Assembly: GCA_963835605.1 (NCBI GenBank)
Contig: CAWIHO010000062.1
Span: 5,177 to 69,176, forward strand
Direction: 5' to 3'
DNA from: an uncultured delta proteobacterium
GTDB lineage: Bacteria > Desulfobacterota > Syntrophorhabdia > Syntrophorhabdales > WCHB1-27
DNA length: 64,000 bases
Each line of letters opens with the position of its first letter. The stretch's first letter is position 1. The position numbers and the translations under genes are program-made. The notes below the pieces were generated by a model. That model saw only the letters and a list, made by a program, of their open reading frames with translations, searched no databases and was not told the origin of the DNA. Shown here one piece after another: positions 1 to 64,000 of the stretch.

Positions 1-1459
1 GGTCGAGAAGGTTGGCCGTCGCTATGAACATGACTTTGGAAAGATCAAACGGCACCTCAAGGTAATGGTCACTGAATGAAAAGTTTTGCTCAGGGTCCAA
101 CACCTCCAGGAGGGCGCTGGACGGATCACCTCTGAAATCCATCCCTATCTTATCCACCTCATCCAGCATGAACACGGGGTTGTTCGAGCCTGCTTTCTTA
201 ATCCCCTGGACCACCCTGCCGGGAAGTGCCCCAACGTAAGTTCTCCGGTGGCCTCTGATTTCTGCCTCATCCCGTATGCCGCCGAGGGAGATCCTCATGA
301 ATTTTCGGCCGAGTGCTCTGGCTATCGATTTTCCAAGGGACGTCTTTCCGACGCCGGGGGGACCCACAAAACAAAGGATCGGCCCTTTCATGTCTGACTT
401 GAGCTTTCTGACCGCCAGATATTCGAGGATCCGTTTCTTCACCTTTTCCAGGTCGTAGTGGTCCTCATTGAGGATTTTCCTCGCATCCTTTATCACAAGG
501 TTATCTTCAGTGGCACGAGTCCAGGGAAGGTCCACCAACCAGTCAATATAGGTCCTGGACACTGTGTACTCAGCGGACATCTGGCTCATTTTGGAGAGCC
601 GGTCGAGCTCCTTTTCCGTCACCTTTTGAATGTCCGGGGGCATCTTGGCTTCAACCATCTTCTTGCGCAACTCGTCTATCTCCGTATAGCGTTCGTCCAC
701 CTCACCAAGCTCTTTCTGTATTGCCTTGAGCTGTTCCCGGAGATAATACTCACGCTGCGTCTTGTCTATGCCTTCCTTGATGTGAGATTGTATCTTGGTG
801 CTCAGCTCTAAAGTTTCGAGTTCCCTGTTCAGAAGGATGGTGACCTTCTTGAGCCGTTCCTTGATATCTATCTTCTCGAGAATCTCCTGTCTCTCAGCAG
901 CGCTGATATTTACGGTAGACGCAACCAGATCTGCCAGGTTGCCCGGGCTCTCGATCTTCGCCGCAATCTGCGCCAGCTCAGAGGACAGATAGGGCGCAAT
1001 CTCCACCGCCTTCTTGTAAAGGTTTTTGAGATTTATGTACATCGCATCGATTTCGATGTCTTTCTGGTATTCCTCAAAGACGGGAAGAATACGTGCCTTG
1101 AAATTCGGCTCAGTTTCCGAAAACTCGATCAGTTTGAACCGGCACAAGCCCTGAACCACGATCCGCTGACTACCGTCAACCATTTTTACCATCTTCATGA
1201 TGGTAGCCACACATCCCACGGTGTATAGGTCCTCCAGGCCCGGCTCCTCAATGTCGGGATTTTTCTGCGTGATGATCCCGATAAGTCTGTCCCTCGACAT
1301 AGCCTCATCGACCAGTCTTATTGATTTTTCCCGCCCGACAACCAGAGGGATGATCAGGTCGGGATAAGCAACCGTACCCCGAAGGGGTAATATAGGAAGC
1401 TCAGCCGGAATAAAAAGCTTTTCCTTCGAGCTTTTATCATTCTTATAGCCAATTACCAT
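1..1459 (-). CDS. lon: Lon protease, N-terminal ~486 codons (3' end runs off the window)
   Basis: Not in the ORF track because it is open at the window edge. My minus-strand translation from ATG 1459 (AGGAGG upstream) gives MVIGYKNDKSSKEKLFIPAELPILPLRGTVAYPDLIIPLVVGREKSIRLVDEAM... Further on come Walker A GPPGVGKTSLGKSIARALGRKF and HRRTYVGALPGR. Confidence 0.9.
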   Translation of the reverse strand, partial: MVIGYKNDKSSKEKLFIPAELPILPLRGTVAYPDLIIPLVVGREKSIRLVDEAMSRDRLIGIITQKNPDIEEPGLEDLYTVGCVATIMKMVKMVDGSQRIVVQGLCRFKLIEFSETEPNFKARILPVFEEYQKDIEIDAMYINLKNLYKKAVEIAPYLSSELAQIAAKIESPGNLADLVASTVNISAAERQEILEKIDIKERLKKVTILLNRELETLELSTKIQSHIKEGIDKTQREYYLREQLKAIQKELGEVDERYTEIDELRKKMVEAKMPPDIQKVTEKELDRLSKMSQMSAEYTVSRTYIDWLVDLPWTRATEDNLVIKDARKILNEDHYDLEKVKKRILEYLAVRKLKSDMKGPILCFVGPPGVGKTSLGKSIARALGRKFMRISLGGIRDEAEIRGHRRTYVGALPGRVVQGIKKAGSNNPVFMLDEVDKIGMDFRGDPSSALLEVLDPEQNFSFSDHYLEVPFDLSKVMFIATANLLD

Positions 1460-1468
1460 TTACTCCTC

Positions 1469-3382
1469 CTACTTTTTCACATCCTCAAACTCCACGTCAA
1501 CCACATCGTCGTTACCACGTGACCCACCGCCACCCCCGGGCCTTTGCTCTTGTTGCTGCTGTGCCCCCCCGGGCGGGGCTTCTGTTGTTGTCCTCTTATA
1601 GAGAAGCTCCGCAAGTTTGTGAGAGGCCTTTGTTACCTCGTCAATAGCGGGCTTGATCCTGCTTATCTCTCCGCTCTTAAGAGCCTCCTTGGCGCTTGAA
1701 AGTGCGCTTTCGACCGATGCGATGTCTTCGGCGCTCAGCTTGTCCTTGCTCTCATTCAGCGTTTTCTCCGTTCCGTAGACGAGATTATCGAGCTGGTTGC
1801 GGCCCTCAACTTCTTCTTTTTTCTTTCTATCCTCTTCTGCATTAACCTCCGCATCTTTCACCATTTTCTGTATGTCTTGCTCGGTGAGTCCCGTGGAGGC
1901 CGTTATGGTGATGTTCTGCTCCTTTGCAGTCGCCATATCTTTTGCAGTCACGTGTAGGATGCCGTTGGCATCGATATCAAACGTGACCTCCACCTGCGGC
2001 ATGCCCCTGGGTGCAGGCGGGAGACCAATAAGATGGAACCGTCCCAATGTTCTGTTGTCTCTCGCAAGCTCTCTCTCCCCCTGGAGCACATGGATCTCCA
2101 CGCTCGTCTGACTATCCTCCGCGGTCGTAAAGATCTGGCTCTTCCTCGTGGGTACTGTTGTATTCCTTTCGATAATCTTCGTCATCACGCCGCCCAGGGT
2201 TTCTATCCCAAGGGAGAGCGGCGTCACGTCGAGCAGCAAAACGTCTTTCACCTCACCGGCGAGAACACCAGCCTGAACCGCTGCCCCGAGCGCAACAACC
2301 TCGTCAGGGTTAACACCCTTGTGCGGCTCACGGCCAAAGAACTGCTTGACCAGGTCCTGCACTTTAGGGATTCTGGTCGATCCGCCTACGAGCACAACCT
2401 CATGAATATCGGATGTCTTGAGCTTGGCATCATCCAGCGCCTTCTTGCACGGCTCCATCGATCTTGCGAAGAGGTCGTCAGAGAGCTGTTCCAGCTTTGC
2501 CCGCGTGAGCTTCATATTCAAATGTCTCGGCCCGGATTGGTCAGCCGTGATGAACGGCAGATTTATTTCTGTCTCCATCGTAGTCGAGAGCTCAATCTTT
2601 GCCCTTTCTGCTGTCTCCTTTAGCCGCTGCAGGGCCATTCTGTCCTTCGAAAGGTCAATCCCCTGGTCCTTCTTGAACTCTGCTACGATCCAGTCCATAA
2701 CTCTCTCGTCTATGTCATCTCCACCCAGGTGCGTGTCACCGTTGGTAGATTTCACTTCGACGACGTTGTCACCCACCTCCAGAATCGAGATGTCAAACGT
2801 GCCTCCGCCAAAATCGTATACAGCTATCGTCTCATTCTTCTGCTTGTCCAGGCCATAGGCAAGGGCTGAAGCAGTGGGCTCGTTGATGATGCGCAGCACA
2901 TTCAACCCCGCGATCCTCCCTGCGTCTTTCGTCGCCTGCCTCTGAGAATCGTTAAAGTAGGCGGGGACCGTAATCACCGCATCTTCTACGGTTTGACCGA
3001 GGTATGCTTCGGCTGATTTCTTCAGCTTTTGCAATATAAAAGCCGAGATCTCCTGGGGTGTATACTGCTTCCCCCTCACGTCTACCCTGGCGTTGCCATT
3101 GGAATCAGCAACCAGTTTATAGGGTACCCTCTCATTCTGCACCTCCGTATAGCGCCTTCCCATGAACCTCTTTATGGAAAAGATTGTATTTTCAGGATTG
3201 GTGATCGCCTGTCGTTTCGCTACCTGACCGACGAGCACTTCACCCTCTTTTGTAAAAGCAACTACGCTCGGAGTGAGCCTGTTTCCTTCCTCATTGATGA
3301 TGACCTTCGGCTCACCACCCTCCATGATAGCCACGACAGAAAATGTCGTCCCAAGATCTATTCCGATCACCTTTTTAGCCAT
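1469..3382 (-). CDS. dnaK: Molecular chaperone DnaK (Hsp70)
   Basis: 637-aa ORF. Contains [22 protein letters not shown] and [10 protein letters not shown], and ends in an acidic EFEDVKK tail. Confidence 0.97.
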
Positions 3383-3417
3383 CGCACAACCCTCCCAATC
3401 GATTTATGTACAAACTC

Positions 3418-3446
3418 AATATAATCTCCGCCAGGCCGCTTGTCAA
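3418..3446 (-). promoter_or_regulatory. Candidate sigma70-type promoter for dnaK-lon
   Basis: On the minus strand: TTGACA (3446-3441), a 17-nt spacer, then TATATT (3423-3418), about 35 nt upstream of the dnaK ATG. Confidence 0.45.
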
Positions 3447-3484
3447 CATGCCCTGTACGCTATGATGCCATGCAAGTATCCGTA

Positions 3485-3937
3485 TTAACTACTTTTTCTT
3501 AATAGAATGGCATACTCAAAACCATCGAGAAGCGCCATGAAGGATGCCATGTTGATATTCTCGGAAACTGCCGTGACACTCCAGATCTCCGCGCCGTCGG
3601 TGAAAATGATGGAGACTTCGACCCTGGCTGCGGTTCCTGACCTGCTGTCGCTTATACGTGAGGCAAAATCGACCAGCTTCACAGCATTGATAAACGGGAA
3701 TATCGAGCCAAGAGATTTTTTCAGGACATTCGCCAGTGCGTCGACGGGCCCCACCCCTGTCGAGGCTTCATGCATCTCGGCACGGTCGGCCTTTACGATG
3801 ACCGTTGCTTCAGGCCTCAGACCGTCGTCGATCAGCCTGTATGTGCCCTTGATGCTGAAGGGTCTCTCGTAGCTGTCGAGTGCACGCAGGATGTTCAGCT
3901 CCTTTGTCGCATCCCTCATGTTGAGCAGTCGTTTCAT
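3485..3937 (-). CDS. Stand-alone LeuA/CimA allosteric (LeuA_dimer-like) domain protein
   Basis: 150 aa. Aligns by eye to the C-terminal regulatory domain of the upstream CimA: [16 protein letters not shown] vs [16 protein letters not shown], and [22 protein letters not shown] vs [22 protein letters not shown]. Its ATG overlaps the cimA stop by 4 nt. Confidence 0.7.
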
Positions 3938-5505
3938 TGCCCCTTCTCCTCTTCCAGAAGCAGCTTATAATCGATGCTGTCCACAAGTGCCTGCCAACTC
4001 GCCTCAAGGATATTCTCCGACACCCCCAGCGTCTCCCACGTTCTTTTGCCGTCAGTCGATTCTATCAAGACGCGTGTGATCGATGCGGTCCCATCCTTGC
4101 TCGAAAGCACCCTGACTTTGTAGTCGACGAGTGAGACGGTACCAAGCGCGGGGTAGAACTTGAGCAGGGCTTTCCTGAGGGCATTATCCAGCGCATGGAC
4201 CGGCCCTGTTCCCAGGCCAGCCGTGTGCTCCACCTTCTCTCCCACTTTGACAAGGATGGTCGCCTCCGAAACGGGTGTGTCCTTCTCCTTTTTTTCCACG
4301 ATTACTCTAAAGCCGACAAGATCAAAGTATTTCTTGTGCACCCCCAGCGCCCTCTTCATCAGGAGTTCGAGCGAACCCTCGGCGCCTTCGAATTGGTATC
4401 CCTCATGCTCAAGTTCCTTGACCTTCCTCAGCACCTCTTTGACGACCTTCTTCTCCTTCTCGATGTCGATACCGAGCTCTTTGGCCTTATAGAGAATCGT
4501 ACTTTCGCCCGACAAGTCTGACACGAGCACGCGCTGTCTGTTTCCCACACGATGAGGCTCGATGTGCTCGTAAGTCTCGGGGTTTTTCCTCACCGCGCTC
4601 ACATGGATTCCTCCTTTGTGGGCAAAAGCGGCATCCCCCACGTAGGCCTTATGCTTGTCTGGAATGAAATTTGCCATCTCATCTATGAAGAGGCTCAGGT
4701 CTCTCAGCTTCTCCAGATTCAGTCGGCCGGCCCCGTCGTAACCCATCTTCAAGGTAATGTTGGGAATTATAGAGCAGAGATTTGCGTTGCCGCACCGCTC
4801 ACCGTACCCGTTTATCGTCCCCTGGACATGCGTGCAGCCTGCCTTGACCGCCATAATACTGTTGGCCACTGCCGATTCCGTATCGTTATGTGCGTGAATG
4901 CCGAGAGGCAGGCCAAAGGCCTTGCGGGTATCTTCAACCACGCTCGCCACCTCATAGGGCATGTTGCCGCCGTTCGTATCACAGAGCACCAGCACGTCAG
5001 CTCCGGCCTCTTGAGCAGTCCTCAAGACCTTCATCGCGTACTCTCTGTTCCTCTTGCAACCGTCGAAAAAATGTTCCGCATCAAAGAAGACGATACGGTC
5101 GCGTTTCTTCAGATAGGTGATGGTCTGGTCGATCATCTTCAGATTCGCGTCTAAACTTACCTTCAGCGCATCTCTCACGTGCAAATCCCAGCTCTTACCC
5201 ACGAGTGCCACATAGCGGGTGTCGGCCTCCAAGACGGCGACCATGCTTTCGTCCTTTTCGGGCCGTGCACTTGACCGTATGGTGCTGGAGAAAGCTACGA
5301 TCTTTGTATGCTTTAAAGGGAGTTTCTTAACTTCCCCGAAATACTTCAGGTCTCTGGGGTTCGAACCGGGCCAACCCCCTTCAACAAAGTCCATGCCGAA
5401 TTCGTCCAGTTTCTCCGTGATTCTCAACTTATCGAGAAGAGAGAAGGAGATGTCTTCTGACTGGGCTCCATCACGCAGGGTAGTATCGTAGAAATCGATC
5501 TTCAC
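3934..5505 (-). CDS. cimA: Citramalate synthase (2-isopropylmalate synthase family, CimA type)
   Basis: 523 aa. Has the N-terminal [13 protein letters not shown] motif, an HMGL-like TIM-barrel region and its own C-terminal regulatory domain. Confidence 0.85.
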
Positions 5506-6737
5506 TGCTCCTCCTGCACATCCTCTTCAGCATCGAGCCCGAAACCCGTGTGAAGCGCGCGCACAGCCAGCTCGCCATACTTTTGATCGATAGCGCACGA
5601 AATCTTGATTTCTGAGGTGCCAATCATCTCGATGTTGATCCCCTCATTAGAGAGCAATGCAAACATTTTCGCCGCTATCCCGGCGTGAGACCGCATCCCC
5701 AGGCCGACGATCGAGACCTTGGCTATGCGCTCATCCACCTCAACGGTCGCGGCCCCAACCTCGGCAGCGAGCCCCTCCATGATCTTCTGCGCTTTCTTTG
5801 CGTCGGCTTTGCCGAGCGTGAACGTGATGTCCGTCTTCCTGTCGTGGCTCACGTTCTGCACGATCATGTCTATCACGATGTTCGCATCGGCCAGCGTAGT
5901 AAATATTCTCGAGGCAACGCCCGGCCGGTCCGGCACTCCATTAACAGTCACTTTCGCCTCATTCTTGTTATAGGTCACGCCGGAGACAACAACCTGTTCC
6001 ATGTCTGGTACCTCCTCACATACGAGAGTGCCTTTGCCTTCCACGAGTGATGATTTGACAAGAAGGGGGACTTTGTACTTTTTGGCCATCTCGACTGATC
6101 TGATCTGCAAGACCTTGGCTCCAAGGCTGGCCATCTCCAGCATCTCGTCGTAAGATATCCTGTCGAGCCGCCGTGCCTTGGCGGTGATGTTGGGATCGGC
6201 CGTGTAGACACCGTCCACATCCGTATAGATCTCGCACACGTCGGCCTTAAGTGCTGCTGCCACAGCCACCGCGGTGGTATCGGAACCCCCCCGGCCCAGC
6301 GTGGTGATGTTCCCCGCCTCATCCACGCCCTGGAAACCCGGGACCACAACGACCCTACCGCTCGCGAGTTCCGTGCGGATCTTCGTCTCGTCTATGTCGG
6401 AGATCCGCGCCTTACCAAAGGCAGAGTCGGTAACAATGGGCACCTGGTGCCCCAGCACTGAGACAGCGTTCTGTCCCATCTCTTTCAACACAATTGCAAG
6501 AAGGGCCGACGTCACTTGCTCTCCCGTCGAGATCAGCACATCGACCTCGCGCTCGTCCGGGAACTTGCCGATACCATGCGCCAGTCCCAACAGCCTGTCG
6601 GTTTCACCGGACATCGCAGAGACGACAATCACGAGACCGTCGCCCCGCTTCTTATATTCAATCACCCGTCTTGCGACGTTCGCGATTCTCTCGATCGTTG
6701 CAACGGATGTTCCGCCATACTTTTGCACGACCAACAT
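5502..6737 (-). CDS. lysC: Aspartate kinase with C-terminal ACT domains
   Basis: Contains [28 protein letters not shown] and tandem ACT-like regions. The ORF is open up to 6782, but the conserved N-terminus starts at the Met at 6737. Confidence 0.92.
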
Positions 6738-7176
6738 CTTCGACCTCCAAGACAATCCTTCTCTCCTCTTCACCGACAACACCGATGCTTACCTTTATGC
6801 TATTGTCCCACCATGAGGACTTCTCAGCCCATTCTACAGCCACAACCCCGTCGAGGTATTCCTCTATACCCAGATCCTCCACATCGCCGTCCTGGAGGCG
6901 GTAAAGGTCGACGTGGCAGAGGCCGCGCCGGCCCGTGTACGCGTTCAGTAGCGTAAACGAGGGTGAAACCACATACTCCCAATCAGGCACGTCCAGACCT
7001 TTGGCCAATCCCTTGACGAACTGGGTTTTGCCGGCTCCCAGCTCCCCACATATAAGAAACAGGTCACCATCTCTTGACGATCTCCCGATGCGTTCTCCAA
7101 TACCCACGGTATCAGAGGGACTTCTTGATATAAATTCTATCCGTTCCACTCTTGATTTCCTGCAGTGCTTCCCCAA
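6658..7176 (-). CDS. tsaE: tRNA t6A biosynthesis ATPase TsaE
   Basis: Contains [31 protein letters not shown] and HVDLYRL. The ~30-aa tail overlapping lysC looks non-native. Confidence 0.8.
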
Positions 7177-8683
7177 GCCCGTTCAGCAGGTCTCCTGCGA
7201 TGAGGTCCATGTCCGTCTTCTTCGCGACCCAGCTGTCGGCGATATAGCCGTGAAGATAGACGCCAAGAAGAGAAGCCTCAAGGAGCGTGTAACCCTGCGA
7301 AACAAGGCCGCCTATGAAGCCCGTGAGTATATCGCCGCTTCCGCCCTTGGCGAGCGATGCGTTTCCCGTCGGGTTAATAAACATGGAACCCTCAGCGCCG
7401 AACGTCACCGTTCGGGCGCCCTTCAGCACCAGGCTGATTTCGTGGGTTTCAACAAACCTGCGGCCGATATCGCACCGGTCTGCGTTAATCTCTGCAGGGC
7501 TCATCCCGAGCAAACGGCCCAATTCACCAGGGTGAGGCGTGAAAACGGCCTTTCCTTTTCTCTTCCTGATAAGCTCTTCATGTCCCTGAAAACTGGTGAT
7601 GCCATCCGCATCGACAACAAAAGGCTTATCCAGTTCGACGTAGAGTTTACGCACAAGTGCCATGGTCTCTTCCACGGTCGAAAGGCCCGGACCGATCACG
7701 ATCACGTCTTTGTCAGCGGCAAACGCCGCGATCTCATCGAAAGCGCCCAGAGTCAGGTAACCTTTTCCTTGATCCTCCACGGGATAGGTCATCACCTCGG
7801 TCAACTTGACCTCCATGATATCGTTGAGGCTCCGTGGAATGACGAGAGTCACAAGACCCGCGCCAATCTTAAGAGCAGCATTGGAGGTCATGGCCGCTGC
7901 ACCTGTTTTGCCCGTGGAGCCCGAAATGATGAGCGCGTGACCGAAGCTCCCTTTGTGCGCCCACGGGCTGCGTGTTTTCAGAAAGCTTCTCACCGTGTCT
8001 CCTTCGACAACCTCTCCATCCATGCCAATCTCTTTTTCAGCAAAGGCGGGAAGCGAAATGTCGATAACGGTGAGTCCGCCCACATAGGCTGCTCCCGGAT
8101 AAAGGATCTGGCCTATCTTGGCATATCCGTACGTGTAGGTACTGGCCGCCTTCACCGCTATCCCGAGCGGCACGCCACGCAATGCGTCGAGACCAGAGGG
8201 GACATCTACCGCGACAATCGGCTTGCCTGACTCATTCATCTCTTCAATAACCGCCTTCTGGAGCCCCTGAACCTCCTTTGAAAGACCGGTTCCGAACAGG
8301 GCATCGACGACAAGGTCAGCCTCTTTCAACCCCTGCCTCACATCGCCAGGCTTTTTCACTGCAACCATTTGCCCACCCAGGGTACGGTAGAGTTCCATGT
8401 TCAGGGCTGCATCCCCCTTCAGTTCACCCGGGTCGCATACCAGAAAGAGAGTCGTTTCGAAACCATCCCTCACAGCATATCTCGCTATCACAAACCCGTC
8501 TCCACCGTTATTTCCCCTGCCGCAGCAGACCGCCAGCCTTTTCTTTCCGTTGAGATACTCTTTCTTGATCAGGCGGTACGTGCTCCTTCCCGCATTTTCC
8601 ATGAGTACGGCTGAAGGTATACCCCAGGTATTGATGGCGTATTCATCGTACCTCTTCATTCTCTCGGGTGAAAGAATTTTCAT
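7112..8683 (-). CDS. nnr: Bifunctional NAD(P)H-hydrate repair enzyme Nnr (epimerase plus ADP-dependent dehydratase)
   Basis: YjeF-N (CGRGNNGGDGFV) and YjeF-C (GPGL..., GGSGDILTG) domains. I trimmed the start to MKILSPERM because the longer ORF (to 8734) runs into a repeat element. Confidence 0.88.
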   Translation of the reverse strand: MKILSPERMKRYDEYAINTWGIPSAVLMENAGRSTYRLIKKEYLNGKKRLAVCCGRGNNGGDGFVIARYAVRDGFETTLFLVCDPGELKGDAALNMELYRTLGGQMVAVKKPGDVRQGLKEADLVVDALFGTGLSKEVQGLQKAVIEEMNESGKPIVAVDVPSGLDALRGVPLGIAVKAASTYTYGYAKIGQILYPGAAYVGGLTVIDISLPAFAEKEIGMDGEVVEGDTVRSFLKTRSPWAHKGSFGHALIISGSTGKTGAAAMTSNAALKIGAGLVTLVIPRSLNDIMEVKLTEVMTYPVEDQGKGYLTLGAFDEIAAFAADKDVIVIGPGLSTVEETMALVRKLYVELDKPFVVDADGITSFQGHEELIRKRKGKAVFTPHPGELGRLLGMSPAEINADRCDIGRRFVETHEISLVLKGARTVTFGAEGSMFINPTGNASLAKGGSGDILTGFIGGLVSQGYTLLEASLLGVYLHGYIADSWVAKKTDMDLIAGDLLNGLGEALQEIKSGTDRIYIKKSL

Positions 8684-8702
8684 GACAACCTCTACTAGGA
8701 GT

Positions 8703-8835
8703 AAATCCAAATTCCAATATCCAAATCCAAACAATCTTTAAATTTCCAATTTCCGAAACTCAAGACTCCGCTCTGTTTGTTTCAGTCATTTGATATTAGA
8801 TATTGTTTGGAATTTGGTGCTTGGGATTTAGAATT
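8703..8835. repeat. AT-rich palindromic intergenic element, family 2, copy 1
   Basis: Left arm AAATCCAAATTCCAATATCCAAATCCAAACAAT; right arm ATTGTTTGGAATTTGGTGCTTGGGATTTAGAATTT. The reverse complement of 51483-51640 aligns along its whole length. Confidence 0.75.
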
Positions 8836-9166
8836 TGACCTCCTTTTCTATGGTCACCGCTGCTACCGCATATGCCTTCTCGTGAGATATAGTCACGCCA
8901 CTGTACCGTGTCCCGCGAAAGGAAATAAAAGGCTGCCCACTGGTAGCAGCAAGCACCTCAATCTCCCGCCACGGTAGCCTTCTGCCAAACGCCTTCATGA
9001 ACGCCTCTTTTGCGGCGAACCTGCCGGCAAGAGTCTCAGACGACCTTCTCTTGCCCTGCGCATAGGCAATCTCCCAGTCGGTGAAAACCCGCCTGAGAAA
9101 ATGCTCCCCGTGCCGTCGCTCCAGCGCCTCTATTCTCGATACGTCGACAATGTCTATGCCGATCAT
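8828..9166 (-). CDS. acpS: Holo-ACP synthase
   Basis: 112 aa. Contains MIGIDIVDVSRIE and FAAKEAFMKA. Confidence 0.9.
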   Translation of the reverse strand: MIGIDIVDVSRIEALERRHGEHFLRRVFTDWEIAYAQGKRRSSETLAGRFAAKEAFMKAFGRRLPWREIEVLAATSGQPFISFRGTRYSGVTISHEKAYAVAAVTIEKEVKF

Positions 9167-9196
9167 CGTCTCTCGCTAAACACTAAACACCAGACA

Positions 9197-9928
9197 CTAA
9201 ACGCTGTTTCTCGCACCCTTTATCAAGTCAATCATATCCCTTACAGCCCTATCGAGTCCAACAAACACAGCCCGCGCTATGATGCTGTGGCCGATCGCAA
9301 GCTCCTCAATCTCCGGTATGGCCGCAATATCCACCACGTTGTGATAGTGGAGACCGTGCCCTGCATTCACCTTGAGCCCCAGGTTGCTCGCCATTTTTGC
9401 GGCAAGAATCACCTTTTTCAGCTCCTCGATTCGGGCAGTCTCGGTTGATGCATCGCTATACCTGCCCGTATGGAGCTCGATCATCTCTGCACCTGTCTCT
9501 TTTGAAGCTACGATCTGTGAGTCTACGGGGTCGATAAACAGGCTTACTTTAATCCCGCTTTCCCTCAGTCGCTCCACAGCCTCAGCCATCCGACCTTTGA
9601 GAAGGACTACGTCAAGGCCTCCTTCAGTCGTCAATTCCTGCCTCTTCTCCGGAACAAGCGTTGCCATCTCCGGCCTTATCTCCTGCGCTATGGCCACCAT
9701 TTCGTCTGTGGCCGCCATCTCCAGGTTCAATTTCGTTCGCACCACCTCACGCAGAAGTTTCACGTCTCTGTCTTTTATGTGACGCCTGTCTTCCCGCAGA
9801 TGCACAATAATCCCCGATGCACCGGCCATCTCCGCGATGCCAGCGGCATAAACGGGCTCCGGATAATAAATCCCCCTCGCCTCCCGCAAGGTCGCGACGT
9901 GATCGATATTCACCATGAGCTTAGGCAT
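9197..9928 (-). CDS. pdxJ: Pyridoxine 5'-phosphate synthase
   Basis: 243 aa. Contains [14 protein letters not shown] and [10 protein letters not shown]. Confidence 0.93.
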
Positions 9929-11291
9929 GTCCGGCCTCCGACAGGTATTTTCGAGCTACCTCCCCGATCTCGTTCGCGTAACTCCTCACCGCATCATGGT
10001 TCTTGCCTTCCACCATAATCCTGAGAAGCATCTCTGTCCCTGAATACCTGACGACCACCCTGCCCTTATGTTTCAAGGCTTTCTCGATACCCTCGACTGT
10101 TTTCTGCAGCTTAGGGAGCTTGTCCAGGGGCTTCTTCTCCTTGACTCTTATATTCAGCTCCACCTGCGGGAACTCCTCGAATCCCTTCTTCAGATCGTGC
10201 AGGCTCGCACCCTTCTCTATCATGACGTTCAGCACCTTCAGTGCAGTGACAATTCCGTCCCCAGTCGTGTTGTGGTCGAGAAAGACGACGTGCCCTGATT
10301 TCTCACCACCAAAGTTGAAGCCTTCCTGGAGCATCCTTTCGAGTACGTATCGATCACCCACATCTGTTCTTACAACCCGAATCCCCTCCCGTTTCAGACT
10401 GACGTCAAGCCCCATGTTACTGGCGATCGTTGCCACCACGGTGTTCCTCTTCAGACAGGACTTCTCTCTGAGATACCTCCCGCAGATCACCATCAACGTG
10501 TCACCGTCAACGATCTCGCCCTTCTCATCGATGAAGAGCACCCTATCGCCGTCCCCATCGAAAGCGACACCGATATGGGCATTCTTGTCCAGCACGAGCT
10601 CCTGCAGCACGTTCGGGTGCAGCGTCCCGCAGTCTTTGTTGATGTTCTCTCCGTCAGGCTCGACACCGTACGGGACCACATGCGCACCGAGCTCCTCAAA
10701 GACCGCGGGCGCTACCTTGTAGGTTGCACCGTGGGCGCAGTCTACGATAATCTTGAGCCCCGTGAGGGAGAGTTCCTGGGGAAAGCTATTTTTCAGAAAG
10801 ACTATATATCTTCCTACCGCGTCATCGATCCTATGCGCCTTGCCTATTTCGGAAGCCACCGGGCGAAGCTCGTCAATGGAGCCATCCATAATCATGCTTT
10901 CGATCTCCGACTCCAACTCGTCCGGCAGCTTGAAGCCTTCACCCGAGAAAATTTTTATTCCGTTGTCCTGATAAGGGTTATGGGAGGCAGAAATCACCAC
11001 ACCAGCATCCGCCCGCATGCTCCTCGTGATGAACGCGATCCCCGGAGTAGGAAGCGGACCCACGAGCCAGACATCGAGCCCGATGGAACAGACGCCCGAA
11101 GCAATAGCTGTCTCCAGCATATAACCCGAGAGCCTCGTATCCTTTCCCACTACAATCCTTCCCCTGCCATGCCTTTCCTTGAAGACATGGGAGACAGCCC
11201 TCCCGATCTTGAGCGCCACCTCCGAGGTCATGGGGTATACGTTTGCAACGCCCCGCACCCCGTCTGTCCCGAACAGCCTCTTCATGCCCAA
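9921..11291 (-). CDS. glmM: Phosphoglucosamine mutase
   Basis: 456 aa. Contains FGTDGVRG and the active-site motif [13 protein letters not shown]. Confidence 0.95.
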
Positions 11292-11328
11292 CTACCTTCT
11301 TTCTTTTGTCCCCTGCCGGGTGAGCTAG

Positions 11329-12165
11329 TCACGCCTTCATTACAGCATGCACGAGCGTAACAACTTTTCTTGCTTTTTTCACGTCGTGCACGCGTATGAT
11401 GTCAGCGCCATTCCAGAGTGAGAGCGCCAGGCTCGCAAGGGTTCCCTCGATCCTCTCATCAAGCTCAGGCGATCCTTCCAATTTTCCAATAAAACTCTTC
11501 ATGGAGGTGCCTATCAGGATAGGGTACCCGAGCTCTTTGAATTGGCGGAGCTCCTTGATGATCATCAGGTTGTCCTGAAGTCTTTTGCCAAAGCCGATCC
11601 CCGGATCGAGAATGATGTTTTGATCATCAATGCCGCACTGCCGCGCAAACTGTATCCTGTCGATGAAGAACTCCTTTATTTCCCGAATAACATCGTCATA
11701 CCGGGGAGTCACCTGCATCTCCTTTGGCATCCCCTTAGTATGCATGATGACAACGGGCACGCCTGACCGTGCCGCTACATCACCGATTCGGGGATCGAAG
11801 GTCAAGCCACTTACATCGTTGATCATGTCAGCACCGGCATCAATAGCCTCTTTGGCGACAGTTGCCTTGTACGTATCGACCGACAGAAAAAGAGCTGACC
11901 GCGCTCTGATGGCCTTGATCACAGGGATAACCCTGTGTAACTCCTCCTCGGTAGGCGTGACGTCGGAAAAGGGGCGCGTAGATTCTCCCCCCACGTCAAT
12001 TATATCGGCGCCTTCGTCAGCAAGGCGCAACGCGTGTTCTATGGCCACATCCGGCGGGTAAAACTTCCCCCCGTCATAAAAAGAATCAGGCGTGACGTTG
12101 AGGATGCCCATGATAAGGGGCTTATCCTCGAACCGCTGCCTCCACCCCATTCCTGAGTTCCTCAA
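11329..12165 (-). CDS. folP: Dihydropteroate synthase
   Basis: Contains GILNVTPDSFYDGG and a pterin-binding barrel. The start is ambiguous (12165, 12150 or 12111). Confidence 0.92.
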   Translation of the reverse strand: MRNSGMGWRQRFEDKPLIMGILNVTPDSFYDGGKFYPPDVAIEHALRLADEGADIIDVGGESTRPFSDVTPTEEELHRVIPVIKAIRARSALFLSVDTYKATVAKEAIDAGADMINDVSGLTFDPRIGDVAARSGVPVVIMHTKGMPKEMQVTPRYDDVIREIKEFFIDRIQFARQCGIDDQNIILDPGIGFGKRLQDNLMIIKELRQFKELGYPILIGTSMKSFIGKLEGSPELDERIEGTLASLALSLWNGADIIRVHDVKKARKVVTLVHAVMKA

Positions 12166-13957
12166 TAATCCTGTCTATTTCTTGCCCGTCGAGGACTTCT
12201 TTGTCAAGAAGGTTCTTGGCAATGGCATGCAGGACGTCGCTGTTGTCACGGAGAATTCGGCGGGCCCTGTCAAAGCAGTTCATGACAATCCTCTTCAGCT
12301 CTCCGTCTATGTCTTGGGCAGTCTCATCGCTGAAATCCCTCTGGCGCTGCATCTCCTTGCCCAGGAAGACAAGCTCCTCTTTTTTGCCATAGTTAAGAGG
12401 TCCGAGCTTCTCGCTCATGCCCCACTCACAGACCATTTTTCGGGCTATCTCCGTGGCCCTCTCAATGTCATTTCCCGCGCCGGTGGTCTGGTGGTTGAGC
12501 ACCAGCTCTTCCGCGGCCCTCCCCCCAAGAAGAATCGTAATGTTGTCCATCAAATATTCCCTCGGATAGGTGTGGCGCTCATCGATGGGGAGCTGCTGCG
12601 TGATGCCGAGCGCCCTCCCACGGGGGATAATGGTCACCTTGTGTATCGGATCGGAACCGGGGATCATCCTGGCAACGAGCGCATGGCCGGCTTCGTGGTA
12701 GGCTGCATTCCGGCGCTCCTCGTAAGGGATGATCATGCTCTTGCGCTCCACGCCCATCAGTACCTTGTCCTTCGCTTCTTCAAGGTCGGAGATCTCGATC
12801 TCCTTCTTATTTTTTCTCGCAGCCAGGAGCGCTGCCTCGTTCACCAGGTTGGCAAGATCAGCACCGGAGAAGCCCGGTGTGCCACGCGCCACGATAGACA
12901 GATCGACAGCCCTCGATAGGACGGTCTTCTTCGTATGTACGCCAAGAATGGCCTCTCTTCCTTTGACGTCCGGAATCGCGACGACAATCTGCCGGTCGAA
13001 CCTGCCCGGCCTCAGAAGCGCTGGATCAAGCACATCAGGCCTGTTGGTTGCGGCTACAATAATGACACCCTCGTTCGATTCAAACCCATCCATCTCGACG
13101 AGCAGCTGGTTGAGCGTCTGCTCCCGCTCGTCATGGCCTCCGCCGAGACCGGCCCCTCTGTGCCGGCCCACCGCGTCTATCTCATCTATGAATATGATGC
13201 AGGGTGCATTCTTCTTGCCCTGGTTAAACAGGTCCCTCACGCGCGACGCGCCAACCCCGACAAACATCTCCACAAAGTCTGAGCCGCTTATGCTGAAGAA
13301 GGGCACATCCGCCTCTCCCGCAATGGCACGCGCCAGTAATGTTTTCCCGGTCCCGGGCTGTCCCACGAGGAGCACGCCTTTCGGTATGCGACCGCCCAGT
13401 TTGGTGAACTTCTTTGGGTCGCGCAAAAACTCGATGATCTCTTCCAGCTCAACCTTTGCCTCCTCGATGCCCGCCACGTCCTGGAAGGTGACTTTATTCT
13501 CTCTGGCGTTGACTATCCGCGCCTTGCTCTTGCCGAAGGCCAACGCCTTGCCTCCTCCTGCCTGCATCTGCCTCATGAAAAAAATCCACACGGCAATGAG
13601 AAGCAGCATGGGAAACCAGGAGACAAGGATCGATTGCCACATGCCTGAGTCTTCGTCCGGCTTGGCCTGGATCCTCACTCCAGCGTCCCTCAAGGTTTTG
13701 ACGAGCTCAGGATCATCAGGGGCGTAGCTCTTGAACTCACCACCGTCTTTGAAGACCCCTGTGATGTTTTTCCCCTGCATGACCACGGAGGCCACCCGGC
13801 CCGAGCTGACGGCCTCGACAAAGTCACTGAACATCACGTTCTCATAGTGTCTCTTCGGCTTGTGATAAATGTTAAAAAGGAACAGAACGATGAGGATAAT
13901 GAAGAGCCAGACAAATATGCCCTTGTTCAAGGGGTTCAGGTTTTTGTTTTTGATCAT
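12122..13957 (-). CDS. ftsH: ATP-dependent zinc metalloprotease FtsH
   Basis: 611 aa. Walker [15 protein letters not shown] region, and zinc motif HEAGHAL. Confidence 0.97.
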
Positions 13958-14028
13958 GGCTCTAGTTGTAACACAATAACTCCTTTTGTTTTCAACATGG
14001 TTGATACTAGTTTGCCTTCATTCATATA

Positions 14029-14128
14029 GCTTCGTTACCTGCGTCGGCACGACTCCGACGTACTATCAGTACGCCTCCGTCGCTATCTTTGTGGTCGCCT
14101 TGCTCTATTTTTGAATGCGAACTGGTAT
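14029..14128 (+). repeat. Dispersed intergenic repeat, family 1, copy A (short, diverged)
   Basis: Shares CTTCGTT..TGCGTCG..CGACGTACTAT(C)AGTACGCCT..GTCGC..TTGAATGC.AA..GGTAT with the copies at 52816-52950 and 53411-53555. Confidence 0.65.
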
Positions 14129-14195
14129 GATCCCTACTACAGCAAAAAGCGTGCCGAGAGAAGAGAGAATAGAGTTGCTTTTGGCGGGCACGTCC

Positions 14196-14233
14196 AATAA
14201 GGAACGGGGGCCTAAAGGCCCCCGTTCCTTATT
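14196..14233 (-). terminator. Perfect 17-bp hairpin just 3' of the barrel gene
   Basis: AATAAGGAACGGGGGCC-TAAA-GGCCCCCGTTCCTTATT, located 16 nt downstream of the stop at 14249. Confidence 0.6.
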
Positions 14234-14248
14234 CGTTGATTACCTTTC

Positions 14249-16448
14249 CTAGAACTTGTACATCGCCTTGAGAAAGAAGATGTTTGCGTTGTAGTTCTGG
14301 TCAGTGTAGGCGCCGGTGAGGTAAGTGTTGGCCGTGCCCGTGACCGGCATAACGTACTGGTAGCCATTTAATCTGGCCGTCGTTAGATCTGAACTGGCTG
14401 TAAACATAGCCCAACATGAGACCGAACTGCTTCGTGACATCGTACTTAAAGCGTGCGGAGATTGACTGCCTCGTATAGTCATCATACGGGTTGATGTTCA
14501 GGAGGTTGGGATTCAAGGCGATTGCTGAGTTCGGGTTCGTGCTCAGGAACTGTGAGGTGAAGTCAGCGGTGCCGTTGTTCTTCTCGAAGTCGTACTGCAC
14601 GACGAAAGAGAGCTTATTCTTTATGATCGGGATTGTGCTTCCCAGACCGTATGCATAGTTGTTGTTCTTCATATCCGTGCGCCAATTGAAGGAAGTGGAA
14701 GTGACCACGCCCGAATTGGGGGCCGAGTTGCCGGCGGTGAACTGTCTCGTCTGCTGATCTGTCCAAGACAGGTCATAGTCGAAGAAGGCGAAGAACTTAA
14801 TGGCCTTCCAGTCGTACGACCCATCGACGATGAACTCATGCTGCTGTGCCTTATAGAAGCCGAGGACCTGCTTATCGTACGTATCGTGTTTAAAGGCATA
14901 CTCCATCGTGACATCAAGGTTGTCCACGGGCGTCAGGTCTACCGAACCCTTGAACATGTCCTGGGTCTTGTTGGCCTCATAGTACGGACGCAAGTAGTTG
15001 CCGAGCACGCCGTTTGCAGTGCTGCTGTCGGAACTCGTTGGATTCAGACCCCCTGCCATATTGAACGTGGCGCCCCTGTAAAGCTTCTGGTATTTGAGCC
15101 GGGCGCCCAGCCAATCGAGCGGGTTGTAGACCAATTGCGCCGTGATCTTGTTGTCCCACGTGTCAGGGATCCTCATATCAGGTACCTGTATGGCCGAGGA
15201 TGCCTCGGATGCCTCTTCACCAGCGGTTTCGCGGTTCCGGCGCTGTAAATCGCTGAATTCATATCCCAGAATACCTTTCAAATTCTTCATGAACCGGTAG
15301 GCAGCCTCTGCGCCGATTGTAGTCCTCTGGAAGTCGAAGGCCTCGCTCGAATATAGGTTGCCGGATGAGTCGCGGAAGGTGACCACGTCCGACTGGTTCT
15401 TCTTGTCGAAATAGTTGTAGTAGAGCTTCGTGGTCAGGTTTTTCCATGGGTTGGATGTGAGATTCGCCGCTATGTTCCAGTATTGCACGTCGCCGTGGAA
15501 CGTGTTACCGCCGATGGGCCGCACTGATCCTACTACCCCAGGGACAGTAAAATTGGAATAGGAATTCAGCAGGTTCGTCTCGGACGTGTTCTCATTGAAA
15601 CTGGTTGTCAGCGCGAAGGTAGATGAAAGGGGAAGCTTTGCCGTGCCGGTGAACTTGACGTAGTAGGACTTGTTGTCAGGCGCACCGGGGATTGTGTTCG
15701 TGGCGAAGGGGGTGGACGGTACTGTAAATTGGGTGTTCTCGGCGCCGTTGGAATATTTGCTGTATCCACCGGTCAGGGCCCCATAAAACTGCTTCGATTT
15801 CCAACCGAAGGTCCCGTTGAAATTGGTCGTGGTATCGTCGATGGGAAGGGGGAACTCTACGGCGTTTGAGTGGAGCTAGGCCACCCGGCGCTGGGGCGCA
15901 GCCCAAGGCATCTGTCCTTCCCTCTTGACCCTGTTGGCATCAACACTGATAAAGAAGGGCGAGATCATGGTCAGATCGAACGTACCGCCCATGTCCCTCC
16001 GGGTATACTTATAATCGAACGATGTGCTGGGCCATTGGTTTGAATTTCGAGGGACAGTTGTTGAGGGGAGGACCAGTGTCTGCGAGCCCGGTGTCGTGTA
16101 GATCGTCCGGTCCTCGAAGGACAGGTTATGGGGAAACTCTGTATAATAGAGTGAGTACTTGTAATCTCCCCACTTCCCTCCTTTCGCCTTGAGATACATA
16201 TCGTCCTCGCCAAGGTAGGCGCCCTCGGCCCTGAAGTAATACCGGTCCTTATCGTAGACCACATTGCCGCCCCCGAAGAGACCGGGGGTGATCTCGTTGT
16301 ACTGGTTGAAATTCGCACTCTGATGGTTGAGACTGAGCGCCCGGCCGCCGAGGAAGACGCCGCCCGAGAACGGGCCATTATCCTCCGCATACGCGTACGA
16401 GAGGAGAAGCAAGCTGCATATACATGCAAATATGAGTTTTCTTTTCAT
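14249..16448 (-). pseudogene. MtrB/PioB-family outer-membrane beta-barrel, interrupted as assembled by an in-frame TAG and one frameshift
   Basis: - The 190-aa ORF (signal peptide MKRKLIFACICSLLLLSYAYA) and the 407-aa ORF are in the same frame (16448 minus 15524 = 924 nt).
- They are separated only by TAG at 15876-15878. My translation of the 117 codons between them has no other stop.
- A third frame supplies the canonical barrel C-terminus ...NANIFFLKAMYKF. Confidence 0.7.
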
Positions 16449-16457
16449 GTCATCCCC

Positions 16458-17466
16458 CTATCGTAAAAAGTCATTGCCGGTACCGCCAGCGAGCGGACCG
16501 CTCGTTGGGCCGTTCATAGCATTGCTGCCGTGAATGGCTGAATGGCAGTTGAGACAGGCGCGGCCGAAAGACTTGTTGCTCGGCGTGCCGCCGATCCGTG
16601 AGCCCGTGAAGAGGGTCTCCGCGCTGTACCGGGTGCCTGGATGGCTATAGCTGTCGTGGCAGCCCTGGCACAGATTCGGGACCTTCTCAACCAGCAGCTT
16701 CATCGTGAACGGTGCCGTGGGGCGTGTGACATGCGGTGCAGTTCTCTTCGACCGGCGGATGCTCGTTCATGTAAGGGCCTCTCTTTTCCGCGTGGCACTT
16801 GTAACAGAGTTGGTTGACGCTGTCTGCCTTGATCTGCGAGGGGCCCATGGAGCCGTGGGGCTGGTGGCAGTTTGAGCACGTGATCCTGCCTTCGACGATG
16901 GGGTGATGAGAGCGCCGGTTGATCTGGGCCTTGATATCCAGATGGCACTTGCCGCAGGTCGCGTACTCAGGGCCGGGCAAATAGCCCAGGGGGGCGAGGC
17001 CGGTGCCGTAGCCCATAGCGACTTTGGGGCCGCTGTGGATCGAGTGGCAGTCACTGCATGCCACGTCCTTCTTCTTGTGAATACCCGAATCCCATAGGGC
17101 GAGCTGCGTGCTGTTCTCGTGGCAACTGAGACAGACCGCGGATTTCATATCGGACGACCCCTTCTTCGAGAAGGTAATCAGTCCTCCCACGCCCTTGCCG
17201 CCGCCGTTGTCCACGTGCAAAGACCCTGGCCCGTGACACGATTCGCAGCCCTCCCTGTTAGCAGGATTGCCCGGTACGACCTTCTTGCCGTGAACGGACT
17301 GCGTATACTGTTTGAAGCGATCTTCGTGGCACCCCTTGCACGCATCATCGCCAACATAGGTTGCGCCTCCGCTCTTTGCCTGTGCCAAAGCAGCTGCAGG
17401 CGACATCAACAAAAAACAGAGCAGCAGAAGCAGAACAGATCCGGAGAAGAAAAAAACCTTTTTCAT
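16458..17466 (-). pseudogene. MtrA/DmsE/PioA-like periplasmic decahaem cytochrome c, one frameshift near 16700 as assembled
   Basis: Eight CXXCH motifs in ORF 16687-17508 plus two in ORF 16458-16703 make ten. Signal peptide MKKVFFFSGSVLLLLLCFLLMSPAAALA, with AAGGGGG upstream of ATG 17466. The gene lies 10 nt upstream of the barrel gene. Confidence 0.75.
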
Positions 17467-17550
17467 ACCGCACCCCCTTATCACCATCATTGAGAAGACC
17501 ACCCTCAAAAAGCAATCTCGCTTACGTTCCTATCCTCCCTACGCAGGATC

Positions 17551-17587
17551 GTTCACAAGGTTCACATTAAATTTCACGATGTTCACA
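17551..17587. promoter_or_regulatory. Four phased (G/T)TTCAC(A) direct repeats upstream of the decahaem gene
   Basis: GTTCACA at 17551, 17560 and 17581, and TTTCAC at 17572. Spacing is 9-11 bp. The array sits 85-120 nt upstream of ATG 17466 in a 460-bp AT-rich divergent intergenic region. Confidence 0.4.
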
Positions 17588-17970
17588 ATAAATTTTTTTA
17601 ATTTTCTTGTCAAGAATTTTTTTTTCTATTTGTACAATTTCAACTCACACAATGTCCAAAAAGACATGTAAAAATAAAGCCTTACGCGACGAAAAAAATA
17701 TTGATAAAACCCGTAAATTCGGGTTTGTTGCGACAACTGAGCCATGAGGAGCATAGACAGTTGAACGAGGGATTATCTTCCTCCCCTCCAACAAAGAACC
17801 CTAGCTGGCTAAGGTATACTGTTGTGAACAATTTCCCATGCCCTTAGCCAAGTGTGCGTGTATACGCAAAATGTGCTATAATTTAGCGTATGTTACAGTA
17901 ATGGGACCTGGTATTGACCTTGTCAAGATTGAGCGGCAAAAAAAATTAAAAAAATTTTAAGGTTGTCATT

Positions 17971-18834
17971 GTGACTCGCGAGGGAACGGTCTCTGCTGCG
18001 GAACCAAAAAGGATCCTTGGACTTATTGCTTCTTCACGAAGGCTTGGCAATTGCGAAGTCTTCATAAAGGAAATATGGCGCCACGTGCCTGTTGACTCTA
18101 CACTCAGCCTTATACGGCTCCCGGTTCTGGACATCAAACCGTGCCGGGCCTGCTACGCATGTATCATGGGCGAGTCCTGCCCAATCGCAGATCACATGGG
18201 CTTCTTGAGAGATCAGATCGTCCAGTGCGATGCCCTGTTAATTGCGGCTCCCGTGTACTTCCTTGGTGCTCACAGCATCATCAAGCGCATTCTTGACAGA
18301 GGCTTTCTTTTTTACGCAGATGCACAGCGGAATGAGCACAAACCCTGCATCCTTGTCAACCTTTACGGAATAGAAGAAAAGATGGGTGTCGCCTCCCAGA
18401 CGCTGCGCGCCCTCGCCGGCGTTCTTTGCCTTGCCGTAAAAGCAAGCGTCAGTCTGAAGGCGGCCTTGCCGGGAGAGGTCGTTTCTAACCAGCGGAATAT
18501 CGACCTGGCAAAAAAACTTGGAGAACTCATCTTTTCTGACAAGGCTACAAACACCCGCACGGGATGCCCGTATTGCGGGTGCGAGATCGTGCGCTTACAC
18601 GGCGGGCAATTGATCTGCACCCTGTGCCACGGCAGCTTCACGCTTGACACCAGGGGCAAGCCGGTTAGAAGAAAGGCGGGATGGGAGATCGGCACGGTGA
18701 ACTTTGTCCGCGAGCATAGTGCATGGCTCAAGGGTATGAGAGACAAGTACATGGCCAACCGGAAGGAATTGCTGCGCCTAAGCCTGCCGTATAAAGACGT
18801 CGGAACCTGGATAGAACCACCCGAAAAGCAGTGA
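17971..18834 (+). CDS. Iron-sulfur flavoprotein (Isf-like, NADPH-dependent FMN reductase fold) with a C-terminal zinc-ribbon extension
   Basis: Contains ILGLIASSRRLGNCE and the compact motif CRACYACIMGESC (Cx2Cx2Cx5C). The C-terminal part carries CPYCGC...CTLCHG. GTG start. Confidence 0.7.
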   Translation: MTREGTVSAAEPKRILGLIASSRRLGNCEVFIKEIWRHVPVDSTLSLIRLPVLDIKPCRACYACIMGESCPIADHMGFLRDQIVQCDALLIAAPVYFLGAHSIIKRILDRGFLFYADAQRNEHKPCILVNLYGIEEKMGVASQTLRALAGVLCLAVKASVSLKAALPGEVVSNQRNIDLAKKLGELIFSDKATNTRTGCPYCGCEIVRLHGGQLICTLCHGSFTLDTRGKPVRRKAGWEIGTVNFVREHSAWLKGMRDKYMANRKELLRLSLPYKDVGTWIEPPEKQ

Positions 18835-18899
18835 TCAGTTACCGGTGATCGGTGATCAGTGTTTAGTGCAAAGCACAGCCAGGGCCGCAACCAAAACAA

Positions 18900-19214
18900 T
18901 ACCTCACGCCCACTCGCTACGCTCGCTCGAGGCCGCAGAGCCGCAGAGGAGAAGCCCGCAGAGAGTCTATTCTGTGCCCTGATGTGAGAGAGAACATCAC
19001 ATCAGGGCAACTCGCGTCGCTCCGCGAGGTAACTCCCCCTCTGTGTCTTCATATACCGGGTGGAATTTCGATGGATACCGAGGCGAGCCGAGGCCTGGGA
19101 TACGTAGGCGTACCTCACGGTACGTCGCGGAACCAGTTGTTCTCGGGGTACCGGGCGCTCCCAGATCTCTTCCCGGGTCGCCGCAACGAAGGCAGGCGCG
19201 AAAGGCCGCCGGCA
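18900..19214 (-). repeat. Dispersed intergenic repeat, family 1, copy E (diverged, with an inserted hairpin)
   Basis: GATACCGAGGCGAGCCGAGGCCTGGGATACGTAGGCGTACCTCACGGTACGTCGCGG parallels GAGACCGAGGCGGCAGCGAGGAGCCTAGGCAGGCGTACTAGGTGTACGCCGACGACGG in copy D. Confidence 0.5.
18976..19008. terminator. 12-bp hairpin between convergent genes (no U-tract)
   Basis: GCCCTGATGTGA-(9 nt)-TCACATCAGGGC, between the Isf-like gene (+) and the 15-haem gene (-). Confidence 0.3.
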
Positions 19215-20750
19215 TTAGAGTTTCATGTCGGGGTGGCACTCTTTGCAGCCAGCCTTGATAAACCCGCCCATCCTGTGCAGTTTGGGATCATGGCATTTAG
19301 TGCACTCTGTGCCCATCTCCACGTGCATGCCGTGGTTAAACTTCGCGTTGACGGCCTTTATATAAATCTCCTTCTCGGGCTTATACGTGTCATGGCAGAA
19401 CATGCAGCTGCCATCCGGCTTGGCTAGAGCATCGGGCACCGTGACCTTCTGGGCAATCCCTATTTTCTTGTAGCCTTGCTGCACGGAGGCTAGGATATTC
19501 TTACCGATCTCAACGGCGTACTGAATGTTGTGCTCACCTCTCCCATCTTTCAGGAAGTTCATGTTGTACTCGATATCATCCAGGTCGGGCGGGCGGGCCT
19601 TGGCGCCTTTCCGCTGCTCCACCGTCTTCCTATACTCATCGACTGTCTTCTGCAGAGCACCGGTGAACGCCGTCATGCCCTTTTTCCAATCCTCGGCCAT
19701 CTTTTCGTAGCCTTCTTTATGACAGATTACACAGGCCTGTTTCTTGGCCTCCCAGGTCCTTGCACCCACATCCTTGCCGTGAATGGCCTTCTCCAGGGTA
19801 TGGCACCCCGTGCAGCGTATCTTTGAGACATACATACCTGAAGGCATATCTTTCACGCCCCTTGCGCCGATGCCCATATACATGTCGCGTGTATCACTGT
19901 GCGAACTACCGTGACATTCCCCGCAGGCCAGCTCGATGGCCCGAGAAAACCTGGTGGTCTCCCTGGCATGCTCAATCGTGCCGTGACAGTTGAAACAGGT
20001 GATGTAGCCTTTCTTGATGTGTATCTCGTGGAGCCTCGTGACGTCCTTGCTCTCTACCTGTCTCTCCACGTGGCACCCGCTGCAGCGTTCATCGGGTACC
20101 TCACCGGTACCTTTCACCGTCTGGCTGTGGCACTCGATACAGCGTGAACCCGTTTTCATGAAGGACTCGTGAGAAAAAGTCACTTCGCCGATTTTCACAT
20201 CCTTCCTCTTCTCCCCGTGGCAGACCGTGCAGTTCTGATTGTAATAGGCCGGCGTCACAAAAAAGTGGCACAGCATGCAGACGTTCTGGTCCACCTCCAT
20301 GTGCGATTTGCTCTGGACCAGAGCATAATGGCAGCTCGTGCAGTGCAACGCCTTGCCCCTCTTCACGTTCTTTATGTGTTCAAGGTGGTTGAAGGGTGTC
20401 TCCTTGAAGCTTACGACCTTGATGGTGTCCGGTCTGTGGCACAGGATGCATTCCTTATCCTCCACGTGAGACTTCAGAGGAAGTTGATAAGCCCCCGAAA
20501 GGTAACGCGCCGTTGAAAAAATGATCGTCGAAGGGCGATACGGATGGCAGTCGACGCAGCTCACCTTGTTGTGGGCCGATGCTTTCCAGTTGTCATAGAA
20601 GGGCTTCATGATGTGACAAACGAGGCAGGCCTCCGGCTTGTACGTAAGGCTGTACGCAAGCAGATTAATGCCGATATAGCCCAGTACGACAACGATGGCC
20701 AGTGTGAATAAGAGGCGCTTCTTTCTCTTTACGAACTTACCGATCGCCAA
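19215..20750 (-). CDS. Membrane-anchored 15-haem cytochrome c with a NapC/NirT-like N-terminal module
   Basis: 511 aa. N-terminal TM helix, then CLVCH...SAHNKVSCVDCH (the NapC/NirT pattern). I counted 15 CXXCH motifs. Confidence 0.8.
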   Translation of the reverse strand: MAIGKFVKRKKRLLFTLAIVVVLGYIGINLLAYSLTYKPEACLVCHIMKPFYDNWKASAHNKVSCVDCHPYRPSTIIFSTARYLSGAYQLPLKSHVEDKECILCHRPDTIKVVSFKETPFNHLEHIKNVKRGKALHCTSCHYALVQSKSHMEVDQNVCMLCHFFVTPAYYNQNCTVCHGEKRKDVKIGEVTFSHESFMKTGSRCIECHSQTVKGTGEVPDERCSGCHVERQVESKDVTRLHEIHIKKGYITCFNCHGTIEHARETTRFSRAIELACGECHGSSHSDTRDMYMGIGARGVKDMPSGMYVSKIRCTGCHTLEKAIHGKDVGARTWEAKKQACVICHKEGYEKMAEDWKKGMTAFTGALQKTVDEYRKTVEQRKGAKARPPDLDDIEYNMNFLKDGRGEHNIQYAVEIGKNILASVQQGYKKIGIAQKVTVPDALAKPDGSCMFCHDTYKPEKEIYIKAVNAKFNHGMHVEMGTECTKCHDPKLHRMGGFIKAGCKECHPDMKL

Positions 20751-21681
20751 TCTTCCGTTCCGCCGCTTTCAGCCGTTTTTCATATTCGAGAGGATGCTCC
20801 TCGAGCATCTCCTCTTTTGTGAGGAGGCCATTCCAGATCACCAGTGTTCCGGGGAATTTCGAGGGGTTCAGGTGGGCGTTATACATGTGCCATATAACGA
20901 TGGCAAGCGTCGCAAGCAGCGCCTCATCCCTGTGGGCTTCCTTCGCGATATCAAGCACCCACTTGGGAAGGAATCTCAGCGTGAGCCACTCAAGCCAGAG
21001 CAGAAGGCCGGAGCCTATCATGACGACAACGCCCCAATAGACGGCCCAGTAGTCGAATTTCTCAATGTAGCTGTAGCGGTCGAATTTTGCCTTCTCGTTG
21101 GTGAGTCGAAGAAAGTACCTGATATTCTGGATTATATCCGTCAGGTCCCTGGGCTTCGGAAGGAGTTCCCAGAACTCCCTTCTTCCTTCCCTGGTCAGTA
21201 GAAGCCACCCCATATGCCACACACAGACGGTCATCAGGCCACCCGCTGCAAGTCTGTGAAGGAATGTAGAGTTCTGTATGCCGCCAAGCAGGAAGATGAT
21301 GAACTTGAATATGACGGAATCGTGAAACCTCAACGGAAGGCCGGATACGATGAGGAGAAAGGTGCTCACCGCCAGGAGAAAATGCTGCGCCCTGATGTTG
21401 ACGCCGAACCGGTAGAGGAGCTCGCCCCCGGCAATTGCTTTTTTTATATCTTTCTTTTTCTCGCGGAGGATTTCCTCGTAGAGCTCTGTTCTCAGCTCCT
21501 CGAATCTGAGTTTGATACGCTCGCCAATCTCTTCCCTGATTCTCTCCTTGACGCGTGCCGACTCCTCCGGTGTGAGCAAGACACCTGATTCCCTTTGCAG
21601 TTCCTCTACAAGTTCCTCGTGGAGCCGCTCCAGGGCCTGCACGCGCCATTCCTTGTTGTCGTTCTTTTCTGCCACCCTCAA
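20737..21681 (-). CDS. b-type cytochrome (FdnI/HydC, Ni_hydr_CYTB-like) with a ~88-aa charged N-terminal extension
   Basis: The C-terminal 225 aa are a paralogue of ORF 22931-23611 (EKFDYWAVYWGVVV vs [14 protein letters not shown]; HPLEYEKRL vs HPLEYERRF). It overlaps its neighbours by 4 and 14 nt. Confidence 0.8.
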   Translation of the reverse strand: MRVAEKNDNKEWRVQALERLHEELVEELQRESGVLLTPEESARVKERIREEIGERIKLRFEELRTELYEEILREKKKDIKKAIAGGELLYRFGVNIRAQHFLLAVSTFLLIVSGLPLRFHDSVIFKFIIFLLGGIQNSTFLHRLAAGGLMTVCVWHMGWLLLTREGRREFWELLPKPRDLTDIIQNIRYFLRLTNEKAKFDRYSYIEKFDYWAVYWGVVVMIGSGLLLWLEWLTLRFLPKWVLDIAKEAHRDEALLATLAIVIWHMYNAHLNPSKFPGTLVIWNGLLTKEEMLEEHPLEYEKRLKAAERKIGDR

Positions 21682-22739
21682 GCCCCTCTCTTCCGCCGTT
21701 CCTGAACCTTTCTCAGAAAATCAAGGAAGATGTGTATAAACAGAACAATCAGTACGGTTATGGTGAGCCATTTGAAACCGAGGGCTACCCAGTAAATGAT
21801 TCCCGACTCCTTGCTCTTCGGGTTCACGTGGACCTTTCCCTTGCCGAAATTGGCAGTGGCGCCCGGGTGACATTTGGGCTGCCCGCAGGTTGCCGCAAGA
21901 TGCACCGGGTTGATGGAGGACGCCGGATTGTCTCTTGCCAGGATGAGATGGTATCCATGGCAACTGGCACAGTGGGCGATATTCTTTTCACCGAATTTTG
22001 TCGCCACGCCATGGAAGCTCTCGTAGTATGATTCGACCTCTTCCGTGTTCTTGCCGTATTGATTCATCATGCTAAAATCACCGTGACACTTGATGCACAT
22101 TTCGACGATGTTTGTCGCATAGACGGTCGAGCCGGGATCGGCAGCTCGCCTGATGCCGTGCTCGGTGTGGCAGTTCGTGCAGACCGGCAGATTCAGATCG
22201 CCTTTGTGGGCAGCCGGACCATGCACGCTCGCCTTCCAATCGGCAAGCTCCTTCGTATGGCACTTGCCGCACATCTGCTCAGGGATATTCAGTTTATAGC
22301 CGCGGGAATGGATATCCGTCCTGCTCAAGATATCGTGCGTGCCGTGGCAAGAGGCACAGTCGGGTGCCTTCATGTTGCCCTTTTGCCGCTCCTTAGCATG
22401 CACGCTGTCCCGGTAAAGCAGGTACTCTATGGCAGGCCCCTGGCCAAATGTCCTGCCCCGGTAATGGCAGGCCCCGCAGTCGACCTGCTTCAGCCTTTTC
22501 CCGTGCGGCAGTTCCATCGTATCCAGGTGGCAATCGACGCAGGAGAGTTTCCCGTGGGCTGAGTTCCGAAAGACAGTCTCATCGACATGCAAAGACCGCT
22601 CTTTCCCGGAAGCGTCTTTCGCCCTGAACTCTTTTTTGCCGTGGCAGAGCAAGCAGCGCTGCTCCTGCGCGTGGGCGACAAACGGGATCGCCGATAACAG
22701 GAACGCACCGACTACGAGTGCGGTGACATACCAAGTCAC
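21678..22739 (-). CDS. Multihaem cytochrome c (8 CXXCH plus 1 CX4CH) with a C-terminal TM anchor
   Basis: 353 aa. Signal peptide, repeated S.HG...C..CHG.H units, CGQPKCH, and a C-terminal helix IIYWVALGFKWLTITVLIVLFIHIF. Confidence 0.85.
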   Translation of the reverse strand: MTWYVTALVVGAFLLSAIPFVAHAQEQRCLLCHGKKEFRAKDASGKERSLHVDETVFRNSAHGKLSCVDCHLDTMELPHGKRLKQVDCGACHYRGRTFGQGPAIEYLLYRDSVHAKERQKGNMKAPDCASCHGTHDILSRTDIHSRGYKLNIPEQMCGKCHTKELADWKASVHGPAAHKGDLNLPVCTNCHTEHGIRRAADPGSTVYATNIVEMCIKCHGDFSMMNQYGKNTEEVESYYESFHGVATKFGEKNIAHCASCHGYHLILARDNPASSINPVHLAATCGQPKCHPGATANFGKGKVHVNPKSKESGIIYWVALGFKWLTITVLIVLFIHIFLDFLRKVQERRKRGA

Positions 22740-22740
22740 A

Positions 22741-22930
22741 TTCCTTAGAGAGACCGAGGCGGCGAGGAGGAAGCGACGCAGGCGTATTAGTGATGAGTTC
22801 AGGCTTATGCCAGCTCGCAGTCAAGATGGAGACCGAGGCGGCAGCGAGGAGCCTAGGCAGGCGTACTAGGTGTACGCCGACGACGGCGACGCAGCGACAA
22901 CGAAGGTATACGCTTGAATGCGAGTTGGTA
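22741..22930 (-). repeat. Dispersed intergenic repeat, family 1, copy D (reverse orientation, internally duplicated)
   Basis: Its reverse complement contains TTCAAGCGTATACCTTCGTTGTCGCTGCGTCGC, which is identical to copy C, plus GGCTCCTCGCTGCCGCC and CATCTTGA. Confidence 0.8.
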
Positions 22931-23611
22931 TTAGTCATGGCCGAAACGCCTCTCATACTCCAGCGGATGGTCACGCTTTAATTCCTCTTTAGAGATTTTC
23001 CCCGTGAGCCATACCTTGCTCATGGGAAAGACGCGTGGGTTCAGATGGACATTGTAGAGGTGCCACACCACGAGCACGAGAAAGCCAACCGTAGCCTCAA
23101 ATGAATGAATGATATGGTTCAGGTCGATGGCCCATTTGGGGAATACCATCATGAAGAGTGTCTCACCCCAGAGCACCACACCGCTTGCGCTGAGCAAGAC
23201 GACTGCGATCCCTACCGCCCAGTACTGGAACTTTTCTATGCAAGTGAAACGGTCAAAAGCAGGCATCTCTTTCCGGAGCCCGAGATTGTACTTGAAGATA
23301 CCAACAAAGCCGTTCAGGTCCCTTTTGTCGAAGATCATGTCGTGGAAAAATGCGTGTGCTCGCCTCGAAAAGATGATAGAGAGGATGTGATAGGCAAAGG
23401 TCGCCATAAGAATCGAAGCGGCGAATCTATGGATCTTGCCCCTGAAGAGCACTCCTCCCTCCATTCCGATGATCCACTGGGCAAACGCCGATTCATGGTA
23501 TTTGAGCGTAAGGCCGGTTATGCTCAGTATTATGAGGGAGGAGAACAAGAGGATATGCGTAATCCTCTCCGAGACAGTAAAACGCTGGACGTATTCACCA
23601 TCGTTAGTCAT
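22931..23611 (-). CDS. b-type cytochrome (FdnI/HydC, Ni_hydr_CYTB-like)
   Basis: 226 aa, 4-5 TM helices. It overlaps the upstream multihaem gene by 8 nt. Confidence 0.85.
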
Positions 23612-24905
23612 TTCGCTTTCCCCTTCTCTTTACCCTGCCATACACGTCAAGCACGATGTATCCTACGAAAAGCAGCATAAGAAGACCGATGAACCAGGTG
23701 TAGAAATTGCGCACGTAGTACATGCCGAGGGAACTCCCCTTTGTTGCTTCTACGTGTACCTTCCCGATGGAGACTACGTTCTTCATGGTTGGATGGCATT
23801 TGCCGCACGTTCTCGGCAGGTTCTGCTCGTTTATGCTCGATTCCGGGTCCGTAGCAGGCAGTATGCGATGCGTCTCGTGACAGCTTGTGCAGTTCGCGGC
23901 CGTGACGTTTCCGTACTTCATAGCTACGCCGTGGAAGCTCCCGACATAGCTGGAGTACCGGTCCGAGGGTAGCCTATACTTCCTGATAATCTCCTGGTTC
24001 TCATGGCACTTCGCGCACGTGGTGGGAATATTCTTCGCATAGACGCGCGCTTGGGGATCGTTCACGAGAGTGAGCGTATGCTCACCATGGCAATCCGTGC
24101 AGGTGGGGCTCTCCATCTTACCTTCTTTCAGCGCCTTCCCGTGAATACTGACCTTGTATTCATTGTAGATCTGCACGTGGCACCGGCCGCACACCTCCCC
24201 CATATTGACCCTGTTGGTGCTTGAATCAGGATCTTTCGGACCCAAGATCAGGTGCGCACGGTGACAATCACTACAGACAGCCGCCCGGAGAGCCTTTCCT
24301 TCCTTGAGGAACCGACCGTGGACGCTGTTCTCGTAGGCCTTGACCATACCTGAAGGTAGGTTATGCTTTTTCTGCACCTCGACGTCCGTATGACATCTCG
24401 CGCAGAGCATTACCTGGTTCGCCCGGTTGACCGGGGAACGCTGGTCCGAGATACGAAGAATACGGTGGTTGCCGTGACACGAGGTGCAGGAGGGGGCATC
24501 CTTGTCGGCGCGCTTCAGGGCCACACCGTGAATGCCTCTTCCGAACTGGAGGGACGCCTCCTGGTGACACCGAGCGCAGTCGACCCGCTCAAGTGCTTTT
24601 TTGTGCGGCAGGGTCGAGATGTCCGTATGACATTCCAAGCACCCCAACGATTTGTGGACAGAATCGTTCAGTTCCTGCCTACTAAAATGGACTACTTCTT
24701 TTTTACCCTCTTTCGTTTCCCTGTTAGCAGGTTTTTCGTGACAGGAAATACAGGCAGAATCCTTGACTGCCGCCAGAAGCGGCCCGGCGAAGAGAATGAG
24801 AACCAGACATAGCACCGGAGCGAGCAGCACGGGGAGCCTTCTCACATCTACGTTTCCATGCGACGACATCGTTCTCTCCAGGCAGGGAGGCTTGCGCTCA
24901 GGCAA
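23604..24905 (-). CDS. 11-haem cytochrome c with a C-terminal TM anchor
   Basis: 433 aa. 11 CXXCH motifs counted. C-terminal helix [22 protein letters not shown]. Paralogue of ORF 21678-22739. The start is ambiguous (24905 or 24869). Confidence 0.85.
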
Positions 24906-25063
24906 ATCTCACCATTTTTACCAACCCCTAATCTCTACCAACAACTGAAAAACCAGGATAACCCTGGCTTGCTCTCCGGCAAACCGGTTCCTCCTGGCGA
25001 ACAAGTCTATAGTAGGCTCGGCTCAGTTGTCAATTATTTATTGCCCCGTCAACCAATAAGATA

Positions 25064-25724
25064 TTACGATTCCGCCCCGGAATCTTCTGGCTCTTTTTCT
25101 TCCGCTCTCTCCTCCTCTTCTTCCTCGTAGCCGAGAATCATGGCTTTAGTGTGAGCAAGGGTGGTGTGGCCCAGGCTCGCCATGTAAAGATGAACCATCA
25201 CGTACAGGACAAAGACGTAGGCGACCACAACGTGCAGAGCGTCAAGAATCCTCAGCCCGCCAATGGCGTTAATATATGGCACAAAGTAGAGGATGTCACT
25301 GAAGAGTATGCCCGTAATCAGGATGATCGGCGTGAAGAGAACCATCACGGTAAAGTAGGCCACTTTCTGCATGGGGTTGAATTTGTTGTCAGGGGAGGGC
25401 TTGAAGGGATTCGTTGCGCCCCGAAAGACGCCGTATCCGTAGAAAATGGACCTGGCTCACCATCCCCCTGATATCTCGGGCTCGCATAAGGTAATGCTTG
25501 CGGAGCGAGCCGCTACCCAGGACATAGCAGAGCCAAAAAACGAAGGACCCGGCCATGCAGAAGCCCGCGTATTTGTGCAGCCAGACCGTCTGGCTATAAT
25601 GCGCAAAAACCGTAACATCCGGAACCCTGAGCTGAATGCCCGTAATGATGAGAACGAATATCAGAAACGCGTTTATCCAATGCCACACGCGTATCGGCAA
25701 TGTATAGAGTCTGACCCTGGTCAT
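25064..25724 (-). pseudogene. b-type cytochrome (PhsC/CbcB-like), split by a frameshift at a homopolymer as assembled
   Basis: - ORFs 25389-25823 and 25064-25372 are the two halves of one protein.
- Removing one T from the minus-strand run CATTTTCTAC (plus-strand AAAA 25443-25446) gives ...[35 protein letters not shown]...
- ATG 25724 overlaps the upstream stop (ATGA). Confidence 0.75.
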
Positions 25725-27403
25725 CTTCTCGTCACCATCCTCAGAATGGCATGCAACACCACAAAACAGAAGTACGAGGATCGCGAGCGTGACCCCAACA
25801 AAGTCAATCCATTTAAGCCCCAACTCCCGCAGTAAAGGCGGACCGCGTCCCCGCCTCCCATTCTGAAAAGCCTCCGAATGTCCTCATGGCGTATCTTCTC
25901 TTCTCCCAGAAGGGTCAAGTCTGTGGCAAGCGCTATGGGCAGGGCGGAAAGAGTTGTGTCCTTGACCGGGATGTAAAGCAGCCCCTCTTTTTCCGGCACA
26001 ACGAGAAACATCGAAGCATAGAAGGGTGCATCCTTCGAATGGCATGCGGTACATTCCTTCTCATGGTGCCGCGTAATGGTAAAGTTGTGGTACACCTTGG
26101 TAACCAGGATTGAGCCGTCAAGATAGAGCTCCTTCCCAAGCTTCTCGCGCAGCTGGAGGAAGAAATCAGCGAGCTCCTCAGAGGAAACGACATGGTCACC
26201 ATTCCTGTCAAGAAGCTGGCTAACCTCTGAGTCTGGAGGGAGGAGCCGCTGCATGTCGCCGTACGTCAAATCGAATTCCCCGTGCGATGTCCTGCGCCCA
26301 AACGTGAAGAGCATGCTCTTCTGTGATTCCGGGCTGTGACACGTGGTACATTCAAGGTAGTGGAAATGGAGGGCAGTATTCGGAAGCCATGTGTGACTGC
26401 TGATATAATCCTTGTGGCAGCGGGCGCAAATGGCAACGCGCTCTTGCGCGTTCAGGTCTCTGTACGATTTTATGCGGTGCGGGTTATGGCAGTCGGTACA
26501 GTGGGCAGCGTTCTTTTCGCCATGGGGAGAGTACTTATAAAGGTTAAAGATCTCTTTGTGACAGTTGATGCAGACACTATCGCTGATCTTCTCGGTTGAT
26601 ACATGGCAATCCGCGCAGAGCACTCCTCTCTTGCCGTGCACGGTCTCCTTGTAGCGGGCGATCGGGGGAGTTTCTTCCAGAAAGAGTTTGGGATCAGCAG
26701 GGATGTCATAAGTGGTCGAACCGATGCTCTTCAGGCGTGCCTTCCCTAAACGCTTTCTGTCGATGTGGCAATCAGCACAGGGAGCGGGCCGACCCGTGAC
26801 ACCATGCACGTCAGCCTTGACTATGAACCTCTTGTTTATTTTGAACTTACCTTTGTAGTCCTGCTCAAGAAACGCCTCAATAAAGCTCCATTCCTTCGCA
26901 TCGATAATCCCATTCCCATCCCTATCAACCACAAGCTTGTTGACCGGCTTGTTTCCCGAAACGGTTACGTCCACTTCAATTTCACTGGATGTAACGGAGG
27001 AGTGGCAGGCAACACATCGCAGCCGTGTCAAATGTATGCCTTTCACGGGAAGAGATTTGTGCGGGACGTCCGCATGACACGAAGCGCAGTATTTCTTCTC
27101 CTTGTTTACATAGTGCACAGCGTGACACTCTTTGCACTGCATTTCTTGCTTGCCGTGAATGCTGTTGCTGAAGGCCGTTTGAACCGTCTCGTGACATTCT
27201 CCGCACGCAGGCTTTTTCAGCTTTTCCTTGTGAGGAAGTTCAGTTATGTCCGCATGACAGTCCGTACAGGAAACGGAACCGTGCACGAAGGCTTTATAGT
27301 CCTCGTGGCAGTCCAGACAGTCCTCGACCTTGAGCGCGCCCATTGCGGGCGACGCAAGCAGGAGAAGACCAAGAATAAGATACGTGCCAATTATCGGTAT
27401 CAT
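25721..27403 (-). CDS. 13-haem cytochrome c with two EF-hand-like loops
   Basis: 560 aa. Signal/anchor MIPIIGTYLILGLLLLASPAMG. 13 CXXCH motifs counted. DRDGNGIIDAKE at residues 160-171 and DRNGDHVVSSEE at residues 399-410, both in haem-free inserts. Confidence 0.85.
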   Translation of the reverse strand: MIPIIGTYLILGLLLLASPAMGALKVEDCLDCHEDYKAFVHGSVSCTDCHADITELPHKEKLKKPACGECHETVQTAFSNSIHGKQEMQCKECHAVHYVNKEKKYCASCHADVPHKSLPVKGIHLTRLRCVACHSSVTSSEIEVDVTVSGNKPVNKLVVDRDGNGIIDAKEWSFIEAFLEQDYKGKFKINKRFIVKADVHGVTGRPAPCADCHIDRKRLGKARLKSIGSTTYDIPADPKLFLEETPPIARYKETVHGKRGVLCADCHVSTEKISDSVCINCHKEIFNLYKYSPHGEKNAAHCTDCHNPHRIKSYRDLNAQERVAICARCHKDYISSHTWLPNTALHFHYLECTTCHSPESQKSMLFTFGRRTSHGEFDLTYGDMQRLLPPDSEVSQLLDRNGDHVVSSEELADFFLQLREKLGKELYLDGSILVTKVYHNFTITRHHEKECTACHSKDAPFYASMFLVVPEKEGLLYIPVKDTTLSALPIALATDLTLLGEEKIRHEDIRRLFRMGGGDAVRLYCGSWGLNGLTLLGSRSRSSYFCFVVLHAILRMVTRR

Positions 27404-27440
27404 ACCGGACAGTGATTGTACCAGAAAATCACATGCACGG

Positions 27441-29564
27441 CTAGACTATTTTTTTTGTTCTCCGAGCAACCGCAGCATCTCCGCCGGATCTGTCGTAGGT
27501 AGCTGGCAGGAATAATTTGAGCAGACATAGGCTGTTGCCCTGCCCCCCAGAGCAGTATAGGTTTCTGTGTACGGCGCAAGCTGGGCTAATCTCGGGCACT
27601 TGTTCATCCACCGGTTTTAGAATAACCACTTTGTTCGGTATGAACCGAGCCCTCAGTGCTCTCACAAATCGGCTGGTATCGTCTGCCCGCGGATTGCCCA
27701 CAATCACAACCTCATTTGACGGACCGATACTGAAATCGACTCCGACCAACAGCTGGGTGAAAGCTGCCGGGAAAAGCTCCACTTTGCGGGAAAAGGCTTT
27801 AGCGATCTGGGCACCCTTTTCCTCGAGGTCCGTATTCCCTGTAAGACGGCCTAAGCGCAAGAGATTGAGCATCGAGACAGAATTGCCCGACGGGATCGCC
27901 CCATCGTATATCTCTTTTTTGCGCACAAGCAGCGCTTCTCCGTCGTCTGGCGTGAAGAAGAAGGCGCCCTGTTCGGGATCCCAGAAATGCGTGATAAGAT
28001 CATCGGTGAGGCCCAACGCATGGCGAAGGTAGGCCACGTCGAACGTGAGCTCATGGAGTTCGAGCAATGCCCAAATCACGAAAGCGTAATCGTCCAGATT
28101 GCCTTGTATCGATGCCTCACCGTCCCGAAACCGATGGAGGAGGCGCCCATGCTCATCGCGCATTCTCTGCAATGCGAAATCCATAGCCCTCACAGCTGCA
28201 TCGGCGTGGGCTGGCTCACTAAACACCTGGGCTCCTTTCGCTAAAGCCGCAATCATGAGTCCGTTCCAGTCAGTCAGCACCTTGTCATCCTTCAGAGGAT
28301 GAATCCGCATCCGTCGGGCCTCGAAAAGCTTTACACGTGCTCCCTCCACGCGGGCTGTCAATTCATCGGGTGCCAGTCCGAGAGTGGGTGCCAGCTCCTC
28401 GAGAGATTGTTTCAAGTGAAGGATGTTGCCGCCACCCTTGCGGCCGCTTGCTTCTTCATTGAAGTTGCCTGCAGACTCAGTATTATAGACCTTGGCTACG
28501 AGTTGCGCATCTTCTCTCCCCAGCACCTGCTCCAGCTCCGACTCAGCCCAAAGGTAGAATTTTCCCTCCTCTCCTTCACTGTCCGCATCTTCGGCCGAAA
28601 AGAAACCGCCCTCTTCTGACCTCATGTCCCGGAGAACATACGTAAAGATCTCGCGGGCAGTCTTTGCATATTCTGCCTTGGCGGTCAGTTGGTAGGCTTC
28701 CGTATAGGCTAAGGCAAGCATGGCCTGGTCATAAAGCATCTTCTCGAAGTGGGGCACCATCCACATCGGGTCGGTGGCATAGCGATGGAAACCGAACCCC
28801 ACGTGATCATAGATGCCGCCAAGGCGCATCTCTTGAAGCGTTTTTTCGACCATCTCCACAGCTTGCCGCTCTCCGGTGCGCTTCGCGTACCTCAAAAGAA
28901 AGAGAAAATTATGGGGCGAAGGGAATTTGGGTGCGCTCCCGAAACCGCCGTACCTGCGGTCGAAATGCTGAGCAAGACCCTCATAAGCAGCACGCAACAC
29001 AGGCTCGCCGAGCGCGCCACCGGTCTCTAAGGCAGCGGCTTCCTTTAATCGGGCAGCGATCTTCTCGGAGGAGCTCAGAAGCTCAACCCTTCTTGTCTGC
29101 CATAAATTTGCCACCTGCGGTATCAGTTCCATGAGTCCGGGCCTGCCAAGCCTGCCCCTTTTGGGGATATAGGTTGCCGCAAAAAAGGGCATGCGGTCCG
29201 GCGTCATCATAATCGTGAGTGGCCAGCCGCCGCTCCCGGTCAACATCTGGCAGACGCCCATGTAGATCGCGTCTATGTCCGGTCTTTCCTCTCGGTCGAC
29301 CTTTATGGCAACAAAGGTCTCATTCAGAAGGCTTGCCGCTTCCTGATCCTCAAAGGATTCACGCTCCATCACGTGACACCAGTGACAGGTCGAATAGCCT
29401 ATGGAAAGAAAAATCGGCTTCTCTTCTCTGCGGGCTCTCTCAAACGCCTCATCGCCCCAGGGATACCAGTCAACCGGGTTTGTCGCGTGCTGCAATAAAT
29501 AGGGACTCTTTTCCTCGATGAGGCGGTTATATTTCTTCTTGCTTCCCTGCAGACTCTCCGCCAT
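27441..29564 (-). pseudogene. Thioredoxin-domain protein of the YyaL/DUF255 family, frameshift near the 3' end as assembled
   Basis: Contains [13 protein letters not shown] and [12 protein letters not shown] different frame over the last ~50 codons gives the family-typical ...[47 protein letters not shown]. The start at 29564 has AAGGAGA upstream. Confidence 0.8.
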
Positions 29565-29706
29565 CCTGGTTCTCCTTGGCTTCAAGATATATCGTGCTTA
29601 AATATAAGAACGATCACGGCCTGGATAAACTGGTCCATCTGCTTTCTTTGGTTTTTCTGGTTTCTAGACCCTTGACCCCTGTTTTCCACGTAATGTACAC
29701 TTAAGC

Positions 29707-30693
29707 ATGGGCCTGCAACCGGAAATTCTCGACGGTTACGAACCCGCTTCTGTGGAGCGGGCAGTCGCTCTGCTCAGAGCAGGAGATGTGGTCGCGTTTC
29801 CGACGGAGACTGTTTACGGGCTTGGGGCCGATGCTCTCAACAGGATCGGCGTTGCAAAAATCTTTGAGATGAAAAAAAGGCCTCGCTTCGACCCCTTGAT
29901 CATACATATCGGCCAAAAGGAATGGCTACCCTCTTTCACAAGAGACGTGCCTCCACAAGCTCAGATGCTCATCGACAGGTTCTGGCCCGGGCCCTTGACA
30001 ATTATTCTAGAAAAGCAGCCCATCATACCGGACATCGTGACCGCAGGTCTCCAAACCGTAGCAGTGAGAATGCCTTCCCATCCGGTCGCACTGAGTCTTA
30101 TAAATGCGCTCGGAAGGCCCGTAGCAGCCCCAAGCGCAAACCCATTCGGATACATGAGCGCCACCAGAGCAGACCATGTGGCTCGAATGTTTGAGAACAA
30201 ACTTTCGCTCGTCCTCGACGGTGGGCCGTCTACCTTTGGCCTTGAGTCCACAATTGTGGCCATAAAAGACCATCAGATATTTCTGCGCAGATATGGGGCG
30301 GTGAGCCTTGAAGAGCTACAGGACCTGATAGGTGACGTACACAAAGAGGCCAAGGATGGCACTATCGACTCCCCAGGACAATTACCTTACCACTATGCTC
30401 CTCACAGGCCTCTCGCAATCATCAAGACACTTGACGAGGCCAGGGCTTCAGCTTCATCTTTGTTACTGTTTCGGACTCCTTCGAAGATCCCTGTCTCGAA
30501 GTATACAAGAACCCTTTCTCCCGCCGGCGACTTGCTGGAAGCAGCTGCAAACTTCTTTTCGTATCTAATAGAATTGGACCGAGAAGATGTTGATATCATT
30601 TACGCAGAACAGATACCGGAGACCGGTCTGGGCAAGGCCATGATGGAACGTCTGAGAAAGGCAGCAAGGAAAAGCCTGCGGATGAGGCATTGA
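29707..30693 (+). CDS. L-threonylcarbamoyladenylate synthase, long Sua5 form (YrdC plus Sua5 domains)
   Basis: 328 aa. Contains AFPTETVYGLGADA and SANPFGYMS. Confidence 0.9.
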   Translation: MGLQPEILDGYEPASVERAVALLRAGDVVAFPTETVYGLGADALNRIGVAKIFEMKKRPRFDPLIIHIGQKEWLPSFTRDVPPQAQMLIDRFWPGPLTIILEKQPIIPDIVTAGLQTVAVRMPSHPVALSLINALGRPVAAPSANPFGYMSATRADHVARMFENKLSLVLDGGPSTFGLESTIVAIKDHQIFLRRYGAVSLEELQDLIGDVHKEAKDGTIDSPGQLPYHYAPHRPLAIIKTLDEARASASSLLLFRTPSKIPVSKYTRTLSPAGDLLEAAANFFSYLIELDREDVDIIYAEQIPETGLGKAMMERLRKAARKSLRMRH

Positions 30694-30810
30694 TAACGTA
30701 ACGAATCCTGTGGTAAGTTACGTAACGTGGCACAGGAGCAATTCAGATATTCAGCCTTTTGAATAGTAGGCGAAACTATTAGGTTTTCTCATGGGTACAT
30801 AGGAATAGAA

Positions 30811-31200
30811 TTGGAGACATCCATAAATAATTTCAGAGAGTTACAGGACCATGACGACAGCTTTTCCACAGATTGTCCACAAAAATTGTGGAAAATTCAA
30901 AAAACGTGCCAAGTTCTGATTGTAATCTTCCTTCTTGTCGGTCTCCTCTTCCTCTGCGGCTGTTCGCAGGGAAGAGGGGTGGAAAGATTCAAAGCGTTAC
31001 CTCGCGGTACGACCTTGATCGCAAAGAGCGAAGCAGAGGTAAGGCAGGCACTTGGCGACCCAGACGTGATTAGCAAGACACCTGAAAACAGAATCCTCTG
31101 GAAATACAGACCTTCCTGGAAGGTCGTACCAAGCCCAAAGGACACTTTGTATGTCGAATTTGACAACGGAAAGGTCGCCAAGGTGTTCCAAATAAAATGA
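30811..31200 (+). CDS. Small lipoprotein, possibly BamE/SmpA_OmlA-like
   Basis: Lipobox LFLCGC. The mature part is ~85 aa with ...LGDPDVIS...WKY...LYVEFDNGKV. The true start is probably downstream of 30811. Confidence 0.45.
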   Translation: METSINNFRELQDHDDSFSTDCPQKLWKIQKTCQVLIVIFLLVGLLFLCGCSQGRGVERFKALPRGTTLIAKSEAEVRQALGDPDVISKTPENRILWKYRPSWKVVPSPKDTLYVEFDNGKVAKVFQIK

Positions 31201-31319
31201 GCAGAGATGAAGGCCTGAAGATCGGCCTGCATGGCAGACGGACGCGGGAAACTGCTCTCCTGCCCTCAAGGATGGAGTCGTCATGCAAACGGTGATAATA
31301 ATAAAGAATGTGGTGATCC

Positions 31320-31574
31320 ATGGTATGTGAAAAGTGTGGTGAAGGGGTAGATTTCATCAAATGCCAACGGTGCGGCGAGACGCTCCTTCGGTTGGGCTCG
31401 TTCTGCTATAAGTGCGGGGCTGAGCTCAAGACCTCAACTCAGGAGGCAACGGAGGAGACAGAGGAGTCGGACTTTTCCAAAAGGGTGCTTTGCAGCGATG
31501 GGGCCTGCATCGGGGTAATCAATGAGGAGGGAATATGCAAAGTATGCGGCAAGCCTTATACGCCGGATGCGTAA
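31320..31574 (+). CDS. Double zinc-ribbon protein
   Basis: 84 aa. Contains CEKCG...CQRCG, CYKCG and CSDGAC...CKVCG. Confidence 0.5.
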   Translation: MVCEKCGEGVDFIKCQRCGETLLRLGSFCYKCGAELKTSTQEATEETEESDFSKRVLCSDGACIGVINEEGICKVCGKPYTPDA

Positions 31575-32134
31575 TTGCCGTCCTTTTCCTGACCTCTTGT
31601 GCAACCTCCAACACCAACATGGCTTACAGCCGTTATATGTTCGAGGGGAAGAAGAACTGGCAGGCCAAAGACTATGCGCAGGCCAAAGCCGATTTTTTGA
31701 AGGCTTATGAAGCGGAGAAACGCGTTGCGCCGCTAGCCTGGGCCGCAACAACCAGTTATTGGCTCAATGACATCGCGAGTGCGGAACGCTACCTCCGGGA
31801 AGCAGAAGCTGACCCAGGGTTCAAGAAGGGGTTTTCCTATTTCCGGGTCATGGGCTACAATGCTCTTGTGCTTCTCAAACAAGGCAATAAGAGCGAGGGA
31901 CTAGCGGTCCTTAAAACGTACGTAGATGCTTACGGACACAGCTTTCCCTCTAGCAACCTCGCGAGAATTGACTTTATGGTCAAGAAGGGTGACGTAAATC
32001 TCCCCAGGCTAGAGGTTATGCTGGAAGATGACGTATGGGAATACGAGCAAGCTGCCGAACAGTTCGAGAGCGGCCGCACCGGCTATTTTGATAAAGCCTC
32101 CACTGCAGGCGGGGGCGGAGGAACACCCCCCTGA
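31535..32134 (+). CDS. Lipoprotein with TPR-like helical repeats and a Gly-rich tail
   Basis: Lipobox FLTSC. Helical content; ends in GGGGGTPP. Confidence 0.5.
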   Translation: MQSMRQALYAGCVIAVLFLTSCATSNTNMAYSRYMFEGKKNWQAKDYAQAKADFLKAYEAEKRVAPLAWAATTSYWLNDIASAERYLREAEADPGFKKGFSYFRVMGYNALVLLKQGNKSEGLAVLKTYVDAYGHSFPSSNLARIDFMVKKGDVNLPRLEVMLEDDVWEYEQAAEQFESGRTGYFDKASTAGGGGGTPP

Positions 32135-32208
32135 TACTACAGGAAAAACCTGTTTTCTTAACCTTAACCTTCGCATTAGTTTTTACCTTAACCTGAATTA
32201 AGGTCGAT

Positions 32209-33117
32209 ATGGGCGTCTTCGAGAAGATAAAGGAAGGCCTTTCCAAAACCAGGGCTCAACTCCAAACCCAGATAGAGTGGATCGTCAAGGGAAAGACCCT
32301 TGATGATGCCGCTTTCGACGCTATCGAGGAGGCGGTGATCCTGGCCGATGTTGGCATTGAAACAGCCGAGTTCCTCGTGAGGGCTGTCAGAGAAAGATGG
32401 AAGCTGGGCCAGGTGAAAACGGAGGCGGACCTGAAACAGGCCATGAGCGCCGAAATAGAAAAGCTCCTGCTGCCCTGCGAGGTGCCTTTCATGACGGACA
32501 AGGAAAAGCCTTTTGTAATATTGATGCTTGGGGTAAATGGGGCAGGGAAAACCACCAGCATAGCCAAACTGGCGAGGCTCTTTCTCGAAGATCGCAAGAA
32601 GGTGTTGTTTGGCGCTTGCGATACCTTCAGGGCAGCTGCGATCGAGCAGCTTGAAGTCTGGGCAGGGCGTCTGGGTGTCGACGTGATCAAGCACAAAGAC
32701 GGATCAGATCCTGCGGCAGTTGCGTACGACGCGACCCTCGCCGCTAAGGCGAGAGGTATGGATGTACTGTTGCTCGACACAGCCGGCCGCTTGCACACGA
32801 AGGTCAACCTGATGGAGGAAATGAAAAAGATCAAGAGGGTTGTCCAAAAGGAAATGGCAACGGCCCCCCACGAAACCTTGCTGGTCGTGGACGCAACAAA
32901 CGGCCAGAACGCGATCGTTCAAGCTCAGACATTTCACGACGCCCTCACCCTGACCGGCATTGTTGTCACAAAGCTTGACGGAACGGCGAAGGGCGGTTTT
33001 CTTCTGCCTATCGCCCACACACTGAAGCTCCCCATCCGCTTTGTCGGCGTGGGTGAGAAGATGGATGATCTGATCCCCTTCCGGGCAAAAGAATTCGCGA
33101 CTGCGATGTTTGAGTAA
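32209..33117 (+). CDS. ftsY: Signal recognition particle receptor FtsY (short form, NG domain only)
   Basis: 302 aa. Contains GVNGAGKTTSIAKLA, DTAGRLH and TKLDGTAKGG. Confidence 0.93.
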   Translation: MGVFEKIKEGLSKTRAQLQTQIEWIVKGKTLDDAAFDAIEEAVILADVGIETAEFLVRAVRERWKLGQVKTEADLKQAMSAEIEKLLLPCEVPFMTDKEKPFVILMLGVNGAGKTTSIAKLARLFLEDRKKVLFGACDTFRAAAIEQLEVWAGRLGVDVIKHKDGSDPAAVAYDATLAAKARGMDVLLLDTAGRLHTKVNLMEEMKKIKRVVQKEMATAPHETLLVVDATNGQNAIVQAQTFHDALTLTGIVVTKLDGTAKGGFLLPIAHTLKLPIRFVGVGEKMDDLIPFRAKEFATAMFE

Positions 33118-33760
33118 GGGGAAAAGATTCCGCGGGGGGTTAGCCATGCAAGTAACGCGACATATTAAGGCGAAGCTTTTGACCGGGCTGTTTGTGCTCA
33201 TACCGGTCCTGGTAACCCTTTACGTGGTCTACCTCATCGTCTCCTTTCTTGATGGCATCCTCTCTCCGATCCTGACGAATCTTTCGCTGAGTCTGCTCGG
33301 CAGATCGCTCTATATCCCCGGCCTTGGGCTTCTCCTCTTTATCATCATCACCTACGTCATAGGGGTCCTCACCTCTAATTACGCGGGGAAAAAGCTTCTG
33401 TCATACGGCGAAGCGCTACTCAAGAAAATTCCGTTCGTAAAAAGCATTTACGGTTCCACCAAAGATTTTATTGAGGCCTTTTCCTCTGAGAAACTAAAAG
33501 CCTTCAGAGAAGTTGTCGTAACCGAATTCCCTCACGAGGGATCCTATAGTCTTGGACTGGTTACAGGTCGCCTGCAACGGGGGTCTATCGCTTTCTGCTC
33601 GGTGTTTGTACCCACCACACCAAACCCCACTTCCGGGTATCTGCTCCTTGTTCCCGAGGACAGGCTCTTTTTTTTAACCGTTTCGGTTGAAGATGCAGTC
33701 AAGTATATTATTTCGCTCGGCACTTCGAAGGTTGACCTGGGATGGGAAGAGAAGAAATAG
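33110..33760 (+). CDS. DUF502 family membrane protein
   Basis: Two N-terminal TM helices. Contains IPFVKSIYGS and PTTPNPTSGYLLLVP. Confidence 0.75.
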   Translation: MSKGKRFRGGLAMQVTRHIKAKLLTGLFVLIPVLVTLYVVYLIVSFLDGILSPILTNLSLSLLGRSLYIPGLGLLLFIIITYVIGVLTSNYAGKKLLSYGEALLKKIPFVKSIYGSTKDFIEAFSSEKLKAFREVVVTEFPHEGSYSLGLVTGRLQRGSIAFCSVFVPTTPNPTSGYLLLVPEDRLFFLTVSVEDAVKYIISLGTSKVDLGWEEKK

Positions 33761-34458
33761 TAATCTGCCTGGAGGCGCTCCGAAGGACGCTCATTAGGAC
33801 GCTCATTGTAGCGGGCGTCGCAAGCGTGGTCAGCTTTTTCTTTTCAAAAAAGCTCGCCCTGCTTCTCATCAAAACGGTGCATGTAAAGGTCTACTATTTC
33901 ACGCTGCCTGAAGTGCTCTTCGCCAGCGTGGAGCTTGCCATTTACTCGGGCATATTCCTCTCTATCCCGGTGGCCGGCTTTATCGGATGGCGCGAGTTTC
34001 GACCGTTCCTGGAGCGAAAAAAGATCCATTCTCATCTGTTCGCAGGGGTAGCCATACTCCTTTTTTACATCGGCAGCCTCTTCTGCCTTTTCGTCGCGCT
34101 GCCGAATGGCATCGCTTTTCTCATCAGCTATCAAGGCGGCGCGATCAAAGCAATGATCTCTATCAAGCGGCTCATTGCTTTCTGCGTGGCTATGATGTTC
34201 GGTTTCGGTTTTGCTTTCGAGCTGCCTTTAGCGCTCCTGCTCCTGTCGAGACTGGGCGTCATCACTTCGCGCACGCTGGCCAGAGGTCGGCGATACGCCG
34301 TGCTGTTTATAGTGATAGCAGCGAGCGTCATCACTCCAACCCCTGATATCTACAACATGTCCCTACTCGCGGCCCCTCTGTATATACTTTACGAGCTCGG
34401 CCTCCTCTTCGTCAGAATGAGCGAAAGGCGGGCAAGGAAAGCAGCCGTCCTTTCTTGA
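33742..34458 (+). CDS. tatC: Twin-arginine translocase subunit TatC
   Basis: 238 aa, six predicted TM helices. Contains ITPTPDIYNMSLLAAPLYILYELG. Confidence 0.75.
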   Translation: MGREEIVICLEALRRTLIRTLIVAGVASVVSFFFSKKLALLLIKTVHVKVYYFTLPEVLFASVELAIYSGIFLSIPVAGFIGWREFRPFLERKKIHSHLFAGVAILLFYIGSLFCLFVALPNGIAFLISYQGGAIKAMISIKRLIAFCVAMMFGFGFAFELPLALLLLSRLGVITSRTLARGRRYAVLFIVIAASVITPTPDIYNMSLLAAPLYILYELGLLFVRMSERRARKAAVLS

Positions 34459-34492
34459 CCCACGGTCTAAATCCGTTTACAATGGTGATACC

Positions 34493-35068
34493 GTGGAAGC
34501 CTGGATAATGCACTACGGCTATATCGGGGTGGCGATAGGCACCTTCTTCGAGGGCGAAGCCACAGCGCTCCTCGGCGGCATCTTTAGCCAGCTGGGATTC
34601 CTGAGTCTCATATGGGTCATACTCTGTGCATGCACCGGCACGTTTCTCGGCGACTGTACGTTCTTTTTTCTGGGAAGACTGTTCGGACGAACCCTTATCG
34701 ACCGATACGAGATTATGCGATCGCGAACACCCTTCGCCAACAAGGTCATCCGTCGCTATGGGCACCTCATTCTTTTTACCATGAGGTTTCTCGCCGGTTT
34801 CCGCACCATGATCCTCCTGCTTCTCGGCTGCACACATATGAACGTCGCCCGGTTCCTCGTGACCGACTTTCTGATGGCAGCCTTGTGGGCCGGGCTTCTT
34901 TCCTTGCTCGGTTATTCATTCGGCAACGTGATCTACATTTTCGTGACAGACATCACGCGGTATCAAACGCTGGTAGTCCCTGTGGTGGTGGCTGGCGCTA
35001 TCGCGGTCATTCTCCTCTACAGATATTTTGTTAGAAGAAAGGAGGGAGAACGACGATATGGAAGTTGA
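34493..35068 (+). CDS. DedA/VTT-domain membrane protein
   Basis: 191 aa. Contains GYIGVAIGTFFEGEATALLGG and RFLAGFRT. Confidence 0.8.
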   Translation: MEAWIMHYGYIGVAIGTFFEGEATALLGGIFSQLGFLSLIWVILCACTGTFLGDCTFFFLGRLFGRTLIDRYEIMRSRTPFANKVIRRYGHLILFTMRFLAGFRTMILLLLGCTHMNVARFLVTDFLMAALWAGLLSLLGYSFGNVIYIFVTDITRYQTLVVPVVVAGAIAVILLYRYFVRRKEGERRYGS

Positions 35069-35282
35069 TCACAAAATGGTCCGAGAGTTGCAAAAAAAGT
35101 TTGAGCTCGAAATGAACAAAAGAGAAATCGAGATAACGGAGAACTGGAGAAAGGACCTGGAGGCGATTTACAAGAAAAAATATGAAAACGTGAATGGACT
35201 GCTCAACGACATGAGAATCCTGATGGAGCGTATGACCAACCGCGTAAATATTCTCACAAAAATGGTAAAAGAGGGTATGTAG
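35058..35282 (+). CDS. Small charged coiled-coil protein, function unknown
   Basis: MEVDHKMVRELQKKFELEMNKREIE..., with AGGAGGGA upstream of ATG 35058. The ORF is open from 35028. Confidence 0.4.
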   Translation: MEVDHKMVRELQKKFELEMNKREIEITENWRKDLEAIYKKKYENVNGLLNDMRILMERMTNRVNILTKMVKEGM

Positions 35283-35283
35283 C

Positions 35284-36307
35284 GTGAAAAGATGGACCAC
35301 CCTTGTTTTTGTTGCTTTTCTCCTTCTTATAGCTGCAGACGGCTACGGCCAGTCAGACATCCCTCAGCGGAAGCAGCAGCCGGTGGAGAGGCGGATTACC
35401 GATGCTGAAAAAGAGGTCGCGGGTCCCAGAAAAGAGGTGAGCTTTTTCAGCCTGCTTACCTTTCCCCCTCTCCCTGAATCTTTAACGCTCTGCAACAAGC
35501 CCATACCGCTCGCGGTCGATGACATTCGGGAACGATTTGAAAGGGAATATTATCAGATGCTCGAGCATCGGGGGCTTCTGACGATACTTGTCAAACGGTA
35601 CGCCAAATACGGGCCTATCCTGTCCGACGAGATCAACAAGATGAACATGCCTTCCGATCTTATCTACCTAGCGCTTACCGAGAGCTATCTCAACCCGCGC
35701 GCAGTCATCCAAGGCAAATGCCGGCGGCATGTGGCAGTTCATCAAGGAGACGGGCAAGCGCGAAGGGCTCAATATCAATGACAACATCGATGAGCGGTAC
35801 AGCATTGTTCGGTCAACGAGGTCAGCGCTCAGTTACTTAAAAAAACTGAATGATGAGTTCGGGGATTGGCTGCTGGCAATGGCAGCCTATAATTGCGGTG
35901 AAGCGCGTATCAGGGACGCCATTGCCAACCAGATGACCAGAGACTTCTTTGAGCTGTATCTCCCCGAAGAAACCGACAGGTACATTTACCGTGTTGCCTC
36001 CCTAAAGGAAATCATTACGAATACAAAGAAATATGGGCTCACGATAGACCAGAAAGACTACTATAAGCCTTTTGCGGTCACAGAGTACGTGCTGGAAGTG
36101 AAACAGGACGTGCACACCGCTACCCTTGCACAGGCAATGGACATGTCGTATAAAACCTTTCGGGAACTCAACCTACACCTGCGAAAGTATAGCCTCCCCA
36201 AAGGCGTCTACTACCTTTACGTTCCTTCCGAAAAGAAGGAGGTGTTTCTCCGGCGCTTAAAAGAAAATCCAAATTTGGGTATTCAGAATTATCGGGACCG
36301 GAATTAA
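35284..36307 (+). pseudogene. Lytic transglycosylase (SLT domain), frameshift near 35700 as assembled
   Basis: Signal peptide MKRWTTLVFVAFLLLIAADG. ...LALTESYLNPRA in one frame continues as SSKANAGGMWQFIKETGK in the next, which together form the SLT catalytic motif. The junction lies in a CGCGCGC tract. Confidence 0.75.
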
Positions 36308-36389
36308 TAGCCAAGAAAGATTGCTACATATGTTCAGCAGAATGAACATTTTCTTTTCTTCCCGATCATGCTTTTCATTCGGAATTTGC

Positions 36390-36419
36390 TTGACAAAAAC
36401 GCTTGCTTCATCTTAGAGT
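36390..36419 (+). promoter_or_regulatory. Candidate sigma70-type promoter of the molybdenum-hydroxylase operon
   Basis: TTGACA (36390-36395), then a 17-18 nt spacer, then TTAGAGT. This leaves a ~190-nt leader before ATG 36613. Confidence 0.35.
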
Positions 36420-36612
36420 ATGCCTGAGATTTACAAGAGTGAACAACAACCGCAGATAGCATCCCAAAGCTTTACAGGACACGCCGGGTTCACTCCAACT
36501 GCAGTGAGATCAGCATCCAATAAGCGGTCCGATGAAACGACGGGAAACTATAAGACAGGGTCTCTTGATAGTCTCTTCATTCAATCTTATGTATTAAGCG
36601 AGGAGGTAGTGT

Positions 36613-36858
36613 ATGGCAAAGGCGAAAATGGTTTGTCCATTTTCGGGCAAAGTGTGTATCCAGTGTGGTATATTCAGAGGGAGGCACGCCGGCTTCTGCT
36701 ACGTGACGACATATCGCGGAAATATGCAGGAGGGGCAGGTGCTCAAGAAGCCGGAACCGACGCGCAGCAGTGACACGAAGTTCGATCTCCCCGAGATTCC
36801 CTTTGACCCGAACCGACTGGCAAACCTTGAAGACTGTATGGAAAGGAGGGGCACATGA
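36613..36858 (+). CDS. Small Cys-motif protein, translationally coupled to the hydroxylase FAD subunit
   Basis: 81 aa. GAGGAGG upstream. N-terminal CPFSGKVCIQCGIFRGRHAGFC. Its stop overlaps the next ATG (ATGA). Confidence 0.6.
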   Translation: MAKAKMVCPFSGKVCIQCGIFRGRHAGFCYVTTYRGNMQEGQVLKKPEPTRSSDTKFDLPEIPFDPNRLANLEDCMERRGT

Positions 36859-37730
36859 TTCACGATTTTACGTACTTACAACCCGGTAGCGTTAAGGAAG
36901 CGCTCGCGATGCTTGCAGAGCACAAGGACGACTGCAAGATCATCTGCGGCGGACAGTCACTCTTGATCGTGATGCGGCAGGGATTGGTGCAGACCGAGTA
37001 CCTGATCGACATCAAGCGACTTAATGAGCTTAATTACATTAAGTACGATGATAAGGGCGGGCTCAAGATAGGGGCAACGACCACCCACCGCGCGATCGAG
37101 AAGTCTGACGTGATTGCAAAGAAGTACCCGGTCCTCGTTGACATGGAACACAAGTTGGCATCCATCCAAGTGCGGAACTGGGGCACCATCGGCGGTAACC
37201 TGGCTCATGCGGACGCAGCAGGCGACCCGGCACCGGTCCTTACCGCGCTCAACGCCACGGTCAAGGTGGGCAGCGCAAAGGGCGAGAGGACCATCCCCCT
37301 CGAGGAGTTCTACACCGATCTCTTCGAAACGGCCATGGAGCCGGGTGAGCTGGTGCTCGAGGTCCAGGTCCCCGCACCCGCCCCGAAGACGGCAACGGCT
37401 TACCAGAAGTTCAACCTGCTGGAAAGCGACCAGGGCATCGTCGCCGTTGCGGTAACAATCACGGTCGATGCGGGCGGTACCTGCAAGGAGGCGCGGATCG
37501 TCCTTGGGAACGCAGCCTCCACGTCGATACGGGCGAAGAACGCGGAAGCGGTCCTCGTTGGGAAGAAATTGACCGACGCGCTCTTTGAAAAGGCAGGCGA
37601 GGCAGCATCACAGGAATGCGAGCCTGTCGGGGACATTCACGCATCTGAAGAATACAGACGCCATCTGATAGGTGTCCTCACCAGGAGAATGGCGAAGGCG
37701 GCCTTTGAACAGGCCAAAAAGATCGGCTAG
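36855..37730 (+). CDS. Molybdenum hydroxylase FAD-binding (medium, CoxM/XdhB-like) subunit
   Basis: 291 aa. Contains GGQSLL, GTIGGNLAHADAAGD and EEYRRHL. Confidence 0.88.
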   Translation: MIHDFTYLQPGSVKEALAMLAEHKDDCKIICGGQSLLIVMRQGLVQTEYLIDIKRLNELNYIKYDDKGGLKIGATTTHRAIEKSDVIAKKYPVLVDMEHKLASIQVRNWGTIGGNLAHADAAGDPAPVLTALNATVKVGSAKGERTIPLEEFYTDLFETAMEPGELVLEVQVPAPAPKTATAYQKFNLLESDQGIVAVAVTITVDAGGTCKEARIVLGNAASTSIRAKNAEAVLVGKKLTDALFEKAGEAASQECEPVGDIHASEEYRRHLIGVLTRRMAKAAFEQAKKIG

Positions 37731-37748
37731 GGAAGGAGGTCGGATCAT

Positions 37749-38237
37749 ATGGAAAAGAAGCTATTGCGGTTCACAGTGAATGAGGCACCATACGAGATTT
37801 ACATAAATCCCAAGACCCTTCTGGTCGAAGCCATCAGAGATCATGTCGGGCTCACCGGGACCAAGAGGGGCTGCGAGACGGTCTCCTGCGGCGCATGCAC
37901 CGTCATGGTGGATGGCATGGCGGTAAAGGGTTGCTCCGTGCTTGCCATGCAGGTGGAAGGGATGAAGGTCACAACGGTTGAGGGCCTGGAGAAAAACGGT
38001 AAACTTGATCCAATCCAGACGGCATTCCTCGACGAGGGCGCCTTTCAGTGCGGTTTCTGCACGTCCGGCATGCTCATGTCGGCCAAGGCCTTCCTTGATG
38101 AGACGCCGAAGCCAAAGGATGAGATGGAAATCAGGCGCGCCATGGAGGGCAACCTCTGCCGGTGCACCGGCTACAACGCCATCATCAGGGCGATCGACGC
38201 GGTGGCCAAGGGGAACTACAGGGAGGATAAGCGATGA
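37749..38237 (+). CDS. Molybdenum hydroxylase [2Fe-2S] (small, CoxS-like) subunit
   Basis: 162 aa. Contains CETVSCGACTV, QCGFCTSGM and CRCTGY. Confidence 0.92.
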   Translation: MEKKLLRFTVNEAPYEIYINPKTLLVEAIRDHVGLTGTKRGCETVSCGACTVMVDGMAVKGCSVLAMQVEGMKVTTVEGLEKNGKLDPIQTAFLDEGAFQCGFCTSGMLMSAKAFLDETPKPKDEMEIRRAMEGNLCRCTGYNAIIRAIDAVAKGNYREDKR

Positions 38238-40529
38238 GCGAGAACAAATATAGCGTCCTTAATACAAGGGTTCATAATGTGGACGGCCATGCCAAGGTGA
38301 CGGGACGGGCGACGTACACGTTCGACGTGACACTGCCCGGCATGCTCTACGGGAAGATCCTGCGGAGCCCCCACCCCCACGCCAAGATACTCAAGATTGA
38401 CTATAGTGAAGCACTGAAATTCCCGGGTGTGATAGCAGTCGTTACCGGGAAGGAAGATACGCTCGGTGTAAAGCAGGGTATCTGGAGACGTTACAAGGAT
38501 CTGTGCGACGAGGCGATCCTGACGGTCGACAAAGTCCGTTACATCGGCGAGCCCGTTGCAGCGGTCGCTGCCGTGAGCGAGGAGATCGCCGAGCAGGCAC
38601 TCGACCTTATTAATGTGGACTATGAGGTACTTCCCTTCGTTGATGACCCGATGGAAGCCATCAAGAAAGATGCCCCACTGATTCACGAAGGCTTCGAGAG
38701 GAACGTGAACGTGACGCGCCAGATTTCCTGGGGCGATGTGGAAGAAGCATTCGAGGAAGCTGACTATATCAGGGAAGACTGGTTCAAGCTGGGCGGCCAG
38801 CACCATATGTGCATGGAGACCCGCGCGGCGGTGGCGAACTACACGCCTGACGGGAAACTCACGATCTATACATCAACCCAGTCTGCCTACTATCACCAGG
38901 CGCTCCTCGCCGGCGTGCTCGGCCTGCGCGAGGGTAACATCCGTGTGCTCGCACCCTATGTCGGCGGCGGCTTCGGCGGCAAGTTCGAGCTTGACGGCGC
39001 CCAATTCTGCGCATCGATCCTCTCCATGAAATGCTGTAAACCTGTCAAGGTTGTCTTCTCACGGGAGGAAGATTTTATCGCTTCCAAGCGTCGTACCCCC
39101 ATGTACTACTATGTGCGCACCGGCGTCAAAAAGGACGGGACCTTCTGCGCAAGGGAGGCTAAGGTATTCACGAACGGCGGCGCTTACACGGGTATGGGCG
39201 CCACAGCCCTTTACCTGACAGGTTTCTTTCACTCCTTCCCTTACCGCTGGAAGGCGTACCGCTATGACGGCTACAGGGTTTACACGAACAGCCTGCCCTC
39301 CACCTCGATGCGCGGCTTCGGCGCTCCGCAGGCTATGTTCTGCTCGGAGCAGCAGCTCGAGTGGATAGCGAATGACCTGGGTCTCGACCCGATTGAGATG
39401 AGGCGCAAAGAACGGACATTATGAAGGGTATGAAGTCCCGGGACAGGCCACCATCGCGAGCTGCGGCCTGGATCAGGCTCTCACAGCGATCCAGAAGTGG
39501 ATAAAGTCAAAAGGCAAGCTCCCGAAAAACAGGGCCATCGGCATCTCCGCGGCGGGCTTCATGTCCGGCGGTATCTTCAACTGGTTCGACTCCCCTTATT
39601 CCTTCTCTTCTGCGGTTGTCACGATCAATCACGATGGAACCGTAGAACTCCATGTCGGCGCGCAGGAGATCGGGCAGGGCTCCAGCACCACAATGGCTAT
39701 GATCTGCGCAGAGGCGCTGGGTGTTAAGCTGGAAGACATCAAGGTACACATGGGTGACACGGACCACTCTCCGGCTGACCTGGGCGCATGGGGCTCCAGG
39801 CAGACCCTGATGGCCGGTAACGCAACAAAGATGGCGGCGGAGGATGCAAAGCGGCAGCTCCTTGAATTCGCCAATGCAAAGCTGGGATTCAACATCATAT
39901 ACGATCTGGACATAAAGCAGGGTTGGGTTTACAACGTAGCCCGGCCGGAGAGGGGCATGAGCTACTATGACCTCTGCAAGCAAGCGCTTCGCGGCAAGGA
40001 AGGTCAGCGTATTATCGGCAGAGGCTTTTACACGCCTCGCAGAAAGGGCATGATCTCCCCCGCATACAGTTACATGGTGCAGGGCCTCGACGTAGAGATC
40101 GATCCCGAGACCGGCTACATCAAGATCCACGAAAGCGTCACCGCACACGACTGCGGGCAGCCGATCAACACTCTCGGCCTCATTGGCCAGCTCGAAGGTG
40201 CAGCCTCCATGGCCATCGGGTTCGGCTATTATGAGTACCTGCCGGTCGAAGACGGCAAAATCATGAACCCGAATCTGGTTGACTACAAGCTCATCCGCGC
40301 CCCTGAGATGCCAAGCTGCCAGGTCATCGAAATCGATACGTATGAGCCGGAGGGACCTTACGGCGCGAAAGAGGCAGGCGAAGGCCTTACCAACCCGCAT
40401 GCTGCGGCACTGGGCAACGCGATATACTACGCGACCGGCCTTCAGATGAAAGAGGCGCCTATCCGCGCTGAAGCGATCGCGAATGCTTGGAAGGAAAAAA
40501 ACCAAAAAGAGAAGAAAGAGAAGAAATAA
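38234..40529 (+). pseudogene. Molybdenum hydroxylase molybdopterin-binding large subunit, frameshift at ~39407-39409 as assembled
   Basis: ORFs 38234-39424 and 39561-40529 are two parts of one protein. The +2 frame reads continuously ...NGHYEGYEVPGQATIASCGLDQALTAIQKWIKSKGKLPKNRAIGISAAGFMSGGIF... The frames join at CGCAAAGAAC. Confidence 0.82.
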
Positions 40530-40540
40530 AGGAGGTTACC

Positions 40541-40759
40541 GTGAGCGTGATCTGTCCAGTTTGTAAAAAAGTTAAAAAGAACCCGGTTGACTGCGCCAGG
40601 CACATGTTCGGTACCGGCGATAAGCCCCACAGGGCGTGGTTTGAGACACAGGGCCTCTCTTTCATAGACCTGCTCCTTGACCAGGCCACCCAGCCCGGCA
40701 ACAAGTCCTACGAGTTGGTCGGCGGTTACGTGGAGAAGGCGCAGAAGGATCTGAAGTAG
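40541..40759 (+). CDS. Small CxxC...CxxH protein downstream of the large subunit
   Basis: AAGGAGG, then GTG at 40541. Sequence VSVICPVCKKVKKNPVDCARHMF... The longer ORF from 40487 overlaps the large-subunit tail. Confidence 0.45.
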   Translation: MSVICPVCKKVKKNPVDCARHMFGTGDKPHRAWFETQGLSFIDLLLDQATQPGNKSYELVGGYVEKAQKDLK

Positions 40760-40803
40760 GCGGCCACGGGCCTGACAAGAAAAGAACAGAACAGGAGGAG
40801 CAG

Positions 40804-41256
40804 ATGATTATAGAAGGCAGTTTTACGGTGAAAGCACCGATTCAGAAGCTCTGGGATATGCTGTTGCAGCCGGAGACGCTGGCAGCGTGCCTGCCCGGAG
40901 CTGAGAAGATTGAGAAGATTGATGAGACCACCTATGACGCTGTCATGAAGCAGAAGGTGGGTCCCATAAAGGTGAAGCTCGCATTCCGGAACAAGCTGAC
41001 AAACATCCAGCCGCCCACGCATCTGGAGCTCGAGGGCGAGGGCGAGGACGTCACGAAGCTGGGTCACATCAGGCAGAAGACGATCGTGGACCTGAAGGAT
41101 GTGGGCAACGGCCAGGTTGAGGTCTCCTACAAGTCTGACGTTTCCATGGTCGGCAAACTGGCCATGTTCGGCGATCGGATCATGAAGAGCAAGGCAAAGG
41201 ATGTGGAAAAAGAGTTTACCGCTAACCTGCAGGAGAAAATGAAGGGCGTCGTCTGA
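40804..41256 (+). CDS. CoxG-like SRPBCC protein
   Basis: 150 aa. Contains FTVKAPIQKLWDMLLQPETLAACLPG and VGKLAMFGDRIM. Confidence 0.8.
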   Translation: MIIEGSFTVKAPIQKLWDMLLQPETLAACLPGAEKIEKIDETTYDAVMKQKVGPIKVKLAFRNKLTNIQPPTHLELEGEGEDVTKLGHIRQKTIVDLKDVGNGQVEVSYKSDVSMVGKLAMFGDRIMKSKAKDVEKEFTANLQEKMKGVV

Positions 41257-41333
41257 TCCCGCCTCGACCTTGTCGCCGTTGACGGAGGCCAGGAAATGGG
41301 CCAGATGCGGCCCAATATACAAACCATAAACGG

Positions 41334-41864
41334 TTAACCGCGAGCCTGCACCGTTACTTCAACCGGTGCAGGCTTTTTCTTGGCCGTTTGCTCTTTGCTG
41401 CCGATCACAACCTGTCTGGCATGAATCGATAGGGATCTGAGAAGACGCTTCCCTTCTGCTGACGCTCCCACTAGTGGTGCCCACTCTCCTAAAGGATACC
41501 CGCTGGTAATTATAGTGGACGACCTGTTGATGCGCTCTGTCACGAGTTGAGCGAGAACCTTCGTTTGCGAAGGGACAAATTTCTTCATCCCGAAATCTTC
41601 TATAATGAGCAGCTTGGGTTTAGCGAGTTCCACAAGCTTCACCGCCGACAGCCCTCCTTCCGCACCTGCTGCCAATTCCTCGTGCAGCATTCCGGCATTT
41701 ATAGTCATGACGCTTGTACCTTCTGCCTCGGCCTTCATCCCTAACGCACGAGCCAGTGCGTTCATGTCTGAATTGATACCCCCGGAGATAATCAGCGTTT
41801 CACGCCTATTCAAGAAACCGAGGCTCAAAACGTCTCGTATGTTGCTTGTCTTCATGTTTGCCAC
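41334..41864 (-). CDS. IstB/DnaC-like AAA+ protein with a degenerate Walker A and a truncated N-terminus
   Basis: 176 aa. LLIIEDFG (Walker B-like), SSTIITSGYPLGEW and RLLRSLSIHARQVVIG follow the IstB pattern. The P-loop position reads ISGGINSDMN. Confidence 0.55.
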   Translation of the reverse strand: MANMKTSNIRDVLSLGFLNRRETLIISGGINSDMNALARALGMKAEAEGTSVMTINAGMLHEELAAGAEGGLSAVKLVELAKPKLLIIEDFGMKKFVPSQTKVLAQLVTERINRSSTIITSGYPLGEWAPLVGASAEGKRLLRSLSIHARQVVIGSKEQTAKKKPAPVEVTVQARG

Positions 41865-42104
41865 CCGATCTCTCCCTTGGGAGTTGTCTCTGTGACCGCA
41901 TCTCGCGGGCTCGCCCAGGCCTCTATAGCCCGACTATATAACTATAGTCTTTGCCTTCAAAGAGAATCAATCGGTCATCGAGCTATTTTTGTTAGGAACA
42001 ACGGGTTAAACCGTGAGTCCATGCACCAAAAACAGGAAAGCGTGGAACAGGTCAAGGCAAGGACTAGACCGAAGGTTTGGAGCGGAGGGCGTTCGTTCTT
42101 GCTA

Positions 42105-42734
42105 TTAGGGCGCCGGGGTCACGGGGGCTGCCCTTTGGCTGGGTGCAAACTGGTGGTTGTTGAGTGCAAGAGATATGAGTTTGCGCCGGCCCGTTACGTT
42201 TAGCTTCTTGAAAATCCTATTGAGATGAGCCTTTATCGTATGCTTACTGAGAGCAAGGGCGTCCGCAATCTCATTGTTGCTGTAACCCTGACAGACATAG
42301 TCTATGATCTCTTTCTCGCGGAGTGTAATGCTCCCGATCCTTCCTGTCTTGGTTAACGTCCCCGAGTCGTGCAGAAAGGCCACGACCGTACTATTGTCGA
42401 CCCATATTTGACCCTGGCTCACGACGGTGAGGGCTTTCTTGAAGAGCTCCAGTTCGGTGCGGGGAGATAATACTCCGTGTATCTTGTAGGAAAGCAGTGC
42501 CGCTATGATGCGTTCTTTTTCCAGACCCGTATCGATGAGGAAAACCTTTGCGTCAGGATATAGGGAAAGGAACTGTTGGTCCAGGGTCTGAATGTCTACC
42601 ATGACCGTGTCCGGACTGAACGTATTGGATCGAGGGTTGTTACCAGCTACCACACTCTCATAGCCATTCCTGACCAGAAGCTGAGACATCGCCTCCGCTA
42701 TCAGGTGGTTCCCCAAGTGAATGAGAATCTTCAT
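42105..42734 (-). CDS. LuxR/NarL-family regulator with an atypical receiver domain
   Basis: 209 aa. C-terminal HTH LTLREKEIIDYVCQGYSNNEIADALALSKHTIKAHLNRIFKKL. The N-terminus reads KILIHLGNH where canonical receivers have ILIVDDH. Confidence 0.75.
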   Translation of the reverse strand: MKILIHLGNHLIAEAMSQLLVRNGYESVVAGNNPRSNTFSPDTVMVDIQTLDQQFLSLYPDAKVFLIDTGLEKERIIAALLSYKIHGVLSPRTELELFKKALTVVSQGQIWVDNSTVVAFLHDSGTLTKTGRIGSITLREKEIIDYVCQGYSNNEIADALALSKHTIKAHLNRIFKKLNVTGRRKLISLALNNHQFAPSQRAAPVTPAP

Positions 42735-42883
42735 AGCCCCTCCCTATGGTCCATCTTTCTTAAGCTTATCGGCCTAAAGGTCTACAAACTTAAGTTTTAA
42801 AACAGAAGGGCCAAAATCCAGGATGACAGGTGCGAGAGTTGAGCACGGCAGGGTCAGGGATTATGGGGCGAGGGGCCTGGGGG

Positions 42884-42924
42884 CCAAAGAAAAAAGGGCC
42901 GCGCAGTCTCTTCACTGCGCGGCC
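42884..42924 (-). terminator. Rho-independent terminator after the Nfn-like gene
   Basis: On the minus strand: GGCCGCGCAG-TGAAGAGA-CTGCGCGGCC followed by CTTTTTTCTTT. Confidence 0.75.
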
Positions 42925-43008
42925 TAATTCAGACCTGTTGAGGTTGCGAGGTTGAGTTAGGGTCAGGCTTAGCTACCCCTACCCCCTACACCCTACACCC
43001 TGTCCTTT

Positions 43009-45303
43009 TCACCACTTCCCTGTCTTCAGGTATTCGTCCATGGCAGCAGCCGCCTTTTTCCCAGCACCCATGGCGAGGATCACTGTCGCAGCGCCCGTCA
43101 CGATGTCGCCACCGGCAAACACACCCTTCCTGGTGGTCTTACCCGTCTCCGGATCAGCCTCTATGTAACCGGGTTTTCTCAGTTTGAGCCCGGGGGCGTC
43201 CTGCGTCAGTATCGGGTTAGGACCCTGCCCGATAGCAACGACCACGACGTCAACGTCGATGATATGCTCGGACCCCTTCACTTCGACGGGTCTTCTCCTG
43301 CCCGAGGCGTCCGGCTCGCCAAGCTCCATCTTCTGGCACTCAATACCTTTGACCCAGTTCTTGTCGTCACCGACGATTCTCACCGGGTTTGTGAGTATCC
43401 TGAAATCGATGCCTTCCTCTTCCGCATGGTGGGCCTCCTCCGCCCGAGCCGGCATTTCAGCCCGGGACCGCCGATATATGAGGTAAACATGTTCGGCCCC
43501 CAGTCGCCGTGCGACCCTTGCCGAGTCCATGGCTACGTTTCCGCCGCCGATTACCGCGACCCGGTTTCCCACCCGCACAGGCGTGTCATACTCAGGGAAG
43601 AGATACGCCTTCATCAGGTTGGCCCGCGTCAGGAACTCGTTGGCCGAATAAACACCGTTCAGGTTCTCACCGGGGATGTTGAGAAAATAGGGCAGGCCCG
43701 CTCCCGTGCCGATGTAAACAGCATCGAATCCCTTCTCAAAGAGCTGGTCAAGCGACATGGTCTGGCCGATGATCGTATCCACCTTCATCTTTGCTCCCAG
43801 CTTGGTCACATAATCTACCTCACGCTGTACAATGGCCTTCGGCAGACGGAATTCAGGAATACCGTAGATAAGCACACCGCCGGCCTTATGAAGCGCTTCG
43901 AACACCGTGACATCGTGTCCCTTCTTTGCGAGCTCACCTGCCACGGTCAATCCGCCCGGACCTGCTCCGACAACAGCCACCTTCTTCCCCGTAGGGGGCG
44001 CTATTTCGGGCACCCGCACGTCGCCGAGGCTCAATTCATAGTCGGCTGCAAACCGTTCCAGCCGGCCTACAGCGACAGGCTGTCCCTTCTTTCCCAGCAC
44101 ACATTTGCTTTCGCACTGCGATTCCTGCGGGCAGACCCTACCGCAGACAGCCGGCAGACTATTCGTCTCTTTAATCTCGCGAATGGCGCCGATAAAATCG
44201 CCCTCCTTGATCTTCTTGATGAAGGCCGGGATGACGACGCCCACCGGACAACCTTCGACACAGGGCATATTTTTGCACCCCAGACATCTGGAGGCTTCTC
44301 TCAGCGCATTCTCCCGCGCATAGCCAAGGGCCACTTCATTAAAATTCTGGATCCTCAATCTGGGATCCTGTTCCGGCATCTTCTCCCGGACTTTTGACTT
44401 CTTCAGCTTTGCAGCGGCAGCCTCCAGCTTGCATTTATGATCCCAGGCTGCCCGCCGCTCCTCCCGCGTATACATCTGCTGCCTGAGCATAAGCTCTTTG
44501 AAGTCCACCTGGTGGCCATCAAACTCGGGCCCGTCCACGCAGACAAACTTGGTTTCGCCGCCGATCGTTGCCCTGCAGCAGCCGCACATGCCCGTACCAT
44601 CAACCATGATCGTATTGAGGCTTACCACGGTCTTTATGCTGTGCGGCCGCGTCACGTCCGTGACTGCTCGCATCATAATGACCGGGCCGATACCTATGAC
44701 CAGGTTTATAGGCGTCTTTTCCTGGATGAGACGCTTCAATTCGTCAGTGACAAACCCGTGGTGACCATACGTGCCGTCATCCGTTGTAACGAGCAGTGTA
44801 TCGCTGATCGCCTTCATCTCCTCTTCCAGTATCAGCATCTCCTTCGAGCGGGCCCCGATGATGGAAATGACACGGTTTCCTATCTCGTGCAGGGCCTTCG
44901 CTATAGGATAGACGGGCGCCACGCCGACCCCGCCGCCCACACAGACAACCGTGCCGAATTTTTCGATGTGGCTCGGCCTGCCCAGCGGCCCCACGACGTC
45001 CATGATCCGCTCACCTTGCTCCAGCTTCGCCATTCTCTGCGTTGAGGAACCTACCGCCTGAAAGATGGTCGTTATCAGGCCCATCTTCCGGTCGAAATCA
45101 GCAACGGTCAGCGGGATACGCTCAGCACGATCATCCGCCCGCAAGACCACAAATTGCCCGGGCTTCACCCGCGCCGCAATATCCGGCGCATAAAGCTTGA
45201 ATAGCGTTATTGAGGGCGCCAGTTCGCGTTTCTCAACTATCTCGTTGAGCTTGAACCCCTTTTCCTCTTCCGTTGGTTGCTTAACTTTACTCGCTGTTGC
45301 CAT
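43009..45303 (-). CDS. Fused NfnA/SudB-like plus NfnB/GltD-like NAD(P)H:ferredoxin oxidoreductase
   Basis: 764 aa.
- **Residues 1-~285:** PyrK-type FAD/NAD module ending in DGTGMCGCCR.
- **Remainder:** GltD-like, with two Fe-S motifs (CLGCKNMPCVEGCP, CGRVCPQESQCESKC) and VAVVGAGPGGL. Confidence 0.82.
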   Translation of the reverse strand: MATASKVKQPTEEEKGFKLNEIVEKRELAPSITLFKLYAPDIAARVKPGQFVVLRADDRAERIPLTVADFDRKMGLITTIFQAVGSSTQRMAKLEQGERIMDVVGPLGRPSHIEKFGTVVCVGGGVGVAPVYPIAKALHEIGNRVISIIGARSKEMLILEEEMKAISDTLLVTTDDGTYGHHGFVTDELKRLIQEKTPINLVIGIGPVIMMRAVTDVTRPHSIKTVVSLNTIMVDGTGMCGCCRATIGGETKFVCVDGPEFDGHQVDFKELMLRQQMYTREERRAAWDHKCKLEAAAAKLKKSKVREKMPEQDPRLRIQNFNEVALGYARENALREASRCLGCKNMPCVEGCPVGVVIPAFIKKIKEGDFIGAIREIKETNSLPAVCGRVCPQESQCESKCVLGKKGQPVAVGRLERFAADYELSLGDVRVPEIAPPTGKKVAVVGAGPGGLTVAGELAKKGHDVTVFEALHKAGGVLIYGIPEFRLPKAIVQREVDYVTKLGAKMKVDTIIGQTMSLDQLFEKGFDAVYIGTGAGLPYFLNIPGENLNGVYSANEFLTRANLMKAYLFPEYDTPVRVGNRVAVIGGGNVAMDSARVARRLGAEHVYLIYRRSRAEMPARAEEAHHAEEEGIDFRILTNPVRIVGDDKNWVKGIECQKMELGEPDASGRRRPVEVKGSEHIIDVDVVVVAIGQGPNPILTQDAPGLKLRKPGYIEADPETGKTTRKGVFAGGDIVTGAATVILAMGAGKKAAAAMDEYLKTGKW

Positions 45304-45352
45304 ACCCTCTCCTTTTCCGAATTGATGCGGTCCAATGCTTTCTAAAAGGGAC

Positions 45353-46846
45353 TCACCTATGTGGCTCTTTAATAGGAAGCTTAACCGTAAAGGTAGTTCC
45401 TTTACCTACCTTGCTCTCTACGTCAATACGGCCAAAATGGGACTCCACAATCTTCTTCACGATGGACAGCCCGAGGCCGGTGCCCGTAGTATATCTCGTT
45501 TCGGGCCCCGACACTCTGTAAAACTCTTCGAATATATGGGGCAGGTGCTCCTCGGCTATGCCAATGCCTGTATCCGTCACTCTAACATTCAGAGCGTGGT
45601 TCCCTCTTTTCGCGCTGACTATCACCTTGCCCCGCTTCACGTTGTACTTGATGGCATTCGATACGAGATTGGTAAATAGCTGCTCCATCTCGCTCCGATC
45701 GGCCTCGACCAGTGGAAGGGATTCGGGCAGGTCAATCTGGAACTGGATACCCTTTGGGTCACCTTGGGCCTTCAAGAGCTCGACCGTATTCGTGATAATG
45801 CCTGAAAGATCGAGTAACTCCTTCTTCCTCACCACCCTCTTCGCTTCCAATCGACTGAACTCCAGAAGATCATTAACCAACTCAAGGAGCGCGTGGGCTC
45901 GCTGTTTTGCCCGGTCCAGCATCTGGCGGCTAACCTGCGGGTCAGTCCCTGCAAGACCCTGCAGATATGCTGTCAAGTACCCCTCGATTGCCCCCAGAGG
46001 TGCGCGCAGCTCATGAGTGACCATGGTAACAAACTGCGTCTTTACCTGATTGATCTCCGTGAGCTCCGTAATATCGCGCAGCACGCTCACGACACCAAGC
46101 CCTTGCCCGTTATTGTCTCTGACTACGGAGAGGTTGACCATGAGCGTGCGCGACTCCGGCTCACGCAACTCTATCTCTTCGGAATGCACGGTATACTGGG
46201 ACGCATCGGGCGCAAACGCCTTATCAATAAGCGCGATAAGGTCCTTTTGCGGAATCAATTCATGTATATCTTTGCCCGCCTCCAACTTCTCGTGCAGGTT
46301 GAGCATCTTGACGGCAGCGGGGTTCCAGAGCACGATCTGACGTTCGTTGTTGATCACCAGGATGCCATCCGCCATCGAATCAACAATCGCGCGCAGTTTC
46401 GATTCTTCCTTTGCAACCTCAAGCAGCTTCTGGTCTCTTTCCTCCATGAGCCGCTGCGCCTGGATGCGTAACCGCCGTTTCTCCAAACCACGATTAACAA
46501 CAGCCAGCAGCTGATCGGGCGTAAACGGCTTGGGAACGTAGTCGTAGGCGCCATGTTTCATCGCCTCAACAGCGGTTTCTATGGTGGCAAACCCGGTGAT
46601 GACGATCATGATAATTTCCGGGTCGAACCGGCTCACTTCGTCCATCAGCTCCAGTCCGCTCATGACGGGCATCATAAGGTCCACAAGCAGCAGGTCATAA
46701 GGTTTCCCGCCGCGGGCCAGGTCCCACCCTTCCTTGCCATTTGTCGCTACATCCACAGAGAATCCTTCGGCCGTCAAGATTCTCCGACAGCCTTCACGGA
46801 TGCCCCGCTCATCGTCTACGACAAGGATATTTACAATATCACTCAT
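45353..46846 (-). CDS. Hybrid receiver-PAS-histidine kinase
   Basis: 497 aa. REC (ILVVDDERG...DLLLVDLMMP), a PAS-like middle region, HisKA THELRAPL, and HATPase DTGIGI...GTGLGLSI. Confidence 0.88.
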   Translation of the reverse strand: MSDIVNILVVDDERGIREGCRRILTAEGFSVDVATNGKEGWDLARGGKPYDLLLVDLMMPVMSGLELMDEVSRFDPEIIMIVITGFATIETAVEAMKHGAYDYVPKPFTPDQLLAVVNRGLEKRRLRIQAQRLMEERDQKLLEVAKEESKLRAIVDSMADGILVINNERQIVLWNPAAVKMLNLHEKLEAGKDIHELIPQKDLIALIDKAFAPDASQYTVHSEEIELREPESRTLMVNLSVVRDNNGQGLGVVSVLRDITELTEINQVKTQFVTMVTHELRAPLGAIEGYLTAYLQGLAGTDPQVSRQMLDRAKQRAHALLELVNDLLEFSRLEAKRVVRKKELLDLSGIITNTVELLKAQGDPKGIQFQIDLPESLPLVEADRSEMEQLFTNLVSNAIKYNVKRGKVIVSAKRGNHALNVRVTDTGIGIAEEHLPHIFEEFYRVSGPETRYTTGTGLGLSIVKKIVESHFGRIDVESKVGKGTTFTVKLPIKEPHR

Positions 46847-46871
46847 AAAAAGCTCAGGCGGATCCGCAGAT

Positions 46872-47282
46872 CTATTCCGCCTCTTTCTTCGCCCTTTCCA
46901 GGAGGCTATTGACCTTCTTTACCAGCTCATCAGGCAGCAAGGGCTTACTAGCGTAGTCATCGGTCTTCATCCAGTAACCGTCCAGCTCCTGCGAAAAATC
47001 ATACCCCGTTTCCGTGGAAACCGCCGTGAGCATCAGAATCGGTACATTTTTGTATAACGGGTCTGCTTTAACGGCTTTTGCAAACGTAAAGCCTGTATCA
47101 TGTTTCTCCATCATCAGATCGAGCACAATCAAGTCCGGCTTTTCGAACCTCACCTTCTCCATGGCCTCCCGACCCGAAAAAGCTTCAGCCACCTCGAAGC
47201 CCTGATTCTGAAGCACAGCCTTATTCAGATCTATAAAATCTACATCGTCGTCCACCAGCAAAATCTTCGTCTTCTCACCCAT
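46872..47282 (-). CDS. Single-domain response regulator (CheY-like)
   Basis: 136 aa. Contains ILLVDDD, LIVLDLMM and ASKP. Confidence 0.88.
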   Translation of the reverse strand: MGEKTKILLVDDDVDFIDLNKAVLQNQGFEVAEAFSGREAMEKVRFEKPDLIVLDLMMEKHDTGFTFAKAVKADPLYKNVPILMLTAVSTETGYDFSQELDGYWMKTDDYASKPLLPDELVKKVNSLLERAKKEAE

Positions 47283-48396
47283 GGTCTCCTCTCCCTGAAG
47301 CTATGTTTTGAACGCCTATCCTGTCTATCCTTACATCTTCTCCTCTCTGTTCCTCGTCCGTTGAAATGGGCAGGGAGACAACGAAGGTACTTCCTTTTCC
47401 GAGCTCCGTATCAACATCGATCTTTCCATTATGTCTCTCTATAATGCCGTAAGAGATCGCCAGCCCAAGCCCGGTCCCTTTCTCTTTAGTCGTAAAAAAC
47501 GGGGAAAAGATATTTTTGACCACTTCCGGAGGAATGCCGGGACCCGTGTCCCGTATCTTCACCTTGATCTGTTTCCGCTCTGTGGTTGTTGTGATTGAGA
47601 GCTTTCCGTTGCCCTCCATCGCCTGCGCTGCATTAAGAATGATGTTGAGAAAGACCTGTTTCAATTGTGTCTCGTCGGCCACGATCGTCGGCAAGCCCTG
47701 GAAGAGAGATTTTTTGATCTTGATATTATGAAACAATGACTGGTTTACTACGAGTCCCAGCACATCCTCGATCAGATCATTCACGTTGACCGGTCCCGGC
47801 CTCAGTTTCGTTTCCCTCGCGAAACTGAGAAGACCCTGCACAATCTCCTTGGCGCGGTTCGATTCGTTCACTATCAATTCGACGTCCTCACGCCGCGGAT
47901 CATCCTTATCCATGCCCTTCAAAAGAAGATGCGCGTAAATGGTTATGGTGCCCAACGGGTTGTTTATTTCATGGGCGACACCAGCGGCCAATTGCCCTAA
48001 CGAGGCCAGCTTCTCCGTCCTTATGAGCTGAGTTTGTGCCTGCTCCAGCTCCTGGTGCGAGAGCTGCAGTTCCCGGTGGGACTTTTCAAGCTGCTGATAA
48101 ATCCTCTTGCTCTGCTCCAGGAGGTACGGCATGCACATGTCTGCTTCCGCTATCCCCTGGGCCACGGCTATGGCCTTGTCACGGCACGTCGGGTACCCGC
48201 AGGCCCGACAATCGAGATTGTGATTGGGAGGCAGCTTATCTATTTTCTTGAGGATGGCCCGTATCTGCTCCTCCGTTGGAGTTGGGAGCTGTTCCTCCAT
48301 GCTGATAAAGGTACGATGAAGATCAATATCTCTGAATGTATCGAGCTCAGCCATGATCTTCGGAATGTTCTGCTTGCCCAGATCATATTTCGGCAT
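47275..48396 (-). CDS. Histidine kinase with an N-terminal Cx2Cx4Cx16C Fe-S module
   Basis: 373 aa. CRACGYPTCRDKAIAVAQGIAEADMC (C63, C66, C71, C88), a coiled coil, AHEINNPLG, and DTGPGI...GTGLGLAI. Confidence 0.85.
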   Translation of the reverse strand: MPKYDLGKQNIPKIMAELDTFRDIDLHRTFISMEEQLPTPTEEQIRAILKKIDKLPPNHNLDCRACGYPTCRDKAIAVAQGIAEADMCMPYLLEQSKRIYQQLEKSHRELQLSHQELEQAQTQLIRTEKLASLGQLAAGVAHEINNPLGTITIYAHLLLKGMDKDDPRREDVELIVNESNRAKEIVQGLLSFARETKLRPGPVNVNDLIEDVLGLVVNQSLFHNIKIKKSLFQGLPTIVADETQLKQVFLNIILNAAQAMEGNGKLSITTTTERKQIKVKIRDTGPGIPPEVVKNIFSPFFTTKEKGTGLGLAISYGIIERHNGKIDVDTELGKGSTFVVSLPISTDEEQRGEDVRIDRIGVQNIASGRGDHG

Positions 48397-49483
48397 ACCG
48401 AGCGATTATCTGCCTGCGTCCGATCAGGAATAAGTCGCGCTCTACAAATGGGCCGTCGATGCAGCCCTCGCAATAAACGAGATCCAGGAACTTGGCATTG
48501 ATGTACCCGGTGGCGACCTGACCCAACGCGCCAATAGCCCGTTTTGGTCCGCCTGTGACGCTGACATCATCCATCATAACATCGAAGTTTGTGCCCATGG
48601 AGCGGTAAAGGCCCCCGACGACCGGCACCACCGTTCCCAGGTAAGGCCTGGGGCCATCGAAATCGGTCTCTTCCAGCCTCCGCCAGCCGCGTCCAACTTC
48701 ATCAACCAGGTCTTTTACTTCTTTTATCGTTATTACCTCATCGATTGCGCCGGCTACTTCAGGGGCAACTGCTTCCTTCATCTGGGCAAAGCAGGAGGTG
48801 ATATAGACCACCTTCCACCCGGGCCTTATGTAACGCGCCACCCTTCCAACCGCAACCATCGGAGAGACGATCGGCGCCAGGCTCGGTATAAGCTGCGTAA
48901 AATACTTCTGCACATAAAAGACAATCACCGGGCAGAAGGATGATATGAGTGGCTTGTAGGCCTCCCCGTACTCAGCGTGTTCCCGCGCCAGCCCATCCAG
49001 CGTGAGCCGCTTATGGTACGCGCGGCTCACGAGGTCCGCACCGAATGCGCCCTCCCAGACTTCCGTGAAACCGATCTGCTTCAGCGCCGTTACCGTCTGC
49101 CTTGGCGAAGCCGCCTCGAAGACTGCCGGGAAAGCCGGATCGAGCACCGCCACGATTCTCTCCTTGTTGGCCAGAAGCTCCTTCACCTTCTCGTACCCAC
49201 TGCGATAGGAGAGTGCCTGTTGCGGACAAGCTTTAAGACAACTCCCGCAGAGAACACACCGCTCAGGAAGAATCCTCAGCGTATCTTTTTCCAGCTTGAT
49301 GGCCTTCGCGGGGCAGATCTGAATACAGAAAAAACAATGGCGACACTTCCGATGGCTGATCTCAATCTCAGCAGGCGCTCTGCTTCCTGCGTGACATCCA
49401 GTGGGATTTCTCAGTGGATAGATGTTCCATGTACGTCCAATCTGCCTACCGTCTATCTTACTGTAACCGAACTTTGAAGTCAA
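48383..49483 (-). CDS. [FeFe]-hydrogenase H-domain-like protein with an N-terminal 2x[4Fe-4S] ferredoxin domain (sensory HydS-type)
   Basis: 366 aa. CRHCFFCIQICP and CVLCGSCLKACP, then divergent H-cluster motif positions SSFCPVIV, TSCFAQMKEA and VYCEGCIDGP. TTG start, uncertain. Confidence 0.7.
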   Translation of the reverse strand: MTSKFGYSKIDGRQIGRTWNIYPLRNPTGCHAGSRAPAEIEISHRKCRHCFFCIQICPAKAIKLEKDTLRILPERCVLCGSCLKACPQQALSYRSGYEKVKELLANKERIVAVLDPAFPAVFEAASPRQTVTALKQIGFTEVWEGAFGADLVSRAYHKRLTLDGLAREHAEYGEAYKPLISSFCPVIVFYVQKYFTQLIPSLAPIVSPMVAVGRVARYIRPGWKVVYITSCFAQMKEAVAPEVAGAIDEVITIKEVKDLVDEVGRGWRRLEETDFDGPRPYLGTVVPVVGGLYRSMGTNFDVMMDDVSVTGGPKRAIGALGQVATGYINAKFLDLVYCEGCIDGPFVERDLFLIGRRQIIARYAEI

Positions 49484-49630
49484 CGAAATCGCAGGCTTTT
49501 ACGTCCTTCTCCGGAGAGGTTTGCAACTTACGGTACAATTCGTTAATCTAATTTGCCATTCCATGGACCGCTACGGACTGCCATGGGCCGTCCGGTGGCG
49601 GGCTATCAGGCGCGACACGCGAAGGGAAGT

Positions 49631-50935
49631 ATGGCGGGCAATAAGAAAGAGCTGAACAGCCAGAGCACGCTGAGATTTGTAATGAGGGCCCTGCGTCACC
49701 GGAATTACCGTCTCTTTTTTGCCGGACAAGGTATTTCTCTGATAGGGACCTGGATGCAGCGGATTGCCATGAGCTGGCTGGTTTACCGGCTCACAAACTC
49801 CCCCTTTTTACTCGGCCTCGTCGGATTCGCAGGCCAGATTCCTACCTTCCTCTTTGCATCCTTTGCCGGAGTTTTCGTAGACCGATGGGACCGCCACCGC
49901 CTCTTGCTTGCAACACAGACACTGGCGATGGTGCAGGCATCCCTGCTCGCCTTTTTGACTCTGACCGGGCTCGTGGCCGTCTGGCACATCTTTGCGTTGG
50001 CTGTCTGTCTTGGTCTTGTCAACGCATTCGACACGCCCACACGCCAATCATTCGTCATCGACATGCTGGAAGACAAAGAAGATCTCGGCAACGCTATCGC
50101 GCTCAATTCGTTCATGGTAAATGGCGCGCGTTTGGTGGGGCCGTCCCTCGCAGGGATAACGGTCGCGGCTTTCGGAGAGGGTATCTGTTTTCTCTTCAAC
50201 GGGCTCAGTTTTCTCGCGATCATAATCTCATTGCTGGCCATGAAGATACATCGCAAAGCGGAAAAAAGCGTGAGGACCCACCCTTTTCAAGGGTTAAAGG
50301 AAGGCTATCGTTACGCATTTGGCTTCGCACCGATACGGTACCTGCTCATGATTTTGGCCCTCTCGAGCTTTATGGGCATGCCGTACGTAATACTCATGCC
50401 CATCTTTGCCAGAGATATTCTTCACGGAGGACCTCACACGCTCGGCTTTCTCATGGGCGCAGCAGGTGTCGGAGCGTTAATAAGTGCCAGCTATCTTGCA
50501 TCCCGGAAAAGCGTGTTCGGACTGGAAAGAGTGATAGTCTTCGGGTCCGCGATGTTCGGGTGCGGGCTCATCTTCTTTTCTCTTTCCCGTTATATGCTGC
50601 TTTCGCTCGCCTTCATGCTGCTCACCGGTTTCGGCATGATGACCGTTTTAACCTCCTGCAACACGATCTTGCAGACCATCGTTGACGAGGACAAGCGTGG
50701 ACGGGTGATGAGTCTCTATGCGATGGCGTTCATGGGCGTTGTTCCGTTCGGAAGCTTGATGGGAGGAAGCCTGGCCAGTCGCATCGGTGCCCCAGCGACC
50801 CTCATGTTCGGCGGCATCTGCTGCATTGCCGCATCATTTCTCTTCGCCAGAAAACTACCACAGCTGCGCAGAATAACCCGTCCCGTATACATTGACCGGG
50901 GTATCATAAGGGATGTGCAAACGGAATTGCAGTAG
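49631..50935 (+). CDS. MFS transporter (EntS/MFS_3-like)
   Basis: About 12 TM helices. Contains FAGVFVDRWDR. I chose the start MAGNKKEL; the ORF is open from 49553. Confidence 0.8.
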   Translation: MAGNKKELNSQSTLRFVMRALRHRNYRLFFAGQGISLIGTWMQRIAMSWLVYRLTNSPFLLGLVGFAGQIPTFLFASFAGVFVDRWDRHRLLLATQTLAMVQASLLAFLTLTGLVAVWHIFALAVCLGLVNAFDTPTRQSFVIDMLEDKEDLGNAIALNSFMVNGARLVGPSLAGITVAAFGEGICFLFNGLSFLAIIISLLAMKIHRKAEKSVRTHPFQGLKEGYRYAFGFAPIRYLLMILALSSFMGMPYVILMPIFARDILHGGPHTLGFLMGAAGVGALISASYLASRKSVFGLERVIVFGSAMFGCGLIFFSLSRYMLLSLAFMLLTGFGMMTVLTSCNTILQTIVDEDKRGRVMSLYAMAFMGVVPFGSLMGGSLASRIGAPATLMFGGICCIAASFLFARKLPQLRRITRPVYIDRGIIRDVQTELQ

Positions 50936-50939
50936 GTTC

Positions 50940-51401
50940 TTACACTGCCCCTAGCATCTCCGCAACCGATTTCCCGTAGTCCTGGCAGGTATGCATGTCC
51001 TGCACCTTCTCAGTCAGCCCACCTTCGAGATCGAAGGGACCGAGGTTCGTCATATTCATCTTGAATCGAGATTCCATCATCTCAAAGAGGTTCTTGGCAG
51101 CGCCACCTTCCCCGCTGCTGGGATGGGCACGGGAACTAAAGGCACCCCCAATCTTTCCTTTCAGGCCGGCCTTCTCCGCGATCGATAAAAACCTCTTGAA
51201 GGGCTCGGGCATATCCAGAGAATAGGTGGGACAGCCGAAAATATAGCCGTCATAGCCCTCCAGATCTTTTTCACTCTTGATGTCGGAGACTTTTTTGAGG
51301 GCTACCTCGTGACCGGCAATGCGCACGCCCTCGGCAATATATTCCGCCATCGTCTCCGTAGTGCCGGTCTTGCTGAAGAATGCGACCAGAACCTTTTTCA
51401 T
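50940..51401 (-). CDS. Flavodoxin
   Basis: MKKVLVAFFSKTGTTETMAEYIAEG. The longer ORF (to 51491) runs into repeat family 2. Confidence 0.85.
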   Translation of the reverse strand: MKKVLVAFFSKTGTTETMAEYIAEGVRIAGHEVALKKVSDIKSEKDLEGYDGYIFGCPTYSLDMPEPFKRFLSIAEKAGLKGKIGGAFSSRAHPSSGEGGAAKNLFEMMESRFKMNMTNLGPFDLEGGLTEKVQDMHTCQDYGKSVAEMLGAV

Positions 51402-51482
51402 AGTATGACCTCCCTCAGATATACTCAACCCTTTGTTCTTCAATATAAGGACCCGAGGACGTAACGACAAGGGGAACTCTTT

Positions 51483-51640
51483 GGATTCCAAATCCTAAAT
51501 GCCAACCACCAAGTCCCAAACAATCTCAAATTATCAAATGTCAAATGTCCAAAACGTTACTGCCAATGAACACGAGTCTTTGAGTTGAATTTTGAACATT
51601 GGAATTTGTTTGGGATTTCGATATTGGGATTTGGAATTTA
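51483..51640. repeat. AT-rich palindromic intergenic element, family 2, copy 2 (inverted relative to copy 1)
   Basis: Arms CCAAATCCTAAATGCCAACCACCAAGTCCCAAACAAT and AATTTGTTTGGGATTTCGATATTGGGATTTGGAATTT. The central CTCAAAGACTCG matches CTCAAGACTCCG of copy 1 on the opposite strand. Confidence 0.75.
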
Positions 51641-51675
51641 AAGCGGCTAAATCTCAAATATATGTTGGCCAAGTA

Positions 51676-52809
51676 TCAAGGCGCTTTGCGCGGCGGAAGG
51701 GGACCAAAGTATTGGTAAAAATAACACTGGATTTTGCCGTTGTATAGCTTCCTCTTCTTGTCTGCCCTCCTCCCGAAGAACCTCTCGAAGTAAGGATGAG
51801 CGGAGAGTATAAACATGGACCAGCCGTCCAGGCGGGTATACAATTGACCCAGGCTCGTGTAAAGTCCTTCCACCTGTTTCTCCTCTCCAGTCCTTTCACC
51901 ATACGGTGGGTTACAGACGAGACACCCGAATTTCTCCTCAGAACTGAACTTCTCCATTGAAAGCTCGCGGAATGTTATGCACTCGGCCACCCCCGCATTC
52001 CTTGCATTCCTTCTTGCGATGTTTAACATCGCGCCGTCGGCATCTGAAGCAAGTATGCTGACCGGCGCATCTGAAACGTGCCTGCGCGCTTCATCCCTCA
52101 CCTCTGCCCAGACTCTCCGCGGTATGTGAGACCACGCCTCTGCGGCAAATTCCCTGTTGACCCCGGGAGCTATGTTTTTGCCGATCAGTGCGGCCTCTAC
52201 CGGTATCGTGCCCGAGCCGCAAAATGGGTCAGCCAGGATTCTTGAAGCGTTCCACCTCGAGAGCAGAACAAGAGCAGCAGCGAGTGTCTCTTTGATTGGA
52301 GCCTCCCCGGCCTCTTTCCGGTAGCCCCTCTTGTGAAGGCCCGCCCCCGTGGTGTCAACCGTTAATGTGACGTGATCCTTGAGCAACGCAACTTCAATCT
52401 TGTAGACAGGGCCGGATTCGTCAAACCAACCACGATGATATTTCTTTTTCATCGCCTCCACAACGGCCTTCTTAACGATCGACTGGCAATCGGGGACGCT
52501 GAACAGGGTGGACCTGACCGATTTTCCGACCACGTGCATCCGACCGTTTTCGGGAATCAGTTCTTCCCACGCGACCTCCAGGGTGCGATCAAAAAGCTGC
52601 CCGAAATCCGTGGCGACAAAATCGGCCATCCTGATCAGCAGCCTGTCCGCGGTCCTGAGCCAGACATTACAATGCGCAATGGCGCGCGCGTCTCCCGTGA
52701 AGGAGACCTTTCCATTTTCGACGGTCAGGTCCGTGTAGCCCAGGAGCTTCAGCTCCTCCGCCACCACGGATTCGAGGCCGAAGGTAGATGTTGCGATCAA
52801 GTCATACAT
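51676..52809 (-). CDS. THUMP-domain class I SAM-dependent RNA methyltransferase (RlmL-N/UPF0020-like)
   Basis: MYDLIATSTFGLESVVAEELKLLGY, DPFCGSGT and CNPPYGER. The ORF is open to 52938, but that extension lies in repeat copy B. Confidence 0.82.
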   Translation of the reverse strand: MYDLIATSTFGLESVVAEELKLLGYTDLTVENGKVSFTGDARAIAHCNVWLRTADRLLIRMADFVATDFGQLFDRTLEVAWEELIPENGRMHVVGKSVRSTLFSVPDCQSIVKKAVVEAMKKKYHRGWFDESGPVYKIEVALLKDHVTLTVDTTGAGLHKRGYRKEAGEAPIKETLAAALVLLSRWNASRILADPFCGSGTIPVEAALIGKNIAPGVNREFAAEAWSHIPRRVWAEVRDEARRHVSDAPVSILASDADGAMLNIARRNARNAGVAECITFRELSMEKFSSEEKFGCLVCNPPYGERTGEEKQVEGLYTSLGQLYTRLDGWSMFILSAHPYFERFFGRRADKKRKLYNGKIQCYFYQYFGPLPPRKAP

Positions 52810-52815
52810 TGGCTC

Positions 52816-52950
52816 ATACCGATTCGCCTTCAAGCGTATACCTTCGGTATAGTCAGCTGCGTCGCTCTCCTCGACGTACCATAGTACGCCTGCGTCAGCT
52901 CCTCGCTGCCGCCTACAGGTCGTCCATCTTGAATGCAAATGGTATTAATT
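52816..52950 (+). repeat. Dispersed intergenic repeat, family 1, copy B
   Basis: ATACCGATTCGCCTTCAAGCGTATACCTTCGG...GCTGCGTCGCTCTCCTCGACGTACCATAGTACGCCTGCGTCAGCTCCTCGCTGCCGCC...CATCTTGAATGCAAATGGTATTA. Near-identical to copy C. Confidence 0.85.
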
Positions 52951-52971
52951 CTCCCGGACCTGCCTCTCTCC

Positions 52972-53399
52972 TCACCTTGTCACAACCAGATAGAGTCCTA
53001 TGCAAGCGAGGATTATTCCGATAACGTACCGCAAGGAAAGCGGCTCTCGCAGTATGACGAGGCCCAGAAGGATGACCAGAAAGAGTCCGCTCAAGCGGAT
53101 CAGCGGCATTGCAACTGAAATCGGGGCATTGGCTTCAAAAGTTCTGTAGAGACAAACGGTAACACTGCTGAAGGCCACACCTACGCCCAAGCGCGCACAG
53201 AAAGCCCGAAGGCCGCGCATACTGCGGCGCCCCGTGAGTGTAGTTCCACAGAGTCCATCCGAGTCCCGGTGAGAAATGTGCAGCAGCCGTAAATGAGTAA
53301 ACCCAGGCTGCTGGAAATTCGGTTTGCGGCCAGCTTCACGAATGAATCTGCGGCGGCCATGGAGAATGCTGCGATTGAGGCATAAACAATCCAGGTCAA
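52972..53399 (-). pseudogene. Small EamA/DMT-type membrane protein, at least one frameshift as assembled
   Basis: ORFs 53181-53399 and 52972-53220 are its N- and C-terminal halves. A third frame reads GLGWTLWNYTHGAPQY across the junction. G-runs sit at both possible switch points. Confidence 0.6.
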
Positions 53400-53410
53400 G
53401 CTCCCTCCTT

Positions 53411-53555
53411 ATACCGATTTGCCTTCAAGCGTATACCTTCGTTGTCGCTGCGTCGCTCTCCTCGACGTACTATAGTACGCCTGCGTCGGCTCCTCGCTGC
53501 CGCCCGGTATCAGCCGAAGGCTCGGTCTTCATCTTGAATGCAAATCAGTATTATT
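53411..53555 (+). repeat. Dispersed intergenic repeat, family 1, copy C (best-preserved copy)
   Basis: ATACCGATTTGCCTTCAAGCGTATACCTTCGTTGTCGCTGCGTCGCTCTCCTCGACGTACTATAGTACGCCTGCGTCGGCTCCTCGCTGCCGCC...CATCTTGAATGCAAATCAGTATTA. Contains the palindrome CGTACTATAGTACG. Confidence 0.85.
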
Positions 53556-53613
53556 GTTTCTCTATTCATTCTTATCTTCTTTAGGTTCGTTTAGCAAGTC
53601 TCAATGCGATCAA

Positions 53614-54669
53614 TCAGATATGACGGCAAGAAGTATCTGAAAGCTGTCGATTCTCGTGATGGTCACAGGAGTTTAATTGCCTACGTGCCCCGGGCGCCCA
53701 GAGGTAATAAAAGCCGGGGCTAAGAGTAGGGATGATTTCCGACAGGTTTAAATCGACCAGGGACAGGCTTTCAGCGTTATGCAACGAGGTGGACATGTTA
53801 TAAAGATTGTCATTCGAATATTCGCTGCGGCGATAGACCACGACCTTGGCCTCTTTAGAAAGCCCCGCCAGATCTTTGGCCTCAGCGATCGCGTCACTCA
53901 GATAGCCGATGCGATCTATAAGCTTCAGCTGCAAGGCCTCGTCGGCCAGATAGATGCGGGCGGTGGAAACGGAAGACAGGAGCGTCTGATCCATCTTGCG
54001 ATGTTTGGCCACCAGATCCAGAAATCTTTTACCCATCCTATCGGTCAGTTCCTGGAATATCAGTTTCTCCTCCGGCGTGGACGGGCGGAAAGGTGAGCCG
54101 ATATCTTTCTCTTTGCCCGACTTATTGACCTCCACAGCCAGGCCGAGCTTATCCATCAGGCCAGTCACTTTGGGTGTAATAAAAATTACTCCCACAGATC
54201 CGGTGATGGTGGTAGGATGGGCCACGATTCGGTCGGCTGACAGGGCAATGTAATAGCCTCCCGAGGCAGCCACATCCATCAGGCCTGCCACGATCTTCGT
54301 CTTGGTCCGTTCTTTAAATTCCATGATTTCATGATACAGGATATCGCTGGCCGTGGTCGAGCCGCCGGGCGAATTGATCTCCAGGAGCACTGCTTTGATC
54401 TCTTCATCCTTCTCCGCCAGCCGAAGCTGCGAGACAACTTCTTGGACCATGCTGGCCCGCTCGCCGAGAAGATCCTTTCTGGGGACATCGGAGAGAAATC
54501 CCCTGACAGGGATTACAAGCACCTTTCCTCTTTCCTTGCCCTGGAGCGTATATTCCTTGAGCGGCTCTTTTGATTCAGGCCCGATGGTGACCTTCAAACC
54601 TCCGCACCCACCGGCCAGGATGGCTGTCGCCATCAATAAAGATATAAGAAGAAAACCTCTCTTTTCCAT
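53614..54669 (-). CDS. sppA: Signal peptide peptidase SppA (36K type)
   Basis: Lipobox LAGGCG after MEKRGFLLISLLMATAI. Contains NSPGGSTTASD and AASGGYYIA. The ORF is open to 54810. Confidence 0.85.
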   Translation of the reverse strand: MEKRGFLLISLLMATAILAGGCGGLKVTIGPESKEPLKEYTLQGKERGKVLVIPVRGFLSDVPRKDLLGERASMVQEVVSQLRLAEKDEEIKAVLLEINSPGGSTTASDILYHEIMEFKERTKTKIVAGLMDVAASGGYYIALSADRIVAHPTTITGSVGVIFITPKVTGLMDKLGLAVEVNKSGKEKDIGSPFRPSTPEEKLIFQELTDRMGKRFLDLVAKHRKMDQTLLSSVSTARIYLADEALQLKLIDRIGYLSDAIAEAKDLAGLSKEAKVVVYRRSEYSNDNLYNMSTSLHNAESLSLVDLNLSEIIPTLSPGFYYLWAPGARRQLNSCDHHENRQLSDTSCRHI

Positions 54670-54766
54670 TGGAGCTAACCCTTCTTTCTTCTTCCTCGTT
54701 AAACTATTTTTAACACCGCTCAGAAACCTGTCAAGGAAAATATCGTAAAATCGAACTCCGCATCTG

Positions 54767-55633
54767 CTACTTCCGGGCAGGCGCCGGGCCGCCCCGGAAG
54801 CCACGGCCACCCCATGCGGCTGGATTAAATTCCGGCTGCGAGTCCGGATTCGGCGTCACACCCGCCGGCCCCTGTGCACTTGAGTCGGGTGGCTGGTTCC
54901 CCTGTCCGGTCGTTGCAGTCTGGACCGCGCTTGCCGGCCCGGCTGGCATAGGGGTGGCCGGAGGCGGTCCTACTGGAGATGAAGGCGCTGCTGCGACCGA
55001 AGAAGATGAAGGTATTGCTTCGTCGTATGAAGGCGCTGCTGGCACGGCCAGAGGAGGCGGTGCCTCGGAGGGCGAAGGCGGCAGAGCCGAGGATTGGGCA
55101 GACGGCGCCACCGGCAGGGAAGACGGCAGACCCGTTGGTGTAGGAAGCGGCGCGGTTGCCAACGGCGGACCCACTGGAGCAGGCACTCCCGGCCTGGGCA
55201 TCGTGTCACCAACGCCTGGAACGGAGACAGAGATCGTTCCCTTTTCGGCCTTGCCCAGGATAACCAGTACCGGTGCCTCCAGCGCCTCCGGCCGAATAAG
55301 CACGTAATTGTACCCGGCCATCATTTTCTGCAGGGCCTGCTGAAGCGTTAGTTGTGAAAAGTGAAGGGTGAGCCTCTCGTCCCCGGCAACGCTCCCCCTT
55401 ATATCTAAGGGTATCTTCTGCGAGAGTGCCTCCAGCGCCTGCCCGAGAGGGAGATCGGCTATGTCTGCCGTTATCTGCATCTCCTTTGTCTCCTTCGTGA
55501 CTCTGAAGATATCCTGCGCAGCAGCAGAATAGCCGACCAGGCTGGTACTGGTCAGGATGAGGACAAGCAGCAGGCAGGACTCCCTGCGGCGCTCAAGCAC
55601 GTGATGCCATCTCTTTCTTGAGAAGAGAGCCAT
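54767..55633 (-). CDS. Secreted protein with a folded N-terminal domain and a Pro/Ala/Ser-rich C-terminal half
   Basis: 288 aa. Signal-like LLLVLILTSTSLVGYSAAAQ. The region DLPLGQALEALSQKIPLDIRG is STN-like. About 160 aa of P/A/S low complexity follow. Confidence 0.5.
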   Translation of the reverse strand: MALFSRKRWHHVLERRRESCLLLVLILTSTSLVGYSAAAQDIFRVTKETKEMQITADIADLPLGQALEALSQKIPLDIRGSVAGDERLTLHFSQLTLQQALQKMMAGYNYVLIRPEALEAPVLVILGKAEKGTISVSVPGVGDTMPRPGVPAPVGPPLATAPLPTPTGLPSSLPVAPSAQSSALPPSPSEAPPPLAVPAAPSYDEAIPSSSSVAAAPSSPVGPPPATPMPAGPASAVQTATTGQGNQPPDSSAQGPAGVTPNPDSQPEFNPAAWGGRGFRGGPAPARK

Positions 55634-55896
55634 TTTGATAATTTTAACTCGCCGTGCTTATTAGCGCAAGGTCCCCACCTCAAACCGGCTCCCCTTGATT
55701 CATAAGCCCGTGGACCTTATGAGTATAACTCCGGAAGAGAAGGCCAAGATTTTCTCAGGAAGCGCAGGCGGTTGTTGAAGTTGAGTTAAGGAAAACGCGA
55801 CAGTTTACTCAAAGAATTATGCGCCTACTCGCGCGGGACCACCCGTTAAAATCGATTTCGCGGGTGTCCCGCCAAGAGGCTTTGCTAAGAAAATGC

Positions 55897-56112
55897 CTAT
55901 TTCTTCGAATGGTATTTAAAGGAGAGGTTAACCCTCGCCCGATAGCCGGTTACCTTGCCATTCTCTACCGTCACATCAAGTTTGACCACCTCGGCCACTC
56001 TCAGGTCTTCGAGGGTCTTAGACGCCATCTCTACCGCATTCTTCGCGGCATCCTCCCACGAGGTCTTGCTGGTACCCACCAATTCGACAATGTTATACAC
56101 GCTGCCTTCCAT
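55897..56112 (-). CDS. Dodecin-family flavin-binding protein
   Basis: MEGSVYNIVELVGTSKTSWEDAAKNAVEMASKTLEDLRVAEVVKLDV...YRARVNLSFK. The ORF is open to 56202. Confidence 0.8.
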   Translation of the reverse strand: MEGSVYNIVELVGTSKTSWEDAAKNAVEMASKTLEDLRVAEVVKLDVTVENGKVTGYRARVNLSFKYHSKK

Positions 56113-56269
56113 AACGACCTCCCCTTCTTGAAGTTTGATGGCTTTGACGTCAAACCATCGTAAAGGAAATAATAGCGCAGCAAACTCGGTTGTCAACCAC
56201 AAAAACGCTGCTCGGCCACTTCAAACCTATCACACGGGCAGACTTGCGTAAAGGATGGCTGGAGGCCCG

Positions 56270-57295
56270 TCACTCGGGCGCGCGCGCCCAGGTCTGGTCA
56301 GGATCGAACACCTTCACGGCGCGTGCAGCTTTTCTGGTATGCCTGCCGAGGTTCTTCTGGTAGACGACTCCATCCTGGTTAACGATGAAGGTCATGACGC
56401 CCGATGAGCCGTACCGCGCCGGGTAGGCTATCAGGGCAAACCCCCCGATCATCTTGCCCCCGACCACATAGTCATGCGCGCCGCCGGGTGCACTACTGCC
56501 CTGGGCCTTGAGAATCCTGTAAAAGTAGCCGTGGTACGGTGTCGGTCTGCCCCCCAGTCTGCGCCCCATCGGCTGACCACTGTAGCCCTCTTCCAGCGCA
56601 GCGGCAAACAGAGGTCCCATGGGGCTCTCGTCTTCGCCTTCCTTAACTTCCCAATAAAGACCGTCCTGCGTGCCAGGTGAACTTACAAACTTTTGTGCGT
56701 ACTCAAGAAGGCCGCTCCCCTGGCGGCCTTTCTTCATGGCATATTCTTTCTGGGCGTCGACGTAGGCAAGGCACACCTGGATGGCATTCAGCTCATTCCT
56801 GCCGACCCTGCGCGCCAGGATCTCCTCCTTGCCCGCCAGCGTGTCGAACCTCCAGCCACTCCCGGCTTTCACAATGGGGATGGGAAAAGGCCACTCGTCG
56901 TTCCCCACATGGAGCGTGACCCTGCCGGAGGCTTCCTCCAACCTGTTCTTCTCCTCGTAGTGCTTCACGAACCATTCACGCCCTTCTCTATCTTCGACCG
57001 GGTCGCCGGACACGATGATGGCCTTGCTTCCCGGACCGAATATCGTCAGCAGCGATTTCGTATCGTCGGCCTTGACCGCATCGACCATTGCTTTGACGGC
57101 CTCCTCCGGAGAGGAAAAGATCTTCTGGCCTGGGGATTTCGCATAAACGCTGCCACAGGCGAGAAGCATGACAAGAGCGGCCGCTGTGACGAGGAGTTTG
57201 ATACCTCTGCAAGAGCCCTCTTCCTTGGTATGTCTGGATCGCAACATCACTCTATCCTCCCTAGCGAATTGATGTCCGTGAAATGCAGCTTTCAC
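56270..57295 (-). CDS. DUF2950 family secreted protein
   Basis: Contains YFYRILKAQGSSAPGGAHDYVVGGKMIGGFALIAYPARYGSSGVMTFIVNQDGVVYQKNLG. The start is uncertain (GTG 57295 or Met 57247). Confidence 0.78.
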   Translation of the reverse strand: MKAAFHGHQFAREDRVMLRSRHTKEEGSCRGIKLLVTAAALVMLLACGSVYAKSPGQKIFSSPEEAVKAMVDAVKADDTKSLLTIFGPGSKAIIVSGDPVEDREGREWFVKHYEEKNRLEEASGRVTLHVGNDEWPFPIPIVKAGSGWRFDTLAGKEEILARRVGRNELNAIQVCLAYVDAQKEYAMKKGRQGSGLLEYAQKFVSSPGTQDGLYWEVKEGEDESPMGPLFAAALEEGYSGQPMGRRLGGRPTPYHGYFYRILKAQGSSAPGGAHDYVVGGKMIGGFALIAYPARYGSSGVMTFIVNQDGVVYQKNLGRHTRKAARAVKVFDPDQTWARAPE

Positions 57296-58653
57296 TTGCG
57301 ACGTTCTCCTCCGGGCGGGGTGCGGGGACTTCCGCCACGCGAGGCGCCGCCTTGGCCGCCGCTGCCGGGGGGAGTTCTACTGGCGCTGGGCGCAGGGCTC
57401 GCGGTTCGCGCACTCGATAGACTTTCATGGCCTCGATTACTGAACTGCCGCGTTTGGTTGGCAGGAGCAGCGCCGCCAAACGCTGCCGAACCCTGTACTC
57501 CCTGGACCGCCTGACGTGAAGGAGCGGAAGGTTGCCTGGCTGGTTCAGGTCTGGCGACAGGAGGAGCCGTTGCAACCCTTGGCTGCTGCACAGGAGCGGA
57601 AGGTTGCCTGGCCGCTTCTGGCCTGGCCTGACTGGGGCCGGCCGCAGTCCGAGCCTGCTGCGCAGGAGGACGGTTAGGCCCCTGGGCCGCGACTTGCCCC
57701 GCCCCGCCGCGATCAAATCCTCTATAGTCGCGACGGGTGTCGGCACCAGGGAGAGACCCCCGTCCGTACTGCTGGGCAACGGCCGGAGTGCGGTAAGCGA
57801 CTCCCCCCCGATGAGCCGGGTCATGACTCCACATCCCCTGGCCGCCGCTTCCCGCGGTCACGTGACTCGCGTACCTGTTCCTGTCGATGCGGTTATTGAT
57901 GTTCACGTTCCTCGTGACATTGATCGTCACGTTATGACGATGCCAGTCAAAACCGCCCCATGCATAGCCCCACGCGACACCAATTGCCACCCCGAGGCCG
58001 ACGATGCCGGCCGCAAGCACCGCTCCCCGCGGATAATAGCGGTAAGGCTGGTATGCCGGCCACCACCACTGGCCGTACACGGTCATCGGATCATATACCG
58101 GCACGTAGACCATCTGGGGGGTCACCGGTTCGATGCTGATCTCCTGGGTCTGTGGATCCACCATCACGCTCTGTTCGTTCGTGGTCCTCAGGCTGCCCTG
58201 GGCTTGGGCCCTCTGTCTGAGCTGCTGGACCGTGCCCATCACCTGGTCCTTTTGACCAAGGAAAGCGTCTCCCAGCCTTTGCGTCCACTCGAGCTGGTCG
58301 TTCATCATCTGCAAGACCGAGGGGAAGTTTACGAGCGATTTCACGCTCGGGTCCCAGTCCTGTTGTTCCAGCGCAGCCGCCAGGTCGTTCCCTCTCAGGT
58401 TCGGATTTGCCTGAACCCAGCGAGTTGCCTGGACCACCTCCAGGGGATACGTGGCTGCCATCAGGACCTGCACCAGAAGCTCATCCGGATAGAGCGCGAT
58501 GGGCGCAAGCATCTGGTCCAGCTCCTCCTGCCTGAACATCGTCTGCCCGCCCGGATCCTGAAACTGTGCCATGATTCCCCCGGGCGGTACCGCGAGTAGC
58601 ATTATCAGTGACCATAGTAACCAGCGGGCGCATATACGTCTTCTGCTTTTCAT
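57292..58653 (-). CDS. DUF3300 family protein with a low-complexity C-terminal half
   Basis: Contains FRQEELDQMLAPIALYPDELLVQVLMAATYPLEVVQATRW. The C-terminal Pro/Ala/Gln/Arg-rich region has a 24-aa tandem repeat. Confidence 0.8.
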   Translation of the reverse strand: MKSRRRICARWLLWSLIMLLAVPPGGIMAQFQDPGGQTMFRQEELDQMLAPIALYPDELLVQVLMAATYPLEVVQATRWVQANPNLRGNDLAAALEQQDWDPSVKSLVNFPSVLQMMNDQLEWTQRLGDAFLGQKDQVMGTVQQLRQRAQAQGSLRTTNEQSVMVDPQTQEISIEPVTPQMVYVPVYDPMTVYGQWWWPAYQPYRYYPRGAVLAAGIVGLGVAIGVAWGYAWGGFDWHRHNVTINVTRNVNINNRIDRNRYASHVTAGSGGQGMWSHDPAHRGGVAYRTPAVAQQYGRGSLPGADTRRDYRGFDRGGAGQVAAQGPNRPPAQQARTAAGPSQARPEAARQPSAPVQQPRVATAPPVARPEPARQPSAPSRQAVQGVQGSAAFGGAAPANQTRQFSNRGHESLSSARTASPAPSASRTPPGSGGQGGASRGGSPRTPPGGERRK

Positions 58654-58854
58654 TGCTCTCCCTTCTCGGTGCTCCTATGTAGGCTCATTCTTGACGATAA
58701 TCTTTTCCTCTTTCTGTCTGATCAGCAAGTTTACTCCTTTTTGTCCGTCTTGTCAGCACTTCAATCACTGTCATCTCTGTTGTCCTGCTCCCTGTATACG
58801 CATGGCTTTCCGGAATGATCTCCCCGATCTGGCCGGTCCGCAACTGTTAAGCGA

Positions 58855-59649
58855 TCATTGCTTGCCGCTCTGCTCATTCTGCTTGTTCTCTTTTTTCACG
58901 CCCAATCTATTTTCGAGTAAGTTTATAGCCTGCAGAATGACAATAGCCTCATCATTTGTCTTTACGTCAAATACGACGCCAATGCTCTTTAGCAAATTCT
59001 TCATTTTATCCGCGAGATAGCTAAGGGTGGTGGAAATATAGACCGGGAAATACCAAAAATATCCCAACGCCAACAGGATGCAGAGCGATCCTATCACAGC
59101 CATGGAGGTGATAAACCTGGTGGAATCGTGCTTTGCCCGCTGGTTTTTCCGCACTACCGCCTGCATGTTTACGTCATAAATAGCGTTGATAGATTGCTTC
59201 AGCTTTTCGCAGGCGGGTAGAAAGTCACTAAAATAAACCGAACTTCCGCCCGGCTCGCTCTTTATCTGAAGACAAAGCTTCAAATACATCTCGTAGTCAT
59301 GGTTAAGTGTCTCGACATATTCTTTCTCGTGTATCTCTGTTATGTTATTGTTTTCCGCTTTCAAATTCGTCTCAAATAGAGTCCTTCCTGATTCGAAAAG
59401 CTTCACGTAATAATCTGACATTGTTCCGGTACGGCGTGTATTATACAGGGTGCTGCTGACGGAGGTTTTCATATCATCAAGAGCAGAAAGCATATTCTTG
59501 GAATAAACAATGGAATCGTAATTATCTTTGAGAATACTCTCAGATTCCTGGCCCAATGTCCCGACATAATAGGAGCAAAAAGCTGCAAGAGCGAGAATAA
59601 TCACGAACAGAAATCCTATACCCACTGAGAGCTTTGTTTTTAGAATCAT
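58855..59649 (-). CDS. 4HB_MCP-like periplasmic sensor with two TM helices and no recognisable output domain
   Basis: 264 aa. N-terminal TM helix, a helical ~165-aa ectodomain, a second TM helix (FITSMAVIGSLCILLALGYFWYF), then a ~55-aa tail. Confidence 0.5.
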   Translation of the reverse strand: MILKTKLSVGIGFLFVIILALAAFCSYYVGTLGQESESILKDNYDSIVYSKNMLSALDDMKTSVSSTLYNTRRTGTMSDYYVKLFESGRTLFETNLKAENNNITEIHEKEYVETLNHDYEMYLKLCLQIKSEPGGSSVYFSDFLPACEKLKQSINAIYDVNMQAVVRKNQRAKHDSTRFITSMAVIGSLCILLALGYFWYFPVYISTTLSYLADKMKNLLKSIGVVFDVKTNDEAIVILQAINLLENRLGVKKENKQNEQSGKQ

Positions 59650-59865
59650 GCTTCCTCCTGGTCATAACTATTCAGCCTGGTACATCGTTCCGACAGACTG
59701 AATGGAGTTTCCTCATGCTTTGAAATGGTTTTAATTGGCTATTGGACATGTAAGCCCAAGCCTTGCCCTTCAGAGATTCTGGCGCATCTATGCAGGTCCG
59801 CCGAGGCATAAGGTTATTATACACCACCTGTGCAACAGACTAATGCATAATCTCATGGCTGTCAC

Positions 59866-60306
59866 CTATTCCGCGGAGCGCGTCAAAACATTCAGTTCGA
59901 TCAGCATGCCGAGTTCGTCACGGCTGACCCATTCTTCCGCAATCTTTCCCTCGTGAAATCGAAAGATGGCAATGGCCGGCCACGTGACCGTTTTACCCGC
60001 CACCGCGTGACGACCGAGACGGCTTGTCCATTCTCCACGATTCACGGCCCGGTGGCTCAGCCTGCACGCCACGCGGTCGTCTTCGGCTATCAGGTCGTGG
60101 ATCGTTGTTGTGAACTCGCTGTATACTTCGAGAATCCCTCGAAGGGCCTGCTTGAATGCTTCAAGCCCTACGATGGGTCCCACCGCCTCGGGCCGATGGA
60201 TAAGGCAGTCTATTGTCACGAGTTCGTCAAGAATATCGACCTTTCTTTTATCGAGTACTTCCTCAAAATAACGGCGAACAATGGCCTTCTGTTGTGCAAT
60301 GGACAT
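59866..60306 (-). CDS. SnoaL-like (ester cyclase) protein
   Basis: 146 aa. Contains IVRRYFEEVLDKRKVDILDELV and FRFHEGKIAEEW. Confidence 0.7.
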   Translation of the reverse strand: MSIAQQKAIVRRYFEEVLDKRKVDILDELVTIDCLIHRPEAVGPIVGLEAFKQALRGILEVYSEFTTTIHDLIAEDDRVACRLSHRAVNRGEWTSRLGRHAVAGKTVTWPAIAIFRFHEGKIAEEWVSRDELGMLIELNVLTRSAE

Positions 60307-60344
60307 CTTTCCCCTCCTCGTTGAGGCCTAAAGTCTGCTTTCTG

Positions 60345-61883
60345 CTATGTGATCTGCCGCACCGCGGCATGGGCTGTCCGGAGCCCGCCTTCAATGAATC
60401 CCTGGAAATCGGAATAGGCCTCGCCGCAGACGTGAAGGATGTTATGGCTGTGGCTGGCCCGGGAAAGCGGAAACGCTGATAGCTTCATTATTGCGTCTTC
60501 AATCTGTACCCCGGGTTTCCAGAAGTGAACACCCGCTTCAAAGGGTTCACGGCTGAAGTCGCGGATACCAAAACAGGTAAGCGCATCGGCTCGGGCTTCC
60601 CGTTCCGAGCGGTCGGCGGTGTGGGGAGCAAGGCTCAGATATTTCAGGTAATACTCACGCAACCGTTTATCCTGGTTGAGTTCCACTTGCAGGTGCGGAT
60701 CCTGCGTGATAAAGGACTGCCAGAAGTGCCTGGAAGGGCTATCTCCGTAAACCATGACCATCCCTCGCTTCTCGGCTCCTTCCTCTCGATAGTAATAGTG
60801 AAGTTCGCGGGTAGGCACGGAGGAAGCCCCGGTTTGAGGCAGTGTATGTTGGTTCCACCAGGGCTCTTTCGTGACATAAAAACATTTAAAAAGAGGTATG
60901 GGGATAACCGAATCGATCAGTCGGACGATGGCATCAGGGAAGAAAGACGCGAGTTTTCTCAAGGGGCTCCGGGGAAGGGCAAGCACCACATGCCGCGCAT
61001 ACACCGTGACGCTGCGCCCCGGAGGCGCGGATAACTCAAGGCGCAGGTACTGTCCGTCTTCCTCTTGAATGTCGACCAGCTTATGGTTCCTGTAAAGAGG
61101 AATCGGCTCAGGCTGAAGAGACGAGAGCCTCTCTACCAGCTTTGTGATTACAGCCTCGGCACCCTCTTTGATCCCCACCATGGTCTCGTTGGGATGGAGA
61201 CCTCGTAACCAAAAGATGATACACTCGGCCGCACTCAAATTTTGATGGATTGAATGGTAGAAGGTCCCGTAATTGATAATCTTCGTCAGCGCCCGATGGC
61301 TTAACACGGCGCTCAGGACATTCCAGAAGCCGGTGTTGTACAACCGTTCCCCCTGGAAGGTTGTCATGGTTCTAAGTTCATGATAGAAGCTTTCGCCCAG
61401 TTCGGCCCACCATTCCCAGTGGCGCGGATCCCTGGGGTTATTAATATTACCACCGCTGGCCTGTAACACCCGCAAGATCCCGAGGCTGAGCAACTCCAGG
61501 GTGTTTAGCTGCACTCCGGAAGGACCTCCCTGGGGCCACAGATCATCTTCCCCGAGACTGTAAAGCGATTCTGGATCGGTGGCTGCCATATAGGGAGGAA
61601 AATAGGATGTTTCCAGACCCAACTCATGGATCAGACCCATGAGAAGAGGCTGCGCCCTTTTCTCAAATCGCATAGGCCCGTATTCCGCCAAAAAGCCGTC
61701 CATCTCAACCGTTTCAATCCGGCCCCCAAAACGGCTCGACGCCTCGAACAGGGCCATCCTGTGGTCAGGCCCCTTCTGTTTCCATAGTTGCAGACAGGTG
61801 TAGAGGCCTGTAATTCCGCCTCCGATGATTGCCGTGTCCAGTTTAAGCGGGGTCTCCTTCATGCCGGCTCCTTCAAGACCCAT
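60345..61883 (-). CDS. FAD-dependent amine-oxidase-family oxidoreductase
   Basis: Dinucleotide-binding motif DTAIIGGGITGLYTC and C-terminal GEAYS...G.IEGGL. The start may be the Met at 61862. Confidence 0.72.
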   Translation of the reverse strand: MGLEGAGMKETPLKLDTAIIGGGITGLYTCLQLWKQKGPDHRMALFEASSRFGGRIETVEMDGFLAEYGPMRFEKRAQPLLMGLIHELGLETSYFPPYMAATDPESLYSLGEDDLWPQGGPSGVQLNTLELLSLGILRVLQASGGNINNPRDPRHWEWWAELGESFYHELRTMTTFQGERLYNTGFWNVLSAVLSHRALTKIINYGTFYHSIHQNLSAAECIIFWLRGLHPNETMVGIKEGAEAVITKLVERLSSLQPEPIPLYRNHKLVDIQEEDGQYLRLELSAPPGRSVTVYARHVVLALPRSPLRKLASFFPDAIVRLIDSVIPIPLFKCFYVTKEPWWNQHTLPQTGASSVPTRELHYYYREEGAEKRGMVMVYGDSPSRHFWQSFITQDPHLQVELNQDKRLREYYLKYLSLAPHTADRSEREARADALTCFGIRDFSREPFEAGVHFWKPGVQIEDAIMKLSAFPLSRASHSHNILHVCGEAYSDFQGFIEGGLRTAHAAVRQIT

Positions 61884-62186
61884 CCGTCTTCTCCACCCAA
61901 CCCGTTCTGTTCAGGCTTGCGTCAGCCCCCCGGCCTGTATTCAGTCTTGCGTGCCAAGCGCTAACTCCCTATCTATATCCCTCTGGAGGGAAAAAGCGAC
62001 TCACTGAATTTTAATGTTTACCCGCGGAAGTGGCAAGTCCCCTCGGAACGATTCCATATTTTATCCACGTCCGCAAAGACATGTTCCAAGGTGCTATTCA
62101 CTAATTGAATCTGCTTGACAAGAAAAACGAAGAGGTGTAGCCTCGTAAAGTAAAAAACTTAGAGACTATGCTCGAGGTGAAAGGTT

Positions 62187-62357
62187 ATGGCGAATCTCCA
62201 GTCTTTGATTGATAGGTACATGAGTAATCTGGCAGAGCTTGAGACCCAGGTCTCGGATGTCAAGCATAAACTGAACATCGTGATGGAAGCGTCACGCTTG
62301 CTGGAAGAGGAAGGTCTTTCGGAGATACAACCTCCCTGCATCGTCAGGGACCTGTAA
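62187..62357 (+). CDS. Candidate 56-aa coiled-coil protein (below the ORF-track size cut-off)
   Basis: GAGGTGA lies 6 nt upstream of the ATG. Sequence MANLQSLIDRYMSNLAELETQVSDVKHKLNIVMEASRLLEEEGLSEIQPPCIVRDL*. TTGACA at 62116-62121 is upstream. Confidence 0.35.
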   Translation: MANLQSLIDRYMSNLAELETQVSDVKHKLNIVMEASRLLEEEGLSEIQPPCIVRDL

Positions 62358-62521
62358 CTCTTAGTCCTTCTCATAATATCCCTTAACATTAAAAGTTCCA
62401 GCCCCAGGCCACATAGGGTGCGGAGTGGTGTACCCAATTGTCAATTACTCGGGGCATCGATGAGCTGCGCGCTGAAAGCCTCCGCCCAATGCCTTCTATC
62501 GGTTCCCACTCTTGATACGTC

Positions 62522-62935
62522 TTAACCCTCGCCGCCTCCTCCTCTGAGATGTTTGTGGATGCCATCAAGAATCTGTCTTGACTTGTGCTCATCGCCCAGG
62601 ATACCAACCCGGATTGTTATTTTAGAAGATTCGGCCGTGACAGATTCGATTTCAACCCACACATCATCTCCGCTAGCGAACCTTGACTTAATTTTTGCAG
62701 AGAGCTTATCGTGGTTGTCTTCGATTATCGGGAGGTTAAGCTCCTTGAGCGTGGAGATGGAAGCGTCATGGACTCTTGGAACGGACGCAGCCATATCCTC
62801 CTTGAGTTGACCTTTAATGTAAACAACAGAGCCGGCTCCCGCGGCACCTCCCAGAAGCAATGCGGCGCATCCTGCCAACTCTATTGCGAAAAGCATGACT
62901 GACAACAACACTAAAAACATCTTGAGACGCTTCAT
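62522..62935 (-). CDS. DUF3568-like lipoprotein
   Basis: 137 aa. Lipobox ELAGCA, followed by a Gly/Ala-rich linker. Confidence 0.6.
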   Translation of the reverse strand: MKRLKMFLVLLSVMLFAIELAGCAALLLGGAAGAGSVVYIKGQLKEDMAASVPRVHDASISTLKELNLPIIEDNHDKLSAKIKSRFASGDDVWVEIESVTAESSKITIRVGILGDEHKSRQILDGIHKHLRGGGGEG

Positions 62936-63081
62936 ATGGTCATCCTCCTGGCATTAATAGATGCGCTAATACACACAAGGCAAAGGCAGAGTAAGACTAT
63001 AACTAACCTTGTAAGAATGTCAATCCAGTCCAGCGCTCAAGTCGAGGCTAATACTTGCTGAGGTCAGAGAACGTGCGATCG

Positions 63082-63270
63082 TCATTCATCGAGGAACATC
63101 GCATCGACCGGACATGATTCAGCAGCTTTGCGGACCAGATCTTCAAGTTCCTTGGGCACATCCTCTTTTTTCACGGTAGCCAGATCTCCCTCCATCTTGA
63201 ATATTTCGGGGCAGAGTTCCGCGCAAACCCCATCGCCCACGCACTCATCACCATTGACACGTACTTTCAT
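63082..63270 (-). CDS. Single-cluster ferredoxin (CxxDxxC...CP type)
   Basis: 62 aa. Contains CVGDGVCAELCP and ESCPVDA. Confidence 0.85.
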   Translation of the reverse strand: MKVRVNGDECVGDGVCAELCPEIFKMEGDLATVKKEDVPKELEDLVRKAAESCPVDAMFLDE

Positions 63271-63399
63271 GGTTGCTCCCTTTTATTAGTATTTAGATCC
63301 TCATGCCTCGCGGCCCTTCTTCGTATCATACGTCTATTACATAGGGTCTTGTTAAGGTTCTGTCAAGTCAGGCCCGGTTCCTCCTCCCCGACCCTGAGG

Positions 63400-63972
63400 T
63401 TATTGCTTTCTGCTGCACGTGTTGGTTTCGACCCACGCAGCAAATGCATGTATATATTTCGCGACGAAATCCCGGATGGAATCATTAGCAAGATTACCGC
63501 TCTCATCGAAGAGATTCGCGGCATTCCCGATGTAAGCCTCAGGCTGCTGCATGGCGGGAACGTTAAGGAACACCAGCGATTGACGCAGGTGGTGGTTTGC
63601 GCCAAATCCGCCTATTGCGCCGGGCGAAACGCTTATCACGGCGCCGGGCTTCCCTCCCCACACGCTTTTTCCATAGGGCCGCGAACCCACATCGATAGCG
63701 TTCTTCAGCACGCCGGGAACTGAGCGGTTGTATTCAGGTGTCACGAACAGGAAACCGTCAAACGACTTTACACGCTCCCTGAACTCTGTCCACGCTGAAG
63801 GCGGTCTTCCCTCGTCATCAAGGTCCTGGTCGTAGAGTGGAAGTCCGCCGATCTCGATGATTTCAAGCTTCAGTGATTCAGGTGCCAGTGCTATGAGCGC
63901 CTTTGCCATCTTCCGATTGAAGGATTCTTTGCGAAGACTTCCCACAAAAACAGCAATCTTTTTCTGTGTCAT
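63400..63972 (-). CDS. NADPH-dependent FMN reductase (ChrR/YieF-like)
   Basis: 190 aa. Contains IAVFVGSLRKESFNRK and FVTPEYNRSVPGVLKNAID. Confidence 0.88.
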   Translation of the reverse strand: MTQKKIAVFVGSLRKESFNRKMAKALIALAPESLKLEIIEIGGLPLYDQDLDDEGRPPSAWTEFRERVKSFDGFLFVTPEYNRSVPGVLKNAIDVGSRPYGKSVWGGKPGAVISVSPGAIGGFGANHHLRQSLVFLNVPAMQQPEAYIGNAANLFDESGNLANDSIRDFVAKYIHAFAAWVETNTCSRKQ

Positions 63973-64000
63973 AGCCTTTCTCCCCTTATGGTCTTTCTAA

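Follow-up and report, generated by a model that had tools for sequence, protein, structure and literature searches.

A split histidine kinase gene with a hydrogenase-like iron–sulfur sensor module in a Syntrophorhabdia contig

In the [NiFe] regulatory hydrogenases HoxBC–HoxJ and HupUV–HupT (HydDB group 2b), signals reach a two-component cascade from a hydrogenase-derived sensor by way of a histidine kinase. Among [FeFe] enzymes, the putative sensory proteins TmHydS (group C, M2f) and TamHydS (group D, M2e) were shown to bind the H-cluster though they lack C299, M353 and M497 (CpI numbering), and they have no demonstrated signaling output. Some H-domain proteins, the eukaryotic Fe–S assembly factors Nar1 and NARFL (IOP1), keep the [4Fe-4S] ligands and have no [2Fe] subcluster. 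Sensory hydrogenases tolerate many changes in the active-site pocket (PMC8163306, PMC10055695); the residues that hydrogen-bond the [2Fe] subcluster, namely K358 and the APS motif, are stated to be conserved in them (PMC10055695), and CrHydA1 variants at K228, the equivalent of K358, reportedly do not assemble the H-cluster (PMC9516953). The HydDB class "[FeFe] group C1, histidine kinase-linked (putative)" has been listed since 2016 (PMC5037454). In 2024, C1 proteins with HATPase_c and poorly recognizable P1–P3 motifs were described from Hydrogenedentota, and the best-matching HydDB C1 reference was reported to be devoid of a kinase domain (PMC11406978).

On the reverse strand of the window, as we call the whole 64-kb stretch of DNA analyzed here, two open reading frames, 48383–49483 and 47275–48396, overlap by 14 nt (ATGCCGAAATATGA), at the coordinates given in the original prediction. 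They belong to one gene, not two: positions 47275–49430 (−) encode, in 717 codons plus two extra bases, a histidine kinase with a hydrogenase-like iron–sulfur sensor, as established from Pfam domains, relatives and collinearity. The full-length close relatives, all from the Syntrophorhabdaceae, are single fused proteins in 119 cases out of 119 (about 690–717 residues, within the range 650–735; 64–94% identical). Once one base is dropped at each of two sites, the repaired kinase is collinear without gaps with the relatives P0001 (94.8% identity) and P0002 (91.5%). The two-gene arrangement, which had been left as one possibility, is discarded in view of the 119 fused relatives, the two frameshifts and the restriction of the split form to one contig. 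The other suggestion, that deleting one A would fuse the frames into a protein of about 739 residues, was right about the fusion and wrong about the length, since two bases have to be removed and the product has 717 residues. The relatives share an N-terminus, MEH..(E/D)(K/R)SH.MSR, and in the window this start is found at the ATG at 49430, whose frame is not that of the TTG at 49483; the latter was therefore rejected as a start codon. Note that this TTG falls inside the −35 hexamer of a promoter-like site, TTGACT-17-TAAGAT (49455–49483, −), found by consensus match, the −10 hexamer of which ends 24 nt before the ATG; with six such sites observed in the region and 4.5 expected by chance, the match is weak evidence for a promoter.

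The domains of the 717-residue kinase follow one another in the order Fer4 (twice), H-domain, PF04060 Fe–S motif, signaling helix, HisKA and HATPase_c. More specifically, the sensor module is made of (i) two ferredoxin-type [4Fe-4S] motifs (49226–49345, −; C29x2C32x2C35x3C39P and C58x2C61x2C64x3C68P), recognized by Pfam Fer4 families; (ii) an H-domain, Fe_hyd_lg_C, spanning residues 91–327 (48449–49159, −), which matches PF02906 with an E-value of 1.3e-34 over profile positions 2–245 of 245; (iii) a C-terminal accessory [4Fe-4S] motif, Cx2Cx4Cx16C (C407, C410, C415 and C432; 48133–48210, −), which matches PF04060 (FeS, E = 3.7e-10). All 16 cluster cysteines are invariant in the 120 members of the Syntrophorhabdaceae clade, apart from two or three N-terminally truncated sequences, which account for the only exceptions among the eight ferredoxin cysteines, invariant wherever aligned. 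The four ligand positions of the [4Fe-4S]H cluster, C166, C213, C320 and C323, which align to C300, C355, C499 and C503 of CpI, are likewise invariant in the 120 sequences. In a Foldseek search, CbA5H, HydA1, DdH and CpI were matched with E-values of about 1e-20, the alignments extending over about 430 columns.

The surroundings of these ligands diverge from those of hydrogenases. At the APS/APA position (CpI A230–P231–S232), hydrogenase alignments and residue counts place the sequence DPAF (49130–49141, −), and the Asp that replaces A230 is fixed in the clade (120/120). HMMER alignments to solved hydrogenases put SSFCP (48929–48943, −) on the P1 motif TSCCP, with the C300 ligand retained and a Phe at the C299 position, as in 118 of the 120 clade members. 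In the P2 motif, TSCFAQMKE (48773–48799, −), SCFAQMKE falls on PCxxKxxE, so that the C355 ligand and E361 are retained and a Gln stands at the K358 position; the clade has Q (52 sequences), R (45) or H (23) there and never K. In the P3 motif, YCEGCIDGP (48449–48475, −), the HMMER alignment of YCEGC with ACxGGC leaves a gap of one residue between the two cysteines, which are spaced Cx2C where groups A, C and D have Cx3C, and a Val occupies the M497 position (LVYCEGCIDGP). P231, E361 and the SPM motif are retained in the clade. The motifs of group A (P1 TSCCPxW with Cys299, P2 MPCxxKxxE with Lys358 and P3 ExMxCxxGCxxG with its Cx3C spacing) are not found in the kinase, the NCBIfam models for group A and B hydrogenases score far under their cut-offs, and Pfam gives no PAS match in the protein. 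Read from the letters, the 2x[4Fe-4S] ferredoxin domain, the H-domain-like region, the three divergent motifs (SSFCP, TSCFAQMKEA and VYCEGCIDGP) and the exact position of the accessory motif had all been correctly predicted.

The kinase core (47365–48000, −) consists of a HisKA domain (residues 477–539, Pfam E = 3.7e-13) and an HATPase_c domain (residues 585–688, E = 9.9e-28). It carries the H (HEINNP), N (NIILNAAQAM), G1 (DTGPGI) and G2 (GTGLGL) boxes of Class I (HisKA) kinases, and a receiver domain is encoded nearby. Structurally, the core matches the cytoplasmic domain of ZraS (9jfj, 38% identity), and it scores 259 bits against the AtoS model, under the equivalog cut-off. The likeness to ZraS- and AtoS-type kinases lies in the HisKA core and the HE(I/L)NNP H-box; unlike them, the window kinase has no transmembrane or periplasmic parts, stays below the equivalog cut-offs and neighbors a REC-only protein and a REC-PAS-kinase hybrid, whereas they have NtrC-type regulators. 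In the AlphaFold model (m46e7c90c947e, mean pLDDT 91.1), DSSP delineates a long helix, residues 433–505 (47914–48132, −), which is predicted to begin directly after the last ligand, C432, and to include the phospho-acceptor His486 (47971–47973). This predicted continuous helix from the last cysteine to the histidine and the fusion seen in all close relatives support the view, already put forward in the original prediction together with the order Fe–S motif, coiled coil, HisKA and HATPase, that the hydrogenase-like metallodomain feeds directly into the histidine kinase.

By sequence comparison, the sensor module is a descendant of the HydS-type (group C/D) lineage. It shares with TmHydS and TamHydS an N-terminal 2x[4Fe-4S] region and a C-terminal Cx2Cx4Cx16C motif that flank an H-domain devoid of C299, a small or hydroxyl residue at the M353 position (Thr in the window kinase) and a frequent siting beside bifurcating hydrogenase operons. 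The family HMM covers TamHydS over its entire length, with 231 bits, and a group A enzyme only in part, with 123 bits. The window kinase differs from TmHydS and TamHydS in having no PAS domain, the Fe–S motif passing directly into the coiled coil and the kinase core, and, as do the other clade members, in lacking the [2Fe]-holding residues of the HydS type (K358, replaced by Q, R or H, and the APS motif, with A230 replaced by D). Moreover, both enzymes have a Cx3C spacing in P3 (LACIGGC in TamHydS; EASACYGSC as encoded by the TmHydS primers), and their H-cluster binding is documented. The Cx2C spacing, as opposed to the Cx3C of characterized enzymes of groups A, C and D, is found in the whole family, canonical relatives included.

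With a sensory-type H-domain and a histidine kinase joined in one polypeptide, the window kinase corresponds to the definition of HydDB class C1, to which it is assigned by description only. This type of kinase is widespread and already catalogued, hence not new as a class; we found no experimentally characterized example of a hydrogenase-like sensor fused to a histidine kinase, in agreement with what had been supposed. A survey of the family retrieved 281 clusters at 50% identity with E≤1e-30 to the sensor module. Among the 70 that were sampled, 30 (about 40%) were histidine kinase fusions and 15 had a PAS domain; the kinase fusions often lay beside hydEFG or hydABC. In the wider family, the commonest patterns are APS...AKK, with K at position 358 in 99 of 120 sequences; the 88 relatives that we call canonical are defined by A at 230 and K at 358, both of which are therefore invariant in this subset. 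The canonical relatives are probably true H2 sensors. Kinase-fused relatives offer a direct and easily assayed output, autophosphorylation, and natural pairs of canonical members beside hydEFG or hydABC and of clade members whose [2Fe]-holding residues are replaced could show the role of the H-domain in signaling.

At positions that hold the [2Fe] subcluster, the Syntrophorhabdaceae clade has other residues (D for A230, F for C299, and Q, R or H for K358), from which we infer that the clade has probably lost its canonical [2Fe] subcluster or altered it strongly. Several observations run counter to this loss: E361, P231 and the SPM motif are kept, the Arg or His present at position 358 in 57% of the clade could still bind a cyanide ligand, and relatives of the variant type, P0125 and P0143, are still found beside hydrogenase-type operons (loci L086 and L089). 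In L086, the kinase cassette adjoins an M2e HydS gene and hydC/hydB-like (NuoE/NuoF-type) genes. The protein might then be a true H2-sensing kinase, with a complete H-cluster in a remodeled pocket, in which H2 oxidation would reduce the accessory clusters and thereby switch the kinase. It would be the [FeFe] counterpart of HoxBC–HoxJ and HupUV–HupT: the way of working would be the same, but the metal site and the fold are unrelated, and sensor and kinase form one polypeptide, not a complex of separate proteins. Such a sensor is compatible with the conservation of the four H-cluster cysteines along with E361 and P231, with H-cluster binding by TmHydS and by TamHydS, despite their own missing pocket residues and with the full-length coverage of the latter by the family HMM, and with the hydEFG or hydABC genes that immediately adjoin the closest canonical kinase-fused relatives. 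Gene orders around related sensor kinases include hydG/E/F, nfnA, nfnB, sensor kinase, REC and REC-PAS-HK (L087), hydG, hydF and sensor kinase (L088), and hydC, hydB, hydA, sensor kinase, REC and REC (L090). H2 sensing of this kind is difficult to reconcile with the complete absence of Lys at position 358, given the assembly defect of the K228 variants of CrHydA1, with an Asp at position 230, whose negative charge would lie close to a cofactor that is itself anionic, with the bulky Phe at position 299 and with a one-residue deletion in P3 that is absent from every characterized enzyme. Altogether, we consider H2 sensing by a complete H-cluster appreciably less likely than not in the clade. The 64-kb window contains no hydrogenase or hydEFG gene, and this local context is silent on H2.

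A blastn gap map against the intact locus L001 reveals only two uncompensated +1 insertions inside the kinase gene, at about 49370 and at 48384. The former (49361–49378, −), which had escaped notice in the first reading of the sequence, is an extra base in GCGCCTGC[T]GAGATTGAG that parts MEHLSTEKSHWMSRRKQSAC from EIEISHRKCRHC, where P0002 reads KQSACEIEIS. The latter (48376–48391, −) is an extra base in GAAATAT[G]ATCTGGGC, where P0001 reads RYAEIYLGKQNIPK; it is responsible for the 14-nt overlap of the two ORFs. Both frameshifts are most probably single-base insertion errors of the assembly, because at least four further genes are disrupted in the window (an aldehyde oxidoreductase gene at 39410, a cytochrome b561 gene near 25380, an MtrB/PioB gene and an SLT gene), because the split exists on one contig only, as against 119 intact relatives, and because the kinase gene as a whole shows a dN/dS of 0.14 relative to an intact ortholog. 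Conversely, the kinase gene could be a genuine, recently inactivated pseudogene, the other broken genes of the window reflecting real decay too. The presence of two independent frameshifts in one gene would be consistent with this, as would the other disrupted genes, one of which is broken by an in-frame stop instead of an indel, and the placement of all mapped insertions outside long homopolymers. However, the low dN/dS across the entire gene, the single occurrence of the split and the integrity of the three downstream genes of the operon speak against decay, and a rate of about one disruption per 10 kb, in unrelated genes of which some are conserved, would fit an uncorrected long-read assembly better than the genome of a free-living anaerobe. 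Inactivation of the gene thus appears improbable, and the apparent two-gene arrangement is a frameshift artifact in an assembly that contains several such disruptions.

The kinase gene heads a conserved operon. The ATG of the next gene, which encodes a single-domain response regulator of 136 residues (46872–47282, −; Pfam Response_reg, E = 8.6e-20), overlaps the kinase stop codon, and this REC protein keeps its position after the kinase in loci L001–L005, L086 and L087. It is followed by a hybrid REC-PAS-HisKA-HATPase_c kinase of 497 residues (45353–46846, −; Pfam), which is found at the same place in L001–L005 and L087 and in a REC-HK form in L086. The fourth gene, here as in L001–L005 and L086, codes for a fused NfnA-like and NfnB-like oxidoreductase of 764 residues (43009–45303, −; Pfam NAD_binding_1, DHODB_Fe-S_bind, Fer4_20 and Pyr_redox_2); in L087, NfnA and NfnB are encoded by separate genes upstream of the kinase.

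With somewhat better than even confidence, we read the product of the split gene as a cytoplasmic, 717-residue, four-cluster sensor of redox state or H2 pressure that heads this operon and owes its split to an assembly error. The domains, the fusion seen in relatives, the conserved residues, the fold, the conserved operon and the frameshifts are observed; whether the clusters are occupied, what is sensed, in which direction regulation runs and which proteins exchange the phosphoryl group is what we infer from them, as follows. The four clusters would form an electron wire. A low-potential electron pool would determine how far the terminal cluster is reduced, and this in turn would move the signaling helix, which continues into the DHp helix bearing His486, and so switch autophosphorylation. 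The pool may be reduced ferredoxin or NAD(P)H, possibly reached via the co-transcribed Nfn-like enzyme, in which case the kinase would provide an indirect readout of H2 pressure; this role of the Nfn-like enzyme is a speculation based on synteny. The phosphoryl group would then pass to the adjacent single-domain receiver, to the REC-PAS-kinase hybrid or to both, the final output being encoded outside the operon. The metabolism of a syntroph such as Syntrophorhabdus depends on very low H2 pressure, and its physiology may hinge on a sensor coupled to an Nfn-type enzyme.

A bolder extension, which we advance tentatively and hold to be rather less than evenly probable, is that the clade and a few independent lineages sharing its Asp230/non-Lys358 pattern descend from H2-sensing kinases, have since lost the [2Fe] subcluster and now use the hydrogenase scaffold solely to wire electrons through four clusters, a bacterial parallel to Nar1. 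With the fused NfnAB-like enzyme, which is always co-transcribed, this wire would constitute a dedicated phosphorelay for ferredoxin/NAD(P)H redox poise in a syntroph living at the limit of what thermodynamics allows. The likeness to Nar1 and NARFL (IOP1), compared by description only, concerns the state proposed for the clade; these proteins have neither a kinase nor the PF04060 motif. That the signal is instead an oxidant (O2, NO or ROS), perceived when a labile [4Fe-4S] cluster is destroyed or converted, after the manner of NreB or FNR, and not through reversible reduction, is very improbable: Fe–S kinases that sense O2, such as NreB, are an established kind and this kinase of a strict anaerobe has four predicted Cys-ligated clusters, but its relatives are linked to hydEFG, hydABC and Nfn genes and not to oxidative-stress genes, and the ferredoxin-like domain at its entry points to a partner with which electrons are exchanged.

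To return to the operon of the favored four-cluster sensor, its four-gene cassette is conserved in L001–L005, where the flanks differ. In the window, it is likely to end at a terminator-like hairpin (42897–42924, −) situated 85 nt past the Nfn-like gene, with an 11-bp stem containing nine G–C pairs, followed by a T run; terminator-like sites occur in the region at a chance-level count, and the stem of this one is far stronger than the rest.

The hydrogenase-like part of the sensor kinase is borne by a minus-strand ORF (48383-49483) that matches the H-domain profile PF02906 over its whole length (E = 1.3e-34) and also contains two ferredoxin-type [4Fe-4S] motifs; a second ORF (47275-48396), overlapping the first by 14 nt, matches PF04060 (putative Fe-S cluster motif), HisKA and HATPase_c. 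All the profiles named in the original prediction (PF02906, PF04060 and HisKA/HATPase) were thus matched, the Cx2Cx4Cx16C motif lies at 48133-48210, exactly as predicted, and the combination of domains is real and had been correctly described. The ORFs and their overlap are present too, but they belong to one gene with two frameshifts, which is fused in its relatives. A protein search with the fused conceptual protein returned >1,700 matches, the best 120 of which display 64-94% identity to the query; 119 of these 120 are at least 650 aa long, and all the named sequences among them come from Syntrophorhabdaceae metagenome bins. The relatives start with MEH..(E/D)(K/R)SH.MSR, and the same N-terminus is encoded in the window from an ATG at 49430, in another frame than the predicted start, TTG 49483, which must be abandoned; a promoter-like match lies shortly before the true ATG, and its -35 hexamer contains this TTG, although the evidence for it is weak. 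A blastn gap map against L001, an intact locus that is 91% identical, places two uncompensated single-base insertions in the kinase gene, at ~49370 and 48384; the three downstream genes have none. Once a single base is taken out at either position, the gene encodes 717 aa, and its product shows a gap-free alignment with the proteins of two relatives, P0001 (94.8% identity) and P0002 (91.5%). The conspicuous junction between the two ORFs is therefore most likely an artefact.

Several other genes of the window are broken: (i) the molybdopterin subunit gene of an aldehyde oxidoreductase/xanthine dehydrogenase-type enzyme (38234-40529, plus strand; ORFs 38234-39424 and 39561-40529) is interrupted by one inserted nucleotide at ~39410 compared with L001, whose counterpart is an intact 725-aa gene; (ii) a cytochrome b561 gene is frameshifted near 25380 (25064-25372 and 25389-25823, minus strand); (iii) an MtrB/PioB-type outer-membrane porin gene (14301-15524 and 15876-16448, minus strand) carries an in-frame stop; (iv) an SLT-domain gene is likewise broken, the two overlapping ORFs in different frames at 35284-36307 (plus strand), the second of which covers no more than positions 40-113 of the SLT transglycosylase profile (117 positions), being probably another frameshifted gene. 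Besides, the split 373-aa product is found on one contig only in a collection of 15 billion proteins, and the kinase gene displays a dN/dS of 0.14 relative to L001, so that it has been under purifying selection. On these three grounds, we consider it likely that both insertions in the kinase gene are assembly errors; alternatively, the gene may be a recent pseudogene. A genuine two-gene split with translational coupling is rejected, as all the relatives are fused and there is another frameshift farther upstream. Programmed frameshifting is also rejected: the two sites are unrelated to each other, no slippery heptamer is present and the extra bases are absent from the relatives. Note that the dS relative to L001 is 0.19 for the kinase gene, about half of that of the three downstream genes of the operon (0.37-0.46; 43009-49430 for the whole), which could reflect recombination or an extra constraint on DNA or RNA. 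The FAD (36855-37730) and 2Fe-2S (37749-38237) subunit genes upstream of the split molybdopterin subunit gene are intact.

Scanned against a full set of 1.84 billion representative proteins, the H-domain ORF has 5,922 relatives with E<=1e-3, of which 281 reach E<=1e-30. Fe_hyd_lg_C was present in 70/70 sampled relatives and PF04060 in 66/70, while their C-terminal parts varied (HATPase_c in 30, HisKA in 29, PAS in 15, sigma-54 activator domains in five and GGDEF in three); the hydrogenase-like module is therefore a common signaling input, whose commonest output is a kinase fusion. A pattern scan of genome contigs retrieved 80 loci, nine of which contain a full-length sensor (L006-L013 and L077); most of the 80 are unrelated kinases, as the patterns fell in the kinase domain. 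The module profile aligns end to end with TamHydS, a characterized group D enzyme whose sequence was taken from a paper's supplement (231 bits), whereas its alignment to a group A enzyme is only partial (123 bits). The closest characterized proteins are TmHydS and TamHydS, and the [NiFe] HoxBC-HoxJ system is the functional analogue. The class "[FeFe] group C1, histidine kinase-linked (putative)" has been listed in HydDB since 2016 (PMC5037454), and a 2024 study described C1 proteins with HATPase_c and poorly recognizable P1-P3 motifs (PMC11406978). Our literature searches found no experimentally characterized H-domain kinase or other kinase-fused member, nor any mention of this Syntrophorhabdus operon. 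The kinase is thus a further member of a class already catalogued but uncharacterized; what makes it worth following is the replacement of [2Fe]-binding residues together with a conserved link to an Nfn-like enzyme.

The divergent H-cluster motifs (P1-P3) were read correctly from the sequence. In HMMER alignments with solved hydrogenases, SSFCP corresponds to TSCCP, Phe taking the place of C299 (CpI numbering, as below); SCFAQMKE corresponds to PCxxKxxE, Gln replacing K358 while the Glu is retained; and YCEGC corresponds to ACxGGC with a one-residue deletion. The consensus of the wider family is APS/(A,P,T,S)CP/GPCxAKKxE/LxCxGC. Its P1 and P2 resemble those of TmHydS, whose motifs we reconstructed from mutagenesis primers in a supplement (TTACP and GPCIAKK; P3 from the reverse primer), whereas P3 has a Cx2C spacing family-wide compared to Cx3C in group A, TmHydS (ACYGSC) and TamHydS (ACIGGC). 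None of the 16 cluster cysteines varies among the 120 sequences of the window's clade, but A230 is replaced by Asp in 120/120 and C299 by Phe in 118/120, and the K358 position is occupied by Gln (52), Arg (45) or His (23), never by Lys. This lysine (K228 in CrHydA1) is described as extremely well conserved, and its variants are reported to block H-cluster assembly (PMC9516953). In the wider family, the loss of Lys358 is associated with Asp230, which is present in 13 of the 21 sequences that do not have this lysine. The pocket changes look derived, since the clade's long branch falls among canonical lineages with a kinase fusion in a neighbor-joining tree, which is rough, has no support values and serves as a guide only.

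A first AlphaFold model based on 17 close homologs was discarded (pLDDT 57.7). The model obtained from 120 diverse relatives is confident (pLDDT 91.1, pTM 0.74) and matches solved [FeFe]-hydrogenases over ~430 columns and the kinase core of ZraS (38% identity). In this model, one helix (residues 433-505) starts just after the last Fe-S ligand, C432, and passes through His486, which suggests that the cluster is mechanically coupled directly to the kinase. We regard these proteins as a family of sensor kinases derived from hydrogenases; its canonical members probably use an H-cluster to sense H2. In the clade of the window, we lean toward a four-cluster redox wire devoid of the canonical [2Fe] subsite, the analogous H-domain protein that lacks [2Fe] being Nar1. 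A remodeled pocket that senses H2 directly is a serious rival, albeit one that we regard as less likely. The four-cluster wire would report the reduction state of a low-potential electron pool, electrons perhaps entering via the Nfn-like enzyme, and a multi-step phosphorelay would receive the signal by way of the C432-H486 helix.

The kinase gene is followed by genes for a 136-aa receiver (its ATG overlaps the kinase stop), a REC-PAS-HisKA-HATPase hybrid and a 764-aa fused NfnA/NfnB-like oxidoreductase, and then by a strong terminator-like hairpin. This four-gene cassette is kept in three lineages at 66-94% identity with differing flanks (L001-L005). It recurs at ~40% identity in L086, next to a DRTGG/HATPase/M2e-HydS/PHP cluster and then hydC/hydB-like (NuoE/NuoF-type) genes. 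Relatives with a canonical pocket are encoded beside maturase and hydrogenase genes, in the orders hydG/E/F, nfnA, nfnB, kinase, REC, REC-PAS-HK (L087), hydG, hydF, kinase (L088) and hydC, hydB, hydA, kinase, REC, REC (L090). The window contains no hydrogenase or maturase genes, and no DNA-binding output is encoded in the kinase operon. A LuxR-type gene (42105-42734, minus strand; 209 aa, C-terminal LuxR/GerE helix-turn-helix) is unsupported as an output regulator for the operon, since it is located past the terminator and has a counterpart at the matching position only in the closely related L001, not in the more distant cassettes L002-L005. Next to this gene, and likewise just past the terminator, is a truncated fragment of IstB, the IS21 helper ATPase (41334-41864, minus strand; profile positions 76-229 only). 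On the other side of the operon, an MFS_3-type transporter gene (49553-50935, plus strand), which separates it from a flavodoxin gene (50940-51491), represents an insertion or replacement when compared with the closely related L001, where no more than ~490 bp occupy this place. In L002/L003 (2682-9557; the lineage of protein P0041), NuoE-like, NuoF-like, molybdopterin (formate dehydrogenase-like) and separate NfnA and NfnB genes precede the cassette, so that this genome has both split and fused Nfn beside the sensor. A Peptidase_M54 (archaemetzincin-like) gene is a recurrent partner, lying directly 3' of the H-domain kinase gene in two lineages that are unrelated to each other (L088, 4900-5454; L089, 5295-5912).

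Rfam and tRNA scans of the window gave no matches. The broken porin and cytochrome b genes belong to a large minus-strand cluster (14301-27403) resembling an extracellular electron-transfer conduit, with multihaem cytochromes c (16687-17508, 19215-20750, 21678-22739, 23604-24905 and 25721-27403) and three cytochrome b561-type genes. Finally, adjacent DUF2950 and DUF3300 genes (56270-58653, minus strand) both display very strong Pfam matches to these families of no known function.
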